DNA of 64,000 nucleotides from Syntrophales bacterium. GTDB taxonomy: Bacteria; Desulfobacterota; Syntrophia; Syntrophales; PHBD01. Shown one piece after another: positions 1-64,000 of this stretch (the stretch's first letter is position 1; the number at the start of each line of letters is the position of its first letter). Below the pieces are notes generated by a model that was given only the letters and a program-made list of their open reading frames with translations, was not told the origin of the DNA and searched no databases. The stretch lies in the NCBI GenBank assembly GCA_963668175.1, contig OY764159.1, positions 4,000,001 to 4,064,000 on the forward strand. Reading direction: 5' to 3'. The position numbers and the translations under genes were made by a program.

Positions 1-607
1 CTTCGGGGCTCTGCTCCAGGTTGAGAATGTTGACTTCGATCTCATCGATATACTCCAGGCCCTCGGTAATAAAGTCCCGCAGGAGGGCTTCGTCCTGGAC
101 ATTGGCCAGTTTTTCAATGGGCTCGTCTTCATCCGCAGATTCCACCGGTTTTTCCTCAGCAACCTCAGCAGCCGGCTTCGCTTCCTCAAGGGAGACGGCT
201 TCCTGCTCGGGTGCGGGTGCGGGTGCGGGTGCGGCCGCAACCGGAACTCTCTGGGCACCGATGAGGTTGGCGATGGTGTTGCGATAATCGGTCATGTCCC
301 CCTTGAACTGAGACATATTCTTGTAATCATCTATGATCTTCTGCATAACGGAGACGCCTTTTTCGAAGGCGACAAATCCTTCTTCCCTGCTGGGAAGTGT
401 GTCGAGAATGACTTTTTCCAGAAGACTGGTCAATCCCGCGGAAACCTCCTTAATTTCCGTGATTCCCGAGGACTCCGCTTCTTTCACCAAACCTTCCAAG
501 AGATTGAGAAATTTACCAGCGGAAGGAACATCGATGTCCCTCTCATCCAGGAATAAGAATTCCGATGCCAGGCTTTCCACTAAACTGCCGATCGTCTCGT
601 ATTTCAT
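1..607 (-). CDS. cheA: Chemotaxis histidine kinase CheA, N-terminal part (runs off window edge)
   Basis: Manual translation from ATG at 607: MKYETIGSLVESLASEFL...APAPAPAP...DEALLRDFITEGLEYIDEIEVNILNLEQSPE. The last segment matches the start of a CheA Hpt domain. Directly follows cheB. Confidence 0.8.
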   Translation of the reverse strand, partial: MKYETIGSLVESLASEFLFLDERDIDVPSAGKFLNLLEGLVKEAESSGITEIKEVSAGLTSLLEKVILDTLPSREEGFVAFEKGVSVMQKIIDDYKNMSQFKGDMTDYRNTIANLIGAQRVPVAAAPAPAPAPEQEAVSLEEAKPAAEVAEEKPVESADEDEPIEKLANVQDEALLRDFITEGLEYIDEIEVNILNLEQSPE

Positions 608-610
608 TTT

Positions 611-2162
<1,552 letters not shown>

Positions 2163-2680
2163 CCACTCCTATGACTTCATGAAGAATTCTTTTTACATCC
2201 TCCGGCAGGAAGGGTTTCTTGATGAATCCTCTGGCTCCGCAATTGAACGCCTCTTCCATACGCTCGCTGCTACCTTCGGTAGTTATGACAATGAAAGGAA
2301 TGTCTCTATAAAGTTCGTCCTGTTTTAGTCTGTTCAGCAGTTCGAGCCCATTCATTTCCGGCATATTAATGTCCGAGAGGATGATATCGACCCATGATTT
2401 TGACAATACTTCAAGGGCTTCCACGCCATTTCCGGCCTCATAACAGTTATCCATTTTAAAACCTGAAATGGATATGATCTTTTTGATCACGGCACGCATG
2501 GAATTCGAATCGTCTACAATGAGCACATTAAACGACATAATATCTCCTTCTCATTGATCGCTGGGTTCTGTCATTCATTGACGACAAGCCCCAGAAAAGG
2601 CGGGACGTGGGAATCCCCCCCTCGCTCCGCACGGGAACAATGTTACCGGTCGTTGTTCCGTTCTCCTCCGCCTTCCGCTT

Positions 2681-3556
2681 TTATTCGGGCACAATATCTA
2701 TCAACTCCTGCGCGTGCTTCAAATCCTCATGCAACAGGACCATGCTCATTTCCAGATCTTTCAGGTGCAGATCGAACTTCTTGATGACGCCGCTGAGTCC
2801 TTTGTGAGCGAGTCCATCAGCCCCTCCGTCTATTCCCATCATCAGGCATGCCTGGTCCGCGAGATATACCAGCCATGATATGACATTCTCCTGACCGCCG
2901 CCCTCTCCATCCTGTTCCTGGAGAAGATCGGGGCGATGGTGATAGGCAATGGCGTCCCGAAGCTCCTTGGCAAAGTGCCAGTGATCTGCTATCCGGCCGC
3001 CCACTTCGGCGTGATTGATTCCGATGATTTCCTCTTCCGCTTCAAGGAACGAGTAATTCTTCATGGCGACAAGATCAATAATCTTCTTCAGGGATTCATA
3101 GACAAATTCCCCCAGGATGATCTTGCCGACATCATGGAGAAGGGCCGCCGTATAAAGCACCGGATCGTCTTTTTGAAAGATTTTTCTCGATAATATCTGC
3201 GACATGAGAGCCACGGACACGCAATGTTTCCATAATTCCTGCGGCTTTAAAAAATAACCTTTGGCCGGCTTTTTGTAAAAGCGGGAAATGCCTGCCGTCT
3301 GAATGACGCGAATCAGGTTTTCCTGGCCCAGATAAATGATGGCGTCCTGAACGGTCTTGATTTTCTGATGGGATCCGAAATAAGCCGAGTTGCTCATTTT
3401 TAATATATTGGCCGTAATCGAAGGATCGAACTTGATCACGTTGGCCATGTCCATAACGGAATAGTCGCCGCTGCGGACCAATTGGAGCGCCTTAAAAACG
3501 GTCTCCGGAAAGGCGGGGATTGTTTTTATTGACTGAAGAACCTTGTCGATCATCAT
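2681..3556 (-). CDS. HDOD domain protein
   Basis: IPAFP, DPSITANILKMSNSAYF, ALLHDVGK, NHAEVG, IAYHH motifs. Confidence 0.92.
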   Translation of the reverse strand: MMIDKVLQSIKTIPAFPETVFKALQLVRSGDYSVMDMANVIKFDPSITANILKMSNSAYFGSHQKIKTVQDAIIYLGQENLIRVIQTAGISRFYKKPAKGYFLKPQELWKHCVSVALMSQILSRKIFQKDDPVLYTAALLHDVGKIILGEFVYESLKKIIDLVAMKNYSFLEAEEEIIGINHAEVGGRIADHWHFAKELRDAIAYHHRPDLLQEQDGEGGGQENVISWLVYLADQACLMMGIDGGADGLAHKGLSGVIKKFDLHLKDLEMSMVLLHEDLKHAQELIDIVPE

Positions 3557-4035
3557 AACTCCTCCATCTGACCATTCGCACTCTTGACCAAGAATTTACC
3601 GCCAGCGATTTCCAATCGTACAGTCCGGTTATGATTCTTTCCGACATCCTCTTTTTCGATCAAAACGTTATTCTTCCAGAATATTTTTCTCAGCGCCGTG
3701 ATATTCTTCTGTCCGATCCGGAAGTAGTTCGTATCGTCCAGAATGCTTGCTCCCCCGGCAACCTTGACGATCATTCTTTTTTTATCCGCTCCCAGGGCGT
3801 AACACGACTTGAACAAGAGAGGAATTCCGGTATCGGCGAACATATAGGGATTCTCCTTTGCCTTGCCCGCATCCAATGTCGAGTCGGGAAGCATATAGTG
3901 CAAAAGTCCCCCAACCCGAACCACCGGATCATAGACGGACAATCCGATACAGGAGCCGAGGGCATAGGTTACAAGAACATCACCTACTTTATTGCTCACC
4001 TTCATATCAGAAATACCGACGACAATATCAGCCAT
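3553..4035 (-). CDS. cheD: Chemoreceptor glutamine deamidase CheD
   Basis: TYALGSCIG, GGLLHYMLP, KVAGGA, IGQKN motifs. Confidence 0.95.
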   Translation of the reverse strand: MADIVVGISDMKVSNKVGDVLVTYALGSCIGLSVYDPVVRVGGLLHYMLPDSTLDAGKAKENPYMFADTGIPLLFKSCYALGADKKRMIVKVAGGASILDDTNYFRIGQKNITALRKIFWKNNVLIEKEDVGKNHNRTVRLEIAGGKFLVKSANGQMEEL

Positions 4036-4041
4036 AACGGA

Positions 4042-4860
4042 TCACTTTCGATAGACACTGGGCTCGACGTACTTAAAGGAGTGGTTCAGTCCCGTCAGAC
4101 TTTCTGAGTGCCCAACAAAGAAATATCCTCCTTTTTTAAGGCAATTGTAAAATCGATTAACCAGACCGCTCTGCGTTTCCTTGTCGAAATAGATCATGAC
4201 GTTCCGGCAGAAGATGATATCGAAGACAAAATCGGATGGAGGTGTCTCCATCAGATTGAATCTCATAAACTTGATCATGTCCTTCAGCTCTTTCCTGGCA
4301 CGGTAGTAACCTTCCCAGCGTTCGGACCCGTATTGAAAGTACTTCTTGATCAGTGCAGTAGGGACATTCTTAAATCTGTCTTTCGAGTAGATGCCGCTCA
4401 TGGCGGTCTTTAACACCCTTGTTGAGATATCCGTGGCCAGGAGCTGGACCTCCGAGCGCCTGGGTGCCGCCAGTTCTCTTGCTGTCATGGCCAAAGAATA
4501 AGGTTCTTCTCCCGTCGAGCAACCTGCACTCCAGATTCTGACCTTCTCTCCGGCACCCGCCGCTTCCATCATCAGTGGAAGAACATCCCTAAGTTTGCGG
4601 AAATGACTCTCTTCACGGAAGAAAAATGTGAGGTTTGTAGAGATGGAATCGATCATTACGATCAATTCGTCGGTACCTTCTCTGGTCGTGACATGTTTAT
4701 AATAATCGGCGAAAGATTTGAAACTTCCTTCACGCAACCGCTTTCCCAGGCGTGCCTTAACAAGCTCTCTCTTCTCTTCCCGAAGATTGATGCCACATTG
4801 TTCATAGACCAGACGTCGTATCTTGTCAAAATCGACGTCCCTCAATTCATAAGTAATCAT
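4042..4860 (-). CDS. cheR: Chemotaxis methyltransferase CheR
   Basis: TFFFRE, WSAGCSTGEEPYS, IFCRNVMIYF, GHSESL motifs. Confidence 0.97.
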   Translation of the reverse strand: MITYELRDVDFDKIRRLVYEQCGINLREEKRELVKARLGKRLREGSFKSFADYYKHVTTREGTDELIVMIDSISTNLTFFFREESHFRKLRDVLPLMMEAAGAGEKVRIWSAGCSTGEEPYSLAMTARELAAPRRSEVQLLATDISTRVLKTAMSGIYSKDRFKNVPTALIKKYFQYGSERWEGYYRARKELKDMIKFMRFNLMETPPSDFVFDIIFCRNVMIYFDKETQSGLVNRFYNCLKKGGYFFVGHSESLTGLNHSFKYVEPSVYRK

Positions 4861-4973
4861 ATACCCATATTAATCAGAGAAGTTATAACCTCGAACCGAT
4901 CGACGCCGATTGAATGCATCAATCGTAATTTACAAGCATCATGGGAAGACCCCGCCACGTCGAACAATTTGCA

Positions 4974-4989
4974 TGCAAAGATAATGCCT
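4974..4989 (-). promoter_or_regulatory. Putative sigma54 (-24/-12) promoter of the che operon
   Basis: Minus strand AGGCATTATCTTTGCA has exact GG-N10-GC spacing with TTGC, about 115 nt upstream of cheR and next to a divergent enhancer-binding protein. Confidence 0.65.
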
Positions 4990-5309
4990 TCTAAATCAAC
5001 TATGCATATATATCGACAAGTGCTGAGAGTTTATTATCATTTTGTTTTTTTTGCAATAGAATATTGAGAGAAATCCGCATCCAGCAATGATTTCCGGCAA
5101 TGCCTGATATCGTATATGCGACGGCAGTCGTATACCTGTCATCGTCGGCCGCAGCCGGACAGACTTTTATAAAATTGTGATATCCGCACATTTTCTAGCA
5201 TTTTTTTTGCAATGATTTTGTCATTGTATGTTGTTTTTTTATTTCATTTGCCGTAATATGGCGCCACTTTACGAATGGGCACCGGCGCAGAGAACACTAT
5301 GATGCTCGC

Positions 5310-6728
5310 ATGGGCCGGCTATTATCATACATGAAAAGTGCGAATATATTGTTTGCCGGAAGTTCTGAGCCTGAGAGAGGCGTGCTCGTGGATTGGCTGA
5401 ACAACTACGGCCATAAAACCAGAGTTGCCGACAACGGTCACGAAGCCCTGAAGCTGTTCTCTTCCGGAAAGTATGAACTCGTCATTATCGATCTATCCCT
5501 TTCCAAAAAGAACGGTCTGCATCTCCTGACCTCCATCAAGGAAAAGAACCCGGAAACCCCCGTCATGATCATCAACGGTCAAGTCTGTTTCGACACGGCC
5601 GTCGAATCCATGAGATTGGGAGCATCCGATTACATCACGGAGCCCCAGGACAAAACAATGCTCAAAGGAGCCCTGGAGCGCATCCTTTCCTGCCCCAATT
5701 CGAAAGGAGAGCCTGACGCCACGCTAGAAAACGTGAAAGGAAAGGCCGACTTCGGCAAATTGATCGGATACAGCGATGCCATGAAGAGGGTTTTCGAGAT
5801 CATCGAAAAAGTCTCCAATTCGGACAGCACGGTAGTCATCTATGGGGAAAGCGGAACGGGAAAAGAATTGGTCGCCCGGGCCATTCATTACAACAGCGAC
5901 CGGAGGCAATCGCCTCTTATTCCCGTTAACTGCGGGGCCATACCGGAAGAGCTCCTCGAAAGCGAACTTTTCGGTCATGAAAAAGGCGCATTCACGGGGG
6001 CGATCCGGAATCGGATGGGCAGATTCGAACTGGCCCAGGAAGGAACCATCTTCCTCGATGAAATTGCCGACATGAGCCCGTCCTTGCAGGTAAAACTGCT
6101 GCGAGTCATTCAGGAAAGGCAGTTCGAGAGAATCGGCGGCGTAAAGACCATCGAGGCCAATGTCAGGATCATTGCCGCAACCAATCAGGACCTTGAGCAG
6201 GCCGTTACTGAGAAGAAATTCCGCGAGGACCTTTTCTACCGCATCAATGTTATCCCGATCCACATCCCGCCCCTGCGGGCAAGAGGTACGGATATCCTGA
6301 TCCTGTCCGATTACTTTTTGAAGAAATTCAATGAATCCAAGCGAAAAAACGTGACAGGGCTGTCCCCCGGTGTGATTGACATATTCCGAAGCTACTCCTG
6401 GCCGGGCAACGTGAGGGAGTTGGAGAATATCATCGAAATGCTGGTCGTCATGATAGAAGAAGGGGAAATTTCAGTCGAAGATTTGCCGAACAGACTCCGG
6501 CAGGTTGAAACCAACGGAGAGACCATTTCAAGCAGCGTCGATGTGCCCGATGGCGGCCTCAATTTCAACGACATGGTGGAACGATTTGAAAAAAACCTCC
6601 TTCTTACAGCCTTGAAAAAAACAGGCGGCGTCAAGAACAGAGCAGCAAAGCTGCTCAACCTCAATCGCACGACTCTTGTCGAGAAATTAAAAAGGTACGG
6701 CCTGGCCGACAAGGACGGCCGCGACTAG
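5310..6728 (+). CDS. Sigma54-dependent transcriptional regulator (atypical REC, AAA+, Fis HTH)
   Basis: GESGTGKE, ESELFGHEKGAFTGA, LFYRINV, WPGNVRELEN motifs and a C-terminal HTH (AAKLLNLNRTTL). Confidence 0.95.
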   Translation: MGRLLSYMKSANILFAGSSEPERGVLVDWLNNYGHKTRVADNGHEALKLFSSGKYELVIIDLSLSKKNGLHLLTSIKEKNPETPVMIINGQVCFDTAVESMRLGASDYITEPQDKTMLKGALERILSCPNSKGEPDATLENVKGKADFGKLIGYSDAMKRVFEIIEKVSNSDSTVVIYGESGTGKELVARAIHYNSDRRQSPLIPVNCGAIPEELLESELFGHEKGAFTGAIRNRMGRFELAQEGTIFLDEIADMSPSLQVKLLRVIQERQFERIGGVKTIEANVRIIAATNQDLEQAVTEKKFREDLFYRINVIPIHIPPLRARGTDILILSDYFLKKFNESKRKNVTGLSPGVIDIFRSYSWPGNVRELENIIEMLVVMIEEGEISVEDLPNRLRQVETNGETISSSVDVPDGGLNFNDMVERFEKNLLLTALKKTGGVKNRAAKLLNLNRTTLVEKLKRYGLADKDGRD

Positions 6729-6993
6729 CGAAGCCCTCCGCAAGCGATGCAAGGCACACTCCCGGCAACCGCCGCACCTCAGCCCCCTGTTGTCTGTCCG
6801 GAAATAATCGATACCGTTCAGGAAAGACGGACAACTCTCAAGATATTCTTAGAAATCGAACGTTTGAAACTGTCCGAAAAAACGGACATGTCCGGCTGAT
6901 ATTCCGGCACAACCGGTCGGCATAATGCCTCTCCGGAAATCGCTGATATCGTCGAATGGTCCGGATTCCGCACAAACATCCGGGAGGAAGCCG

Positions 6994-7719
6994 TCACGGT
7001 TTCCCACTCATTTGCCCTGACGGAACCAGGACTTTCGTAATATAGAGATAGAGTTCGCGCGCATCCTTATCGGAAAGCTGAGCAGTCGAAAACACCGGCA
7101 TGGGCTTTTTGGGGTTGCGGAGAACGGAGATAAAAGCCTGGGGGTCATTCAGCGCCGCTGCCCCCCGGATAGGTTTATCGGGATCGACGATGTTGCCGGC
7201 GCCGGGATGGCAACTCGAACAACGGGCGGTGAAAATCTTTTCTCCTGCCTGGTACGACACCGGCACATCATGGGATTCGCCTCCGTAAACGAGGCGGGCG
7301 CCGAACCAGCCGAGCAAAGTGGCCGTGATAACCGCCAGGGTGACGCTTGCCAATACCAGGCCCTTCGGGGCCTTATCTCCCCGACGTCCGAAAAAGACGG
7401 CCGTCGCCAAGAGGATAAAAAGGATACAGGCTAGGATAAGTTTGAACTTGATGGGGTTGAGCCAGGAACCGTTGTAGAAGTGCTGCCAATCCGCCAAACC
7501 GAAAAGCACCGCCGGAAACCAGAAGATCAAGGCAAGGATGGCGCAATGGTGCGCCGAAACGGCCAAGTTTCTTCTTCCGAGAAGGGTCGACACCCAGCCG
7601 AAGAGAAAGGCGCCCACGGCTAGTCCGATCGGCATATGGACCAGGGCTGCATGGACGGGATCGGTAAAACCGATACGATTAAGAGACTGGTAGAAGGCGC
7701 TGATCCATGATTCTAGCAT
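6994..7719 (-). CDS. Membrane protein (DUF2231-like, about 4 TM helices) fused to a C-terminal monoheme c-type cytochrome
   Basis: HAALVHMPIG motif and hydrophobic helices, then GEKIFTARCSSCH (CxxCH) and a distal PMP Met. Confidence 0.75.
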   Translation of the reverse strand: MLESWISAFYQSLNRIGFTDPVHAALVHMPIGLAVGAFLFGWVSTLLGRRNLAVSAHHCAILALIFWFPAVLFGLADWQHFYNGSWLNPIKFKLILACILFILLATAVFFGRRGDKAPKGLVLASVTLAVITATLLGWFGARLVYGGESHDVPVSYQAGEKIFTARCSSCHPGAGNIVDPDKPIRGAAALNDPQAFISVLRNPKKPMPVFSTAQLSDKDARELYLYITKVLVPSGQMSGKP

Positions 7720-8200
7720 TTCGTTTCCCCTCCTCCGCTTATATGAGCAGGTCGTGTATTCGCTGCGGATATTAAAATCGATGACGAGGCAACTGCGGAC
7801 ATCAATGCCATTTTCGAATGTGAAACCTTGGCAAGAACCGCTTAAACAAATATATTATATAAAAATAACACGCTCGGAACAATGAGTAAAAAATGCATGC
7901 ATGGCGGTGGGCAAACCCTATCAAGACGACAGAAGATGCACTTCCAGGATAAAACCTTATTATCGGATTTTCAGCGATATAGGTAGCGAAAAACGCTCAG
8001 AATCGTCATGATCCCAGCGCTGAAAGCAAGGACAATTCTCATCATCAAAAAAACCGTGACCCTATACGTCGTAATCGGTATCTCCAGCTGCGCTGCAAAA
8101 TATGAGTAGTGCCCGCATCGACTTTGGAACTGTCATCGATTTTTCAAGACCATAGAAAGTCTTTTCATATAACCCTTCACGGATATCTCTCACAATGAAA

Positions 8201-8235
8201 AACAGGGGATTGCCTAAATCAGCAATCCCCTTGTT
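8201..8235 (-). terminator. Intrinsic terminator downstream of tRNA-Pro
   Basis: Inverted repeat AACAGGGGATTGC / GCAATCCCCTTGTT, followed by a T-tract on the minus strand. Confidence 0.7.
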
Positions 8236-8240
8236 ATGAC

Positions 8241-8317
8241 TGGTCGGGGCGGCAGGATTTGAACCTGCGACATCTTGCTCCCAAAGCAAGCGCGCTACCA
8301 AGCTGCGCTACGCCCCG
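8241..8317 (-). tRNA. tRNA-Pro (TGG)
   Basis: CGGGGCGTAGCGCAGCTTGGTAGCGCGCTTGCTTTGGGAGCAAGATGTCGCAGGTTCAAATCCTGCCGCCCCGACCA: 77 nt cloverleaf, TGG anticodon, GTTCAA T-loop, encoded CCA. Confidence 0.97.
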
Positions 8318-8363
8318 TTATAGGAAAACTCCGCCGTGTATTTATGACGGTTTTGTTATCAGG

Positions 8364-8996
8364 TTAAATGATGTCCCCCCGAACCGCGGTGTTGTCAAAA
8401 AACGGCTTCTTATGCCGCAGGTAAAGGGCGAACTGATCGAATGCACGGGCACGATGGCTCACGGCATTCTTCTCCTCCGCGGACATCTGCGCCACGGTCA
8501 TCTCGCGGTCGGGGAGAAAAAAGACCGGGTCGTAGCCGAATCCGTTGTTGCCGATCGCCCGCTCATGGATAAGACCGCGCCAGCGGCCTTCGAAGAATTC
8601 GTACCGGCCGTCGGGCATATAGAGCACCAGGACGCATACGAACGATGCCCCGCGCTTTTCCCGGGACACGTTCTCCATCTCCCGGAGAAGTTTTTGGATA
8701 TTGTCCTCGTCGGTCGCCTTCTCTCCCGCATACCTTGACGAATAGACGCCGGGACGGCCATCCAGATAATCGACCATGAGCCCTGAATCATCCGCCAGAA
8801 CCGGCTCTCCGGTGAATTCGGCAAACGTCTTCGCCTTCTTCAGTCCATTTTCCAGGAAGGTTCTTCCATCTTCAACGACATCGGGGGCATCGGCATACTC
8901 CTCCAGGGAGGCAAACGTCACCGGATAATCCTTCAACAGATCACGGATCTCCCTTATCTTTCCCTTGTTCTTCGATGCAAAGACGATCCTGTTCAG
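8364..8996 (-). CDS. rdgB: Non-canonical purine NTP pyrophosphatase (RdgB/HAM1)
   Basis: [25 protein letters not shown] motifs. The conserved N-terminus ([14 protein letters not shown]) lies upstream of the ORF-track start, which implies a CTG start at 8996. Confidence 0.92.
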
Positions 8997-9715
8997 ATGA
9001 TGCCTCCGACAATCTCCTTCTGCTTTCCGGTAATCTCGCGAATTCCCTTGAAGGCCGTATCAGTCATACGGTCCAAAAGCTGCCGGCTGAACGGTTTCTC
9101 CTCGGCCGTTCCCTGGACTTCCACGAAGAGGCCGCCGCCCGTCATGACAAAATTCATGTCGACTTCCGCCCGGGAGTCTTCCTCGTATTCGAGATCGAGC
9201 AGGACCTCGCCCCCGACGACGCCGACACTGACCGCCGATATATAATCGTGAATGGGAATATTCCTGACAATCTCTTTGTCTTTGAGTCTCTGAAACAGTC
9301 CCACCAGGGCGACAAAACCGCCTGTGATGGACGCGGTCCGCGTACCGCCATCGGCCTGGATGACATCGCAATCGATATAAATCGTTCTCTCGCCGAAGGC
9401 GGAAAGGTCGGTCACCGCCCGGAGAGATCGACCGATGAGCCTCTGTATCTCGTGAGTCCTTCCGCCCACTCTTCCCCGGGACGACTCTCTGGGCGTCCGT
9501 GTATGGGTCGACATGGGCAGCATGGCGTATTCGGCCGTCAGCCAGCCCCGTCCTGTGTTCTTGAGGAAGGGAGGCGCATTTTCTTCGATTGCGGCCGTAC
9601 AGATAACCTTGGTCCTTCCCATTTCAATCAGGACGGAACCTTCGGGATGAAAGAGATAGTCTTTGACGATCTTGATCTCTCTCAATTCATCCGGCTTTCG
9701 GCCGCTGATTCTCAC
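8993..9715 (-). CDS. rph: Ribonuclease PH
   Basis: [47 protein letters not shown] motifs; adjacent to rdgB. Confidence 0.97.
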
Positions 9716-9769
9716 GATTTTCCGCTCCTTTCAGACTGTTTTCTGTTCCGCTCGGACACGGTCACGCTT

Positions 9770-10474
9770 CTACTGGGCTTCACGGATTCCCTTGCACAAA
9801 GCCTTGGCAAGAGCCTGCTTGGTCGTTTCATTGAGCAGAAGGTCCCGGTCGTTGTCGTTCGTAGCAAATCCCATCTCCACAACGACCGCCGGGATCGTCA
9901 AGCCTTCCAGCAATGGGACGGGGGCATCGCGAAGGCCTCTGTCCTTGTGGGGAAAGATGACGGCCAGGTTCTTCCCGATCATTTGCGCAAGCCTGACGCT
10001 GTCGTTTAAATACTTGTTCTTCACCATATCTTTCAGGATGGCTTTAGAATCGTTCTGCCCCCCCGGAAGGGATTTGAACCCCGGGAAATAGACTTCGTAC
10101 CCTGACGACTTCTTGTCGAAACCCGCGTTCACATGGAGGCTGATCACGATGTCCGCCTTGGCGGTCCGGATTAATTTCAGCCGGTCCTCGACGGTCATCG
10201 TCGTATCCGCCGATCGGGTCAGGCGGATCTGAAATTGTCCCGATTGAGCCAGGTCTTTTTCCATCAACTGGGCAATCCGCAGCGTCAGGTCTTTCTCCTT
10301 GACACCACCGGACAGACTGACCCCGCTATCGGAACCTCCGTGGGCGGCGTCGATGATGACGACCTTTCTCTCCTGCGCCGCCTTGGCGTAAAAACAGGGA
10401 ATAGCAAGACCGACCGCGACGAAAGCGCACAGGCCTATTCCCGCAAGTTTCAGCAACCGTCCCATCCGTTTCAT
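9770..10474 (-). CDS. N-acetylmuramoyl-L-alanine amidase (Amidase_3), exported
   Basis: Signal/TM segment, then IDAAHGG, KEK, SLHVNA, VEMGF motifs. Start taken at ATG 10474 after GGAGG. Confidence 0.88.
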   Translation of the reverse strand: MKRMGRLLKLAGIGLCAFVAVGLAIPCFYAKAAQERKVVIIDAAHGGSDSGVSLSGGVKEKDLTLRIAQLMEKDLAQSGQFQIRLTRSADTTMTVEDRLKLIRTAKADIVISLHVNAGFDKKSSGYEVYFPGFKSLPGGQNDSKAILKDMVKNKYLNDSVRLAQMIGKNLAVIFPHKDRGLRDAPVPLLEGLTIPAVVVEMGFATNDNDRDLLLNETTKQALAKALCKGIREAQ

Positions 10475-10559
10475 CCATCCTCCGCTTACGTTCTTATTCA
10501 GGCGGAGTTTCATACAGCAAAGGGCAATATCCTGTCAAATCGAATATGACAACGGTATT

Positions 10560-12733
10560 TCATCCCTTTCTGATTCTCTCCACCGACTCTACGCCTTTGA
10601 GTTTCTTGATGGCCGAGGCCACTCTATTATACTCGTTCAAATCATTAACATCGATTGTAAAATCGCAGATCGCTTTCCTGTCCGGATTGTCCGTATCGAC
10701 CTCCGCATGCCTGATATTGATGTCCAACCCGGAGATTGTGCTGCTGACCTCGGCGAGGACGCCCTTCTTATCATCGCAGATCACCCGCATGAAAACCGGA
10801 TAGGACTGCTTCTCCTTGATATTCCATTCGACATCGACGAGCCGGTCGGATTCCATGTCCCGAACGTTTGAACAATTCACCGTATGAATCACGATTCCCC
10901 TACCCCGGGATATATAACCGATAATCTCGTCGCCGGGGATGGGATCGCAGCACTTGCCGAACCTGACCATGACGTCCTCGATGCCCGTCAGCGATATGCC
11001 CACGGACGACGATACGGAACTGGTCTTGCCTATCTTACGGACAATGGTCTTCTTGACTTTTTCCAGAAGCGACTCGCCCGCCTGATCGTAATCGTCCGGC
11101 AGGAAATAGCGCACGACGTGCTTCGGCGAGATCTTTCCGAACCCGATCGTCGCCAGAAGATCATCCAATGTGTGGAGCGAGTAGTCCTCAAAAACCCTTT
11201 TCATCTCTTCCGATTTTGAGGCCTGACTGAATTTCAAATGGTTCTTTTGAATTCCTTCTCGACAAGGTCCTTGCCGAGGGCAATGCTTCTGGTCCTCTCT
11301 TCCGCCTGCACCCAGGCCCTGATCTTTGCCCGGGCCTTCGGGGTGACGGCGTTCTTCAGCCAATCCTTGCTGGGATGGTGGCCCGCCTGGGTCAGGATCT
11401 CCACCGTATCGCCGTTTTGCAGTTCGTATTTCAGCGGGACGATATTGCGGTTCACCTTGGCGCCGATGCACTGATTGCCGACATCCGTGTGGATGCTGTA
11501 GGCAAAGTCGATGGGAGTGGCGCCCTTGGGAAACGCCCTGACATCGCCGCCGGGGGTGAAGACGTAAACCTCGTCGGGGAAGAGAGCGAGCTTCAGGCTG
11601 GACATATACTCGCGGGGATTCAAGACTTCGTGCTGGGCTTCCAGGAGTTCGCGGAGCTTCTTGATCTGTTCGTCATCGTCGCTCTCCTGGGTCCGCTTTT
11701 CCTTGTATCGCCAGTGGGCCGCAATACCCGCTTCCGCCCATTCATGCATGTCCCTGGTTCTTATCTGGATTTCGATCCGCTCTCCGTAGGGTCCGATGAC
11801 AGTGGTATGGAGCGAACGGTAATTGTTGGCCTTCGGGATGGCAATGTAGTCCTTGAACCGGCCCGGAACGGGTTTCCACCGGGCATGAACGACGCTGAGC
11901 GCCTCGTAGCATTCCTTCTCTACGTTGGAATCGAGAATGACCCGGAAAGCGATAAGATCGTAGACCTCGTCGAACTTGATATGCTGGGATTCCATCTTTG
12001 AGTAAATGCTGTAAAGGTGTTTCGCTCGGCCCTCCACTTCCGCCTTAAGGTCGAACTTCTCCATTTCCCGCTGGATGAGGCCCTTGACCTCTTCGGTATA
12101 TTTTTCCCGCTGTTCTTTTTTGGAAGCGAGGCGCCGCGACAGATCCCAGTACGCGTCGGGCTCGATATAACGGAAGGAAACGTCTTCCAACTCCACCTTC
12201 ATCCAGTAAATACCAAGCCGGTTCGCCAGAGGGGCATAGAGTTCCAGGGTCTCCTTGGCGATATACAGCTGCTTTTCCGGAGGATGAAACTGGAGGGTTC
12301 TCATGTTATGGATCCGGTCGGCCAGCCTGACGAGCAGGATACGGATATCGGCTGACATCGCCAGGATCATCTTCCGGAAATTCTCCGCCTGCCTTTCTTC
12401 CTGGCTTCCGAACGTAATCTTGCTGATCTTGGTCAGACCCTCGACGAGAAAAGCCACGTCCTTACCGAACAAGTCCTTGACCTGATCGATCGTCGTGAGC
12501 GTATCTTCCACGGTATCGTGCAACAGACCGGTAATCACGGTGGCGGCGTCCAGCTTCATGTCGGCGAGAATGGAGGATACTTCCATGGGATGGGTCAGGT
12601 AAGGCTCCCCGGAAAGGCGCAGCTGCCCCTGATGAACCGATGCGGAGAAGATGTAGGCCTTCTCGATCTGTTCCAATTCATCCTTCGTCAGGTACGACTG
12701 GGTCTTATCCAGGATGTCGGTGATACGAATCAT
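10560..12733 (-). pseudogene. rel: Bifunctional (p)ppGpp synthetase/hydrolase Rel/SpoT, split by a one-base frameshift near 11245 (real lesion or sequencing error)
   Basis: ORF 11234..12733 has HD (HDTVED), synthetase (GRAKHLYSI, EIQIRT) and TGS domains. The overlapping frame 10560..~11250 has the zinc-finger (KCCDPIPGDEI) and ACT domains. One extra A in TTC AAAA GAAC fuses them as EKEFKKNHLKF. Confidence 0.85.
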
Positions 12734-12894
12734 AACGGTAACGGGCTCATCCTATTCTCAAAACGGGCGCGGCAAGGCAAACGGACAATACATTCCCGCC
12801 GGCCGGGGTTGAAACGGCGTTTCCCTCTGCCCGGGTCCGCGATCTTCCGACCGGTCGTCGCTTCATTTCCGGCGGCGTCGACTGTTCCTTCAAT

Positions 12895-14607
12895 CTACAG
12901 GGCCTCACGAATAAAACCGGCAATAAACGCCTCCGCTTCGTCGAGCGATAACGCCTTGACCTCCCCCGTTTTCCGGATTTTCACCTCAACCTTGCCCTCG
13001 GCCAGTCTCTTGGGGCCGACGGTAACCCTCAAAGGTATTCCGATCAGATCCGCATCGTTGAATTTCACACCCGCCCTTTCGTCCCGGTCGTCGAAGAGCA
13101 CATCCACTCCTTTATCCGCCAGGGATTCATAGAGTTTTCCGGCGACTTCCGCCAGGCGAGGCTCGTTGATATTCACCGGCGTGATGATCACATGGAAAGG
13201 GGCGATCGGCACCGGCCAGATGATTCCGTTTTCGTCGTTGTTCTGTTCGATACTCGCGGCAACGGTTCGCCCCACGCCGATTCCGTAGCAGCCCATGATC
13301 ATCGTCTGCTCCTGACCGCTCTTGTCCAGATAGACGGCCTTCATGGCCTCGCTGTATTTGGTCCCGAGTTTAAAGACATGGCCGACCTCGATGCCCCGGG
13401 CAAAACGAAGCTCGCCCTGGCAGCGGGGACAGGGGTCGCTTTCCCTTGCTACTCTGAGATCCGCGAAAACATCGACCTTGAAGTCCCTGCCGATGTTGAC
13501 GTTTTTCACATGATAATCTTCCTTGTTGGCCCCCATGACGCAATTGACCATATTGAGCAGCGAATAGTCGGCCAGAACCTTCGCCTTGATCCCGACGGCG
13601 CCGACAAATCCCCTCGGGGCCCTGGCCGCCGCCATGATCATGTCGTCCATGGCCATTTCCAGCTCATTGCACTTCAGGAGATTCTTGACCTTGATCTCGT
13701 TCACTTCCTCGTCGCCCCGAATGAGAACGGCCACGGGCTTGCCGTCGGCGCTGAATATGAGCGTCTTGACGACCGCCTGCGGCGTCACGCCGAGAAAGGC
13801 GCAGACCTCTTCGATCGTCCTGACATTCGGCGTATGGACTTCCGTGAGGGGCAGGAAAGTCTTTTCGTCGACGGCCAGTTTTTCCGGCCTGGCAATTTCC
13901 GCCTTCTCCAGGTTGGCCGCATAGTCGCACCGGTTGCAGAAGACGACGGCGTCTTCCCCTGTGTCGGCCATAACCATGAATTCATGGGAGAAATTTCCCC
14001 CGATGGAGCCGGTATCCGCCTCAACGGCCCGGAATCGCAGGCCGCATCGCCTGAAGATGGCATGGTAAGCATCGTACATTTTTTTGTAACTGATATCGGC
14101 CCCCTCTTGATCGACGTCGAAACTGTAGGCATCCTTCATGCCGAACTCACGGCACCGCATGACGCCGAAGCGCGGCCGGATCTCGTCGCGGAACTTGGTT
14201 TGAATCTGATAAAGATTCCTGGGCAACTGCCGATAGGTTTTGATTTCATTCCTGACCAGTTCGGTGACGACCTCCTCATGGGTAGGCCCCAGGCAGCACT
14301 CACGGTCGTGGCGGTCCCGGAAACGCAGAAGCTCCTTGCCGTAATGCTCCCATCGTCCCGACTCCTGCCACAATTCCGCCGGCTGCACCGCCGGCATGAA
14401 GATCTCCTGCGCCCCGGCCCGGTTCATTTCCTCCCGGATGATTTGTTCCACCTTGCGGATGACCCTGTATCCCAATGGCAGATAGGTATAGATGCCTGCC
14501 GTCAGCTTCCGGATCATCCCCGCCCGCAGCATGAGCTGATGGCTTACAACTTCCGCATCGGATGGAATTTCTCTGATCGTGGGTAAGAACATTTCCGAGT
14601 AACGCAT
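12895..14607 (-). CDS. proS: Proline--tRNA ligase
   Basis: [17 protein letters not shown], editing insertion, [20 protein letters not shown] motifs. Confidence 0.98.
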
Positions 14608-14658
14608 GATGCCTCCTTCGTCGATAAGTTATCCTTGATGGAAGGGCGCCCCTCTTCT

Positions 14659-15723
14659 TCAGCCCTTCATTGCATTCACTTCTTCAAGCAGTGCTTTGAC
14701 AAAATCCTTTTCCTTGACCTTCCGGACGATCTTGCCCTTTTTGAAGAGCATGCCGACCTTCCGGCCGCCGGCAATGCCGACATCCGCCTCGGCGGCCTCT
14801 CCGGGACCATTGACGACGCAGCCCATCAGGGCGATTTTCAGATAATCCCTGCTGCCGGCCAGCTTCTCCTCGACTTCGCCGACCAGTTTGAAGAGGTCGA
14901 TCTCGCAACGGCCGCACGTGGGGCAGGAGATAATATCCGGCCCGATCCGGCGAATACCGAGGGAACGCAGAATCCCGTAAGCGATACCGATTTCATGGAC
15001 CGGATTGCCCGTAACGGAGACCCGGATGGTATCGCCGATGCCCTCCGCCAGGAGCGCGCCGATGCCTATGGACGACTTGATGGCGGCATTCAGGAGACTT
15101 CCCGCTTCCGTTACGCCGAGATGAAGGGGGTAATCGGTCTTTTTTGCCGCCAGCCTGTATGCGCCGATCATGGTCTTCACGTCCGACGATTTTAAGGAAA
15201 GCTTGATTGCACTGAAACCCATATCCTCGAACAGGGCGGCATTCCTGAGGGCGCTCTCCGCCAGGGCCTCGGCCGTCGGCCCCTTATGCTTGGCGAGGAT
15301 ATCCTTTTCGAGAGAGCCGGCGTTGATGCCGATACGGATAGCAATCCCGGCCGCCTTGGCTTCTCTGACGACCTCCCTGACTTTTCCTGTCTCCATGTTC
15401 CCGGGATTGATGCGGATACAGTCGACCCCGGCATGGATGGCCTTGACGGCCAGACGGTGGTTAAAATGGATGTCCGCGATAAGGGGAATGGCGATCCCGC
15501 TTTTGATGTCCGCCAATCGTCCCGCCGCGTCCTCATCGGGAACGGCGACCCGGACGATTTCACAACCGGCCTCTTCAAGCTCCCTGATCTGCCCGACCGT
15601 GGCCTCGACGTCCCTCGTATCGGTGCATGTCATCGATTGTACGGTTATCGGCGCCCCGCCGCCGACGGGGACATCGCCTACCAGGATCTTCCTTGTTTTT
15701 CTTCTTTTAACGGTTTTTTCCAA
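14659..15723 (-). CDS. ispG: 4-hydroxy-3-methylbut-2-en-1-yl diphosphate synthase
   Basis: VQSMT, ADIHF, RINPGN, HLGVTEAG, CPTCGRC, MGCVVNGPGE motifs. Confidence 0.98.
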   Translation of the reverse strand: MEKTVKRRKTRKILVGDVPVGGGAPITVQSMTCTDTRDVEATVGQIRELEEAGCEIVRVAVPDEDAAGRLADIKSGIAIPLIADIHFNHRLAVKAIHAGVDCIRINPGNMETGKVREVVREAKAAGIAIRIGINAGSLEKDILAKHKGPTAEALAESALRNAALFEDMGFSAIKLSLKSSDVKTMIGAYRLAAKKTDYPLHLGVTEAGSLLNAAIKSSIGIGALLAEGIGDTIRVSVTGNPVHEIGIAYGILRSLGIRRIGPDIISCPTCGRCEIDLFKLVGEVEEKLAGSRDYLKIALMGCVVNGPGEAAEADVGIAGGRKVGMLFKKGKIVRKVKEKDFVKALLEEVNAMKG

Positions 15724-16142
15724 TCATCAACCTCAGACGACCGCTGCCGGCCGGTTAAACCCTTCGTGCCGACTGTTAAAAAAGCGGCCCCGGAGATGAC
15801 GTGCGCCATCCAAGAATCAAATCCGGGGAGATACCCGATCCTGCGGTCGGCTTTTACAACACTCTGCCAAAAGATGAGATTTTTTTATAACATGAAGGCA
15901 AGATAAAGGCAATCGCCGATCTAGGACGGTTTTTGCCCTGATCACCCAAGGAAACACCGCGAATCAGAGGACTTTTTCTCTCGCCTTTCCATGCCGCCGC
16001 GGCTTCATCTTGACGGAGACGTCCAGGCAAATTATAGTGAGACGATAAGATTCTTTTTCAGTCATTGATCTGGAAAACGACGAACCGCATTACACAATAG
16101 TCTTGTCAAAGGTCCATGCCGGACCTCCTGCGGGAAGGACAT

Positions 16143-17465
16143 ATGAATTTGAAGACCAACGACACGCATCGCACAACGTCTCTGAGAAGATTCTTGCCGC
16201 TTATTTTATGCTTTGCCGCGGGCCTGTGTGTGCTCATGGAACCGGGCAAGTGCTGGCCCCTGGACGCCAAAGAAATCATCGTCATTGCCAACCGGAACGT
16301 TCCGGACAGCAAAGCCCTCGCCTTCTACTACATGACCCGTCGCGGCATCCCCGCCGAAAACCTTCTTGTCCTTGCTCTGACGGACGAAGAGCATTGCTCC
16401 CGGGAAGAATACAATCAAGAGGCCGTCATTCCCGTGCGCAGGTTTCTCCAGGCAAAAGACCCCGAAAACCGGAGATTTCGCTGCATCGTCACCATGCACG
16501 GCGTTCCGCTCGTCGTGAACGGTTCCGGCCTGAACGTCAAGGATACAGCGAAAATTGCCGCCCTGAGGGATAGGATTAAGAATATACGGTCGGAACTGGC
16601 GAAGCAGTCCTTGAGCGAAAAAGAGAAGGATAAGGCCTATAAAGAAAAGATCGAGCCCCTGGAGCGGCAAGTCACAGCCGTCAGCAAAGCGGACAGCAGC
16701 GCCTCGTTCGATTCGGAGATAGCACTGGTTCGTGAGGCCGACTATCCCCTTGCCGGTTGGGTTCCCAATCCTTACTATCTGGGCTACCGGGGAAAATCGA
16801 TTAAGAACATGCCGTCCAAGGCCTTTATGATCGCGCGCCTGGACGGCCCCTCGAAACAGATCGTCACCCGGATCATCGACGACAGTCTTGCCGCCGAAGC
16901 CGGGGGATTGCGCGGCACAGCCTATTTCGACGCCCGCTGGCCCGACCCGGGGAAGAAGCAGTTGACCGGATATGCCTTCTACGACCGCTCCCTTCATTTG
17001 GCGGCGAAGCAGATCAGGGATAACGCCGTCATGCCCGTCGTGTTGGATGAAAAGGAACGGCTTTTTCAGCCGGGTGAGGCGCCCAATGCAGCCCTCTACT
17101 GCGGTTGGTACAGCCTAGCGAAATATGTCGATGCCTTCACCTGGGTGCCTGGTGCCGTTGGGTACCATATAGCGAGCGAGGAATGCGAGACGCTGAGAAA
17201 ACCCGGAAGCCGGGTATGGTGCAAGGTCATGCTCGAAAAGGGCGTCGCCGCCACGATCGGTCCCGTCAGCGAACCCTATGTCCAGGCTTTCCCGGTACCC
17301 GAAGTTTTTTTCACGTTCCTGATCAGCGGCCGCCTGACCCTGGCGGAATGTTACGCCCTCAGCAACCCCTTTCTGTCCTGGAAGATGGTCCTCATCGGCG
17401 ACCCGCTGTACCGGCCCTTCAAATACCGGGTGAACGCCGAGATGCCCGGACCGCACCGCCCATGA
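16143..17465 (+). CDS. TIGR03790-like exported protein
   Basis: Signal peptide, then LAFYYMTRRGIP, FDSEIA, ARLDG, YCGWY, GPVSEPY and SWKMVLIGDPLYRPF, which I recognise as characteristic of this family. Confidence 0.75.
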   Translation: MNLKTNDTHRTTSLRRFLPLILCFAAGLCVLMEPGKCWPLDAKEIIVIANRNVPDSKALAFYYMTRRGIPAENLLVLALTDEEHCSREEYNQEAVIPVRRFLQAKDPENRRFRCIVTMHGVPLVVNGSGLNVKDTAKIAALRDRIKNIRSELAKQSLSEKEKDKAYKEKIEPLERQVTAVSKADSSASFDSEIALVREADYPLAGWVPNPYYLGYRGKSIKNMPSKAFMIARLDGPSKQIVTRIIDDSLAAEAGGLRGTAYFDARWPDPGKKQLTGYAFYDRSLHLAAKQIRDNAVMPVVLDEKERLFQPGEAPNAALYCGWYSLAKYVDAFTWVPGAVGYHIASEECETLRKPGSRVWCKVMLEKGVAATIGPVSEPYVQAFPVPEVFFTFLISGRLTLAECYALSNPFLSWKMVLIGDPLYRPFKYRVNAEMPGPHRP

Positions 17466-17576
17466 CCCGCCTTCACGGTTTCAGCAGGAAAGACGGCGGC
17501 TCAGGGTTTCATCCGACGGCATCGGAATGGTGTTGAGGGAAATAGTGAACGGCGCTTGATTCTTCATCCGTCGCGC

Positions 17577-18206
17577 CTAACGGAAGCAGGTCGGAATATC
17601 GTCCAGCGGCAAGAAGGCACAGGCCGTATAACGGCCGTCATGGCTTAAGCTCATGTCAAAGGGCGCACGATCCCCTCGAATCAGGACCCGGGGGACAGAA
17701 GCATATCCTGCGATGCCGATATCGTTCCCAGGCAACCCCAGATGACGGGACAGGAAAGCGATCCCGGCTTCTCTTACCAGAGCCGATTCGTCGGCGTTTG
17801 CATCGTTCCACCGGCAGACATCGGAAAGGATCGCATTGAGATCATCGTCCGAACCAGTGCAGGCCAGGCCATGCACATAATCGCTGTCTGAAAAGATACG
17901 AACATGAACGGCACCGACAGGCGTTTCCACCCTCCCGCGGACCGCAGTATCCCCATCGCTGCACCTCAATGTTACTTCGTAGCTGCGCGGTATCGAACAG
18001 ACTGGCGGCGCCAGTTTCGAGATCGCTTTGTATGCCGATTCCTTGGCTGCCCAGAGGGACCATAGAGCCCGGTCCGCCTCGGCGGAGTCAAGGATCATAC
18101 GCTGTTCAGCGGGTGTAAAGACGCGATTGACGAAGCGCCGATCCCTGCTCTTCCCCCTGTTTTCGGGATCGGTCAAATCCACCACATCGTTGCCGACGAA
18201 AGGCAA
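17577..18206 (-). CDS. 4'-phosphopantetheinyl transferase
   Basis: VGNDVVD, WAAKESAYK, SLSHDG motifs. Likely TTG start at 18206 after GGAGGAGG. Confidence 0.88.
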   Translation of the reverse strand: MPFVGNDVVDLTDPENRGKSRDRRFVNRVFTPAEQRMILDSAEADRALWSLWAAKESAYKAISKLAPPVCSIPRSYEVTLRCSDGDTAVRGRVETPVGAVHVRIFSDSDYVHGLACTGSDDDLNAILSDVCRWNDANADESALVREAGIAFLSRHLGLPGNDIGIAGYASVPRVLIRGDRAPFDMSLSHDGRYTACAFLPLDDIPTCFR

Positions 18207-18942
18207 AATAGGCCTCCTCCATGCGCGCCAGTTGCCGGATGATCTGTGCGGCGTAATGCCTCTGAGCGCGAAGCCCCGATTTCTCCGGCCGTTCCAGGTC
18301 CAACGTCTCGACATATACGGTGAAACGTTCGTCTCTCCGGGGAATCGTCCCCCAGGTTTCCTGGCCGTCGCCGCGGAGATAGACACACAGAACGCGGCAG
18401 TCTCCGCACGATTCCAGGAACCGGCCGGCGCCATAGGAAACGTTGTCGACGTCCACGCGACCGGTTCGCGAGCGGCCGCCCTCGGGAAATATCAGGAGGC
18501 TTTGTTTCTCCCCCAGAAGATACCGGCAGCGCGCCATCACGTCCTTCATCTCTTCGCTGTCGCCGCCCCGGTGAACGGGAACGCACTTGGCGAGATAACA
18601 GAGAGCGGTCAGGATAAAGCTTTTCTGGAAGTTGTCCCGTTCGGGCAGATTCCAGGGCAGGCACCGAAAATCGAACAAGTGCCGCTTCAGAGAGAACATA
18701 GCGTAGATGATAATGGCCGAATCCACCATGGTCAAATGATTGGCGCAAATCAGCCAGGGGCCGTCGTGGCCAGCCGTTTTGACGCGGCATTCCTCCCGGA
18801 TGCGGCGCAAATCCCTGATGCGGTAACCCCTCAGCCTGAGAAAGGCGAAATAGGCAGGGGCCAGAAGAAAGACGAACATCCCGCCCAGGAAGTACTGCCA
18901 CTTTAGGCTTGTCTTGAAGGAAATCTTCCTCATGACGCTCAA
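18106..18942 (-). CDS. Lysophospholipid/glycerolipid acyltransferase (PlsC family)
   Basis: N-terminal TM segment, NHLTMVD (H-x4-D), VPVHRG, IFPEGGRS motifs. Confidence 0.88.
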   Translation of the reverse strand: MSVMRKISFKTSLKWQYFLGGMFVFLLAPAYFAFLRLRGYRIRDLRRIREECRVKTAGHDGPWLICANHLTMVDSAIIIYAMFSLKRHLFDFRCLPWNLPERDNFQKSFILTALCYLAKCVPVHRGGDSEEMKDVMARCRYLLGEKQSLLIFPEGGRSRTGRVDVDNVSYGAGRFLESCGDCRVLCVYLRGDGQETWGTIPRRDERFTVYVETLDLERPEKSGLRAQRHYAAQIIRQLARMEEAYFAFRRQRCGGFDRSRKQGEEQGSALRQSRLYTR

Positions 18943-19187
18943 TGCAGCTTCTTCTTAACCAGGGCAATGGCATCGCCGATGGTCCGGATCTTATCGGCCT
19001 CGTCGTCGTCGATCGTTACGCCGAAGACGTCCTCGCAGCGGATGATGACATCCACGAGCCTGGCCGAATTGACCTTCAGGTCCTTGAGGATGTGGGTCTC
19101 CGCGGTCGCCTTGTCCAGAAGGGCGACATCCTTCGTGTAGTTCTTCAAAATTCCCGTGATTTCCGTAAAAATCTGCTGTTCATCCAT
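18939..19187 (-). CDS. Acyl carrier protein
   Basis: 82 aa acidic protein, DLKVNSARLVDVI...EDVFGVTIDDDEADKIRTIGD, with Ser at the pantetheinylation position. Confidence 0.9.
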   Translation of the reverse strand: MDEQQIFTEITGILKNYTKDVALLDKATAETHILKDLKVNSARLVDVIIRCEDVFGVTIDDDEADKIRTIGDAIALVKKKLH

Positions 19188-19205
19188 AACTTATGATCCT
19201 CCTTG

Positions 19206-20483
19206 CTATTCCTTCCATTTTTTAAATATGAGACAACTGTTCACGTCGCCAAAACCGAAGCCGGCCTTGGCGATGACGTTTAATTCGGGATAATCCAGGC
19301 ATGTCCTGGGAATCCGGTCCGTATAGGCCTCGATGTCCGGGTGGATGTCTTCGCAGTTCACCGACGGGTGAAGAAAACCCTTATAGAGCTGCAGGACAAC
19401 GGCGACGCACTCGATGGCGCCGGTCGCACCGAGGCAGTGCCCAATGAGCGACTTCGTCGCATTGATATAGGGAAATCTCTCCGGTCCCCGACCCAGGGCC
19501 TCCGACCAGTTTTTCACTTCGATGGGATCGGCATAGGTTGCCGTAAGGTGGCCGTTGATCGCATCGATGGCCTCCGGTTCGATACCCGCCTCTTGAACGG
19601 CGTTTCTGATGCAGCGTCCGACGCCCTCGGGATTCGGCGCCGTCATGGACCCTCCTTGCCGGTGCCCTCCGCAGTTGACTGCGCCGCTGAGAATCTCGGC
19701 ATATATCCGTGCCCCGCGGGCCAAAGCCGTCTCCAGCTCTTCCAGGACCAGGACAGCCCCGCCGGCACCCGGCACGAAGCCGCAGGCGCTGGCGCTCATC
19801 GGTCGCGACGCCGCCTCCGGATGTTCGTTGAACTTGCGGCAAATGACGCGCATGGCATCGAAACCGGACCAGATATAAGGTGACGCACCTTCCGATCCGC
19901 CGGCCAGCATCCTTTTAGCCAGTCCCATTCGTATCCGCAGGAAGGCGTCGATGATCGCCTCGTTACCCGTGCTGCATGCGGCCGAATTGGACGTAACCTG
20001 GTTGCCCAGGGCCAGTAAACCCGCGATGCGGGCACTGGTCCCGCTGTTCATCACCTGTTCGACGATCCGGCTCCCCAGGCGGCGGACTTTTCCCTCGTTG
20101 ACCATGGGCACGACGGACTTGGCGATCGTATCCATTCCGCCTATGCCGGAGCCGATAATCGCCCCGGTGTCCCAATCAACCCTGTCGTCGTCGGCTTCCG
20201 GCACTTCAAACCCTGCATCCGTCCAGGCATCGACGGCCGACACGGAGGCGTAGCCGATATTGTCGTTGATCGACATCAGTTTCTCGTGATCGAAATAGCG
20301 TTTCCGGATTGCATCGAAATCCTGCGGTACGCCGCCTACCTGACAGGCAAAGCTCAAATCCCTGAGTTCAGGGAGAAAGCGGATGCCCGACCGGCCTTCC
20401 CGCAACGCCGCTTCAAAGGCTTCCAGGCCGTGGCCATTCGGCGCGGCCACTCCCATACCCGTTATCACAACCCTATTTTTCAT
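19206..20483 (-). CDS. Beta-ketoacyl-ACP synthase (FabF/FabB-type)
   Basis: RVVITGMG; catalytic Cys (SAACSTG), His (NGHLT), His (KSLIGHCLGA); GFGFG. ATG start at 20483. Confidence 0.93.
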   Translation of the reverse strand: MKNRVVITGMGVAAPNGHGLEAFEAALREGRSGIRFLPELRDLSFACQVGGVPQDFDAIRKRYFDHEKLMSINDNIGYASVSAVDAWTDAGFEVPEADDDRVDWDTGAIIGSGIGGMDTIAKSVVPMVNEGKVRRLGSRIVEQVMNSGTSARIAGLLALGNQVTSNSAACSTGNEAIIDAFLRIRMGLAKRMLAGGSEGASPYIWSGFDAMRVICRKFNEHPEAASRPMSASACGFVPGAGGAVLVLEELETALARGARIYAEILSGAVNCGGHRQGGSMTAPNPEGVGRCIRNAVQEAGIEPEAIDAINGHLTATYADPIEVKNWSEALGRGPERFPYINATKSLIGHCLGATGAIECVAVVLQLYKGFLHPSVNCEDIHPDIEAYTDRIPRTCLDYPELNVIAKAGFGFGDVNSCLIFKKWKE

Positions 20484-20952
20484 CGAGAACAACCCCCATA
20501 CCGGCCAGCACGGCGCTGCACACGGCTTCTCCGTTTTCCTTTTCCATGCCGACCCTGACTCTGATTGCATTGTTGCGGAAATAGACCTTCTCGCCGCGTA
20601 TTACCACGCGCTCGCCCGGTTCGACCATCCCGGTGAACTCGACACCGTCCGCAAAGGTAAATAGCGTGACCATGCTATCTGTCTTCCCGGGAGCCATCTT
20701 GCCCTGCACAATGCCAAGATAGATACCGAAGGCCACAACACCCGTCTGGGCCATCGTTTCCACGAGAATGACCCCCGGCGTCACGGGACGGCCCGGAAAA
20801 TGGCCCCGGTAAAAATATTCGTCCTCGTGAAAGCGATAGGAACCGACGATATGGTTCTCGTCAATCTCCAGGATATCGTCGATGAAGCGAAACGGCGCCT
20901 GCTGGGGAACCGCCGCCAGAATCCGTTTCTGCAAAAGGGGATCAACCTCCAT
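20473..20952 (-). CDS. FabZ-like 3-hydroxyacyl-ACP dehydratase
   Basis: PQQAPFRFID and GHFPGRPVTPGVILVETMAQ (His/Glu dyad). Confidence 0.88.
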   Translation of the reverse strand: MEVDPLLQKRILAAVPQQAPFRFIDDILEIDENHIVGSYRFHEDEYFYRGHFPGRPVTPGVILVETMAQTGVVAFGIYLGIVQGKMAPGKTDSMVTLFTFADGVEFTGMVEPGERVVIRGEKVYFRNNAIRVRVGMEKENGEAVCSAVLAGMGVVLDEK

Positions 20953-21673
20953 AGAGCCCTCCATTGACGTGGATGACGCTGCCCGTGATGTAGGACCCTT
21001 TGGAGGCCAGAAAAGCAACAACCTCTGCCACCTCCGAAGCCCGTCCTATCCTGGCGAGCGGTATTTTTTCCAGAATCCGCTCCTTGATCTCGTCCGGCAA
21101 CCCGGCCGTCATTTCCGTATCGATAAAACCCGGCGCCACGGAGTTGACCAGGATATTACGTCCCTTCATCTCCTGGGCCAAAGACTTCGAGAAGGCGTCA
21201 AGGGCCGCTTTTTCCATGGTATAGGGAATCTGGCCGCCGTTCCCCGTGTGTCCTACCACGCTGGAGATATTAACGATCCGGCCGCTGTCCTGGCGGAGCA
21301 TAAAGAGCCTGATGACCCTCTTGGTCAGGTACCAGACGCCTCGCATAACCGATCTCTGTTCGTCGAACTGCTCCATCTTCATGCTGTTGATGTCGGCGTT
21401 GATCGACATCCCGGCGTTGTTGACGAGCACATCCACACGCCCGGCCTTGTCCCTGATCTCGCCGATCATGGCATCAACCTCTTCCGGCCGGGAAAGATCC
21501 GCCCGCACCAGAAAACCGTCGCCTATATCCGCCAACACGGCGGCCGCATCCCGTTCGCTGCTGCGGTAATGGATGCCCAGCCGGAATCCCTGTTCGGCAA
21601 GGGCATAGCAGCAGGCGGCACCGATATTACGGCCGCCGCCCGTCACCACAGCCACTTTTTTTTCATTCGTCAT
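20942..21673 (-). CDS. fabG: 3-oxoacyl-ACP reductase (FabG-like SDR)
   Basis: VTGGGRNIG, NNAG, NISS, YTMEK (Y-x3-K), VAPGFIDTEMT motifs. Confidence 0.88.
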   Translation of the reverse strand: MTNEKKVAVVTGGGRNIGAACCYALAEQGFRLGIHYRSSERDAAAVLADIGDGFLVRADLSRPEEVDAMIGEIRDKAGRVDVLVNNAGMSINADINSMKMEQFDEQRSVMRGVWYLTKRVIRLFMLRQDSGRIVNISSVVGHTGNGGQIPYTMEKAALDAFSKSLAQEMKGRNILVNSVAPGFIDTEMTAGLPDEIKERILEKIPLARIGRASEVAEVVAFLASKGSYITGSVIHVNGGLYGG

Positions 21674-22262
21674 TTTTCACCATGATTCCGCCGGTGGAAT
21701 ATCCGGACCGCATGGGATAATCCCGGTAGGCGATGTCCTTGAATATCCCCGTTCGTGCTTCTTGAACGGTCATGACCAGTTCGTCGTCGACGAAGACCCG
21801 GCCATCCCCGATGGCAATGCTCGCCCCCGACTCCTTCAAATGCGAATAGCGTCTCACATCCACTTCATAGCGGACGCACCGGTTATAGGGCCGGATCTGT
21901 CCGTTGAACGACACCTCCCCGCAGCCGAGGGCCCTTCCCGACCCCAGGGCACCGCTCCAGGTGCAGAAGTAGCCGAGGAGCTGCCATATGGCATCCACAC
22001 AGAGGCATCCCGGCTGAACGGGATCGCCCAGCATATGGCACTGGAAATACCAGGCATCCAGCCGGACGTCCTGCTCCGCAACGACGGACCCGCGCCGGCC
22101 TTCGCTTTTTATGGAGAGGATGCGGTCCACCATCAGAAACGGCGGTGCCGGCAGCCTGCCGTCGAAATCCGCGGGAGGGTCCTCGATCAATCTTCCATAG
22201 GCAAAGGCCAGCAATTCCTCGAAACGGAATTCATGGCGCTGTCGATACTCGTTATAGGTCAT
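21663..22262 (-). CDS. fabA: FabA-like 3-hydroxyacyl-ACP dehydratase/isomerase
   Basis: LPAPPFLMVDRI and WYFQCHMLGDPVQPGCLCVDAIWQLLG (His/Asp dyad typical of FabA), GRALG. Confidence 0.85.
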   Translation of the reverse strand: MTYNEYRQRHEFRFEELLAFAYGRLIEDPPADFDGRLPAPPFLMVDRILSIKSEGRRGSVVAEQDVRLDAWYFQCHMLGDPVQPGCLCVDAIWQLLGYFCTWSGALGSGRALGCGEVSFNGQIRPYNRCVRYEVDVRRYSHLKESGASIAIGDGRVFVDDELVMTVQEARTGIFKDIAYRDYPMRSGYSTGGIMVKNDE

Positions 22263-22305
22263 CCCGTCATCTTCTTCGATTCAAGTACCGTAAAAACGCT
22301 TCCAT

Positions 22306-23292
22306 CTATGCTTCAACGGACAGGAGCATATGGCCCCAGGTCAATCCCGCCCCAACCAGGGCGATTGCCGCCTGGTCGCCGGGACGGAGTTCATCCCAGT
22401 GCTGGCTCAAGACGGAAGGCCCTCCGGCGCAGCCCTGGTTTCCGTAAAATTCGACATTATGCCAGTGGTCCCCTTCGGCGACGCCGCACCGTTCGCAGAC
22501 GGTCTGCAACATTCCCAGATTGGCCTGATGGCCGATGAATATCAGGCAGGCACCGTTGTTCCTTGCTTCGGATTGCAGAGTCCGCAGGGAATCGGTTGTC
22601 CGCCGGATCGCAAAACCCTGAACGGCGCTTCCATCCTGCCAGAAATACCCGTTCCGCGGCACCCTGGCCTTGTCCCACGACGACGGTTTGGAGCCGCATT
22701 CGCAGTGGGTGACGATTTTCCCGGCCGGGACCGACGCCGACACGACGCAGGCGGCACTGCCATCGCCAAAGAGGACGGCGTTGGCCCGGTCGGAATAATC
22801 GATCGAACGGGTCACATTGTCCGGCTGGACAAGGAGGATGAACGGCGGCAAGGCCTCCGGCCTCATCCTGGACAGGAAATTCATCTGGACGCCGAAAGTG
22901 GAGCAGGCCGAATTCAGATCGAAGCAGGGGGCTTCGATGCCCAGTTCGGAGGCAATCGTGGCGGCCTCGGCGGGCGTTAGTGTATCGGGGATGGAACTGC
23001 CGGATATGACGAGGCCGATATCGCAAGACGAAAGGCCGGCACGCTCAAGGGCCATCCGGGCGGCGGCGGCGCCCGTCTTGGCGTTGCATGTCATACTGGC
23101 CTCATAGGCCTCCCTCGGATCCCTGTTCTTCGTTTGTTTGATATAATCGAGGGGAAGGACGGAATGACGGGTGTGAATCCCGACCCGTTCCAGAATCCAT
23201 TCTTCGCTCGTACCGATGTCCAGCTCTTCCAGGAACCGGTTTGTGATGATGTTGTCGGGATGGTAATGGCCGATGCCGTGCAGATATAACAT
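22306..23292 (-). CDS. Ketoacyl-ACP synthase III (FabH-like)
   Basis: TSEEWILERVGI, Cys (NSACS), LFGDGSAA, His (GHQAN), Asn (YGN), GAGLTWG. Confidence 0.9.
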   Translation of the reverse strand: MLYLHGIGHYHPDNIITNRFLEELDIGTSEEWILERVGIHTRHSVLPLDYIKQTKNRDPREAYEASMTCNAKTGAAAARMALERAGLSSCDIGLVISGSSIPDTLTPAEAATIASELGIEAPCFDLNSACSTFGVQMNFLSRMRPEALPPFILLVQPDNVTRSIDYSDRANAVLFGDGSAACVVSASVPAGKIVTHCECGSKPSSWDKARVPRNGYFWQDGSAVQGFAIRRTTDSLRTLQSEARNNGACLIFIGHQANLGMLQTVCERCGVAEGDHWHNVEFYGNQGCAGGPSVLSQHWDELRPGDQAAIALVGAGLTWGHMLLSVEA

Positions 23293-23296
23293 ACGC

Positions 23297-24496
23297 TTAT
23301 AAGATCTCCCGTCCGATAATCATGTTTTGAACCTCCCTCACACCCTCATAAATATCGATGATATGCGCATCCCGAACCAGTTTCGAAATCTCGTACTCGG
23401 CCGTAAAGCCGTACCCCCCATGCAGGTGCAGACCCTCGTTGGCGCAGTAAAGGGCGGCCTCCGCCGCCGTATTTTTAGCCAGCGATGCATAGAGCCCCCG
23501 GTCCTCCGCCTTTTCCTGAACCTTGAAGGCCGCCTTCATCAGGGCGAGTTCGGCCAGTTCGACCTTTTTCCACAGGGATACGATCGTCTCCCTGGCGACG
23601 GGCAGGTCGGCGATCCTCTGGCCGAATTGCTGGCGCATCTTCGTGTACTCGACCGTCACATCGAGGGCGCGCCTCGCAAGGCCGACGCCGATGGCCGCCA
23701 CCATCGGCCTGGCGTAATCCAGGACGTCGACGATGTATTTGAAGCCCTGCCTTCGATCGCCGATGATCTGATCGTCTTCCAGGACGACATCCTCGAAGCT
23801 GACGCTCGCCGTGTTCGACATGCGCTGGCCCAGTTTATCCTCAGGCTTGCCGATGACGACCCTGCCGCCTCCCGCAAGGACAACTTCGCGCCCCCTGCCA
23901 GTCTCCACACCCGCATCGCCGGGCAGCAGCGGGGGAACCGGAACGACGACACAGGCCATGAAGTTCCCCGTCGGCTTGCCGACTTTGCAGAAAACGGTGA
24001 ACTGGGAGGCGAAGGACGCATTCGTGATGAAGCATTTGGACCCGTTCAGGACATATTTGCCGTCATTCCGTTTGCCGATGAAGGTCGTCATCGCCGAATT
24101 GTCCGATCCCGCATTGGGTTCCGTGAGACAGAAGGATGCCAGCAGCGGTTTCTCCGTGAACGGCCTGAGAAAGGCCTCTTTCTGGGACTGTGTACCCTGC
24201 TGGGCTATGGCCGCATTGGCCAGGTCGTTGCACATGGCGGAGGTGGAAATTCCCGTATCGCCGTAAGAAAGCTCCCGGATGATCAATGCCGACGATACGA
24301 CATCGACCTCGTATCCCTTGACGGATTCGGGAATGCATAGGTTTAGAATCCCGAGTTCCCATATCTTCGTAATGATATCCCAGGGAAATCGATGCTCCCC
24401 ATCCCATACCAGGACGTTGGGCGTGATTTCGCTCCGGACGAACCTGACGACGGTGTCGATATACATTTGCTGCTGCTCTGTTAGCGTGAAATCCAC
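23297..24496 (-). CDS. Acyl-CoA (possibly acyl-ACP) dehydrogenase
   Basis: CLTEPNAGSD, LNGSKCFITN, KLGQR, RQQFG, HGGYG, IYEG motifs. Confidence 0.93.
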   Translation of the reverse strand: MDFTLTEQQQMYIDTVVRFVRSEITPNVLVWDGEHRFPWDIITKIWELGILNLCIPESVKGYEVDVVSSALIIRELSYGDTGISTSAMCNDLANAAIAQQGTQSQKEAFLRPFTEKPLLASFCLTEPNAGSDNSAMTTFIGKRNDGKYVLNGSKCFITNASFASQFTVFCKVGKPTGNFMACVVVPVPPLLPGDAGVETGRGREVVLAGGGRVVIGKPEDKLGQRMSNTASVSFEDVVLEDDQIIGDRRQGFKYIVDVLDYARPMVAAIGVGLARRALDVTVEYTKMRQQFGQRIADLPVARETIVSLWKKVELAELALMKAAFKVQEKAEDRGLYASLAKNTAAEAALYCANEGLHLHGGYGFTAEYEISKLVRDAHIIDIYEGVREVQNMIIGREIL

Positions 24497-24549
24497 GATC
24501 GATCCTTATAATAATGTTCGGCAAGTGCCGTTTAACACATCCGGCAATC

Positions 24550-25497
24550 TCAGTTGGAACCGGCAAATATCCTCATCGCCGCCGACAGGGTCGTCACGGA
24601 GAGGCAGTCGACCTGCATGGTTTTGAAGAATTCCCGAAGGGGCCGGCCCGGTCCTATTTCATAGATCGCCGCCGAATGTTTCGAGAGTGCCGCCATGTTG
24701 CTCCTCCACTGCACAGGATTGCTGATCTGGAAGACGAGATCCCGGATCACTTCATCGACCAGATCGCTGTGGAACCCCCCCGTATAATTGGACGTTACAC
24801 GGGTTGTCCTTCGCATATCGAGCGCCGAGGCCATTTCCTGAAGCGCATCTTCGAACGGCCTTTCGATTCTTCTCATGAACCGGCTGTGAAACGGCGCGCT
24901 CACATTGAGAGGTACAAAGTGAAAATTCTGATCGTCCGGCATCGTCCCCATGACCCGGAGGGCGGCAGCCGACATGGAATCGGCCGACCCGCTGATCACA
25001 ACCTGCTGAATGGAATTGACGTTGGCGACATCGACGGGAAGATCGTCGAGGGCCTTTTGAATGGCTCCGGCGTCGAGACGGTCGGAGATGACTGCCGACA
25101 TGCCGCCGATCCCTATGGGCGCCGCATCCTGCATCAATCTTCCCCGAAGGTGGACGATCTTCAGCGCATCGGCGAAAGGCAGGGCCCCGGCGGCAACCAG
25201 CGCGGTGAATTCGCCGAGGCTGTGACCGCCGAAAATATCCGGTTCGAATCCGAAAAGACTCTTTAATCCCCGGAGCATGGCGATCTCCGTCGTCAGAATG
25301 CACGGCTGCGTGTATTCCGTAAGGTCGAGCCTCGCATCTTCGCCGAAGCAAAGTTCCCCGACATTCCATCCCAGGGCATCGGATGCCTCTGCATATGTAT
25401 CGCGGCTTGCGACAATACGATCGTAAAAATCCTTACCCATGCCGGGTCTCTGTGACCCCTGGCCGGGAAACACGGCGGCTACTTGACGTTCTTTCAT
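24550..25497 (-). CDS. fabD: Malonyl-CoA:ACP transacylase
   Basis: FPGQGSQ, TQP, GHSLGE, VSAPFHS, EIGPG motifs. Confidence 0.95.
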   Translation of the reverse strand: MKERQVAAVFPGQGSQRPGMGKDFYDRIVASRDTYAEASDALGWNVGELCFGEDARLDLTEYTQPCILTTEIAMLRGLKSLFGFEPDIFGGHSLGEFTALVAAGALPFADALKIVHLRGRLMQDAAPIGIGGMSAVISDRLDAGAIQKALDDLPVDVANVNSIQQVVISGSADSMSAAALRVMGTMPDDQNFHFVPLNVSAPFHSRFMRRIERPFEDALQEMASALDMRRTTRVTSNYTGGFHSDLVDEVIRDLVFQISNPVQWRSNMAALSKHSAAIYEIGPGRPLREFFKTMQVDCLSVTTLSAAMRIFAGSN

Positions 25498-25574
25498 CGG
25501 TATCCCCTCCTGCCCGTTGTTTCAATCCATCCGTTATGCCGTTCGCGCATCGCGCTGCATGACGACGACGCAGA

Positions 25575-25590
25575 AGCACTATCCATGCCA
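25575..25590 (-). promoter_or_regulatory. Putative sigma54 (-24/-12) promoter of the lipid cluster
   Basis: Minus strand TGGCATGGATAGTGCT has GG-N10-GC spacing with TGGCA, about 80 nt upstream of fabD. Confidence 0.65.
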
Positions 25591-25962
25591 ATCGCGACCG
25601 GCGGTCACACGAACAGATTTAACTTGTCGAATATAAAAGGTTATAAATCGATTTATTCACCGGCCGTGCGGCTGGACAGGAAGGGATACGGGCCCGGTTT
25701 TTCTGCATACGCTTTTTCACAGTGCGAACGGGGCTACACAACCGGGAGCGCCCAGTAGCGGCTTCGAAAACTACGGCCGGCCTTTGCGATTCCGTTGAGA
25801 CAACCTTGATCATTGACCGCCTTGGTGATATAAGGGCTATGCAGTAAATATTCTCTTTCCTTTTCCTTAACTGGCATCCTTTGCAGTCAAATTGCATTCT
25901 TTACGCCGGACGCGCCATCAAGCCTTCCGGACGTGGTTCAGTCATCATTTTCATAATCTATT

Positions 25963-27645
25963 ATGAGGATTCGATCGATGCTTCATGAACCTACTCACCT
26001 GGAAATGAAACAGGAAATTGAAGATTTCAAAGAAGCCCTGGCGGCGCAGAAACAGATTGAAGAAGCCCTCAGGGAAAGCAAGCAGATCTACAAAATGATC
26101 TCCGAAAAATCGTTTGCCGGCATCTATGTCGTGCAGGACGGTAAATTCCGTGCCGTCAACCCCAGTGCCGCCTTCTATGCCGGATACACGATAGGGGAGT
26201 TAACCGGAATGAAATCGGACTGCATCGTCCATCCCGACGACCGTCTCCAAGTTAAGCGCGATGCCCGCGCCATGCTGCGGGGCGAACGGGTATCGCCCTA
26301 TGAATTCCGGATCATCACGAAAGACGGTCAAATACGCTGGATCATGGAAACGGTGACGTCCATATTCTTCGAAGGGCGGCCGGCCATCCTCGGCAATTCG
26401 ATGAACATCACCGATCGCAAGCAGATCGAAGAACGATTGAAGGAGTCCGAAAACCTTTACCGGGCCATCTTCGAGACGACACCCGCGGCGACCATCATCG
26501 TCGAAGAAGATACGACCATCTCCCTCGTCAATTCGCAATTCGAAAAGCTTTCCGGCTACCGCAAAGAGGAGTGGGAAGGTAAGAAGTCGTGGACCGAGTT
26601 CGCAGCACCCAAAGATGTCGAACGCATGATGCATTATCATCACCGGCGGCGCACGAGCCCCGGCCTGGTACCCCGGAATTACGAATTCAGCCTCATCGAC
26701 AGTCTCGGCCGCACGCGGGAAGTGACACTCATCGTCGATATGATTCCGGGGACGAAGAAGAGCGTCGCCTCGCTGCTCGATATCACGGAACGCAAGAGGT
26801 CCGAGGAAAAGATGCTGGAGAGCGAGAACCTGTACCGGACCATTTTCGAAACCACGGGCACGGCAACCATCATCGTGGAAGAAGACATGACGGTATCCCT
26901 CGTCAATACGGAGTTCGAGAAGATGTCCGGGTCACCCAAATCCTGCTGGGAGGGAAAGAGAAGCTGGACGGAGTTCGCATCGAAAAAGGACGTTACCAGA
27001 ATGAAGAAGTACCACTTCGCCCGGAGGGTGGACCCCAATCTGGCGCCCCGAAACTATGAATTCGGCTTCATCGACCGGCAGAAAAACCTCAAGGACACCA
27101 TCATCACCATTTCAATGATCCCCGGAACCAAGAAGAGCGTGGCTTCCTTTGTCGATATCACCGAACGGAAACGGGCCGAAAAGGAATTGAAAAAAAGGGA
27201 GGCGGAACTGCAGATCAATTCCGCCAACCTGCAGGAGGTCAATACGGCCCTCCGGATTCTTCTGAAGCAAAGGGAAGAGGACAAGAACGAATTGGAAAGC
27301 AAGGTCCTGTCGAACGTCAAGGAGCTGGTTCTGCCCTATATCGATAAGATCAAGAAGCTTCGCATGGACAAGAGGGGACTGGCCTATATCGAAAGCCTCG
27401 AATCGAACCTGAAGGACATCATCTCGCCGTTTTCCTACAAGCTGTCCTCCCAATATCTCAATCTGACGCCGAAGGAACTGCAAGTGGCCAACCTGATCCG
27501 GGAGGGAAAAACGAGCAAGGAGATTGCCGAAATGACCAATGTCTCCCGCAGCGCCATCGATATCCACCGTTACCGCATCCGGAACAAGCTGGGACTGAAC
27601 AACAAGAAAGCGAATCTCCGTTCATACCTGTCATCTTTCACATAA
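25963..27645 (+). CDS. LuxR-family regulator with three PAS/PAC domains
   Basis: Three PAS-PAC units ending NITDR, DITER, DITER, a coiled coil, then LTPKELQVANLIREGKTSKEIA...HRYRIRNKLG. Confidence 0.92.
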   Translation: MRIRSMLHEPTHLEMKQEIEDFKEALAAQKQIEEALRESKQIYKMISEKSFAGIYVVQDGKFRAVNPSAAFYAGYTIGELTGMKSDCIVHPDDRLQVKRDARAMLRGERVSPYEFRIITKDGQIRWIMETVTSIFFEGRPAILGNSMNITDRKQIEERLKESENLYRAIFETTPAATIIVEEDTTISLVNSQFEKLSGYRKEEWEGKKSWTEFAAPKDVERMMHYHHRRRTSPGLVPRNYEFSLIDSLGRTREVTLIVDMIPGTKKSVASLLDITERKRSEEKMLESENLYRTIFETTGTATIIVEEDMTVSLVNTEFEKMSGSPKSCWEGKRSWTEFASKKDVTRMKKYHFARRVDPNLAPRNYEFGFIDRQKNLKDTIITISMIPGTKKSVASFVDITERKRAEKELKKREAELQINSANLQEVNTALRILLKQREEDKNELESKVLSNVKELVLPYIDKIKKLRMDKRGLAYIESLESNLKDIISPFSYKLSSQYLNLTPKELQVANLIREGKTSKEIAEMTNVSRSAIDIHRYRIRNKLGLNNKKANLRSYLSSFT

Positions 27646-28196
27646 TATTACATTTTATGTATAATATTTATCGAGTTATTTTAATATTGCATTTTATTCC
27701 CTCTTTTCCTAAATCTTACATACTTCTCAATCAACACTTTCTACGCCGGCTGCGACTGAACAAGATACAGTCTGTCGGGAATTCAGTCGTATTCATATTC
27801 ACATAGATGATTCACCCATTCATACGGTTCGCTTCGTAGTGCCTGATTGCGTGCGAAGGTGAAAGTACCTCAAGCAGTCTTAAGAACAATATATTCTCCA
27901 CTTAACGGACATGTGCACGGTCATGGGGGATGCCTGAGGATGATCGGCGAAGTCGGCAAAGCGCCGACCGTCGTACCTTTATCCCGCTGAGCGGCTATCA
28001 AATTCATGGTTGGCAGGGCGTTATTCGCCGCGCTGTATCTTCTTCTGTCTCTTGGAAGAATTACGGAAGAAGGATTGTAGCGTGCGGAAGCAAGATGGTG
28101 TATATGAAGCCGATGTTCCAACCATGCAGTTAAAAACCGATCATCAGTGGCACGAACGGCCCAGGCCGTAAAAAAATACAATGAAGGAGATTTATC

Positions 28197-29051
28197 ATGG
28201 AAATCAAGAAGGTCTGCGTATTGGGAGCAGGATTGATGGGAAACGGCATAGCGCAGGTGTGCGCCCAGGCGGGCTATACGGTGACGCTTCGTGACATCGA
28301 GCAGAGGTTCATCGACGGCGGCATGAAGACGATCACGAAGAACCTGAGCAAGGACGTGGAGAAGGGAAAACGGAGCCAGGAGGAGATGGACGCGATCCTC
28401 GGCCGGATCAAGCCGACGCTGGATATGAAGGAAGCGGCGACGGGGGCGGACATCGTCGTGGAAGTCGTGATCGAAGTGATGGACGTAAAGAAGCAGGTTT
28501 ACACGGAACTGGAAAAGATCGTTCCGGACCACTGTCTCTACTTCACGAACACGTCGGGACTGAGCATTACGGAGATGGCGGCGATCACGAAACGGCCGGA
28601 CCGTTTCATCGGGACGCACTTCTTCAACCCGGTGCCGGTGATGCGCCTGCTTGAGATCATCCGGGGTTACGAGACGTCGGAGGAGACGCTGGAGACGGCG
28701 AAAGCCTGGGGGAAGAAGATCGGCAAGGAAGTGATCGTGGTGAAAGAGGCGCCGGCGTTTGCGGTGAACCGGATCCTGTGCGTGATGCTGAACGAGGCGT
28801 TCTTTGCGCTGGACGAGGGGATAGCGACGGCGGAGGATATCGACAAGGGGATGGTGCTGGGCTGCAATCATCCGATCGGCCCGCTGGCCCTGTCGGACCT
28901 GGTGGGCAACGAGACGCTCCTGCGGGTGGTGGAAGGTCTGCACCGCGAGCTGGGGGACAAGTACCGTCCGGCTCCGCTGTTGAGGAAACTGGTGAGGGCG
29001 GGCCGCTACGGCAGAAAGACGGGCAAAGGGGTTTACGAATATACGAAGTGA
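28197..29051 (+). CDS. hbd: 3-hydroxyacyl(butyryl)-CoA dehydrogenase
   Basis: [39 protein letters not shown] motifs; AAGGAG RBS. Confidence 0.93.
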
Positions 29052-29214
29052 TTGTTGCGGCCGCACTGGAAAAGAAACCGGGGGGAGTCCCATGCGGCAG
29101 ACGGATAAGGCAGACAAGGAAAGGAGGTGAAGACGTAGTAAGCGGGCAGCAGATTCCTATACGTGAGATCTTATCGACCAGCATTTCGTGAAGTCATCAA
29201 AAGGAGGGAACGTT

Positions 29215-30540
29215 ATGCCAGTCTTTAGCCATTACGTTAAGAACAAATTCAAGAAACCGGCACCCCTGAAGGGCGTCCGGGTTCTTGAAGTATGCACGCT
29301 CCTGTTCGGACCGTCCGGTCCGTCATTTCTGGCCGAGATGGGGGCCGAAGTGATCAAGATCGAATTGCCGCCCATGGGCGACGTAACCCGCTCCCTGAAC
29401 CCGTTCGGATGGTTCTACAAGGAGCAGTCGCCGATGTTCATGCATATCAATCCGAACAAGTATTATATGGCCCTGGATCTCCATATCGACATCGGACAGC
29501 AGATATTCAAGGAACTGGCGGCCAAATCCGACATTATCGAATTCAACTTAAGACCAGGCGTCACCCGCCGCTGGAACATCGGCTACGAACAGATCAGGGA
29601 GGTGAATCCGGGCATCATCTACATCGAAAAGAACGGTTTCGGTCAGTGGGGTCTCTACGCCGAGCAGGACCGGCCCTCAAATGACGGAGCAGCCCAGGCC
29701 CTGGCCGGATATGCGTGGATGTCGAGTTTTCCGGGCCGCCCACCGCTGAAGCAGGCCATCTGGATCTGCGATTACTACGGCGGCCTCATGGGCGAAGTAG
29801 CCGTCCTAGCCGCTTTGCACCACCGCAAAAAGACCGGCAAAGGTCAGTTCATCGAAATGTCGCAGATAGAAAACATCATGAGAACGATGGGCTGGGTATG
29901 GCCTTATCAGCAATTCACCGGCAAAGGCGTCGATCCGGTGGGGAACCGCGACATGTGCATCTGCCCGGCCGATACGTTCCTCTGCAAAGACAATCTGCTT
30001 GTTGCCCTTGCCGCCCCGGCGCCCGACGAATTCAAGGGGCTGTGCATCGCCATGGGGAAGCCCGAACTGGCTGAAGACCCCCGTTTCAAGGAACATACCG
30101 TCCGCCTGAAGGACGAAAACGCCTTGGCCATCCTTTCAATCATCGCCGACTGGGCCAGGACGAAGACCGCGGAAGAAATCGAAAATCTCGGTAAAGTAAA
30201 CTGTTTTTCCGCCACAAGGCTCCACAACGCCAAGGACATGAACACCGATCCACACCGCCGTGAGCGCGATTTCGTCAAAGAGATCGACGATCCCATGTAC
30301 GGCTGTTATATGGAGCATGAATTTCCGGTCATGATGTCGAAAACGCCGCCGAAGATCAAATGGACGGTCCGGCCGGTGGGTTTCGACAACGACTACGTCA
30401 TGGTGAAAATCCTCGGAAGAAACCAGGCCCAGATCGACGAATTATACATGCACGGCGTTCTGGGGAGATGGAAAGACCAACAGGGACGGCGGCCGCCGTC
30501 GGACTGGGACCAGCAATCCGGTCTTATCATAAGGAGGTGA
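29215..30540 (+). CDS. Family III (CaiB/BaiF) CoA-transferase, catalytic-type subunit
   Basis: PLKGVRVLE, GAEVIKIE, NPGII, GFGQWG, and ICDYYGG carrying the catalytic-position Asp. Confidence 0.9.
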   Translation: MPVFSHYVKNKFKKPAPLKGVRVLEVCTLLFGPSGPSFLAEMGAEVIKIELPPMGDVTRSLNPFGWFYKEQSPMFMHINPNKYYMALDLHIDIGQQIFKELAAKSDIIEFNLRPGVTRRWNIGYEQIREVNPGIIYIEKNGFGQWGLYAEQDRPSNDGAAQALAGYAWMSSFPGRPPLKQAIWICDYYGGLMGEVAVLAALHHRKKTGKGQFIEMSQIENIMRTMGWVWPYQQFTGKGVDPVGNRDMCICPADTFLCKDNLLVALAAPAPDEFKGLCIAMGKPELAEDPRFKEHTVRLKDENALAILSIIADWARTKTAEEIENLGKVNCFSATRLHNAKDMNTDPHRRERDFVKEIDDPMYGCYMEHEFPVMMSKTPPKIKWTVRPVGFDNDYVMVKILGRNQAQIDELYMHGVLGRWKDQQGRRPPSDWDQQSGLIIRR

Positions 30541-30546
30541 TTCATT

Positions 30547-31896
30547 ATGGCAGACCATAAGAGACCCAAATGGGCGGACTGGGCGGACTATATCAGGGCG
30601 CAGGACGATCCGTTGAAGAACTTCGAGAAGCCCGAGGCGCTCGACGATCTCGTTGTCCTGGACTTGAGCTCGCGGAGCATGGCCGGATGCTATTGTTCAT
30701 CGCTCCTTGCGGAATTGGGTGCCTTGACGATCCGTATCGAACAGCCAGGGGGAGACCTTGTCAGGACGTATTCCCCCAACGGCTTCATGCACCGAGACAC
30801 CGGTATGGCCTATCTCCAGGAAGGCCGCAACAAATACCATATCACCCTGAACCTGGAAACCGAAGAAGGCAGGGACATCCTCAAGGCGCTGGTCGCCAAC
30901 GCCGACATCCTGATTGAAACCTACCCGGCGGGCAAGATGGATCAATGGGGCATCGGTTATGAAGCCTTAAGCGAAATCAACCCAAGACTCATTTTCACGT
31001 CGATAAGCGGCTACGGCCAATTCGGGCCGGAAAGCGGGCGCAACCAGTACGACTACGACAATGTCTCCCAGGCACGTTCAGGCGTTCAATATGCCACCGG
31101 CGAAGTCCTGCCGGAAGGGAAGACGCTGGCAGACATGCCCTATGCGACATCCACCAAGGCCGGACCATGGATCGCCTGGGCCACTTCCGGCACTTTCGGG
31201 GCCGTCGGCATCCTCGCTGCCGTCTATTACCGAGAACTGACCGGCGAAGGTCAGGCCATCGACATTGCCACACCGGAAGCCTACGAACGGCTCAACGATT
31301 ACATGCTTCACTGGTATGCCGACCAGGGCGTCGTCAACGAGCGCTTCGGCAACCTCGACACCTGCCTGTGGCTCTACGGATTCTATCCCACCAAAGACGG
31401 CGGCGTCTTCCTCGGGGGGCTGCGGCTGGAGATGTGGAAGGCCTTCGTGGACATCATCGGCAAATACGACGAATGGGGCGCCGACCAGTGGACATCGCTG
31501 GCGCCTTTCATGAAGAAAGACTGGCAGCTCAAATATCAATCCATGATCAACCCGGAAACGGAGAAATACACCAGTCACGAATTGACGGAAAAGTCCATCG
31601 AATACGCCAAAAGCGGGCGCCTGGCGCCGATCACGCCGGTAGTGGCCGAAATCGTCCCGCCCCAGAAAACCATGCAGGACGAGGTGTGGCGTGACCGCGG
31701 CATCTTCACCCCCGTCCAGGACCCGGTCTACGGTTCCGTGATATGCGCCCAGTCGCAGTGGAAATCGACAGAAACGCCCCCGCGGACCAAGTGGGTCTGC
31801 CGGCCGGTGGGATTCGACAACGGTTACATCTATCTGAAATACCTTGGCTTCGGCCCGGTGAAACAGAAGGAATTGGAAGAAAAGGGCATCATTTAA
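30547..31896 (+). CDS. Family III (CaiB/BaiF) CoA-transferase, second subunit
   Basis: LDDLVVLD, GRNK, ADILIE, NPRLI, SGYGQFGP motifs. The segment equivalent to the catalytic Asp reads IAWATSG. Confidence 0.88.
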   Translation: MADHKRPKWADWADYIRAQDDPLKNFEKPEALDDLVVLDLSSRSMAGCYCSSLLAELGALTIRIEQPGGDLVRTYSPNGFMHRDTGMAYLQEGRNKYHITLNLETEEGRDILKALVANADILIETYPAGKMDQWGIGYEALSEINPRLIFTSISGYGQFGPESGRNQYDYDNVSQARSGVQYATGEVLPEGKTLADMPYATSTKAGPWIAWATSGTFGAVGILAAVYYRELTGEGQAIDIATPEAYERLNDYMLHWYADQGVVNERFGNLDTCLWLYGFYPTKDGGVFLGGLRLEMWKAFVDIIGKYDEWGADQWTSLAPFMKKDWQLKYQSMINPETEKYTSHELTEKSIEYAKSGRLAPITPVVAEIVPPQKTMQDEVWRDRGIFTPVQDPVYGSVICAQSQWKSTETPPRTKWVCRPVGFDNGYIYLKYLGFGPVKQKELEEKGII

Positions 31897-31979
31897 GGAG
31901 GCCTTTCGCAGGGAAACCGGTTTACCTGCGAAGGGCGGCACCATAGCACCAAGTGCGGCGAAAGCGAAGAAATAAGTCC

Positions 31980-32004
31980 CCGGCCCGGATGATGTCCGGG
32001 CCGG
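31980..32004. repeat. Perfect 10-bp inverted repeat (intergenic hairpin)
   Basis: CCGGCCCGGA-TGATG-TCCGGGCCGG, no U-tract. Confidence 0.55.
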
Positions 32005-32104
32005 TACGATGATCCATAACAGCCTTGCGTGTATTATAGCGGTACGTGAGGTCGGCTTGGCGTATCGTCTGTAATAAGATTAACGAAAAGGAAAGGATGG
32101 AGAA

Positions 32105-33247
32105 ATGGATTTTGAATTGACGGAAGAATTGAAGATGTTGAAGGAGATGGCGTACAAGTTTGCCGTGGCGGAAATGACGTCCATCTCGAAGGAATGCGAC
32201 GAACACGAGAAATACACGCCCGAGGTCCGGAAGAAGGCGGCGGAAAACGGCCTCGTCGGGGCCTGGGTCCCGGAGGCATACGGAGGCGCCGGTGCCGGCA
32301 TCCTGGGCAACTCGATCATCACGGAAGAACTGTCGAAGGTCGACATGGGGATCGGGCTCAACATCGTGGCGGCGACCTTCGGTTGCGAATCGATCATCCA
32401 GTACGGAACGGAAGAGCAGAAGAAGACCTATCTGCCGCCCGTCTGCGCCGGGGACTGGGTCAGTGCGGGGGCGTTCACGGAGCCGAACGCCGGCACGGAT
32501 GTCGCGGGTTACAAGACCCGTGCGGTGAAGGACGGATCGGACTACGTGATCAACGGCAACAAGATGTTCATCACGAACGGGACGGTCTGCGACTTCATGG
32601 TGACGCAGTGCATCACGAACCCGGAAGAGAAGAAGCACAACAGCTTCTCCCTGATCATCATCCCGGCCGACGCCAAAGGCGTGACTCGGAACAAGATTCA
32701 CGGGAAGATGGGCATCCGGTCGAGCGATACGGCGGAGATCGCCCTGGAGGACGTGCGAGTTCCCCAGACGAACCTGGTCGGGAAGGAAGGCCGCGGCTTC
32801 ATCCAGTTGATGCACTTCTTTGATACGACGCGCGTCATGGTGTCGGCGCAGGGCTTGGGCCTGTCGGAGGCCTGCCTGGAGACGAGCATCAAGTACGTGA
32901 AGGAGAGGACGGCATTCGGGTTGCCGCTGGGCGGCTTCCAGATGACGCAGAAGAAGCTGACGGAGATGGCGATCATGATCGAGGCGCTTCGCGGTTTGAT
33001 CTACAAGTCGGCATGGCTGATCGACGTCGGCCGTCCGGACTACCATCTGGCGGCGATGGCGAAGTTCTACAGCGGCCAGACGGCGGTGTTCTGCGCAAAC
33101 GCCGGCGTGGAACTGCACGGGGGTTACGGCTACATCGACGAGTATTCGGTGCAGAAGTGGTACCGCGATGCGAAGATCCTGGAGCTGTACGAGGGCACGA
33201 AAGAAGCGGAAATCCTGACCATCGGCAGAACCCTCCAAACCAAATAG
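32105..33247 (+). CDS. Acyl-CoA dehydrogenase
   Basis: FTEPNAGTD, INGNKMFITNG, KMGIR, HGGYG, LYEGT motifs. Confidence 0.95.
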   Translation: MDFELTEELKMLKEMAYKFAVAEMTSISKECDEHEKYTPEVRKKAAENGLVGAWVPEAYGGAGAGILGNSIITEELSKVDMGIGLNIVAATFGCESIIQYGTEEQKKTYLPPVCAGDWVSAGAFTEPNAGTDVAGYKTRAVKDGSDYVINGNKMFITNGTVCDFMVTQCITNPEEKKHNSFSLIIIPADAKGVTRNKIHGKMGIRSSDTAEIALEDVRVPQTNLVGKEGRGFIQLMHFFDTTRVMVSAQGLGLSEACLETSIKYVKERTAFGLPLGGFQMTQKKLTEMAIMIEALRGLIYKSAWLIDVGRPDYHLAAMAKFYSGQTAVFCANAGVELHGGYGYIDEYSVQKWYRDAKILELYEGTKEAEILTIGRTLQTK

Positions 33248-33470
33248 GATCGGAGACAAACCCGACAGGAACCAGGCTCCCGTCGGGAGGCGTTAAGACA
33301 CAGAATATTTATTCAGCAAAACGTGTTTCATCGCAGCACCAGGAAGGGTGAATTCCTCTTCACCCGGCGCTCCCTGCCTCTTTCCTATGAAACCGCGGAA
33401 GAAGGAAGCAGAGAGTGGGGACAAATGTTCATTCACATCCCTATCTATCTTAATAAGGAGGTACGACAAC

Positions 33471-35117
33471 ATGGCAGCTTATTTCAGTCCCCTATCCAAC
33501 GAGGATAAAGCCAAATTCAATTTCATCAACAAAGAGAACCTCGAATTCCTGATGAACCGTTACAACAAGGTGAACCGCTGGGTGATTGCCGATATGATCC
33601 GGCGAAGCGCCTATCACTATCCCGACAAGAAGGCCCTGATCTTTGGTGACCAGGTTCTGACTTATAGAGAGCTCGAAGCGGCGTGCAACCGGACGGCCAA
33701 CGCCCTCCTCGGCCTGGGCGTGAAGAAATACGACCGCGTGGCCATCCTCGCCCATAATACGGTCGATCATGTGCTGACCTGGATGGGATGCGCCAAGATC
33801 GGCGCCATCTACCTGGCCGTCAACTACCTCCTCCGGGGCAAAGACATATCCTACTGCATCAATCACTCGGAAAGTAAGGTGTTCATCATCGAGGACGCTC
33901 TCTATGACCTCATGAAAGATGTCATAGACGACATGCCCACCGTAAAGACTTTCATCTGGTCGCGGCAGGGTGCCAGCAAGCCCCCCGTCAGCGATCGGTT
34001 TCTCGATTTCGAACCATGGTACAAAAAGGGATCGGACAGCGAACCGGATGCCGAACTGCATATCGAAGAACCCTGCCAGATGACCTACACCAGCGGAACG
34101 GAATCGCTGCCGAAGGGCGTCATCATCAGCAATCAGGCCCTCATGGCCGAATATATGGGCTGTATCATCGACGGGCAGTACGACGAGGACGACATCAATA
34201 TCAACGCCCTACCCATCTACCATTGCGCCCAGCGCGACGTTTTCATGAACCCCATCTTCTGGGTGGGGGGAACGAACGTCCTCATGGCACCCGATATCGG
34301 CATGATCCTGAAGAACATCCAGGACTACAAGGCAACGATGTTCTTTGCGCCGCCGACGGTCTGGATCGGCATGCTCCGTCATCCCGATTTCACCAAGTAC
34401 GACCTCTCCAGCCTGAAAAAATGCTATTACGGGGCATCCATCATGCCCGTCGAAATCCTGAAGGAGATCATGGAAAAGGTGCCAGGGGCCAGGATTTACA
34501 ACTACTACGGACAGACGGAACTGGCACCGTACCATACCATTCTCAAAGCGAAAGACGCCCTCAAGAAACTCGGCTCGGCAGGTCTGGGCGGCCTCAATAT
34601 GGAAACCCGCCTGGAAGACGACGACGGCAAACCGATCGGTCAGCCCGAAATCCCCGGCGAGATCTGCGGCAAAGGCCCTCACGCCCTCATCATGTATTTC
34701 AAAGAGCCGGACAAGACCGATGCCGCCATGAAGGGAGGGTGGTTCCACTCGGGCGATATCGGTGTGATGGACGAGGACCGCTACATCACCGTCGCCGATC
34801 GCAAAAAGGACATGATCAAGACCGGCGGCGAGAACGTGCCGACCCGCGAGGTGGAGGAGGCCATTTATCTCGATAAACGCGTCCAGGAAGTGGCGGTCAT
34901 CGGCCTGCCCGATCCGAAATGGGTGGAAAAAGTGGCGGCGATCATCGTTGCCAAGCCGAACACAACAATTACCGAAGAGGAGATCATTACCCATTGCCGC
35001 AAGGAGTTGGCGGGATTCAAAGTTCCCAAGAAGGTGATCTTTGTCGATCAACTCCCCAAAACCCCGACGGGCAAAATTTTGAAGCGGGAGATGCGGGTCA
35101 TGTACAAGGATAAATAA
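33471..35117 (+). CDS. Acyl-CoA synthetase (AMP-forming)
   Basis: YTSGTESLPKG, YGQTE, FHSGD, IKTGGENV, PKTPTGK motifs. ATG at 33471 after AAGGAGG. Confidence 0.95.
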   Translation: MAAYFSPLSNEDKAKFNFINKENLEFLMNRYNKVNRWVIADMIRRSAYHYPDKKALIFGDQVLTYRELEAACNRTANALLGLGVKKYDRVAILAHNTVDHVLTWMGCAKIGAIYLAVNYLLRGKDISYCINHSESKVFIIEDALYDLMKDVIDDMPTVKTFIWSRQGASKPPVSDRFLDFEPWYKKGSDSEPDAELHIEEPCQMTYTSGTESLPKGVIISNQALMAEYMGCIIDGQYDEDDININALPIYHCAQRDVFMNPIFWVGGTNVLMAPDIGMILKNIQDYKATMFFAPPTVWIGMLRHPDFTKYDLSSLKKCYYGASIMPVEILKEIMEKVPGARIYNYYGQTELAPYHTILKAKDALKKLGSAGLGGLNMETRLEDDDGKPIGQPEIPGEICGKGPHALIMYFKEPDKTDAAMKGGWFHSGDIGVMDEDRYITVADRKKDMIKTGGENVPTREVEEAIYLDKRVQEVAVIGLPDPKWVEKVAAIIVAKPNTTITEEEIITHCRKELAGFKVPKKVIFVDQLPKTPTGKILKREMRVMYKDK

Positions 35118-35276
35118 CAAGCATCTTCACGGTTAAACGGAAAAACAGAGGCACCGGGCGGACGGCTGCGGCGAAAGGGCCGCGGCTCTTCGCCCGGACA
35201 TTTCGATCATAGATTGAACCGCACCTGCCAGATGCGCAGCATACAAACGATTATACGGCAATGCAGGAGGTAAAAA

Positions 35277-36527
35277 ATGAAAGATGTGGTCATCGTATCC
35301 GCCTGCCGCACAGCCATAGGCGGATTCGGAGGAACGTTAAGAGACATGAATCTTGCAACCCTGGGCTCCGTGGCCATGAAGGAGGCCGTGAGAAGGGCCG
35401 GGATCGATCCGGCCTTGCTCGGTGATGTCCGCTTCGGCTGCTGCCGGGAGCCCGTCGATACATTGAACGTCGCCCGGATTTCCGCTCTCATGGCGGGAAT
35501 TCCCGAGGAGGTCACCGCCGTCACGATCAACCGGGTCTGTATCTCGGGGATGGAAGCCGTCCAGTCGGGAATGGCCATGATCCAGGCGGAGATGGTGGAT
35601 GCCGTTCTCGCCGGCGGCATGGAACATATGTCCGGAATAACTTATTCCGTGCCGAATGCCCGCTGGGGATGCCGATTTCAGGACCAGGTCTTCGTAGACG
35701 ATATCGTTCATGCCCTCCATGCCGGCTCCCATGTCCTGCGCGGACTTGAACAGGGGCCGATCAAGGAAGGAGCGATCGTCGACAAGTTTCGCGGTAAACC
35801 TTACATCATGGGAATCACGGCCGAATTGATCGCTGAAAAATACAACCTGTCCCGGGAAGCAATCGACGAGGTCGCCCTCCGGAGCCACAACAATGCCGAG
35901 CGGGCGACCGTCCAGGGCGATTTCCGGGATGAGATCGTCCCGCTCGAGCTTCCCCAGAAGAAGGGAAAACCGCCCAAGATTTTCGACAAGGACGAACATT
36001 TCCGGCCGGGACTCACCATGGAGGAACTGGCCTCACTGCCTCCGGCTTTCATCCCCAAAACCGGGAAGGTGACAGCCGGCAACTCATCCGGCGTCAACGA
36101 CGGGGCGTCCGCCATGGTGATTATGTCGGCGGACAAGGCCCGCGAGTTGGGGCTCAAACCCATCGCCAAAATCAAGGCGGTGGGCAGGGGCGGTTGCCAC
36201 CCTTCCATCATGGGTATGAGTCCCGTACCGGCGGTCAAGGACCTTCTCATCAAGTCGCACCTCAAGCTCAGCGATTTCGAGCTGATCGAACTCAACGAGG
36301 CCTTCGCCGCCCAATACCTGGGCCTGGAACGGGAACTGGGGTTGAATCGCGAGATCACGAATGTCAACGGTTCCGGCTGCGGTCTCGGCCATCCGGTAGG
36401 ATCGACCGGCTGCCGGATCATGGTCACGCTCCTTCATGCCATGAAGAAACGGGGCAAGACCCTGGGGCTGGCCACCCTCTGCGGAGGCGGAGGCGTGTCG
36501 CTGGCGACGGCCTTGGAAATGATGTAA
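35277..36527 (+). CDS. Acetyl-CoA C-acyltransferase (thiolase)
   Basis: INRVCISG, NEAFAAQ, GHPVG, LCGGGG motifs. Confidence 0.95.
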   Translation: MKDVVIVSACRTAIGGFGGTLRDMNLATLGSVAMKEAVRRAGIDPALLGDVRFGCCREPVDTLNVARISALMAGIPEEVTAVTINRVCISGMEAVQSGMAMIQAEMVDAVLAGGMEHMSGITYSVPNARWGCRFQDQVFVDDIVHALHAGSHVLRGLEQGPIKEGAIVDKFRGKPYIMGITAELIAEKYNLSREAIDEVALRSHNNAERATVQGDFRDEIVPLELPQKKGKPPKIFDKDEHFRPGLTMEELASLPPAFIPKTGKVTAGNSSGVNDGASAMVIMSADKARELGLKPIAKIKAVGRGGCHPSIMGMSPVPAVKDLLIKSHLKLSDFELIELNEAFAAQYLGLERELGLNREITNVNGSGCGLGHPVGSTGCRIMVTLLHAMKKRGKTLGLATLCGGGGVSLATALEMM

Positions 36528-36544
36528 CTGCATGTTGACAACCG

Positions 36545-36580
36545 AGGGCCGGTCCGTTGCGCTTTCGGATCGGCCCTTTC
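36545..36580 (+). terminator. Intrinsic terminator after the thiolase gene
   Basis: AGGGCCGGTCCG / CGGATCGGCCCT hairpin followed by a short T-rich stretch. Confidence 0.6.
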
Positions 36581-36704
36581 TGTTATGGATGAAACAACCG
36601 CGTCCCTTTTCATCTATCCGGATATGTCCGGCCCCACCGATTGCCCCAAGTCACGTTGCAAAGGACGGGATCTTCTGTTATAGATTCTGTCAACGTCGCC
36701 GATC

Positions 36705-37091
36705 ATGGAGGGAATCGCCGTGCCTTTGAACAAAAGCATCGCCGTATGGGTTGCCGGCATCGTTCTGGTGCCGGTTCTTGCCGTCGTCATCTATACGTGG
36801 ATTGCCCTGACCTGGAGCTATGCAACAGGGGAACGGGCCGGATACGTGCAGAAGCTGTCCAAGAAGGGCTGGGTCTGCAAGACATGGGAAGGGGAAATGG
36901 CGCTGGTGACGATGCCCGGCACGGTCGCCGAAAAATTCTACTTTACCGTCAGGGACGATGCCCTGGCGCAGAAGCTCAATTCCCTCGTCGGAAAACGTCT
37001 CACCGTCTCTTACGAGCAGCACAAAGGCCTGCCGACGACGTGTTTCGGCGAAACGGAATACTTCGCCACATCGGTGAAAGTGATCGAATAG
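36705..37091 (+). CDS. Membrane-anchored hypothetical protein
   Basis: One N-terminal TM helix and a small domain (GERAGYVQKLSKKGWVCKTWEGE). Start may be GTG at 36720. Confidence 0.7.
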   Translation: MEGIAVPLNKSIAVWVAGIVLVPVLAVVIYTWIALTWSYATGERAGYVQKLSKKGWVCKTWEGEMALVTMPGTVAEKFYFTVRDDALAQKLNSLVGKRLTVSYEQHKGLPTTCFGETEYFATSVKVIE

Positions 37092-37181
37092 GGACGATCA
37101 TACCGCCTGTGAAGAAGCCACGCAAGGGCTATCCCTATCCCCTTTAACTATTGCCGGTTACCGACCGTCAAATGAATGCTA

Positions 37182-37607
37182 CTAAAAACGGAAGATAACC
37201 CAAGGTGACGCCGACGGCTCATCTTTCCGCACCCCTTCCTCGTTTCGCTTCTGGCTTAACTCATTTTTATCGATAAAGCCGTCACGGTTCTTGTCCAGGT
37301 TCTTAAACTGCGTCATGGAACCCTTTATGAATTCTTCCCGGGATAGCCTGCCGTCTTTATTGGTATCCCACGCCTTAAATAACTTCTTGCCGTCGCGAAT
37401 GCCCATAGCCTTGAACTCGTCCCAATCCAGATATCCGTCATGGTTCTTGTCAAGTCTGTCAAAGAGTTTTCCTGCCGCGTCCCGGTACTCTTTTCGGTCG
37501 ATCTTCTTGTTGCCGTCGGCGTCGATTCCGCCGAATAAGTCGTCTTCGGCAAACGCCGGGACCGCGACCATGACTGCCATCAAAACCGTTATGAACATTC
37601 TGAGCAT
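37182..37607 (-). CDS. Secreted EF-hand calcium-binding protein
   Basis: Signal peptide (ends AFA) and four EF-hand loops: DADGNKKIDRKE, DKNHDGYLDWDE, DTNKDGRLSREE, DKNRDGFIDKNE. Confidence 0.88.
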   Translation of the reverse strand: MLRMFITVLMAVMVAVPAFAEDDLFGGIDADGNKKIDRKEYRDAAGKLFDRLDKNHDGYLDWDEFKAMGIRDGKKLFKAWDTNKDGRLSREEFIKGSMTQFKNLDKNRDGFIDKNELSQKRNEEGVRKDEPSASPWVIFRF

Positions 37608-37912
37608 CGTCTCTCTCCTTATCCTGAATCATTTCCCGTACGGGGAAGTCTTCCATATCCCGGTCAATTAGTCAACTCTAGCCTTACACTCGTGTGTAAT
37701 CATTTTCCGCAATACCCCATTGACGGTCAGGCAGCATTTCCTTATACTGAAAACTGATGCGGATTCTGCATTGCTTACGCAGGATATGCATGAAAAGAAA
37801 AGGAGGAATCGTATTCCCCGTCGGACGCGCAAGTTCCGGTCCGGATTAGATCGTATGCGTCAGGTTGGCATACGCGTACTCACGATCCATCAGCTATCGA
37901 GGGAGGGCACCC

Positions 37913-38869
37913 ATGATCAGAACCAGAATAACGGAATTGTTCGGCCTGCGTTACCCCATCATCCAGGCGGGCATGGTCTGGACCAGCGGCTGGCGGCTGG
38001 CGGCCGCCGTAGCGGAAGCCGGGGGACTGGGCCTCATCGGAGCCGGCTCCATGACGCCCGAACTGCTCCGGGAACACATCCATAAGATCGGGCAGGCAGG
38101 AACAAAAGGGGTATGGGGGGTGAACCTGCCCATCTTCTTTCAGTATGCCGACGACATGGCGAGGGTCATCACGGAAGAAGGCGTGAAGATCGTCTTCACT
38201 TCGGGCGGAAGTCCCAAGAAATATACGGGACGGTTCAAAGACGCAGGCATCAAGGTCGTGCATGTCACTTCAACGCCGGAACTCGCGTCGAAATGCGAAG
38301 AGGCGGGCGTGGACGCCGTCGTTGTAGAAGGTTTCGAGGCAGGTGGACATAACGGGCGGGACGAACTGACAACCCTCGTCCTGGTTCCCCAGACCAGGGA
38401 CGCCGTAAAAATTCCGGTGATTGCCGCCGGAGGCATCTACGACGGCCGCGGCGTGGCCGCCGTCCTGGCCATGGGGGCGGACGGAGCCCAGATCGGGAGC
38501 CGGTTTGCGGCAACGGTCGAATCAAGCTGTCATCCGAAATTCAAGGAGGCCATGGTCAAGGCCTCGCCGACCGACACGTTTCTCATCCTGAAAAAAATGA
38601 TCCCCGCCCGGGTCATCAAGAACGAGTGGTATGAGCGGATAGCGGAGGCGGAAGGCCGGGGCGCGTCGCAGGAAGAGTTGCTGCAGTTGATCGGCGAAAA
38701 GCGAACCCGGCTGGGTATGTTTGAAGGCGAGCTTCACGAGGGAGAACTGCAGATAGGACAAATCGCCGGTGCGATCCACGACGTGAGACCTACGGGAGAA
38801 CTCGTTCACGAAATCGGCAAGGAGTGCGAGCAGGTACTGCAAAATCTCCACGGAAGGATCGTGGCCTGA
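37913..38869 (+). CDS. FabK/nitronate monooxygenase family flavoprotein
   Basis: PIIQAGM, AGGLG, EGFEAGGH, IAAGGIYDGRG, GSRF, GQIAG motifs. ATG at 37913 after GGAGG. Confidence 0.9.
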   Translation: MIRTRITELFGLRYPIIQAGMVWTSGWRLAAAVAEAGGLGLIGAGSMTPELLREHIHKIGQAGTKGVWGVNLPIFFQYADDMARVITEEGVKIVFTSGGSPKKYTGRFKDAGIKVVHVTSTPELASKCEEAGVDAVVVEGFEAGGHNGRDELTTLVLVPQTRDAVKIPVIAAGGIYDGRGVAAVLAMGADGAQIGSRFAATVESSCHPKFKEAMVKASPTDTFLILKKMIPARVIKNEWYERIAEAEGRGASQEELLQLIGEKRTRLGMFEGELHEGELQIGQIAGAIHDVRPTGELVHEIGKECEQVLQNLHGRIVA

Positions 38870-38893
38870 CAGGTGATACACAATCCCGCCGAA

Positions 38894-39697
38894 TCAGAAG
38901 AGACACGTCTCGCCGGCAAGGGGCTTCCACTCGAACCACGCCCCGAGAGCGAGACGGTCCGCCCACTGGTCGATCATCGCCCGGTCCCCCTCGTGACTGT
39001 CGGGATAATCGTTCTCCGTTATCCTCGCCAGGGAGCTTCCTTCAAAGATGAAAACCGTACTATGGTAGGGCGCGACAAGGTCGAGCTGGAAAAAGTCTTC
39101 CAAGACCTTGAAATAGACGTAGTTCATGATATTGGATGCCCGGTAAATCTTTGACGGCATGACGCTTCCAACATCCAAAGATATCGACATAACGGCGACG
39201 GCCCGCTGGTCATTCAAAGCCTTGATCTGCATGTCCCTGAGAAAAGGAAAACTACCGCAGATCCATCTGTTGATCATAATCTCCGTGGGCATCCTCGTCA
39301 GTTGGTAAACAAGTCCTTCATACCACATCACGATCATTTGCCTTATCTTGTCTTTCCCGTAGAAGGCGGTAAGTCGGTGAATCTCGTCGTCCATTTCCAT
39401 GAGATAAGCCATCATGGTCCGCTTGTTGGCTACGGGAACATACCGGTTTTCAGCGTCAGCCCCATAAAGCCTCAGGATATGGCCGCACCGGCTGACGATG
39501 GCGTAGTCGATTTGCCCACCCAGTTTACCGTTATAATAAAGCTCATGGAAGGACGAATCCGGCCCGGCCAACCTGATCCGGACAGGGACCGTCAAATCCT
39601 TCTTCTCCACATAGTGAAATGGTTTCAGGGATATCTCTTCCACTTTCCTGAGAACGGCCCGGACGGTCTCCGGTAGATCGAGCGGCATTGGCTTCAT
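38894..39697 (-). CDS. Hypothetical protein
   Basis: 267-codon ORF with plausible composition and no family recognised with confidence. Confidence 0.65.
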   Translation of the reverse strand: MKPMPLDLPETVRAVLRKVEEISLKPFHYVEKKDLTVPVRIRLAGPDSSFHELYYNGKLGGQIDYAIVSRCGHILRLYGADAENRYVPVANKRTMMAYLMEMDDEIHRLTAFYGKDKIRQMIVMWYEGLVYQLTRMPTEIMINRWICGSFPFLRDMQIKALNDQRAVAVMSISLDVGSVMPSKIYRASNIMNYVYFKVLEDFFQLDLVAPYHSTVFIFEGSSLARITENDYPDSHEGDRAMIDQWADRLALGAWFEWKPLAGETCLF

Positions 39698-40063
39698 ACC
39701 TTAAGGGATTGCATCCATGACCGGGGCGCGGCATCGTCAACCGTCTGTCTTGAGCCCACCGGTCGTTGAAGGACAACCTAACGATTCCGACTCTATCAGC
39801 GTTTTGATGACTTCTCCCTCACTTTAAGAAAAGGAAGAGGCGATGTCAATGACAGACCTTACAATTCTCAAGACCCCCTCAAATCAAAGAAAGAAATTCC
39901 TTGGCTGTATAAAGAACCGCGTAACGGTGTTCGCACTGCAAAAACCGCTACGCAGCAAATATCCCGTAAACCGGCCTTTGCATCTAATCTTTCCAGATGA
40001 CCAGATCGACTTATCGCTAACAATATCAAGGCATTTCATTAATTCTCCACATTCTGTCCAGTC

Positions 40064-40078
40064 TGGCACGAATTGTGT
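40064..40078 (+). promoter_or_regulatory. Possible sigma54-like promoter (perfect -24, imperfect -12)
   Basis: TGGCACGAATTGTGT: TGGCACG matches consensus but -12 reads GT instead of GC; about 80 nt upstream of the 40160 ORF. Confidence 0.35.
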
Positions 40079-40159
40079 TCATATAATTTCTCAAAACGGT
40101 GCGGCGTGACATGTAAAGCTCGTCTCCGTAATATTTCAGATATTCACAGGGAGGCTGTT

Positions 40160-40594
40160 ATGGCAAAGAAAAAGACCGTAAGGAAAATGCATGACGTGGA
40201 CCGCAGCTTCAGCAAAGCCGATGAGACGGATAAAGGCTTATGGCTGGAGGCTTTTGATAAATACTACGAAGAGAATCTGGCGGTCTCGGAAGAGACCTTA
40301 TCTCACAGAGATGAAGCCGAACCTCAGCCCCCCGGCCTTTACGGGGTGGAAAACCTCTTCAATGGAGAGATGGAGGCCATTCTGGTCCTGGGAACGGCCG
40401 ACAAGACCAAATCCATCTCGCAAGCCGTCAAGTCCCAGCAGGGAATTGCAGCCTTTACACTGGCCTACGCGGGCCGCGGCGTTTTCAGATACGCCTTGCC
40501 TTCGGAAGAGGAGTCCATCACCGGTTCCCTCAGGCTTATGCCGAGCGATCCGGCAAGGGTCGGGAACAGTTCCGATACTCTGAGGCAGTGGTAA
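40160..40594 (+). CDS. Hypothetical protein
   Basis: ATG after GGGAGG RBS, 144 aa, followed by a terminator. Confidence 0.65.
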   Translation: MAKKKTVRKMHDVDRSFSKADETDKGLWLEAFDKYYEENLAVSEETLSHRDEAEPQPPGLYGVENLFNGEMEAILVLGTADKTKSISQAVKSQQGIAAFTLAYAGRGVFRYALPSEEESITGSLRLMPSDPARVGNSSDTLRQW

Positions 40595-40675
40595 CGTCCA
40601 AGGCTGTCGGAGGCCATCCGCTCAAATCGTACCGACATCGGATGTTTTTTATCCCGCGATTCAGCGCGAATTCCT

Positions 40676-40708
40676 ATCCCCCTTTCTTCTCGGAAGGGGG
40701 ATTTTTTT
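40676..40708 (+). terminator. Intrinsic terminator
   Basis: ATCCCCCTT / AAGGGGGAT stem followed by a T-tract. Confidence 0.75.
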
Positions 40709-40817
40709 GCGGGAATGCCCCGGGAGGGGAGTGCGTATTTTCATGGCGGCGCCGGTCTCCTTGACTAACCTTCCTTTTGCTTATATCATGGTATAATTAA
40801 AAAAGCGGCGGTTCCTC

Positions 40818-42341
40818 ATGGAAACCTTTACTCTCGCGGCCATCAGCCTGACGATAGCCATTTCCCTGACCATCAACAAGAAAAGGGACGGCCTGCAACT
40901 CTCTTTTGCCGCGCTCTGTTTGGCTGTTTTTTTTCACAAAAGCGGGGTTTTCTTCCATGACTTGCTGAAAAACCCTTTCTGGAAAATGATCGCCGATATG
41001 GGTCTCGTCGCGACGGCACCGCTCGCAATCCGTTTTACATCGGCCCTGTCGAACGGACTGAGTTTCCTCACCCCCAAATGGACCGTATCCGCGACCTTCA
41101 TGGCCGTTCTGCTGTCCGCGGCCACCTTCACGCCCCTTGACCGCTGGCTTTATATGGACACGGTTCTCCGGACATTTTCATTTGGTATGCTGGGTCTCTG
41201 TTATCTCGCACTGCTTCATTATACAAAATCCAAAGTGGCCGGTATCGAAAGATGGAGGTTTATTTATCTGTCGACAGCCTGTACGGTCTCAGCCGTCTTG
41301 AGCCTTCTCGATTTGTTCCATTACTTCGGTTATAATTTTCCCCGTTTGTCGGATATCGTCATTGCCGGTCTCCTCTATTTTGTATTCATGTTCATCACCC
41401 ATCACCGTCTTATAGAAATTCAGGAGTTGATGGCCCGAGCCCTCTTTATCGCCATTCTAACGATGTTTGCGGCGATTGCCATCTATTCCGTTATCGGACT
41501 GTTCGGCATGGGCGTCACCCTGCCGTTCACCCCGGTTCTGCTGGCTTCCTTTATCATCGTCATTTCCATCAGCCCTTTCCGGGAAATTCTGGAGAAACTG
41601 TTCGGCAAACTTTACCCGGACAGCAAAGACCTGTTCACGTCCATGTTTACCTTTGACGAAAAAATCGAGCGCGAAAAATCCGTGATGCTGGAGGAAATGG
41701 CTCCCGTCCTTGCTCACGAGATCCGCAACCCCCTAGGATCCATCAAAGGTGCGGCGCAGTATCTGCGCTCGGAGGCAACGACCGAGGAAAACGAGAAACT
41801 CCTGGACGTCATCATTGAAGAGGTCAACAGATTGAACAGTGTTGTTTCGCAGTTCCTCGACTTTGCGAAACCTTATACGTTGACGCTGAAGCCGACGGAT
41901 ATCAACCAAATCATCGAAAAGGCCGTTTCGATCATCAAGGCCAATGACATATCCGGAAAAATAACCATAGAGAGAGAACTTCGGCCTCACCTGCCGCCGA
42001 TCATGGCAGACCAGGAACAGATCATCCAGGTGATCCTGAATATCGCCTTCAACGGCATTGAAGCCATGCCGGAAGGCGGAACGCTCACATTCAGAACGAC
42101 CAAGATCGCAAGCGATGTAGGCGACGCCATAGGAATCTCCATCCGCGACACGGGCGCAGGCATCAAGAAGGAGGAGATGATCAACATTTTCAAGCCGTTT
42201 TTTACGACCAAGGAACGCGGCGTAGGGCTTGGATTGGCCATCTGCCGGAAAATCATCAAGACCCATGGCGGCCATATCCGCGCCAAGTCCATCGTCGGAC
42301 AGGGAAGCATCTTTTATATCAGATTGGGCACGGCCTATTGA
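40818..42341 (+). CDS. Multi-pass membrane sensor histidine kinase
   Basis: Multiple N-terminal TM helices; H-box LAHEIRNPL, N-box, DTGAG, PFFTTK, GLGL. Confidence 0.93.
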   Translation: METFTLAAISLTIAISLTINKKRDGLQLSFAALCLAVFFHKSGVFFHDLLKNPFWKMIADMGLVATAPLAIRFTSALSNGLSFLTPKWTVSATFMAVLLSAATFTPLDRWLYMDTVLRTFSFGMLGLCYLALLHYTKSKVAGIERWRFIYLSTACTVSAVLSLLDLFHYFGYNFPRLSDIVIAGLLYFVFMFITHHRLIEIQELMARALFIAILTMFAAIAIYSVIGLFGMGVTLPFTPVLLASFIIVISISPFREILEKLFGKLYPDSKDLFTSMFTFDEKIEREKSVMLEEMAPVLAHEIRNPLGSIKGAAQYLRSEATTEENEKLLDVIIEEVNRLNSVVSQFLDFAKPYTLTLKPTDINQIIEKAVSIIKANDISGKITIERELRPHLPPIMADQEQIIQVILNIAFNGIEAMPEGGTLTFRTTKIASDVGDAIGISIRDTGAGIKKEEMINIFKPFFTTKERGVGLGLAICRKIIKTHGGHIRAKSIVGQGSIFYIRLGTAY

Positions 42342-42385
42342 GACGCGTCCTTGACACGACAAACATTCCATAATAGATCAAACCT

Positions 42386-43753
42386 ATGAAAAATATCCTC
42401 GTAGTTGACGATGAATTAAATATGCGCCTCGTTCTGAAGGCCATGCTGAAGAAGGAGGGATACGACGTCGTCCTGGCATCCGACGGCGCCGAGGCTCTGG
42501 ACATTCTCAAAAAGGAGGAGATAAGCATTGTGGTGTCCGATCTGAAGATGCCCAGGCTCGACGGAATGGAACTCCTGGAGAGGGTATCCCAATCGTGGCC
42601 GTCCATACCGGTCATCATCATCACGGCCCACGGCACGATCGCTACTGCGGTCGATGCCTTGAAAAAAGGCGCTTTCGATTACATCACAAAACCCTTCGAG
42701 CAGGACGAACTGAAGAACATCATCTTTAAAGCCATCAAGACCAAGACCTTAAACGAAGGCGAAGCCCTCTTCCGGCCGGACGATATCGAACGTTACGGCA
42801 TTATCGGCAACAGCAAAGTCATGCTGGAGACATACGATGTCATTAAAAAGGTCGCCCCGACGACAACGACGGTGATGATTACGGGAGAGACGGGAACGGG
42901 AAAGGAACTTATCGCCAATGCCGTTCATGTGAACAGTCCCCGGCGTCAGAACCCCTTCATCAAGATCAACTGTGCCGCTATCCCGGAAAATCTCATGGAG
43001 AGCGAACTCTTCGGCTTCGAGAAAGGGGCTTTCACCGGCGCCGTCGTCGGCAAACCGGGGAAATTCGAACTGGCCCATAAGGGAACCCTGTTTCTGGACG
43101 AAGTGGGAGAATTATCCAAGGAGATGCAGGTCAAAATCCTGACCGTGATCCAGGACCATCAATTCGAGCGGGTCGGCGGAATCCGCACCATCAAAGTCGA
43201 TGTGAGGCTGATTACCGCGACCAATCGCAATCTGCGCCAGGACGTGAAGAACGGAACCTTCCGGGAAGATCTTTTCTACAGGCTCAATGTTTTCCCCATT
43301 CACGTTCCCCCGCTCAGAGAGCGAAGAGAGGATATCCCGCTTCTCGTCGACTATTTTCTGGACAAATTCAACAAGAAGCTGAACCGCTCCGTCAAATCGA
43401 TCGAACCGGCCGTCATGGACATCCTGGAACAGTACGATTGGCCAGGAAATATCCGGGAGTTGGAGAATTTCACGGAAAGACTCGTGCTTATGGCCCAGGG
43501 AGAAACTATCGGGCCCCAGGATATCCCCGGTGAATGGAAAACAGCCGCGGAATCGTCGATCCTGGTTAAATCGGACGACCGGAAGACAGCCCTGAAAGAC
43601 TGGATCAAAAACCAGACGGAAGAAATAGAAAAACAGATGATCACAAAAGTCCTCGACGAATGCGGAGACAATGTGACCAGGGCGGCCAAGCAACTGGGCA
43701 TGAGTAGAAAGGGACTCCAACTCAAGATGATTAAGTATGACCTCCGGAAATAG
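42386..43753 (+). CDS. Sigma54-dependent response regulator (NtrC/AtoC family)
   Basis: Canonical REC (VVDDE, SDLKMP, TKPF), GETGTGKE, GAFTGA and an HTH; paired with the upstream kinase. Confidence 0.95.
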   Translation: MKNILVVDDELNMRLVLKAMLKKEGYDVVLASDGAEALDILKKEEISIVVSDLKMPRLDGMELLERVSQSWPSIPVIIITAHGTIATAVDALKKGAFDYITKPFEQDELKNIIFKAIKTKTLNEGEALFRPDDIERYGIIGNSKVMLETYDVIKKVAPTTTTVMITGETGTGKELIANAVHVNSPRRQNPFIKINCAAIPENLMESELFGFEKGAFTGAVVGKPGKFELAHKGTLFLDEVGELSKEMQVKILTVIQDHQFERVGGIRTIKVDVRLITATNRNLRQDVKNGTFREDLFYRLNVFPIHVPPLRERREDIPLLVDYFLDKFNKKLNRSVKSIEPAVMDILEQYDWPGNIRELENFTERLVLMAQGETIGPQDIPGEWKTAAESSILVKSDDRKTALKDWIKNQTEEIEKQMITKVLDECGDNVTRAAKQLGMSRKGLQLKMIKYDLRK

Positions 43754-43884
43754 CCAAAATCATGCATGAAATTACTCACCAAAAGACGAATCTCTTTTTA
43801 ATATTGCTGACGCTTAAACTTATATGGCGAAGAAATCCGTCCGGTTATTGACACCTGCCGCAAGACAGTGTATCAATATATAAA

Positions 43885-44811
43885 ATGCATGCGGCGGATG
43901 AATGTATGAGCTCCAGTTATCCCATACAGCTGTCACAGCTTATCAGACCAACGCCGAAAGCCATCCTCGCAGAGGTCCGAAAGATTTTCTGCTATCACTA
44001 TCCCAGCAAATATTTCATTGACGTCTATAAGAATTATACGCTTATCAAGCAGCTCTTCGAAGGGAAATTCCCCGGCTACAGGGCGTGCAATACCCATTAT
44101 CACGATTTCATGCACACGATTACCATCCTGCTCAGCGCAATCCGGCTCGTCGACGGGTTCAATCTCAAGAATGATGCTCTGCCGGTTCATGCAGCCGCGA
44201 ATCTCCTCAACGCGGCCCTTTTCCACGACACGGGATACATCCAGGAAGCATGGGACCAAACAGGCACCGGCGCAAAGTACACGTCCACCCACGTAGGCAG
44301 GAGTATCGAATTCCTGACCAAGCACCAGGCTGTTTTTATCATCGATCCGAACCAGTTGGAGAACATCAGCAATATCATTCTGTGTACCGATTTGGGAGTC
44401 GACATAGACTCCATTGCATTTTCCTCGACGGAAGACAGGATGATCGGCTTTATGCTCGCGACATCCGACCTGCTGGCCCAAATGTCCGACCGGGCATACC
44501 TGGAAAAGTTGCTTTTCCTCTATTACGAATTCAAGGACGGGGGAATTGAAGGGTTCGATTTTGAATTCGATATCCTTCGCAAAACGACTGTCTTTTACGA
44601 ATTCATGAAAAAACGCCTCACCGAGACATGCGGAAGCGTCTATAACAATGCCCAAATCCATTTCGAAAAGAGATACATGATCGATCAGAACCTCTACATG
44701 GAAGCGATAGAACGTCACATGGTCTATCTTTATAAAATCATCGAGGACGACAGCACCAACTTCCGCCATAAATTGCGGCGGGGCGCCTGGGTACACACCT
44801 ATCCTGCGTGA
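43885..44811 (+). CDS. HD-superfamily metal-dependent phosphohydrolase
   Basis: YHDFMHT, ALFHDTGY, HVGRS and TSDLL metal-ligand pattern. Confidence 0.8.
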   Translation: MHAADECMSSSYPIQLSQLIRPTPKAILAEVRKIFCYHYPSKYFIDVYKNYTLIKQLFEGKFPGYRACNTHYHDFMHTITILLSAIRLVDGFNLKNDALPVHAAANLLNAALFHDTGYIQEAWDQTGTGAKYTSTHVGRSIEFLTKHQAVFIIDPNQLENISNIILCTDLGVDIDSIAFSSTEDRMIGFMLATSDLLAQMSDRAYLEKLLFLYYEFKDGGIEGFDFEFDILRKTTVFYEFMKKRLTETCGSVYNNAQIHFEKRYMIDQNLYMEAIERHMVYLYKIIEDDSTNFRHKLRRGAWVHTYPA

Positions 44812-44914
44812 CGGACATACCTGCATACCGCCTGATGCATCCCCCTTGAAAGAACAAGACCTCAACAGAACGGAATCGCCCTATACAATGTCGCATATTT
44901 ACGGAGAAAAATGA

Positions 44915-45352
44915 ATGCAGACCCTGGAGAGAGCAATCGCCATCGCGGCAGAGGCCCATGCGGGCCAGATCGATAGAATCGGTGCCCCTTATATCCTGCA
45001 TCCCTTAAGGCTCATGATGAAGATGGACTCGATTGGCGGCATGATCGTCGCCGTGCTTCACGATGTCGTCGAAGACAATATCGCATGGCCCCTGCCGAGA
45101 TTGCACCAGGAAGGGTTCGGCCGGGAGATTATCGACGGTGTCGATGCCATGACGCGGAGACAGGACGAGACGTACCCGCAGTACATCCTCAGGGTTGCGG
45201 AGAATAGGCTCGCGAAGGCGGTGAAGATGCATGATCTGGAAGACAATATCAATATCAGAAAATTCATAGAACAGACCGAAGAGGACCGATACAGAATCAG
45301 GAAATACGAGAGTGCCCTGAATACGCTGAAGGCGATGGAAGCAGGCACCTGA
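44915..45352 (+). CDS. Small HD protein resembling the RelA/SpoT hydrolase domain (small alarmone hydrolase-like)
   Basis: HAGQ, PYILHP, AVLHDVVED, VKMHDLEDN motifs, similar to the N-terminus of Rel in this window. Confidence 0.8.
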   Translation: MQTLERAIAIAAEAHAGQIDRIGAPYILHPLRLMMKMDSIGGMIVAVLHDVVEDNIAWPLPRLHQEGFGREIIDGVDAMTRRQDETYPQYILRVAENRLAKAVKMHDLEDNINIRKFIEQTEEDRYRIRKYESALNTLKAMEAGT

Positions 45353-45642
45353 TGAGGACTTGCCCGTTCAACGTATCAAGCGATACCCTCCAGGCAGATT
45401 GTTGCTTGCTTTATCGGCCACTTTTTTGTGATGAACATAGCCTAATGACTTTCACCGCCTGGGCGTCCGTTCTTCCATATAATACCTCGATTTTCCGTTC
45501 ATTTGATCAGACTCTTGTTGTTGCATCGCCCTTCTGATAGAATTTGGACATGATCTTCCGGGCAGGGGCTTCCGGGTTGTCCTCATATGCGGGGCATTGA
45601 AGTCATGCCGCGAACCATATTACAACGAAAGAGACGACGGCG

Positions 45643-46557
45643 ATGCCCAGTCGGTATCTTTATTCTGCTGATGATATCAAGAAAGCCTATGAGCAGACCG
45701 CCGACCACGTCCGGACAAGAAATATCATCACACAATATTCCATAAATCAAAGCGATATCAGAGATATAGCTCTTGAGGGCCTTGCTCTGTCATGGGCGAG
45801 GCATATCCTGGAATTGGGTTGCGGCTATGGAGCTTTTACGAATAAACTCGCCGGTCGTCTTCATCATGATGCGGAAATTACCGGAATCGACATGGTCGCC
45901 GAAAACGGGCCCCATTTTTATGCCGTTGTGGACGCCCTGGGGTATCGCTGCTCGTTCATTCACGGCAACGCATCTCTGATCAAACGCATGGCAACAGACA
46001 GCTTCGATCTCGTTATTGCGAGTTATTCCCTCTATTTCTTTCCCCAGTTGATAGAGGATATCGCCCGTATTCTCAACCCCGAAGGCGTCTTCGTCGTCAT
46101 AACCCATTCCCGGCACTCGCTCGTCGAGATTCTTGAATTCATTCCCAAGTGTCTGACTAAAATGGGCCTCGGCCGTCCGGGAAGAACCCGCCTGGCCCGC
46201 CTATTCGACGTCATCTCCATGGAAAACGGGCATAGGAAGCTCGCCCTCTATTTCGACAGGATAGAAACCGTCCTCTATAAGAACAGATTGATGTTCTCTC
46301 GGGAAGACATCAAGGACTGCCTGGACTACATCATGAAAAAAGATACCCTTCTCTTCAAGGATATCGAAGATAAGTATCCTCTGCAAAAAGAAACTATACG
46401 CTCACATTTCTACAATGACCTGAATCAATACATCATGGAAAAGGGATTCCTGTCCGTGACGAAAGACGATGCTATTTTCCGCTGTTACCATCCTTCAATC
46501 AGGCAGCGCAGAAGACCGAAGCGAAAGAAGAAACCAGAAGTCGTCTCGAATCAATAG
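45643..46557 (+). CDS. Class I SAM-dependent methyltransferase
   Basis: ILELGCGYG, GID, SFDLV, RILNPEG motifs. Confidence 0.85.
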   Translation: MPSRYLYSADDIKKAYEQTADHVRTRNIITQYSINQSDIRDIALEGLALSWARHILELGCGYGAFTNKLAGRLHHDAEITGIDMVAENGPHFYAVVDALGYRCSFIHGNASLIKRMATDSFDLVIASYSLYFFPQLIEDIARILNPEGVFVVITHSRHSLVEILEFIPKCLTKMGLGRPGRTRLARLFDVISMENGHRKLALYFDRIETVLYKNRLMFSREDIKDCLDYIMKKDTLLFKDIEDKYPLQKETIRSHFYNDLNQYIMEKGFLSVTKDDAIFRCYHPSIRQRRRPKRKKKPEVVSNQ

Positions 46558-46884
46558 TATTAATGAGGACATGCCGGAACGGATTTGTATTACAATATTA
46601 TCTTCGAATCTTATTCGATAGTTAAGTTCTATCTCTGCTTTTCATAGTACTTTACTATTTGATGACTTTGGGGTGATACAACTTTTGTGATACAGGCAAT
46701 ATTTTAGTTATCCTCATATGTTAACGTGTATGTACGGTCAAAAGATGGGCCACGGACCATGGATGAGCTTGTTATCGTCCCGGGAAATATGATATTGTTT
46801 ATCATCATTGCCGGATGATATTACAATATCGAAATCGCGGCAGCAACGCAACGAACGCAGGACGGCTGCCTGACAGAATGTGAC

Positions 46885-49269
46885 ATGCGGGAAACACTGA
46901 CAAAAAGTACTTCCGAAAACCATCGCTACCACATCGGATGGACGGAAGACGCCTATCAAGGATCTTGCATATGTACCTGGCCGGATGGCAGCCGATACGA
47001 AGGTCAGATTGAACATGAACACTTTCACGGCCAAGGAAAATTCACATGGCCGGACGGCAGCAGTTACGAAGGAGAATGGGAACTTGACCTTCCGCATGGT
47101 CAGGGTACATTCACTTCTGCTGACGGTAAGGAATTATCCGGCGAATGGATCCTTGGTCATGCCGTTAAACCCAAACCCACCGAAGCTGAATTAGCACAAC
47201 AAAAGGCTGAAGAGGAAGCCAGGCTAAAGGCCGAAGAAGAGGCACGCCTCAAAGCCGAAGAGGAAGCACGGCTCAAGGCCGAGGAGGAAGCACGGCTCAA
47301 AGCCGAAGAGGAAGCCCGCCTCAAAGCTGAAGAGGAAAGCAGACGCAAGGCCGAAGAAGAGGCACGGCTCAAAGCCGAAGAAGAAGCCAGGCTTAGAGCT
47401 GAAGAGGAAGCCAGACTCAAGGCTGAAGAAGAGGCACGGCTCAGAGCTGAAGAGGAAGCCAGACTCAAGGCTGAAGAAGAGGCACGGCTCAGAGCTGAAG
47501 AGGAAGCCAGACTCAAGGCCGAGGAAGATGCCCGCCTCAGAGCCGAAGAGGAAGCCCGCCTCAAAGCTGAAGAGGAAAGCAGACGCAAGGCCGAAGAAGA
47601 GGCACGGCTCAAAGCCGAAGAAGAAGCCAGGCTTAGAGCTGAAGAGGAAGCCAGGCTCAAGGCCGAAGAAGATGCCCGCCTCAGAGCTGAAGAGGAAGCC
47701 AGGCTCAAGGCCGAAGAAGATGCCCGCCTCAGAGCTGAAGAGGAAGCCAGACTCAAGGCCGAGGAAGATGCCCGCCTCAAAGCCGAAGAAGAAGCCCGCC
47801 TCAAAGCTGAAGAAGAAGCCCGCCTCAAAGCTGAAGAAGAGGCACGGCTCAAAGCCGAAGAAGAAGCCCGCCTCAAAGCTGAAGAAGAGGCACGGCTCAA
47901 AGCCGAAGAAGAAGCCCGCCTCAGAGCTGAAGAGGAAGCCAGGCTCAAAGCCGAGGAAGAAGCGCGACTCAGGGCTGAAGAGGAAGCCAGACTCAAGGCC
48001 GAAGAAGAAGCCCGCCTCAGAGCTGAAGAGGAAGCCAGACTCAAAGCCGAAGAAGAAGCCCGCCTCAGAGCTGAAGAGGAAGCCAGACTCAAAGCCGAAG
48101 AAGAAGCCCGAATCAAGGCTGAAGAGGAAGCCGGACGCAAGGCCGAAGAAGAAGCCCGAATCAAGGCTGAAGAGGAAGCCGGACGCAAGGCCGAAGAAGA
48201 AGCGCGAACCAAGGCTGAAGAGGAAGCCAGACGCGAGGCCGAGGAGGAGGCACGGTTCAAAGCTGAAGAGGAAGCCAGACGCAAGGCCGAAGAAGAAGCC
48301 CGCCTCAGAGCTGAAGAGGAAGCCAGACGCGAGGCCGAGGAGGAGGCACGGCTCAAAGCCGAAGAGGAAGCCAGACGCAAAGCCGAAGAAGAAGCCCGAC
48401 TCAGAGCTGAAGAGGAAGCCAGACGCGAGGCCGAGGAGGAGGCACGGCTCAAAGCCGAAGAGGAAGCCAGACGCAAAGCCGAAGAAGAAGCCCGACTCAA
48501 GGCCGAAGAAGAGGTACGGCTCAAAGCCGAAGAAAAAGCCAGACTCAAGGCCGAGGAGGAAGCCCGAATCAAGGCTGAAGAAAAGGCACAGACTAAGACA
48601 GAGGAACAACCCCCTTCCGAAGACCAGGCAGCCATGATGCCCGGTCAGGGTTCTATCAATCTACCAGACGGCAGCAGATATATTGGAGAACTGAAAAAAG
48701 GAAATCCCCACGGTCAGGGCATCATGACCTACCCAACTGGTGAGAGATACCTCGGTGATTGGAAAAATGGACGGAGAGACGGTCAAGGCAGCCTGATTTT
48801 ACCCGACGGCTCAACCTATACAGGCCGCTGGAAAAAAGACAAAAGAGACGGCGAAGGCACCATGACCTTTGCAGACGGCAAGAAATACATTGGAGAATGG
48901 GGCGACGATCAATACAATGGGACAGGCACAGAAACAACCGTCGATGGTAAAAAGTATGAAGGTCAATTCCAGGACGGAAAGTACCATGGTGAAGGAACCC
49001 TGACCCTCCCGGATGGCAAGAAATACGTGGGACAATTCCTTAACGGTTTTTCAAACGGCAAAGGAGTACTGGCTTTTAACGAAGGCCGTTACGAAGGAGA
49101 GTTCTTAAACAACAAATACCATGGTTACGGGACTCTGACTATGAAAGACGGCAGACGATATACCGGTTTTCTGGAAAATGGTCTGCCGCATGGACAGGGC
49201 ACCATGCTTCTAGCCAACGGCAAGAAATATATAGGGGAATTTATTAACGGCCGTTTCGTTGAGAAATAA
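46885..49269 (+). CDS. MORN-repeat protein with a long central E/R/K/A-rich helical repeat
   Basis: N- and C-terminal MORN repeats (YEGEW..GQGTFT..DG) flanking about 460 aa of [12 protein letters not shown] repeats. Confidence 0.9.
47203..48588 (+). repeat. Coding tandem repeat, 24-nt unit, about 58 copies
   Basis: Unit resembles AAA GCC GAA GAG GAA GCC CGC CTC. First unit at 47203, last at 48571, a difference of 57 x 24 nt. Confidence 0.95.
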
Positions 49270-49490
49270 CCGACCTAAGTCCGTTGAAGTCGATATTGGA
49301 TCAGAACATATTAAAGGGCTGCTGTAAGAAACCCGCCTAATATGATACTGCGAGACCGTCACGAGGTTTGATTTGATGACGTCGTCACAAAGCAGATTGA
49401 ATACCGGGCAAACAAGCGGCATTTCGACTATCTCTGGGCGGAAACCGCGCTGACTCAACTACAGCCCATCTTTATCCGGATAATCGCCGC

Positions 49491-50075
49491 ATGAGAGACC
49501 AGTTAAAACAGATCATACAGAACGAAGAAAAACGGAGCCTCGTTAATTTCGAATGGTCCGACAACCTCTACGAAGGGGAAGGATACTGCACATTGCCCGA
49601 CGGAGGAACATATAACGGACAATGGAAGGAAGGCCATTTTGAAGGGACGGGCACATATACTTGGGCCGACGGGACGAAATACGAAGGCGAGTGGCGTAAC
49701 AACCTGCCTGAAGGTATGGGTATCATGACACTCCCTGATTCAAGTCGTTATGACGGGGAATGGAAGGAGGGCTACGCTGAAGGGGAAGGAACGGAGACCC
49801 ATCCGGACGGATCGGTTTACAAGGGCTCATGGAAAAGGGGAGCCAAGGACGGCTCCGGTCACATGACCTATTCCGACGGCAAACAATATACCGGGGAATG
49901 GAAGGATGACAAGTGCCACGGGCAAGGAACCCTGATCTTCACCGACGGTTCCAGCTACAAGGGGGAATGGCAGGACAACAACATCACGGGACGGGGTACG
50001 CTCACATTCTCCGACGGGAAGAAATATCTCGGGGAATGGAAAGACGACGAGTTTGACGTCATCGAAATCTTATGA
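49491..50075 (+). CDS. MORN-repeat protein
   Basis: About seven YxGxWxxxxxxGxGxxTxxDG repeats. Confidence 0.92.
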   Translation: MRDQLKQIIQNEEKRSLVNFEWSDNLYEGEGYCTLPDGGTYNGQWKEGHFEGTGTYTWADGTKYEGEWRNNLPEGMGIMTLPDSSRYDGEWKEGYAEGEGTETHPDGSVYKGSWKRGAKDGSGHMTYSDGKQYTGEWKDDKCHGQGTLIFTDGSSYKGEWQDNNITGRGTLTFSDGKKYLGEWKDDEFDVIEIL

Positions 50076-50122
50076 TCGCTTTCCCTGTTCCGCTCGACGT
50101 TACGTTATCCTCAACTGGACAG

Positions 50123-50147
50123 GCTCGGGCTCATTCCCGGGCTTTTT
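50123..50147 (+). terminator. Probable intrinsic terminator
   Basis: GCTCGGG / CCCGGGC hairpin plus TTTTT between convergent genes. Confidence 0.5.
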
Positions 50148-50158
50148 GTTCCATCCTT

Positions 50159-51357
<1,199 letters not shown>

Positions 51358-51361
<4 letters not shown>

Positions 51362-51867
51362 TTGACTCCGTTTTTAGAATATTTTTCCTTTAATCTTGTC
51401 TCCACGATATCCGGTACCAGGCCTTTTACCGTTCCCCCAAGACTGGCCGCTTCCTTTATGAGATTGGAACTTGTGTAGAACCACTTATAACCGGTCATCA
51501 GGAAGGTCGTTTCAACATCCCGGTTAAGGCGCCGGTTTATTAAAGCCATCTGAAATTCATATTCAAAATCGGATACGGCCCGCAACCCTCTTAGGATTAC
51601 ATTAGAACCCGATTTCCTCGCATAGTCAACCAGAAGTCCATCAAAACAGTCAATCTTAATCCTGTCGCCTCCTTTGATATTTTCGCTTTTGATGACCTCT
51701 TCAATCAATTTCATTCTTTCTTCGACGGAAAAGAGCGACGTTTTGTTGGGGTTGTATGCCACCAAAACGATGAGGCCTTCGAAGATCCGGAGACCTCTTT
51801 CAATGATGTCGACATGACCATTCGTAATAGGATCGAAAGAACCGGCGTAGACAGCAGTATTTTTCAT
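51358..51867 (-). CDS. coaD: Phosphopantetheine adenylyltransferase
   Basis: GSFDPITNGH and RGLRAVSDFEYE motifs. Confidence 0.97.
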
Positions 51868-51886
51868 GAGTGCGGGGAATCTCCTT

Positions 51887-52441
51887 TCAGGAATATCTTA
51901 TAAAAGATAAGACCGTATCGCCATATCTCCTTTCATCCGTCATCATCAGCCGGTTATCCCGAAATGCGTCCGCAAGATTTTCTCTCGACGAATGCTGAAC
52001 AATCACCAAAGCATCTTCCGCCAAGATGTGACAGTCTTTCAGGAACTCCAGCGTCTGCAAAGCAAGCCCCCGTTCATAGGGGGGATCGGCAAACAGGATT
52101 TCGTAAGTATCGTTCCGCCGGGAAAGCCTGTCAATACCCCGTTTGACCTCATCCGCGACGACTTCGGCCAATTCAAAAAAACCGCAAGTCCTTATATTTT
52201 CTCTTATAGCATGAACCATCGCAGGGTTCTTTTCCACGAATACGGCCTTTCGAGCCCCCCTGCTTAACGCTTCCAAGCCGACACATCCTGCACCGGCATA
52301 GAGATCGAGAAAACATTTCCCCTCTACCGGTTGAATGATATTAAAAAGCGCTTCCTTAATCTTGTCAGAGGTAGGCCTGACCGGATGTCCTTTCGGCAAA
52401 TACAGCCGCCTGCCCTTGGCCTGGCCCCCCGTTATTCTCAT
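51887..52441 (-). CDS. rsmD: 16S rRNA m2G966 methyltransferase
   Basis: MRITGG, RPT, DLYAG, EALSRGA, DPPY, YGDT motifs; upstream of coaD. Confidence 0.93.
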   Translation of the reverse strand: MRITGGQAKGRRLYLPKGHPVRPTSDKIKEALFNIIQPVEGKCFLDLYAGAGCVGLEALSRGARKAVFVEKNPAMVHAIRENIRTCGFFELAEVVADEVKRGIDRLSRRNDTYEILFADPPYERGLALQTLEFLKDCHILAEDALVIVQHSSRENLADAFRDNRLMMTDERRYGDTVLSFIRYS

Positions 52442-53451
52442 AGGTATTTCTTGATCAGAATTTCCGCAATCTGGACGGCGTTCAAGGCCGCACCTTTTCT
52501 GATGTTGTCCGAGACGACCCACATATTGATGCCGTTGGGTATCGATTCATCCTCCCTGATCCGTCCGACAAAGGTATCGTCCTTGCCGGCGGCATGGATG
52601 GCAAGGGGATAGGCCTTCTCCTGCGGATTGTCGATCACGGTGACGCCGGGGGCCTTTGCCAGAAGGCGCTTCACTTCATCGGCGCTGATTTTCTTCTCCG
52701 TCTCGATGTTGACGGACTCGGAATGACTGTAAAATACAGGGACTCGCACCGTGGTCGCCGTCACGGCAATAGACGGGTCCATGATTTTCTTGGTTTCATT
52801 GACCATCTTCATCTCTTCTTTTGTGTAGCCGTTGTCGATAAATACATCGATCTGGGGCAGGCAGTTGAAGGCTATCTGATGGGGATAGACCTTGACCTGG
52901 GGCTCCCTGTTGCTCATAATGGCCAGTACCTGCTTCTCGAGTTCATCGATGGCTTTCTTACCGGTTCCCGAAACAGCCTGATAAGTCGATACGACGATTC
53001 TTTTTATCCGGACGGCGTCGTGAATCGGCTTCAAGGCGACGACCATCTGAATGGTCGAGCAGTTTGGATTGGCTATGATACCTTTGTTTTTATACATTGC
53101 AATCGCTTCCGGATTGACTTCCGGGACAACCAGGGGAATATCCGGGACCATCCGGAAAGCACTCGTATTGTCAACGACTACACACCCGGCTTTTGCGGCT
53201 ATCGGTGCAAATTTCTCGCTGATGCTTCCGCCCGCGGAAAACAGACCGATTTGAACTCCGGCGAATGAATCCTCTTTCAGCACTTCAACCGGATATTCCT
53301 TTCCCCGGAATTCGAGTTTAATCCCCAGCGAACGTTCGGACGCGAGCAATTTAAGACTCCCGACAGGGAAATCCCTCTGTTCCAGAGTCTTGATCATTTC
53401 GTTCCCGACAGCACCAGTTGCGCCCACAACCGCTACGTTAAACTTCCTCAT
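52438..53451 (-). CDS. asd: Aspartate-semialdehyde dehydrogenase
   Basis: GATGAVG, ANPNCSTIQ, YQAVSG, DNIRKGAALN motifs. Confidence 0.97.
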   Translation of the reverse strand: MRKFNVAVVGATGAVGNEMIKTLEQRDFPVGSLKLLASERSLGIKLEFRGKEYPVEVLKEDSFAGVQIGLFSAGGSISEKFAPIAAKAGCVVVDNTSAFRMVPDIPLVVPEVNPEAIAMYKNKGIIANPNCSTIQMVVALKPIHDAVRIKRIVVSTYQAVSGTGKKAIDELEKQVLAIMSNREPQVKVYPHQIAFNCLPQIDVFIDNGYTKEEMKMVNETKKIMDPSIAVTATTVRVPVFYSHSESVNIETEKKISADEVKRLLAKAPGVTVIDNPQEKAYPLAIHAAGKDDTFVGRIREDESIPNGINMWVVSDNIRKGAALNAVQIAEILIKKYL

Positions 53452-53538
53452 TGCTTCTCTCCATTTCGTTCAAATTAAAAGGTGCAACAGCAACCCAGGC
53501 TGCGGCACCCGAATTCACACATTTTCTTCTATGAGATG

Positions 53539-54315
53539 TTAGTGATGATTCCGATAGTGCGCCGCTCTCGCATTGGCCTCGGTGATCAACTTCCTGGCGA
53601 TCTTATAGACCAGCCAGACCGGTCCCGATAAACTATATCCGACAAAAAAAGTAAAGATCGTAATTTCCGGCTCCATGATGACGATGATCAGTATAACAAT
53701 AATGGCTACCAACGCCCGAAACGGTTTCCGGGCAAAGAAATTAAGATCCTTAAAGCTGTAATACTTGATACTGCTGACCATAAAGAGGGACAGCATGGCC
53801 ACCGCTACCAGCATCACCGGATGATTGAAGGTCCCATCCCCATGGAGATGATGGAAGAGAACCATAGTCGCGATCACGGAAGCGGCACCCGGTATCGGAA
53901 GACCGTTGAACACCTTGCTTTCGATAATGCCGATCTGGATATTGAATCTGGCCAGGCGCAACGCCCCGCATGTCACAAAGAGGAATGCCGCCCCCCAACC
54001 CCATTTCCCAAAGGGAGCCAAAGCCCACGTATAGGCAAGTATGGCCGGGGCGACACCGAAAGCCACCAGATCTGACAAAGAATCGAATTCCGCACCGAAC
54101 TTGCTCGCTGTATTGGTTATGCGGGCAATTCTCCCATCGAGGCCGTCGAGGACAAGGGCGACCAAAATGGCTATGGCCGCGACGTAATACTGGCCTTTCA
54201 TCGAGCTGATAATGGAATAAAAACCGCTGAAGAGGCTTGCGGCCGTGAAGAGATTGGGAAGAACATAAATTCCCTTCTTCATCCCGTCTTTCGTCAATCG
54301 ATGCTGCTTGTTCAT
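53539..54315 (-). CDS. pssA: CDP-diacylglycerol--serine O-phosphatidyltransferase
   Basis: LPNLFT, DGLDGRIAR...FGAEFDSLSD, LRLARFN motifs. Confidence 0.95.
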   Translation of the reverse strand: MNKQHRLTKDGMKKGIYVLPNLFTAASLFSGFYSIISSMKGQYYVAAIAILVALVLDGLDGRIARITNTASKFGAEFDSLSDLVAFGVAPAILAYTWALAPFGKWGWGAAFLFVTCGALRLARFNIQIGIIESKVFNGLPIPGAASVIATMVLFHHLHGDGTFNHPVMLVAVAMLSLFMVSSIKYYSFKDLNFFARKPFRALVAIIVILIIVIMEPEITIFTFFVGYSLSGPVWLVYKIARKLITEANARAAHYRNHH

Positions 54316-54953
54316 GACAGACCTCCTAAGGGCGTCTCCCCTGCCCTGACCCGGTCACCCACTTTAACGACAACCATCGAATCGGAAGGCAGATATACTT
54401 CAACGCGGGAACCAAAGCGGATGAGGCCGAACCGTTCACCTTTGCTGACCCCCATTCCTTCCTTTATCCAGCACACAATCCTTCGGGCAATCAAGCCGGC
54501 TATCTGGACGGCCATGATATCCCTGCCGTCGTCGGTGCGGATGACGACGGAATTTCTTTCATTGTTATCGGACGCCTTGTCGAGGTTCGCGGAAAGAAAC
54601 AACCCCTCATGGTAGACGATGGAACGAACTTGCCCCGCATAGGGAGCACGATTGACGTGTACATTAAATACATTCATGAAAATACTGATCTTCTTGAACC
54701 GGCCCACGATCAAATCGTTCCGTTCCACATCTTCGATGCGGATAACCTTGCCGTCCGCAGGAGAGATGACCATCTTAGGCACATCCGGCGTTTGTCTTTC
54801 CGGATTTCGAAAGAACCATATGACGAACATCGTGATGCATGAAAGTCCCATCGCCGACCAAACGGCCCCCAGAACGGCCGCGGATACGGAAAATATCGCG
54901 AGCGGCAGGATGAAAGGGTACCCCTCCCGGGCTATGATGCTATCGTGTTGCAT
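54312..54953 (-). CDS. psd: Phosphatidylserine decarboxylase
   Basis: FFRNPER, SPADG, VHVNR, QIAG, RFGS motifs. Confidence 0.95.
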   Translation of the reverse strand: MQHDSIIAREGYPFILPLAIFSVSAAVLGAVWSAMGLSCITMFVIWFFRNPERQTPDVPKMVISPADGKVIRIEDVERNDLIVGRFKKISIFMNVFNVHVNRAPYAGQVRSIVYHEGLFLSANLDKASDNNERNSVVIRTDDGRDIMAVQIAGLIARRIVCWIKEGMGVSKGERFGLIRFGSRVEVYLPSDSMVVVKVGDRVRAGETPLGGLS

Positions 54954-55059
54954 GAACAGAGGCCCTTTCCGGCACGTAACGTCGTTAATTTAAAATGAAT
55001 AGTTCCTTGTATATTAATTCCTGAAATCTGTCAATGTCTTAAGCATGCGGACAATCTCT

Positions 55060-55761
55060 TCAGGAAAGCTCTGCCTGTTTCATTTCCGCTTCGGACAAAC
55101 GGAGGTAATGGGGCGTGAAGCTTACGGGATTCAGAGTCCTGCCCTCTTTTATATCCATCATGCCGAGAAGACCGACGGCTGATGCCCGGATAGATTGATG
55201 GGCGCTCGACAGGAACACGGCCCTGTTCCCCAGAGAGCCGACGATAACTTCTCTGTAAACTTGAGCGCCGTCTCCGAGAAATATGACCTTGTCGAATTCA
55301 CGCAACTCTCCCAGGACATGCTCTATGGACGTCACTTGCTCGGCAACGATCTTCACCGGATGCCCATCCGCACATGGTTTATACAGGGCCGTATAGACCT
55401 GACCCTTCCGGGCGTCAAGAAGCGGACAAACCGGGCAGGCTCCCGAGGCCGCGTTCAGGCTCAGAGCGTCCAGGGTCGATACGCCGGCGATCGGCTTACC
55501 TGCCGCCATGGCAAAACCCTTGATCGTACCGGCACCGATCCGCAGCCCCGTAAATGAGCCCGGACCTGTTGTACAGGCGAAAAGATCGATGTTTTCAAGA
55601 GATTGACCGGTCAGGCGCATCATCTCGTCAATAGCCGGCAGGAGTACTATGGAATGGTTGACGCCGACATTAATGGTCGCCTCATACAGGATTACATCGT
55701 CGGCCAGCAGGGCGACCGATGCCGTTTTAGTCGAAGTGTCGATAGCTAGAGTTCGTATCAT
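55060..55761 (-). CDS. tsaB: tRNA threonylcarbamoyladenosine biosynthesis protein TsaB
   Basis: LAIDTST, GPGSFTGLRIG, DARK motifs. Confidence 0.95.
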   Translation of the reverse strand: MIRTLAIDTSTKTASVALLADDVILYEATINVGVNHSIVLLPAIDEMMRLTGQSLENIDLFACTTGPGSFTGLRIGAGTIKGFAMAAGKPIAGVSTLDALSLNAASGACPVCPLLDARKGQVYTALYKPCADGHPVKIVAEQVTSIEHVLGELREFDKVIFLGDGAQVYREVIVGSLGNRAVFLSSAHQSIRASAVGLLGMMDIKEGRTLNPVSFTPHYLRLSEAEMKQAELS

Positions 55762-55792
55762 GGACAATCCCCAAATTTATGAAGCAGGCAAG

Positions 55793-56905
55793 TCACTTGC
55801 CTGTAAAAAATCTCGTAAAATCGTTGATTACTTTTATGTTTAACCGATCAATGTCCAGCATAAAGACAAAGATCATCAAGAGGATGAGAAGGACAAAACC
55901 GATTTGCTGGGCCATTTCCCGCCATTTGATACTGACGGGCCGTCCAATGATCAATTCGATGCCGTAGAACATGAGATGCCCGCCGTCCAACACGGGGATG
56001 GGCAGCAAATTGAGGATCGCCAGATTGATGCTGAGAACGGCCATGAAGAAAATAAAATCAAGTACGCCTTTCTTGACGGCGGCACCTGCAAGCTGGGCGA
56101 TGAAGATCGGACCACCGAGGCTTTTGGCCGGGGAGATCACGCCTTCCACGAGCTTGACAAAACTGATCACGGTGACCTTCACGAAGAACCAGGTCTGTTT
56201 GAGACTTGACCAAACGGCTTCCCAGGGATATTGCCGTTCGATCACCGTTTGTGTCGACCTCATGATGCCTATCCGGTAGAGGTCTATTTCTTCCCCGAAA
56301 ATGTCCTTGTCCTTCACCCTGGTAGGCGTCACCTGAAGATCACGTTGCGCACCGTCTCTTTGTACCGTCAGCGTCAGGGTTTTTCCGCGGCTCTCTCCGA
56401 TCATGACCGACATGTCGTCCCAGCGGGACACCTTCCTGCCGTCGATGGCGATTACCGCATCGCCCTTCCTTAAATCCGCTTTGAAGGCCGCAGAATCTTT
56501 CTGGACTTCGCCGATGACGGACGTGTAAACAGGAACGCCGGCCATAAAGATGATCGTAAAAATAACGATGGCCAGAAGAAAATTGAAAACCGGCCCCGCG
56601 AGGACGATGGCTATCCGCTTCCATACCGGCTGCCTTAGAAAGGAGCGTTTTTCATCCTCGGGCGAAAGAACGTCCTGGTCGGACTCGCCAAGGAGCTTGA
56701 CATAGCCGCCCAGGGGAATCATGGACAGGAGATATTCCGTTTCTCCGATCTTCTTCCCGGCGATTCTCCGGCCGAACCCCAGGGAAAATTTCAGGACACC
56801 GACGCCCAGGCGTTTGGCCACGATGAAATGGCCGAATTCATGGGCGAAAATAAGGATACCCAGAAGAATAACAACTGCCACAATATTGATAGAGACACCC
56901 GTCAT
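55793..56905 (-). CDS. rseP: RIP metalloprotease RseP
   Basis: HEFGH, PLGGYV, a PDZ domain, NLLPIPVLDGG; follows dxr. Confidence 0.96.
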   Translation of the reverse strand: MTGVSINIVAVVILLGILIFAHEFGHFIVAKRLGVGVLKFSLGFGRRIAGKKIGETEYLLSMIPLGGYVKLLGESDQDVLSPEDEKRSFLRQPVWKRIAIVLAGPVFNFLLAIVIFTIIFMAGVPVYTSVIGEVQKDSAAFKADLRKGDAVIAIDGRKVSRWDDMSVMIGESRGKTLTLTVQRDGAQRDLQVTPTRVKDKDIFGEEIDLYRIGIMRSTQTVIERQYPWEAVWSSLKQTWFFVKVTVISFVKLVEGVISPAKSLGGPIFIAQLAGAAVKKGVLDFIFFMAVLSINLAILNLLPIPVLDGGHLMFYGIELIIGRPVSIKWREMAQQIGFVLLILLMIFVFMLDIDRLNIKVINDFTRFFTGK

Positions 56906-58065
56906 ATTTTCAATTCCTCAATGATTCTTATAACTTCTTTTTTGGCCCACATATCGGCGGCCAGAACAGCGTCAATGGTCGGCGACACATTGCATCGATG
57001 CTTCGCGAGAACGCTTTCGATGACGGCCGTCATATCGGTAAACCGGATTTTTCCCGCAAGGAAAGCCTCCACGGCCATCTCGTTTGCGCCGTTTAAGACA
57101 GCCGTCATGGTCCCGCCCGCTCTTCCCGCCTCGTAGGCCAGGCGCAAGTTGGGAAACCTGTCCCAATCCGCTTCCAAGAACTCCAGGGCACCGGCCTCAA
57201 GGAGGTTCAGGGCCGGGGCGGGACAGGGATGTCTTTCCGGATAGGACAGGGCGTACGCGATCGGGATTCTCATGTCCGGACATCCCATTTGCGCAACCAC
57301 CGAACCGTCGATATATTCCACCATGGAGTGGATGATGCTCTGGGGATGGATCTGGACGTGAATGGCATCGTAATCGACATTGAAAAGCCACCTGGCTTCA
57401 ATAATTTCCAAACCCTTATTCATCATCGATGCCGAATCGATGGTGATCTTCCTGCCCATCTCCCACTTCGGATGCTTCAAGGCCTGGGCCGGCGTAACAT
57501 GGACCAGATCATCCTTGGAGAATTTCAGGAACGGCCCTCCCGAAGCCGTCAGGATCAAGCGCCGGATATCCTGATGCCTGTTTCCCGCCAGGCATTGAAA
57601 AATAGCGCTGTGCTCGCTGTCGACGGGCAGGATGGCAACGCCCTTTTCCTCGGCCATTCTGACGACGATGCTTCCGGCCATGACCATGGTTTCCTTGTTT
57701 GCCAGGGCGACGTCTTTGCCGGCGGCAACGGCTTCCAGGGTCGGGATCAAACCCGCCGACCCCGCCATCGCGGACACGACCATATCGGCCTCTGCAAAGG
57801 CGGCCACTTCGCGATATCCGTCCATTCCGAAACGGATCTCCGTTCCATTCGAGCGGCCAAGCATTGCCCCTAGTTGCCCGGCACACGGTTCATCGATAAC
57901 CGCGGCCACGGCAGGCCTGAATTCGTCGATCTGCTCCTTCAGCAGGGTCGTATTTTTCCCGGCGGCCAGGGCGACGACCTCAAATCGCGAGGGGGCGTGC
58001 CGGATGACATCCAGGGTATTGACGCCTATAGAACCTGTTGAACCTAAAATGGCAATCCGTTTCAT
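56902..58065 (-). CDS. dxr: 1-deoxy-D-xylulose-5-phosphate reductoisomerase
   Basis: LGSTGSIG, LANKE, PVDSEH, TASGGPF, IDSA, NKGLE motifs. ATG at 58065. Confidence 0.97.
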   Translation of the reverse strand: MKRIAILGSTGSIGVNTLDVIRHAPSRFEVVALAAGKNTTLLKEQIDEFRPAVAAVIDEPCAGQLGAMLGRSNGTEIRFGMDGYREVAAFAEADMVVSAMAGSAGLIPTLEAVAAGKDVALANKETMVMAGSIVVRMAEEKGVAILPVDSEHSAIFQCLAGNRHQDIRRLILTASGGPFLKFSKDDLVHVTPAQALKHPKWEMGRKITIDSASMMNKGLEIIEARWLFNVDYDAIHVQIHPQSIIHSMVEYIDGSVVAQMGCPDMRIPIAYALSYPERHPCPAPALNLLEAGALEFLEADWDRFPNLRLAYEAGRAGGTMTAVLNGANEMAVEAFLAGKIRFTDMTAVIESVLAKHRCNVSPTIDAVLAADMWAKKEVIRIIEELKI

Positions 58066-58874
58066 TGTACCATAAATAGTTGATAGTAGTAAACAAAGGG
58101 AGCGATAAAGATAAGGCAATCCAAACGATCCAGAATGCCGCCATGACCGGGCAGAAGCGTTCCGGAGTCTTTGGAGCCCGAGGCCCTCTTGATCGCCGAC
58201 TCGCACAAGTCGCCCAACTGGCCGATGGCGCTTCCGAAGAAACCGATGATTGCCGCATGCGCGACGGGAAACGATTGCAGGAATATCTGCTGAAAGACCA
58301 CGCAACCGATGACGCTGCCTATTAAAAGGCCGATCGTCCCCTCCACCGTTTTTCCGGGGCTGACAAGCGGCAGCAGTTTCCGCTTTCCCCATGTCCTGCC
58401 CACGTAATAGGCCGCCACGTCACCGGAAAAAGCCAGACAAAGAATGAAAAATATCCATAATATGCCGTCATGAAGGTTCCGGATGAGGATGAAGTGGGAC
58501 AGCATGGTGGGTATGTACATCAGGCAAAGGACGGCCTTGGCAACCGGCAGGATATCGAAGACCGGCTCCTTGATCCGGACTGTAAAGGTAATGAAAACGG
58601 ACAGAACTGAAAGAACGATTACCGCCATGATCAATACCGGATTCCCGGAATAAAACGAGAGCGCGATCAACAGGGCGACGATCAGGCCTTCCGTCTTTTC
58701 CCACCGATAGTCCTCGCCGAATACGAGCCCGTTATACTCATGGACACCCAGCAGAATGACGGCGACAATCATGGCACTGAACACGAAGGGAGAGCCGAAA
58801 TAGATCAGAGCAAATAATAAAGGTACGGCAACCAGTGCCGTGGTCCATCGCTTGATATGGGAAGAAGCCGCCAT
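58062..58874 (-). CDS. cdsA: Phosphatidate cytidylyltransferase
   Basis: SPGKTVEG, GDLCESAIKR, KDSG, PGHGGILDRLD motifs. Confidence 0.96.
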   Translation of the reverse strand: MAASSHIKRWTTALVAVPLLFALIYFGSPFVFSAMIVAVILLGVHEYNGLVFGEDYRWEKTEGLIVALLIALSFYSGNPVLIMAVIVLSVLSVFITFTVRIKEPVFDILPVAKAVLCLMYIPTMLSHFILIRNLHDGILWIFFILCLAFSGDVAAYYVGRTWGKRKLLPLVSPGKTVEGTIGLLIGSVIGCVVFQQIFLQSFPVAHAAIIGFFGSAIGQLGDLCESAIKRASGSKDSGTLLPGHGGILDRLDCLIFIAPFVYYYQLFMVQ

Positions 58875-58986
58875 ATGTCTCTATCTTGTTTATTGACGCC
58901 AGGGATGCGTTTCGATCTCCGCCCTTAAAGACCTGCAGGCCATTCCAACCATAAACCGTGTTTTGGTGGGATACAAAAAAATTCAA

Positions 58987-59769
58987 TCACTGCAAAATCG
59001 ATTTGGGGGCAGTTGCCGCGGGCCTCTCTGTCTCGGTATCTTCCTTGGTCAACCCGAATCTGCGTTCCCTTTGCTGATACACGGCGATCGCATTCAGCAA
59101 TTCATCCTTGCTGAAATCGGGCCAGAGGACATCGGTAAAATAGAATTCGGTATAGGCCATCTGCCAGAGCAGGAAGTTGCTGATCCGGAATTCGCCGCTC
59201 GTCCTGATGAGAAGATCCGGGTCGGGCATACCCATCGTATACAGATAGCCCGCGAACATTTCTTTTGTAATCTCATCGGGAGTGAATTTTCCGGCACGGC
59301 AATCGGCGATCATCCCCTTCACGGCCATCACGATTTCATCCCTCCCCCCATAACTGAGGGCGATATTAAGATTCAGACCGTCGTTATGCGCCGTCTTTGC
59401 CACAGCGTCACGAAGCAGTCCCTGGATATTCCGGTCGAGATTTTCCACATCGCCGATAATGACGAGGCGGATATTGTTTTCAAGCATGTCTTCCATCTCG
59501 GTCCGGACGTAATCCTTCAGCAGTCCCATCAGGGCGTCGACTTCCTTGCGCGGTCTCTGCCAATTCTCGGACGAAAAGGCATAGAGCGTAAGGTAGCGGA
59601 TGCCCAGTTCACGACAGGTCTTGACAGTCGCCCGGACGGCTTCCGCACCTTTCCTGTGCCCGGAAACCCTGCCCAGGGTATGCCGCTGCGCCCACCGGCC
59701 GTTGCCATCCATGATAATGGCGATATGGCGGGGAAGTTTCGTAATGTCAATGCCATGCATATCGTTCAC
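58987..59769 (-). CDS. uppS: Isoprenyl transferase (undecaprenyl diphosphate synthase)
   Basis: IMDGNGRWA, FSSENW, YGGR, RTSGEFRISNF motifs. Confidence 0.97.
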   Translation of the reverse strand: MNDMHGIDITKLPRHIAIIMDGNGRWAQRHTLGRVSGHRKGAEAVRATVKTCRELGIRYLTLYAFSSENWQRPRKEVDALMGLLKDYVRTEMEDMLENNIRLVIIGDVENLDRNIQGLLRDAVAKTAHNDGLNLNIALSYGGRDEIVMAVKGMIADCRAGKFTPDEITKEMFAGYLYTMGMPDPDLLIRTSGEFRISNFLLWQMAYTEFYFTDVLWPDFSKDELLNAIAVYQQRERRFGLTKEDTETERPAATAPKSILQ

Positions 59770-60333
59770 GGCGTCTCTGCCTTATTAAAGTCGTCACCGA
59801 GTAGCATAACATAAGCGAATAATCAATGCACGTTTTTGCCTTGCAGGTGGCTCATTTTGTCGCCATCGGAAAGATAGTTCATCATGGACCTTGGTCTTTC
59901 CTTTGATTTTGTGCTATAGGATTTTTGCTGCATTATTATATCCGCATTTTTTGAAAAACCGATTATTCATTGCCAGGTAATCAGATCACAGCGGAATGGT
60001 TATACCGTTGTTTTATTTAGGACTATTCTTCCAAATGGATTATAGTCGGGCATATTCCGAATATGAGGCGTTTCGTACCTGATCATCGCATCTTCGAACA
60101 ACCGTCAAGAATGGAGAAGGATTAACCCGTCACCCGCCCAGCGTCTCTCCCCAATCATCGGCAATGAGGTGGATCCGCGGCCGCGGTTCTCTTAATTTAA
60201 TCCCGTATGAGGCGTCATTCGCCTATCCATCAAGTGAATCCGGATCGTCGGCTGATGGGAGTCAAGGATTGACCATGTCCGCAGGAAAGTTTCATAATCA
60301 TTGTCTATTCGTCCAACAGAGGAAAGCAGACTG

Positions 60334-62292
60334 ATGCCGGGAACCCCTCTTCGCATCCTAATCGCAGACTGTTCCGACGACGATTACTCTCCGCTCATCC
60401 ATTGTTTGAGGGAAGACGGTTTCAACCCAGACTGGATGAAAGTGCAGGATGTCGACGCCATGGCCGACTTTCTGCATGACAGGGACTGGGACATCGTCAT
60501 CTGCAATTACGAAAGGGACGGCGCCGACGGCCGACGGGTTCTGAAAGTCTGCCGAGAGGCAGGGACCAATGTCCCGCTGATTTTACTCTCCGGGAACAAG
60601 AGGAACGAGGATGAAAGCAAATCGAGTCCGGAAGAAAACTGCTATTGTGCCGGGAAAGAAGAGCTTCCGAAACTTGTATCCGCCGTGGCCGCACAGGCTC
60701 ATGAAAGAGAAGATAAAATCGATCCGGCAAAAGGATTGGAGACCCGCCGGCCTCCTCAACGGCAGACCATCGATTTTTTCGAAGAAATGGAGGAACTTTA
60801 TTGGGAAATTGATCTCAAGGGAAATTTGATTTTCTTTAATCCATATTTATGCACTCTGCTGCAATATACGCGAGAAGACCTTAAGGAGGCTAATATTCGA
60901 ACGTTGGTGGACAACGACACGGCTGAACGACTGGAAAAGATCGTTCAGAGTATCCATGCGACGGGCAGCCAGGTTAAGTGCGTCGAGTTTGAACTGATTC
61001 AAAAGGATGGGACAAAATGCTGGGTTGAAACATCCGTTGCCCCCTTGAGAGATGCCGGCGGCACGGTTATAGGCCTTCGGGGCATCGGCCGCGATATTTC
61101 CTCCCGCAAAAATACGGAAACGGATATCCTCCGCTCGCTGAAGGTCGAATCGGTCGGCACGCTTGCCGGAGGGATAGCGCATGATTTCAATAATCTGCTT
61201 TCCGTTATTCTCGGCTATATCTCCATCGCCCGGACGCTGATCGATCCGGAGGAGGAGGCGGCCGTTATGCTCAGGAAGGCGGAAAAGGCCGGATTTCAGG
61301 CCACGGAACTTACGAAACGCCTGATCACCTTTTCCCGGGGAGACGAACCATGGCGGAAATCGACCTTTCTCGCCCCGCTCTTAAAAAGGGCTGCCGATTT
61401 CTCTCTGGTTGGAAAAGATGTCAGTTTTTCCTACTTCATTCCCGAAGACCTCTGGCCGGTCAACATCGATGAAGGCCAGATGTGGCAGGTCGTCCGGAAT
61501 CTGGTGATGAATGCCGGCGAGGCCATGCCGGACGGAGGCATTATCACCGTAGCCGCACAGAATATCAATATCGACGAATTCAGCAATCTCCCCCTCCAGG
61601 AGGGTTCCTATGTGCGCTGGAGCGTAACGGACCAGGGAACGGGCATCACGCCGGAACACCTCCCCAAAATCTTCGATCCCTACTTCACGACCAAAGGGAT
61701 GGGACCCAAACAGGGTATGGGGCTCGGTCTCGCCATCTGTTTCTCCATTGTCAGAAAACATGGCGGTTTCATCACCGTCGACTCCAAACCCGTCGAAGGC
61801 ACGACGTTCTATGTCTATCTGCCCGCATTGCCGACGAGGGAGCAGCAGGATGCGGCCGTCAGCGACGATCGTCTGCTGAGGAAACACCGAATCCTCGTCA
61901 TGGACGATGAAGAAGACATTCGGGATATTTTTAGCAAACTGCTGACCCACCTGGGTTATGACGCCGAACTGGCCGAGGAAGGCAATGAGACCGTCTCCAA
62001 ATTCAGAGAGGCCAGAGAAACGGATGTTCCTTTTTCCGCAGTCATCCTGGATTTGACGGTCAAAGACGGCCTCGGCGGCAGACAGACGCTGAAAAAGCTC
62101 CTGCAGATCGAGCCTGAACTGAAGGCGATCATCACAACCAGCTATGCCGACGACCCCATCGTCACCGGCTTCCGGTATTTCGGCTTCGCAGCCGCCTTGG
62201 TCAAACCCTTCACCATGCAGGAACTGCAGGATTCTCTCGACACCCTTCTCGCCGAGAAGGGCGTGGACGACCTGCCTCTCTTCCGGCGGTAA
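60334..62292 (+). CDS. Cytoplasmic hybrid histidine kinase (pseudo-REC, PAS, HisKA, HATPase, REC)
   Basis: AHDFNN H-box, DQGTG, PYFTTK, GLGL, C-terminal MDDE...ILDL receiver; PAS-PAC ending RDIS. Confidence 0.9.
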   Translation: MPGTPLRILIADCSDDDYSPLIHCLREDGFNPDWMKVQDVDAMADFLHDRDWDIVICNYERDGADGRRVLKVCREAGTNVPLILLSGNKRNEDESKSSPEENCYCAGKEELPKLVSAVAAQAHEREDKIDPAKGLETRRPPQRQTIDFFEEMEELYWEIDLKGNLIFFNPYLCTLLQYTREDLKEANIRTLVDNDTAERLEKIVQSIHATGSQVKCVEFELIQKDGTKCWVETSVAPLRDAGGTVIGLRGIGRDISSRKNTETDILRSLKVESVGTLAGGIAHDFNNLLSVILGYISIARTLIDPEEEAAVMLRKAEKAGFQATELTKRLITFSRGDEPWRKSTFLAPLLKRAADFSLVGKDVSFSYFIPEDLWPVNIDEGQMWQVVRNLVMNAGEAMPDGGIITVAAQNINIDEFSNLPLQEGSYVRWSVTDQGTGITPEHLPKIFDPYFTTKGMGPKQGMGLGLAICFSIVRKHGGFITVDSKPVEGTTFYVYLPALPTREQQDAAVSDDRLLRKHRILVMDDEEDIRDIFSKLLTHLGYDAELAEEGNETVSKFREARETDVPFSAVILDLTVKDGLGGRQTLKKLLQIEPELKAIITTSYADDPIVTGFRYFGFAAALVKPFTMQELQDSLDTLLAEKGVDDLPLFRR

Positions 62293-62334
62293 CGGCAACC
62301 GCCATAATATCTGCAAGGTGCCGTTTGTACAGAC

Positions 62335-63441
62335 TTACAGGAAGCTTTTAAGGGCCTTGAGGAAGCGTTCCACGTTCTCTTTTCTCGCCGTGTGGCCCAT
62401 GAGACCGATCCGCCAGATTTTACCGGCCAGCGGACCCAGCCCCCCTCCGATCTCTATCTTGAATTCATTCAGGAGGCGCTTGCGGATCGATGCTTCGTCG
62501 ATGCCTTCAGGGCAACGGACCGTATTCAGCATCGGCAGACGGTAAGGTTTCTCAACGAGCATCTTGAGCCCCATGCCTTCAAGGCCGTCGACGAGCAGTT
62601 GATGGCTTTCCCGGTGCCTTTTGAAGACATTTTCCACGCCTTCATGAAGGATGACAAGAAGGGCCGCATAGAGACCATAGATCATGTTGATGGGGGCCGT
62701 ATGGTGGTAGACGCGATTCTGTCCCCAGTAGTTGGCTATGAGCGAAAGATCGAGATACCAGTTCGGGACTTTCGTCTTCCGGCTGCCGAGCTTCGCGAGG
62801 GCTTTTTCCGAAAAGGAGAGCGGGGCGAGCCCGGGCGGGCAGGAAAGGCACTTCTGGGTGCCGCTGTAAACGGTGTCGATATGCCATTCGTCCGCACGAA
62901 CCGGAATGCCGCCAAGGCTGGTAACGGTATCGACAAGATACAGCGTATCCGAACCTTTCAGGAGGTTGCCGATGTCGCTCACGGGATTCATCACGCCGGT
63001 GGACGTCTCGGCGTGAACAACGGCTACGATGCGGTAGGATTTCTCTTTGATCTTCTTCCCGACGGCATCAAGTACGACGGGCGTTCCCCAGGCAAATTCC
63101 AGGGTATCCACTCTGGCCCCCAGCCTCGCGGCGACCTCCTGCATCCTCATGCCGAAAACGCCGTTAATCAGGATCAGGACATCGTCCCCGGGCTCTACGA
63201 GATTCACAAACGACGCTTCCATGCCAGCCGAACCCGTGCCCGATACTGGCAGGGTCAGGGTGTTTGCCGTATTCATCAATTGCCGGAGCATTTCCTTCAC
63301 GCCATCGGCAATCTTCAAGAAATAAGGGTCCAGGTGTCCGATCGTCTTGCATCCCAAGGCGCCGTATACTTCCGGCGGAACGCACGAGGGCCCCGGCCCC
63401 ATGAGCAGTATTTCTTCCAAGTCGTCCAGCAGATTTTTCAT
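62335..63441 (-). CDS. Class V aminotransferase (alanine--glyoxylate/serine--pyruvate family)
   Basis: LMGPGPS, HAETSTG, DTVTSLGG, GTQKCL, YHHT, WRIGLMG motifs. Confidence 0.93.
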   Translation of the reverse strand: MKNLLDDLEEILLMGPGPSCVPPEVYGALGCKTIGHLDPYFLKIADGVKEMLRQLMNTANTLTLPVSGTGSAGMEASFVNLVEPGDDVLILINGVFGMRMQEVAARLGARVDTLEFAWGTPVVLDAVGKKIKEKSYRIVAVVHAETSTGVMNPVSDIGNLLKGSDTLYLVDTVTSLGGIPVRADEWHIDTVYSGTQKCLSCPPGLAPLSFSEKALAKLGSRKTKVPNWYLDLSLIANYWGQNRVYHHTAPINMIYGLYAALLVILHEGVENVFKRHRESHQLLVDGLEGMGLKMLVEKPYRLPMLNTVRCPEGIDEASIRKRLLNEFKIEIGGGLGPLAGKIWRIGLMGHTARKENVERFLKALKSFL

Positions 63442-63578
63442 TACCATCCTCCTCAAGTCACTGATTGGAGACGTTCGTCTTCCGGATACAGCCGAATATC
63501 CCGTATCATGACACAAATATGGCTTATCGTCCAGACGTTTGGATTAATACATTTCGGGACAAGGACATTCCGCCGCTG

Positions 63579-64000
63579 TTATGCCGCCTGAATCCTCAGT
63601 TCCTCACGCCCCGATTTCGGCTTGGCAACGTCAATTGCCACTTTCACCGGTTCCGGTTCGTGAACGTCCTCACATCGTCCTCCTTTCAGGAATTCGGAGA
63701 CTATTTGCAGATACTCGGAAAGAAGCTGACGGCTGACGACAAAAATATGCCCGATGTTCTTTTCGATCGTCCGGTTCAAGCCGCCACGCGTCACCATGAC
63801 GTTCCCGTCCTGCTGCAACCCCCAGGTCTGGCTGGCGACGCACGAACCCGGAGGCGCGATGGGGTCACGGGACCCACGGTAATCGAAGATGCACACCCCA
63901 CCCGCGCGCAGGGCATCCAGATTGACCGGCTTCCCGTCCAGATCGGGATTGCTTGAAGGCAGGCAGTAGGTCCCTTCGAAAAGCTGGTTGCCGAGGAAAA
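63579..64000 (-). CDS. C-terminal end of a probable alpha/beta-hydrolase-fold protein (PHA synthase/depolymerase-like), partial
   Basis: Frame is open to the window edge: NQLFEG...GKPVNLDAL...GSRDPIAPP...IGHIFVV, resembling the Asp and His motifs at the PhaC/PhaZ C-terminus. Confidence 0.45.
   Translation of the reverse strand, partial: FLGNQLFEGTYCLPSSNPDLDGKPVNLDALRAGGVCIFDYRGSRDPIAPPGSCVASQTWGLQQDGNVMVTRGGLNRTIEKNIGHIFVVSRQLLSEYLQIVSEFLKGGRCEDVHEPEPVKVAIDVAKPKSGREELRIQAA

Follow-up and report, generated by a model that had tools for sequence, protein, structure and literature searches.

We lean towards reading a ten-gene operon in the window, the 64,000-nucleotide stretch of DNA analysed here, as the ancestral and principal type II fatty-acid synthase (FAS) of the order Syntrophales, with a flavoprotein of the acyl-CoA dehydrogenase (ACAD) family as its probable enoyl reductase. 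That the operon is an indispensable core FAS of this lineage is held with good confidence, and there is little doubt that it is a real sigma-54 operon. The locus was originally predicted to be self-contained and FAS-like, with a private acyl carrier protein (ACP), phosphopantetheinyl transferase (PPTase) and acyltransferase, and to match no recognised cluster type. Both points hold: by its Pfam and NCBIfam content the cluster matches no characterised cluster and has no component that fits those for aryl polyenes, ladderanes or dialkylresorcinols, and a paper describing the operon was not found in the literature. The further proposal, of a second, accessory pathway that makes a special acyl chain, fared poorly, as the cluster encodes the only FabA and FabZ of the genome and its order and content are conserved across the Syntrophales.

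Gene content of the operon

The ten genes are co-directional on the minus strand (17577–25497) and, as assigned by Pfam and NCBIfam searches, stand in the predicted order. Neighbouring genes overlap by 4–11 nt or are separated by gaps of 4–53 nt, and the acyltransferase and PPTase genes overlap by about 100 nt. The catalytic residues of the operon enzymes are all intact in the window and likewise in 13–16 orthologs; every cluster enzyme except FabA scores below its NCBIfam equivalog cut-off.

The operon begins with a FabD-like malonyl-CoA:ACP transacylase (24550–25497; 315 aa; PF00698), which reaches 238 bits against TIGR00128 (cut-off 261) and keeps the equivalents of E. coli S92, R117, H201 and Q11, as do 13 of 13 orthologs. 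It is followed by the ACAD-family flavoprotein proposed to be an enoyl-ACP reductase (23297–24496; 399 aa; three ACAD Pfam domains) and by a KAS III, a FabH-like initiating ketosynthase (22306–23292; 328 aa; PF08545 and PF08541) that scores 179 bits against PRK09352 (cut-off 249) and whose Cys-His-Asn triad is kept in all 15 orthologs. The FabA-like 3-hydroxyacyl-ACP dehydratase/isomerase (21663–22262; 199 aa; PF07977) is 40% identical to E. coli FabA, with His and Asp kept in 15 of 15 orthologs; it falls short of TIGR01749 (160 bits, cut-off 238) and passes NF003509 (200 bits, cut-off 124), a likeness to the FabA/FabB unsaturated branch of E. coli. Next come a FabG 3-oxoacyl-ACP reductase (20942–21673; 243 aa; PF13561; 235 bits against TIGR01830, cut-off 298), with Ser-Tyr-Lys kept in 16 of 16 orthologs, and a FabZ-like dehydratase (20473–20952; PF07977) of about 159 aa. 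The latter was assigned to the ATG at 20952 by start codon and ribosome-binding site, in a frame open to 21021; its 73 bits against TIGR01750 (cut-off 155) still make it the top FabZ match genome-wide, and its His and Glu are kept in 15 of 15 orthologs. The elongating, FabB/FabF-like ketosynthase (KS; 19206–20483; PF00109 and PF02801) has 425 aa from the ATG at 20483, in a frame open to 20570. It scores 295 bits against the FabF model and 259 against the FabB model, both below cut-off, and its Cys-His-His-Lys-Phe residues are kept in 15 of 15 orthologs.

The private ACP (18939–19187; 82 aa; PF00550, 25 bits) carries DLKVNSARLVDV at the position of the DSL motif of E. coli AcpP. The replacement of DSL by NSA had been pointed out in the original prediction, and the stretch proves invariant in 14 of 14 orthologs. 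The protein has a less acidic helix II and a mean column identity of 77%, and falls below the cut-off of all NCBIfam ACP models. The PlsC-family (LPLAT) acyltransferase (18106–18942; 278 aa; PF01553, 1e-12) has one N-terminal hydrophobic segment and merely weak NCBIfam matches; its HX4D (NHLTMVD) and FPEGGRSR motifs are kept in 16 of 16 sequences. The PPTase (17577–18206; PF01648) comprises about 209 aa from a TTG start at 18206 behind a GGAGG, in a frame open to 18434. It belongs to the ACPS family, its conserved N-terminus begins VGNDIVDL, and the genome holds one other such gene, a canonical AcpS.

The operon resembles the type II FAS of E. coli in its FabD, KAS III, FabG, FabZ- and FabA-type dehydratases, Cys-His-His KS and ACP, all with intact catalytic residues. 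It differs in that the Syntrophales genes all lie in one sigma-54 operon, this operon includes no FabI, FabK, FabL or FabV, an ACAD gene separates fabD from KAS III, the ACP has NSA for DSL and comes with its own PPTase and PlsC-like acyltransferase, and the KS is equidistant from FabB (36.5% identity) and FabF (34.7%).

Conservation across the Syntrophales

The expectation of separate housekeeping fab genes was borne out in part. Elsewhere in the genome there are a canonical acpP-fabF pair (623 bits), canonical-scoring fabH, fabG and fabD, AcpS, and further PlsC-family genes. The dehydratases are confined to the cluster, whose copies are the best and only FabA and FabZ matches; lpxD and lpxA stand side by side without the fabZ that usually separates them.

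Of 16 relatives' genomes, 15 contain the cluster, and the gene order suggested for checking is indeed conserved: 12 of these relatives and 34 of 98 related loci have all ten genes in the same order, with a rearranged order in none of the loci. Of 61 Syntrophales genomes, 53 have exactly one copy of the ACAD ortholog and eight have none, three of these eight (family f9) apparently lacking the whole cluster; in a sample of the phylum it occurs in 14 of 14 genomes of the order and in 0 of 387 others. A canonical FabZ above cut-off was found in 0 of 26 genomes of the order. FabD above cut-off is lacking in 26 of 61 genomes and single in 22, and in 18 of these 22 it lies at most 2.6 kb from the ACAD. 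One closed genome (G439) has its sole FabD, its sole full-length FabH and all its FabZ and FabA matches at 336–343 kb. The original prediction had named the possibility that this might be the only FAS II locus; at the level of the lineage this is what was found, many relatives having their only FabD, FabH and dehydratases in the cluster.

Enoyl reduction and alternative readings

ACADs, the flavoprotein family of fat burning, normally oxidise their substrates, while Bcd/EtfAB, the caffeyl-CoA reductase CarC and the acryloyl-CoA reductase AcrC run in the enoyl-reducing direction. The operon ACAD shares the fold of these three: its best NCBIfam match is AcrC (251 bits, below cut-off), and among solved structures it comes closest to MCAD (236 bits), followed by Bcd and CarC from Etf complexes (5ol2_C, 204 bits; 6fah_C, 167 bits). 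Its catalytic Glu, within the motif IYEG, is invariant. Unlike the Etf-coupled enzymes, which act on fermentative CoA esters and are encoded beside etfAB, the operon ACAD stands in a FAS context without an etf neighbour and has an insert of about 20 aa in the middle domain, seen also in comparison with MCAD.

Eight cluster-bearing genomes have no FabI ortholog, no FabK match above 32 bits and no FabL or FabV match, in searches confined to these four families and the SDRs, with FabV run without a positive control; the other SDRs of these genomes are FabG-type or generic. The ACAD is therefore the leading enoyl-ACP reductase candidate. We infer both this assignment, over which our judgement is evenly divided, and the electron donor. 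Several observations run counter to it. The present genome, in which no FabI or FabV was found (FabV again without a positive control), has three FabK-like genes (305, 245 and 243 bits), none of which reaches the cut-off of 453, and one of these could be the reductase here; the alternative candidate in the window is an NMO-family flavoprotein gene (37865–38869, plus strand; TIGR03151, 305 bits; PF03060) outside any fab context. FabK-like genes are present in 50 of 61 genomes of the order, and two f125 genomes retain the ACAD alongside a true FabI. Neither an ETF gene nor one for another donor accompanies the operon in the neighbourhoods of its loci, and use of ACP- over CoA-thioesters is a prediction. 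Five loci in other Desulfobacterota families (L133–L137) share the FabG, FabZ-like, KS, ACP, acyltransferase and PPTase core in the same order at 42–66% identity, and, unlike the Syntrophales operon, all lack the ACAD. L133, an f62 operon headed by an additional SDR of 349 aa that gives a weak FabV-domain match, speaks for the assignment; L136, with neither ACAD nor extra SDR, speaks against it.

It is decidedly unlikely that the ACAD is instead a true dehydrogenase, either a desaturase or an enzyme of FabX-like backtracking that turns saturated acyl-ACP into trans-2-enoyl-ACP for isomerisation by FabA to unsaturated fatty acids, with an unrecognised enzyme reducing the enoyl intermediate. Oxidation is the usual direction for the family, FabA lies two genes downstream and the ACAD is kept in the f125 genomes with FabI, but the eight genomes would be left without any reductase candidate. 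Moreover, such an activity would be redundant, since FabA of E. coli converts the 3-hydroxy intermediate straight into the trans-2 and cis-3 forms. The model for this reading is H. pylori FabX (PMC8626469), a flavoenzyme dehydrogenase/isomerase from a family outside classical FAS II that acts on acyl-ACP within the FAS cycle, as is predicted for the operon ACAD. FabX, however, is a member of the FabK/NMO family with a 4Fe-4S cluster and both oxidises and isomerises, whereas the operon enzyme is an ACAD and has FabA in the same operon to isomerise. A role on CoA thioesters, with the ACAD supplying the KAS III primer for example by reducing crotonyl-CoA to butyryl-CoA or by saturating an alicyclic enoyl-CoA, is very improbable. 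The position of the gene between fabD and KAS III, NCBIfam matches that include cyclohexane-1-carbonyl-CoA dehydrogenases besides acryloyl-CoA reductase, and the 27 ACAD paralogs of this genome, which fit CoA-ester metabolism, all favour it, yet the missing reductase would still have to be found, the ACAD (79% mean column identity) is far more conserved than KAS III, and in one genome (G456) it apparently lies directly beside FabA, KAS III between them being missing.

An inducible accessory FAS, using its own ACP to make a special acyl chain for a particular lipid while canonical AcpP, FabF, FabH, FabD and FabG produced the bulk with borrowed dehydratases, is an unlikely account of the operon as a whole. 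A divergent private ACP with its own PPTase and acyltransferase would be expected of a specialised pathway, and 10 of 10 minimal genomes have kept canonical AcpP and FabF; both observations run counter to the core-FAS reading. The accessory account also draws on the sigma-54 promoter and two-component system, the sub-cut-off scores of the enzymes other than FabA and the canonical genes elsewhere in this genome, and it has a precedent in anammox amxACP and amxFabZ, where a dedicated ACP is told apart from the canonical one by its partner enzyme (PMC10139942). These genes and the Desulfotalea/Kuenenia fab clusters (PMC2649909) are like the Syntrophales cluster in setting a dedicated ACP beside partner enzymes while a canonical ACP is encoded in the genome as well; they differ in including radical SAM and desaturase-like genes and in occurring alongside a complete canonical FAS, whereas the Syntrophales cluster lacks such genes and supplies the only dehydratases. 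Against the accessory account stand the lack of a further dehydratase in this genome, the single FabD that lies in the cluster in 18 of 22 relatives, the closed genome with no other FabH or FabD, and a distribution that is order-wide and single-copy rather than patchy.

Regulation and a model for the operon

The GG-N10-GC sigma-54 box of the original prediction is confirmed as a −24/−12 element, TGGCAT-N5-GTGCT (TGGCATGGATAGTGCT; 25575–25590, minus strand), 93 nt upstream of the fabD start. In 11 of 13 other loci a box scoring at least 8/12 precedes fabD by 53–105 nt, where about 0.03 per locus would be expected from the genome-wide frequency. The genome contains rpoN, and a search for sigma-70-like promoters and terminators gave nothing above chance. 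The likely regulator is a two-component system on the plus strand (40818–43753), consisting of a histidine kinase (40818–42341; HisKA and HATPase_c) whose N-terminal region, about 250 aa long, is polytopic and membrane-embedded, the probable sensor, and an NtrC-type sigma-54 activator (42386–43753; receiver, AAA+ and HTH_8), the probable cognate activator. In 11 of 54 loci an ortholog of the kinase (45–60% identity) stands no more than 4 kb upstream of fabD, and in 8 of 54 an ortholog of the activator (63–69%) lies upstream of that gene, in both cases divergently transcribed. A sigma-54 activator also adjoins L133–L135, as beside fabD in some Syntrophales loci; the one flanking the f62 operons is unrelated to that at 42386–43753. 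The divergent PAS-PAS-LuxR (GerE) regulator adjoining the operon (25963–27645, plus strand) is only weakly tied to it, since a close ortholog (69% identity) stands in the same place in just two loci, L020 and L043. Given the sigma-54 promoter and the two-component system, an inducible operon is plausible.

The data presented above have led us to propose a model for the operon as the principal FAS of the order. The genes would be transcribed as a single unit from the sigma-54 promoter, probably upon activation by the membrane-embedded histidine kinase and the NtrC-type activator. The operon PPTase would activate the private ACP, FabD would transfer malonate to the carrier protein and KAS III would prime the chain; FabG would reduce the keto group, the FabZ-like and FabA-like enzymes would dehydrate the product, and the ACAD, running as a reductase on a low-potential electron donor, for example reduced ETF, would carry out the enoyl-ACP reduction. 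FabA and the operon KS may together provide an anaerobic cis-unsaturated branch. The private ACP, in a presumed division of labour with canonical AcpP, would then deliver finished chains to the PlsC-like membrane acyltransferase for transfer to a putative acceptor lipid.

The ten genes and their products

The operon is a type II fatty acid synthase (FAS) locus under sigma-54 control; its carrier system is private and its reductase candidate is without precedent. Pfam and NCBIfam searches recovered all ten genes of the original prediction, on the minus strand and in the order claimed: FabD (24550-25497); an acyl-CoA dehydrogenase family flavoprotein, here called ACAD (23297-24496; PF02771, PF02770 and PF00441); KAS III (22306-23292); a FabA-like dehydratase (21663-22262); FabG (20942-21673); a FabZ-like dehydratase (likely start 20952); a FabB/F-like ketosynthase, KS (likely start 20483); an acyl carrier protein, ACP (18939-19187); a PlsC-family acyltransferase (18106-18942; PF01553 at 1e-12, with NHLTMVD and FPEGGRS in frame); and an ACPS-family PPTase (likely start 18206). 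The three likely starts rest on ortholog comparison and a GGAGG-type site. With starts set by ortholog comparison, the FabA/FabG, FabG/FabZ-like and FabZ-like/KS pairs each overlap by 11 nt, while the ACP and acyltransferase genes share 4 nt and the acyltransferase and PPTase genes about 100 nt. Neither sigma-70-like promoters nor terminators rise above chance inside the operon region. Another frame considered for the acyltransferase, 18173-18973, has no Pfam match and is a spurious overlapping frame.

Each operon protein was aligned with its E. coli K-12 counterpart and 13-16 orthologs. The Ser-Arg-His-Gln set of FabD, including the equivalents of S92, R117 and H201, is kept in all aligned sequences, as are Ser-Tyr-Lys of FabG, His-Glu of the FabZ-like protein and His-Asp of the FabA-like protein (His70 and Asp84 of FabA). 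The Cys-His-Asn triad of KAS III and the Cys-His-His-Lys-Phe set of the KS are kept in the window and in 15/15 orthologs, and both the HX4D and FPEGxRS motifs of the acyltransferase are invariant in its alignment. Transacylase, KAS III, elongating KS, 3-oxoacyl-ACP reductase and 3-hydroxyacyl-ACP dehydratase, all of them functions of a bacterial type II FAS, are encoded in the operon. Several of these proteins score below curated cut-offs: FabD scores 238 bits against TIGR00128, slightly under the cut-off of 261; the FabA-like protein exceeds NF003509 (200 bits, cut-off 124) and falls below TIGR01749 (160 bits, cut-off 238); and the acyltransferase reaches only 29.6 bits against an AGPAT model with a cut-off of 103. 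The KS scores 259 bits against the KAS I model NF005935 (cut-off 630) and is 36.5% identical to FabB and 34.7% to FabF; the best match of an E. coli FabB query in the window's genome (G000) is the canonical FabF.

Other genes of the window were noted in passing. A TIGR03790-family protein (16116-17465, plus strand; 305 bits against a cut-off of 67, without a Pfam domain) faces the operon's PPTase end in convergent orientation. RelA/SpoT (10560-12733, minus strand) is divided between two overlapping ORFs in different frames, 11234-12733 with HD_4, RelA_SpoT and TGS domains and 10560-11471 with RelA_AH_RIS and ACT domains. The division could be genuine, or it could stem from a frameshift or from a sequencing error. 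A catabolic-looking operon (29188-36527, plus strand) encodes two family III CoA-transferases, an ACAD of its own (32105-33235), an AMP-dependent ligase and a thiolase.

Promoter, candidate regulators and the private ACP

The predicted sigma-54 box was borne out with correct spacing: TGGCATGGATAGTGCT occupies 25590-25575, at a distance of 93 nt upstream from the start of fabD, and RpoN is encoded in the genome. Boxes were scored against the -24/-12 consensus; a box qualified if GG and GC were correctly spaced and no fewer than 8 of the 12 positions agreed with that consensus. By this measure 11 of 13 other loci have a conserved box at 53-105 nt upstream of fabD, an interval in which chance would supply about 0.03 box per locus (4796 genome-wide, both strands, 4.57 Mb). 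A search for inverted repeats upstream of the promoter returned only two weak palindromes.

The window also encodes a histidine kinase (40818-42341) and an NtrC-type activator (42386-43753), a candidate enhancer-binding protein. Of the 54 loci with fabD, only 21 retain an upstream flank of at least 3.5 kb. Divergently oriented orthologs are found no more than 4 kb upstream of fabD in 11 of the 54 loci for the kinase (45-60% identity) and in 8 for the activator (63-69% identity). Because these orthologs adjoin fabD in other loci, synteny points to this pair, about 15 kb away, as the likely cognate regulator of the operon. The N-terminal ~250 residues of the kinase form a run of hydrophobic segments without a large soluble domain. 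The PAS-LuxR gene next to the operon was set aside as a regulator: only two near relatives have a close ortholog in the corresponding place.

The ACP carries its phosphopantetheine-attachment Ser in an NSA motif, and every ACP equivalog model falls below cut-off. The substitution of NSA for the usual DSL, noted in the original prediction, is correct and also invariant, since the stretch DLKVNSARLVDV is identical in all 15 sequences. Helix II of this ACP has Arg and Lys at places that are acidic in AcpP.

The operon in the Syntrophales

The operon had been predicted to be an inducible accessory pathway of a type not recognized. The cluster types proposed there for comparison are excluded by gene content: it contains neither the ammonia lyase, KS/CLF pair and exporter of aryl polyene clusters, nor the radical SAM and desaturase-like genes of ladderane clusters, nor the DarB-type KS of dialkylresorcinol clusters. 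Related operons occur in other Desulfobacterota families (loci L133-L137), but these lack ACAD. The L133 operon has at its head an additional SDR of 349 aa that weakly matches a FabV domain, L136 has neither ACAD nor any such additional SDR, and L133-L135 each adjoin a sigma-54 activator.

Three further loci lie outside the window on contig C1 of the window's genome. L002 (724000-743000) encodes four radical SAM proteins, three KS, two ACPs, a thioesterase, a PlsC-family acyltransferase and a weak FabZ-like protein; it resembles the Desulfotalea/Kuenenia clusters treated in PMC2649909. L004 (4449000-4469000), with an aromatic amino acid ammonia lyase, KS and KS-like proteins, two AMP ligases, an enoyl-CoA hydratase and an ABC-2 exporter, is aryl-polyene-like in appearance. 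L003 (4426000-4442000) is a biotin-type cluster, with class III and class I/II aminotransferases and a BioD-like AAA_26 protein, interleaved with KS, ACP, SDR and nitroreductase genes.

The operon is not the only FAS II locus of the window's genome, which has canonical fab genes elsewhere: a fabF of canonical type (623 bits, exceeding the cut-off) accompanied by acpP next to yceD at 669-670 kb, canonical-scoring fabH, fabG and fabD at 907-912 kb with a PHA synthase and another ACP, a canonical AcpS at 1618 kb, and further PlsC-family genes. It has no other FabA, and no FabZ above cut-off anywhere. The best FabZ/FabA matches are the two operon genes, followed by one weak match in the radical-SAM/KS locus; an E. 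coli FabA query finds only the operon gene, and an E. coli FabZ query finds the same three places. An E. coli PlsX query found nothing in the genome at E 1e-4. In locus L005 (G000:C1:906900-911800, outside the window), the canonical-scoring fabH, fabG and fabD are grouped with an ACP and a class I PHA synthase, so that the 'housekeeping' fab genes here have an unusual, PHA-linked setting. A gap of 117 nt, which holds no fabZ, separates lpxD from lpxA (G000:C1:4106862-4108735, outside the window); that FabZ is truly missing from its usual lpx location in Syntrophales matters for annotation.

Across the order, FabZ above cut-off occurs in none of 26 genomes, and the pair of FabZ-like and FabA-like proteins in 24 of the 26. 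The cluster is present in 15 of 16 relatives in which the region was inspected, 12 with the complete set of ten, identically ordered, and 3 with nine. Among 98 loci, 34 have all ten genes in order and none is rearranged, the remainder being contig-truncated or sub-threshold subsets. Of 61 order genomes, 53 carry a single ACAD ortholog (67-80% identity); in a phylum sample, with only four candidates per genome scored, it was found in 14/14 order genomes and 0/387 others. The acyltransferase was found in 12/14 order genomes and 5/387 others. FabD is present in all 61 order genomes, above the curated cut-off in only 35. Twenty-two of the 61 have a single FabD, which in 18 lies at most 2.6 kb from the ACAD ortholog. 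The closed genome of a relative (G439) places the cluster at 336-343 kb and within it the sole FabD (341711-342574), the sole full-length FabH match (339433-340386) and the sole FabZ/FabA matches (337700-338071 and 338999-339298); besides the cluster KS it has two further KS genes, one of them a canonical FabF at a distance of 24 kb. Canonical FabF (606-641 bits) is retained in all ten minimal genomes examined; AcpP and FabF therefore coexist with the operon, and the remaining steps are encoded only there.

At the level of the lineage, then, the operon holds the only FabD, FabH and dehydratases of many relatives, which speaks against its reading as an accessory second pathway and answers the refuting condition set with the original prediction. 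It is probably the core FAS of the lineage, with the canonical-looking fabH-ACP-phaC-fabG-fabD set of the window's genome as the optional one. One family (f9: G016, G431 and G447) is without an ACAD ortholog and has only a canonical FabD and many FabK-like genes; at the locus examined in G016 there is no cluster, and no FabZ match in that genome is better than 44 bits.

The enoyl reduction step

No enoyl-ACP reductase of a known family (FabI, FabK, FabL or FabV) was found within the operon by Pfam or NCBIfam. ACAD is the sole operon gene without an assigned step, and enoyl reduction the sole step without a gene. The closest solved relatives of ACAD are MCAD (236 bits), then Bcd of Bcd-Etf and CarC of caffeyl-CoA reductase-Etf, and its best curated model is acryloyl-CoA reductase. 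The Glu of its IYEG motif aligns with the catalytic-base motif of MCAD and is invariant in 16/16 sequences, whose mean column identity is 79%; ACAD also carries some 20 inserted residues in its middle domain. The database proteins that match ACAD at E <=1e-100 number at least 1000, and the 120 names listed are all the generic 'acyl-CoA dehydrogenase'.

A reductase encoded outside the operon could also take this step. In the window's genome NCBIfam finds no FabI among 23 SDRs (E <=1e-62), the best match of an E. coli FabI query being 30% identical, and no FabV match was obtained in a search that detected FabV in no control genome. Three FabK-like genes score 305, 245 and 243 bits, all below the cut-off of 453, the best of them lying in the window (37865-38869) outside any fab context; such genes (E <=1e-40) are present in 50 of 61 order genomes, always scoring below the cut-off. 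Eight cluster-bearing genomes, two of them closed (G439, G455, G422, G425, G441, G456, G426 and G446), have no FabK above 32 bits, no FabI ortholog and no FabV match, the FabV search being without a positive control. The FabI query does detect its target, as two of three genomes of family f125 carry FabI at 42% identity. Twelve other SDRs, part of the matches listed and covering six of the eight genomes (G426 and G446 are not represented), are FabG-type or generic, with FabL scores of at most 197 bits (cut-off 328). This census comprised FabI, FabK, FabL and FabV. The gene pattern supports, short of proof, the assignment of ACAD as a candidate enoyl-ACP reductase.

Weaknesses of the assignment are the FabK-like genes of the window's genome and the lack of an electron donor beside ACAD: no ETF gene accompanies the operon, nor does any conserved neighbour able to donate electrons. 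Downstream of the PPTase gene and on the same strand, a subset of Smithella-like loci encodes a 487-aa FMN-reductase-domain protein (L105:12104-13567; 10 of 85 loci) and a FabG-like SDR (L094:12975-13781; 18 of 85 loci), and in that subgroup the FMN-reductase-domain protein could be the donor to ACAD. The broader proposition, that Syntrophales have replaced every classical enoyl-ACP reductase with an ACAD flavoprotein drawing electrons from ETF, a fifth mechanistic class insensitive to FabI-type inhibitors, we regard as unlikely. Enoyl reduction is strongly exergonic, and an Etf-coupled, possibly electron-bifurcating, reductase would therefore recover reduced ferredoxin; if this were true, energy-starved syntrophs would regain it during lipid synthesis.

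We propose a model whereby a membrane-sensing kinase and an NtrC-type activator would drive sigma-54 transcription of a single polycistronic message. FabD, KAS III, FabG, the FabZ-like and FabA-like dehydratases, the KS and ACAD would run the elongation cycle, with FabA and the operon KS supplying an anaerobic unsaturated branch. The private ACP would be activated by the operon PPTase, AcpS probably being excluded by the basic-tinged helix II, and a single-pass membrane acyltransferase would move the product onto a glycerolipid acceptor.

No description of the operon or of an ACAD-type enoyl-ACP reductase was found in the open-access literature. Enoyl-ACP reduction is the most variable step of bacterial FAS and a drug target, and four families of the enzyme are known; an ACAD-type enzyme would be a fifth, with another cofactor and electron-donor logic. 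For annotation, a seeming accessory lipid cluster is probably the main FAS in Syntrophales, and its ACAD should not be tallied as a beta-oxidation gene. Syntrophales are key degraders of fatty acids, aromatics and alkanes in methanogenic systems, so that the separation of acyl-chain synthesis from degradation is a real physiological question for them. The operon makes that question testable, through its private ACP, its putative membrane-sensor sigma-54 control and a candidate synthesis-side ACAD among 27 paralogs.
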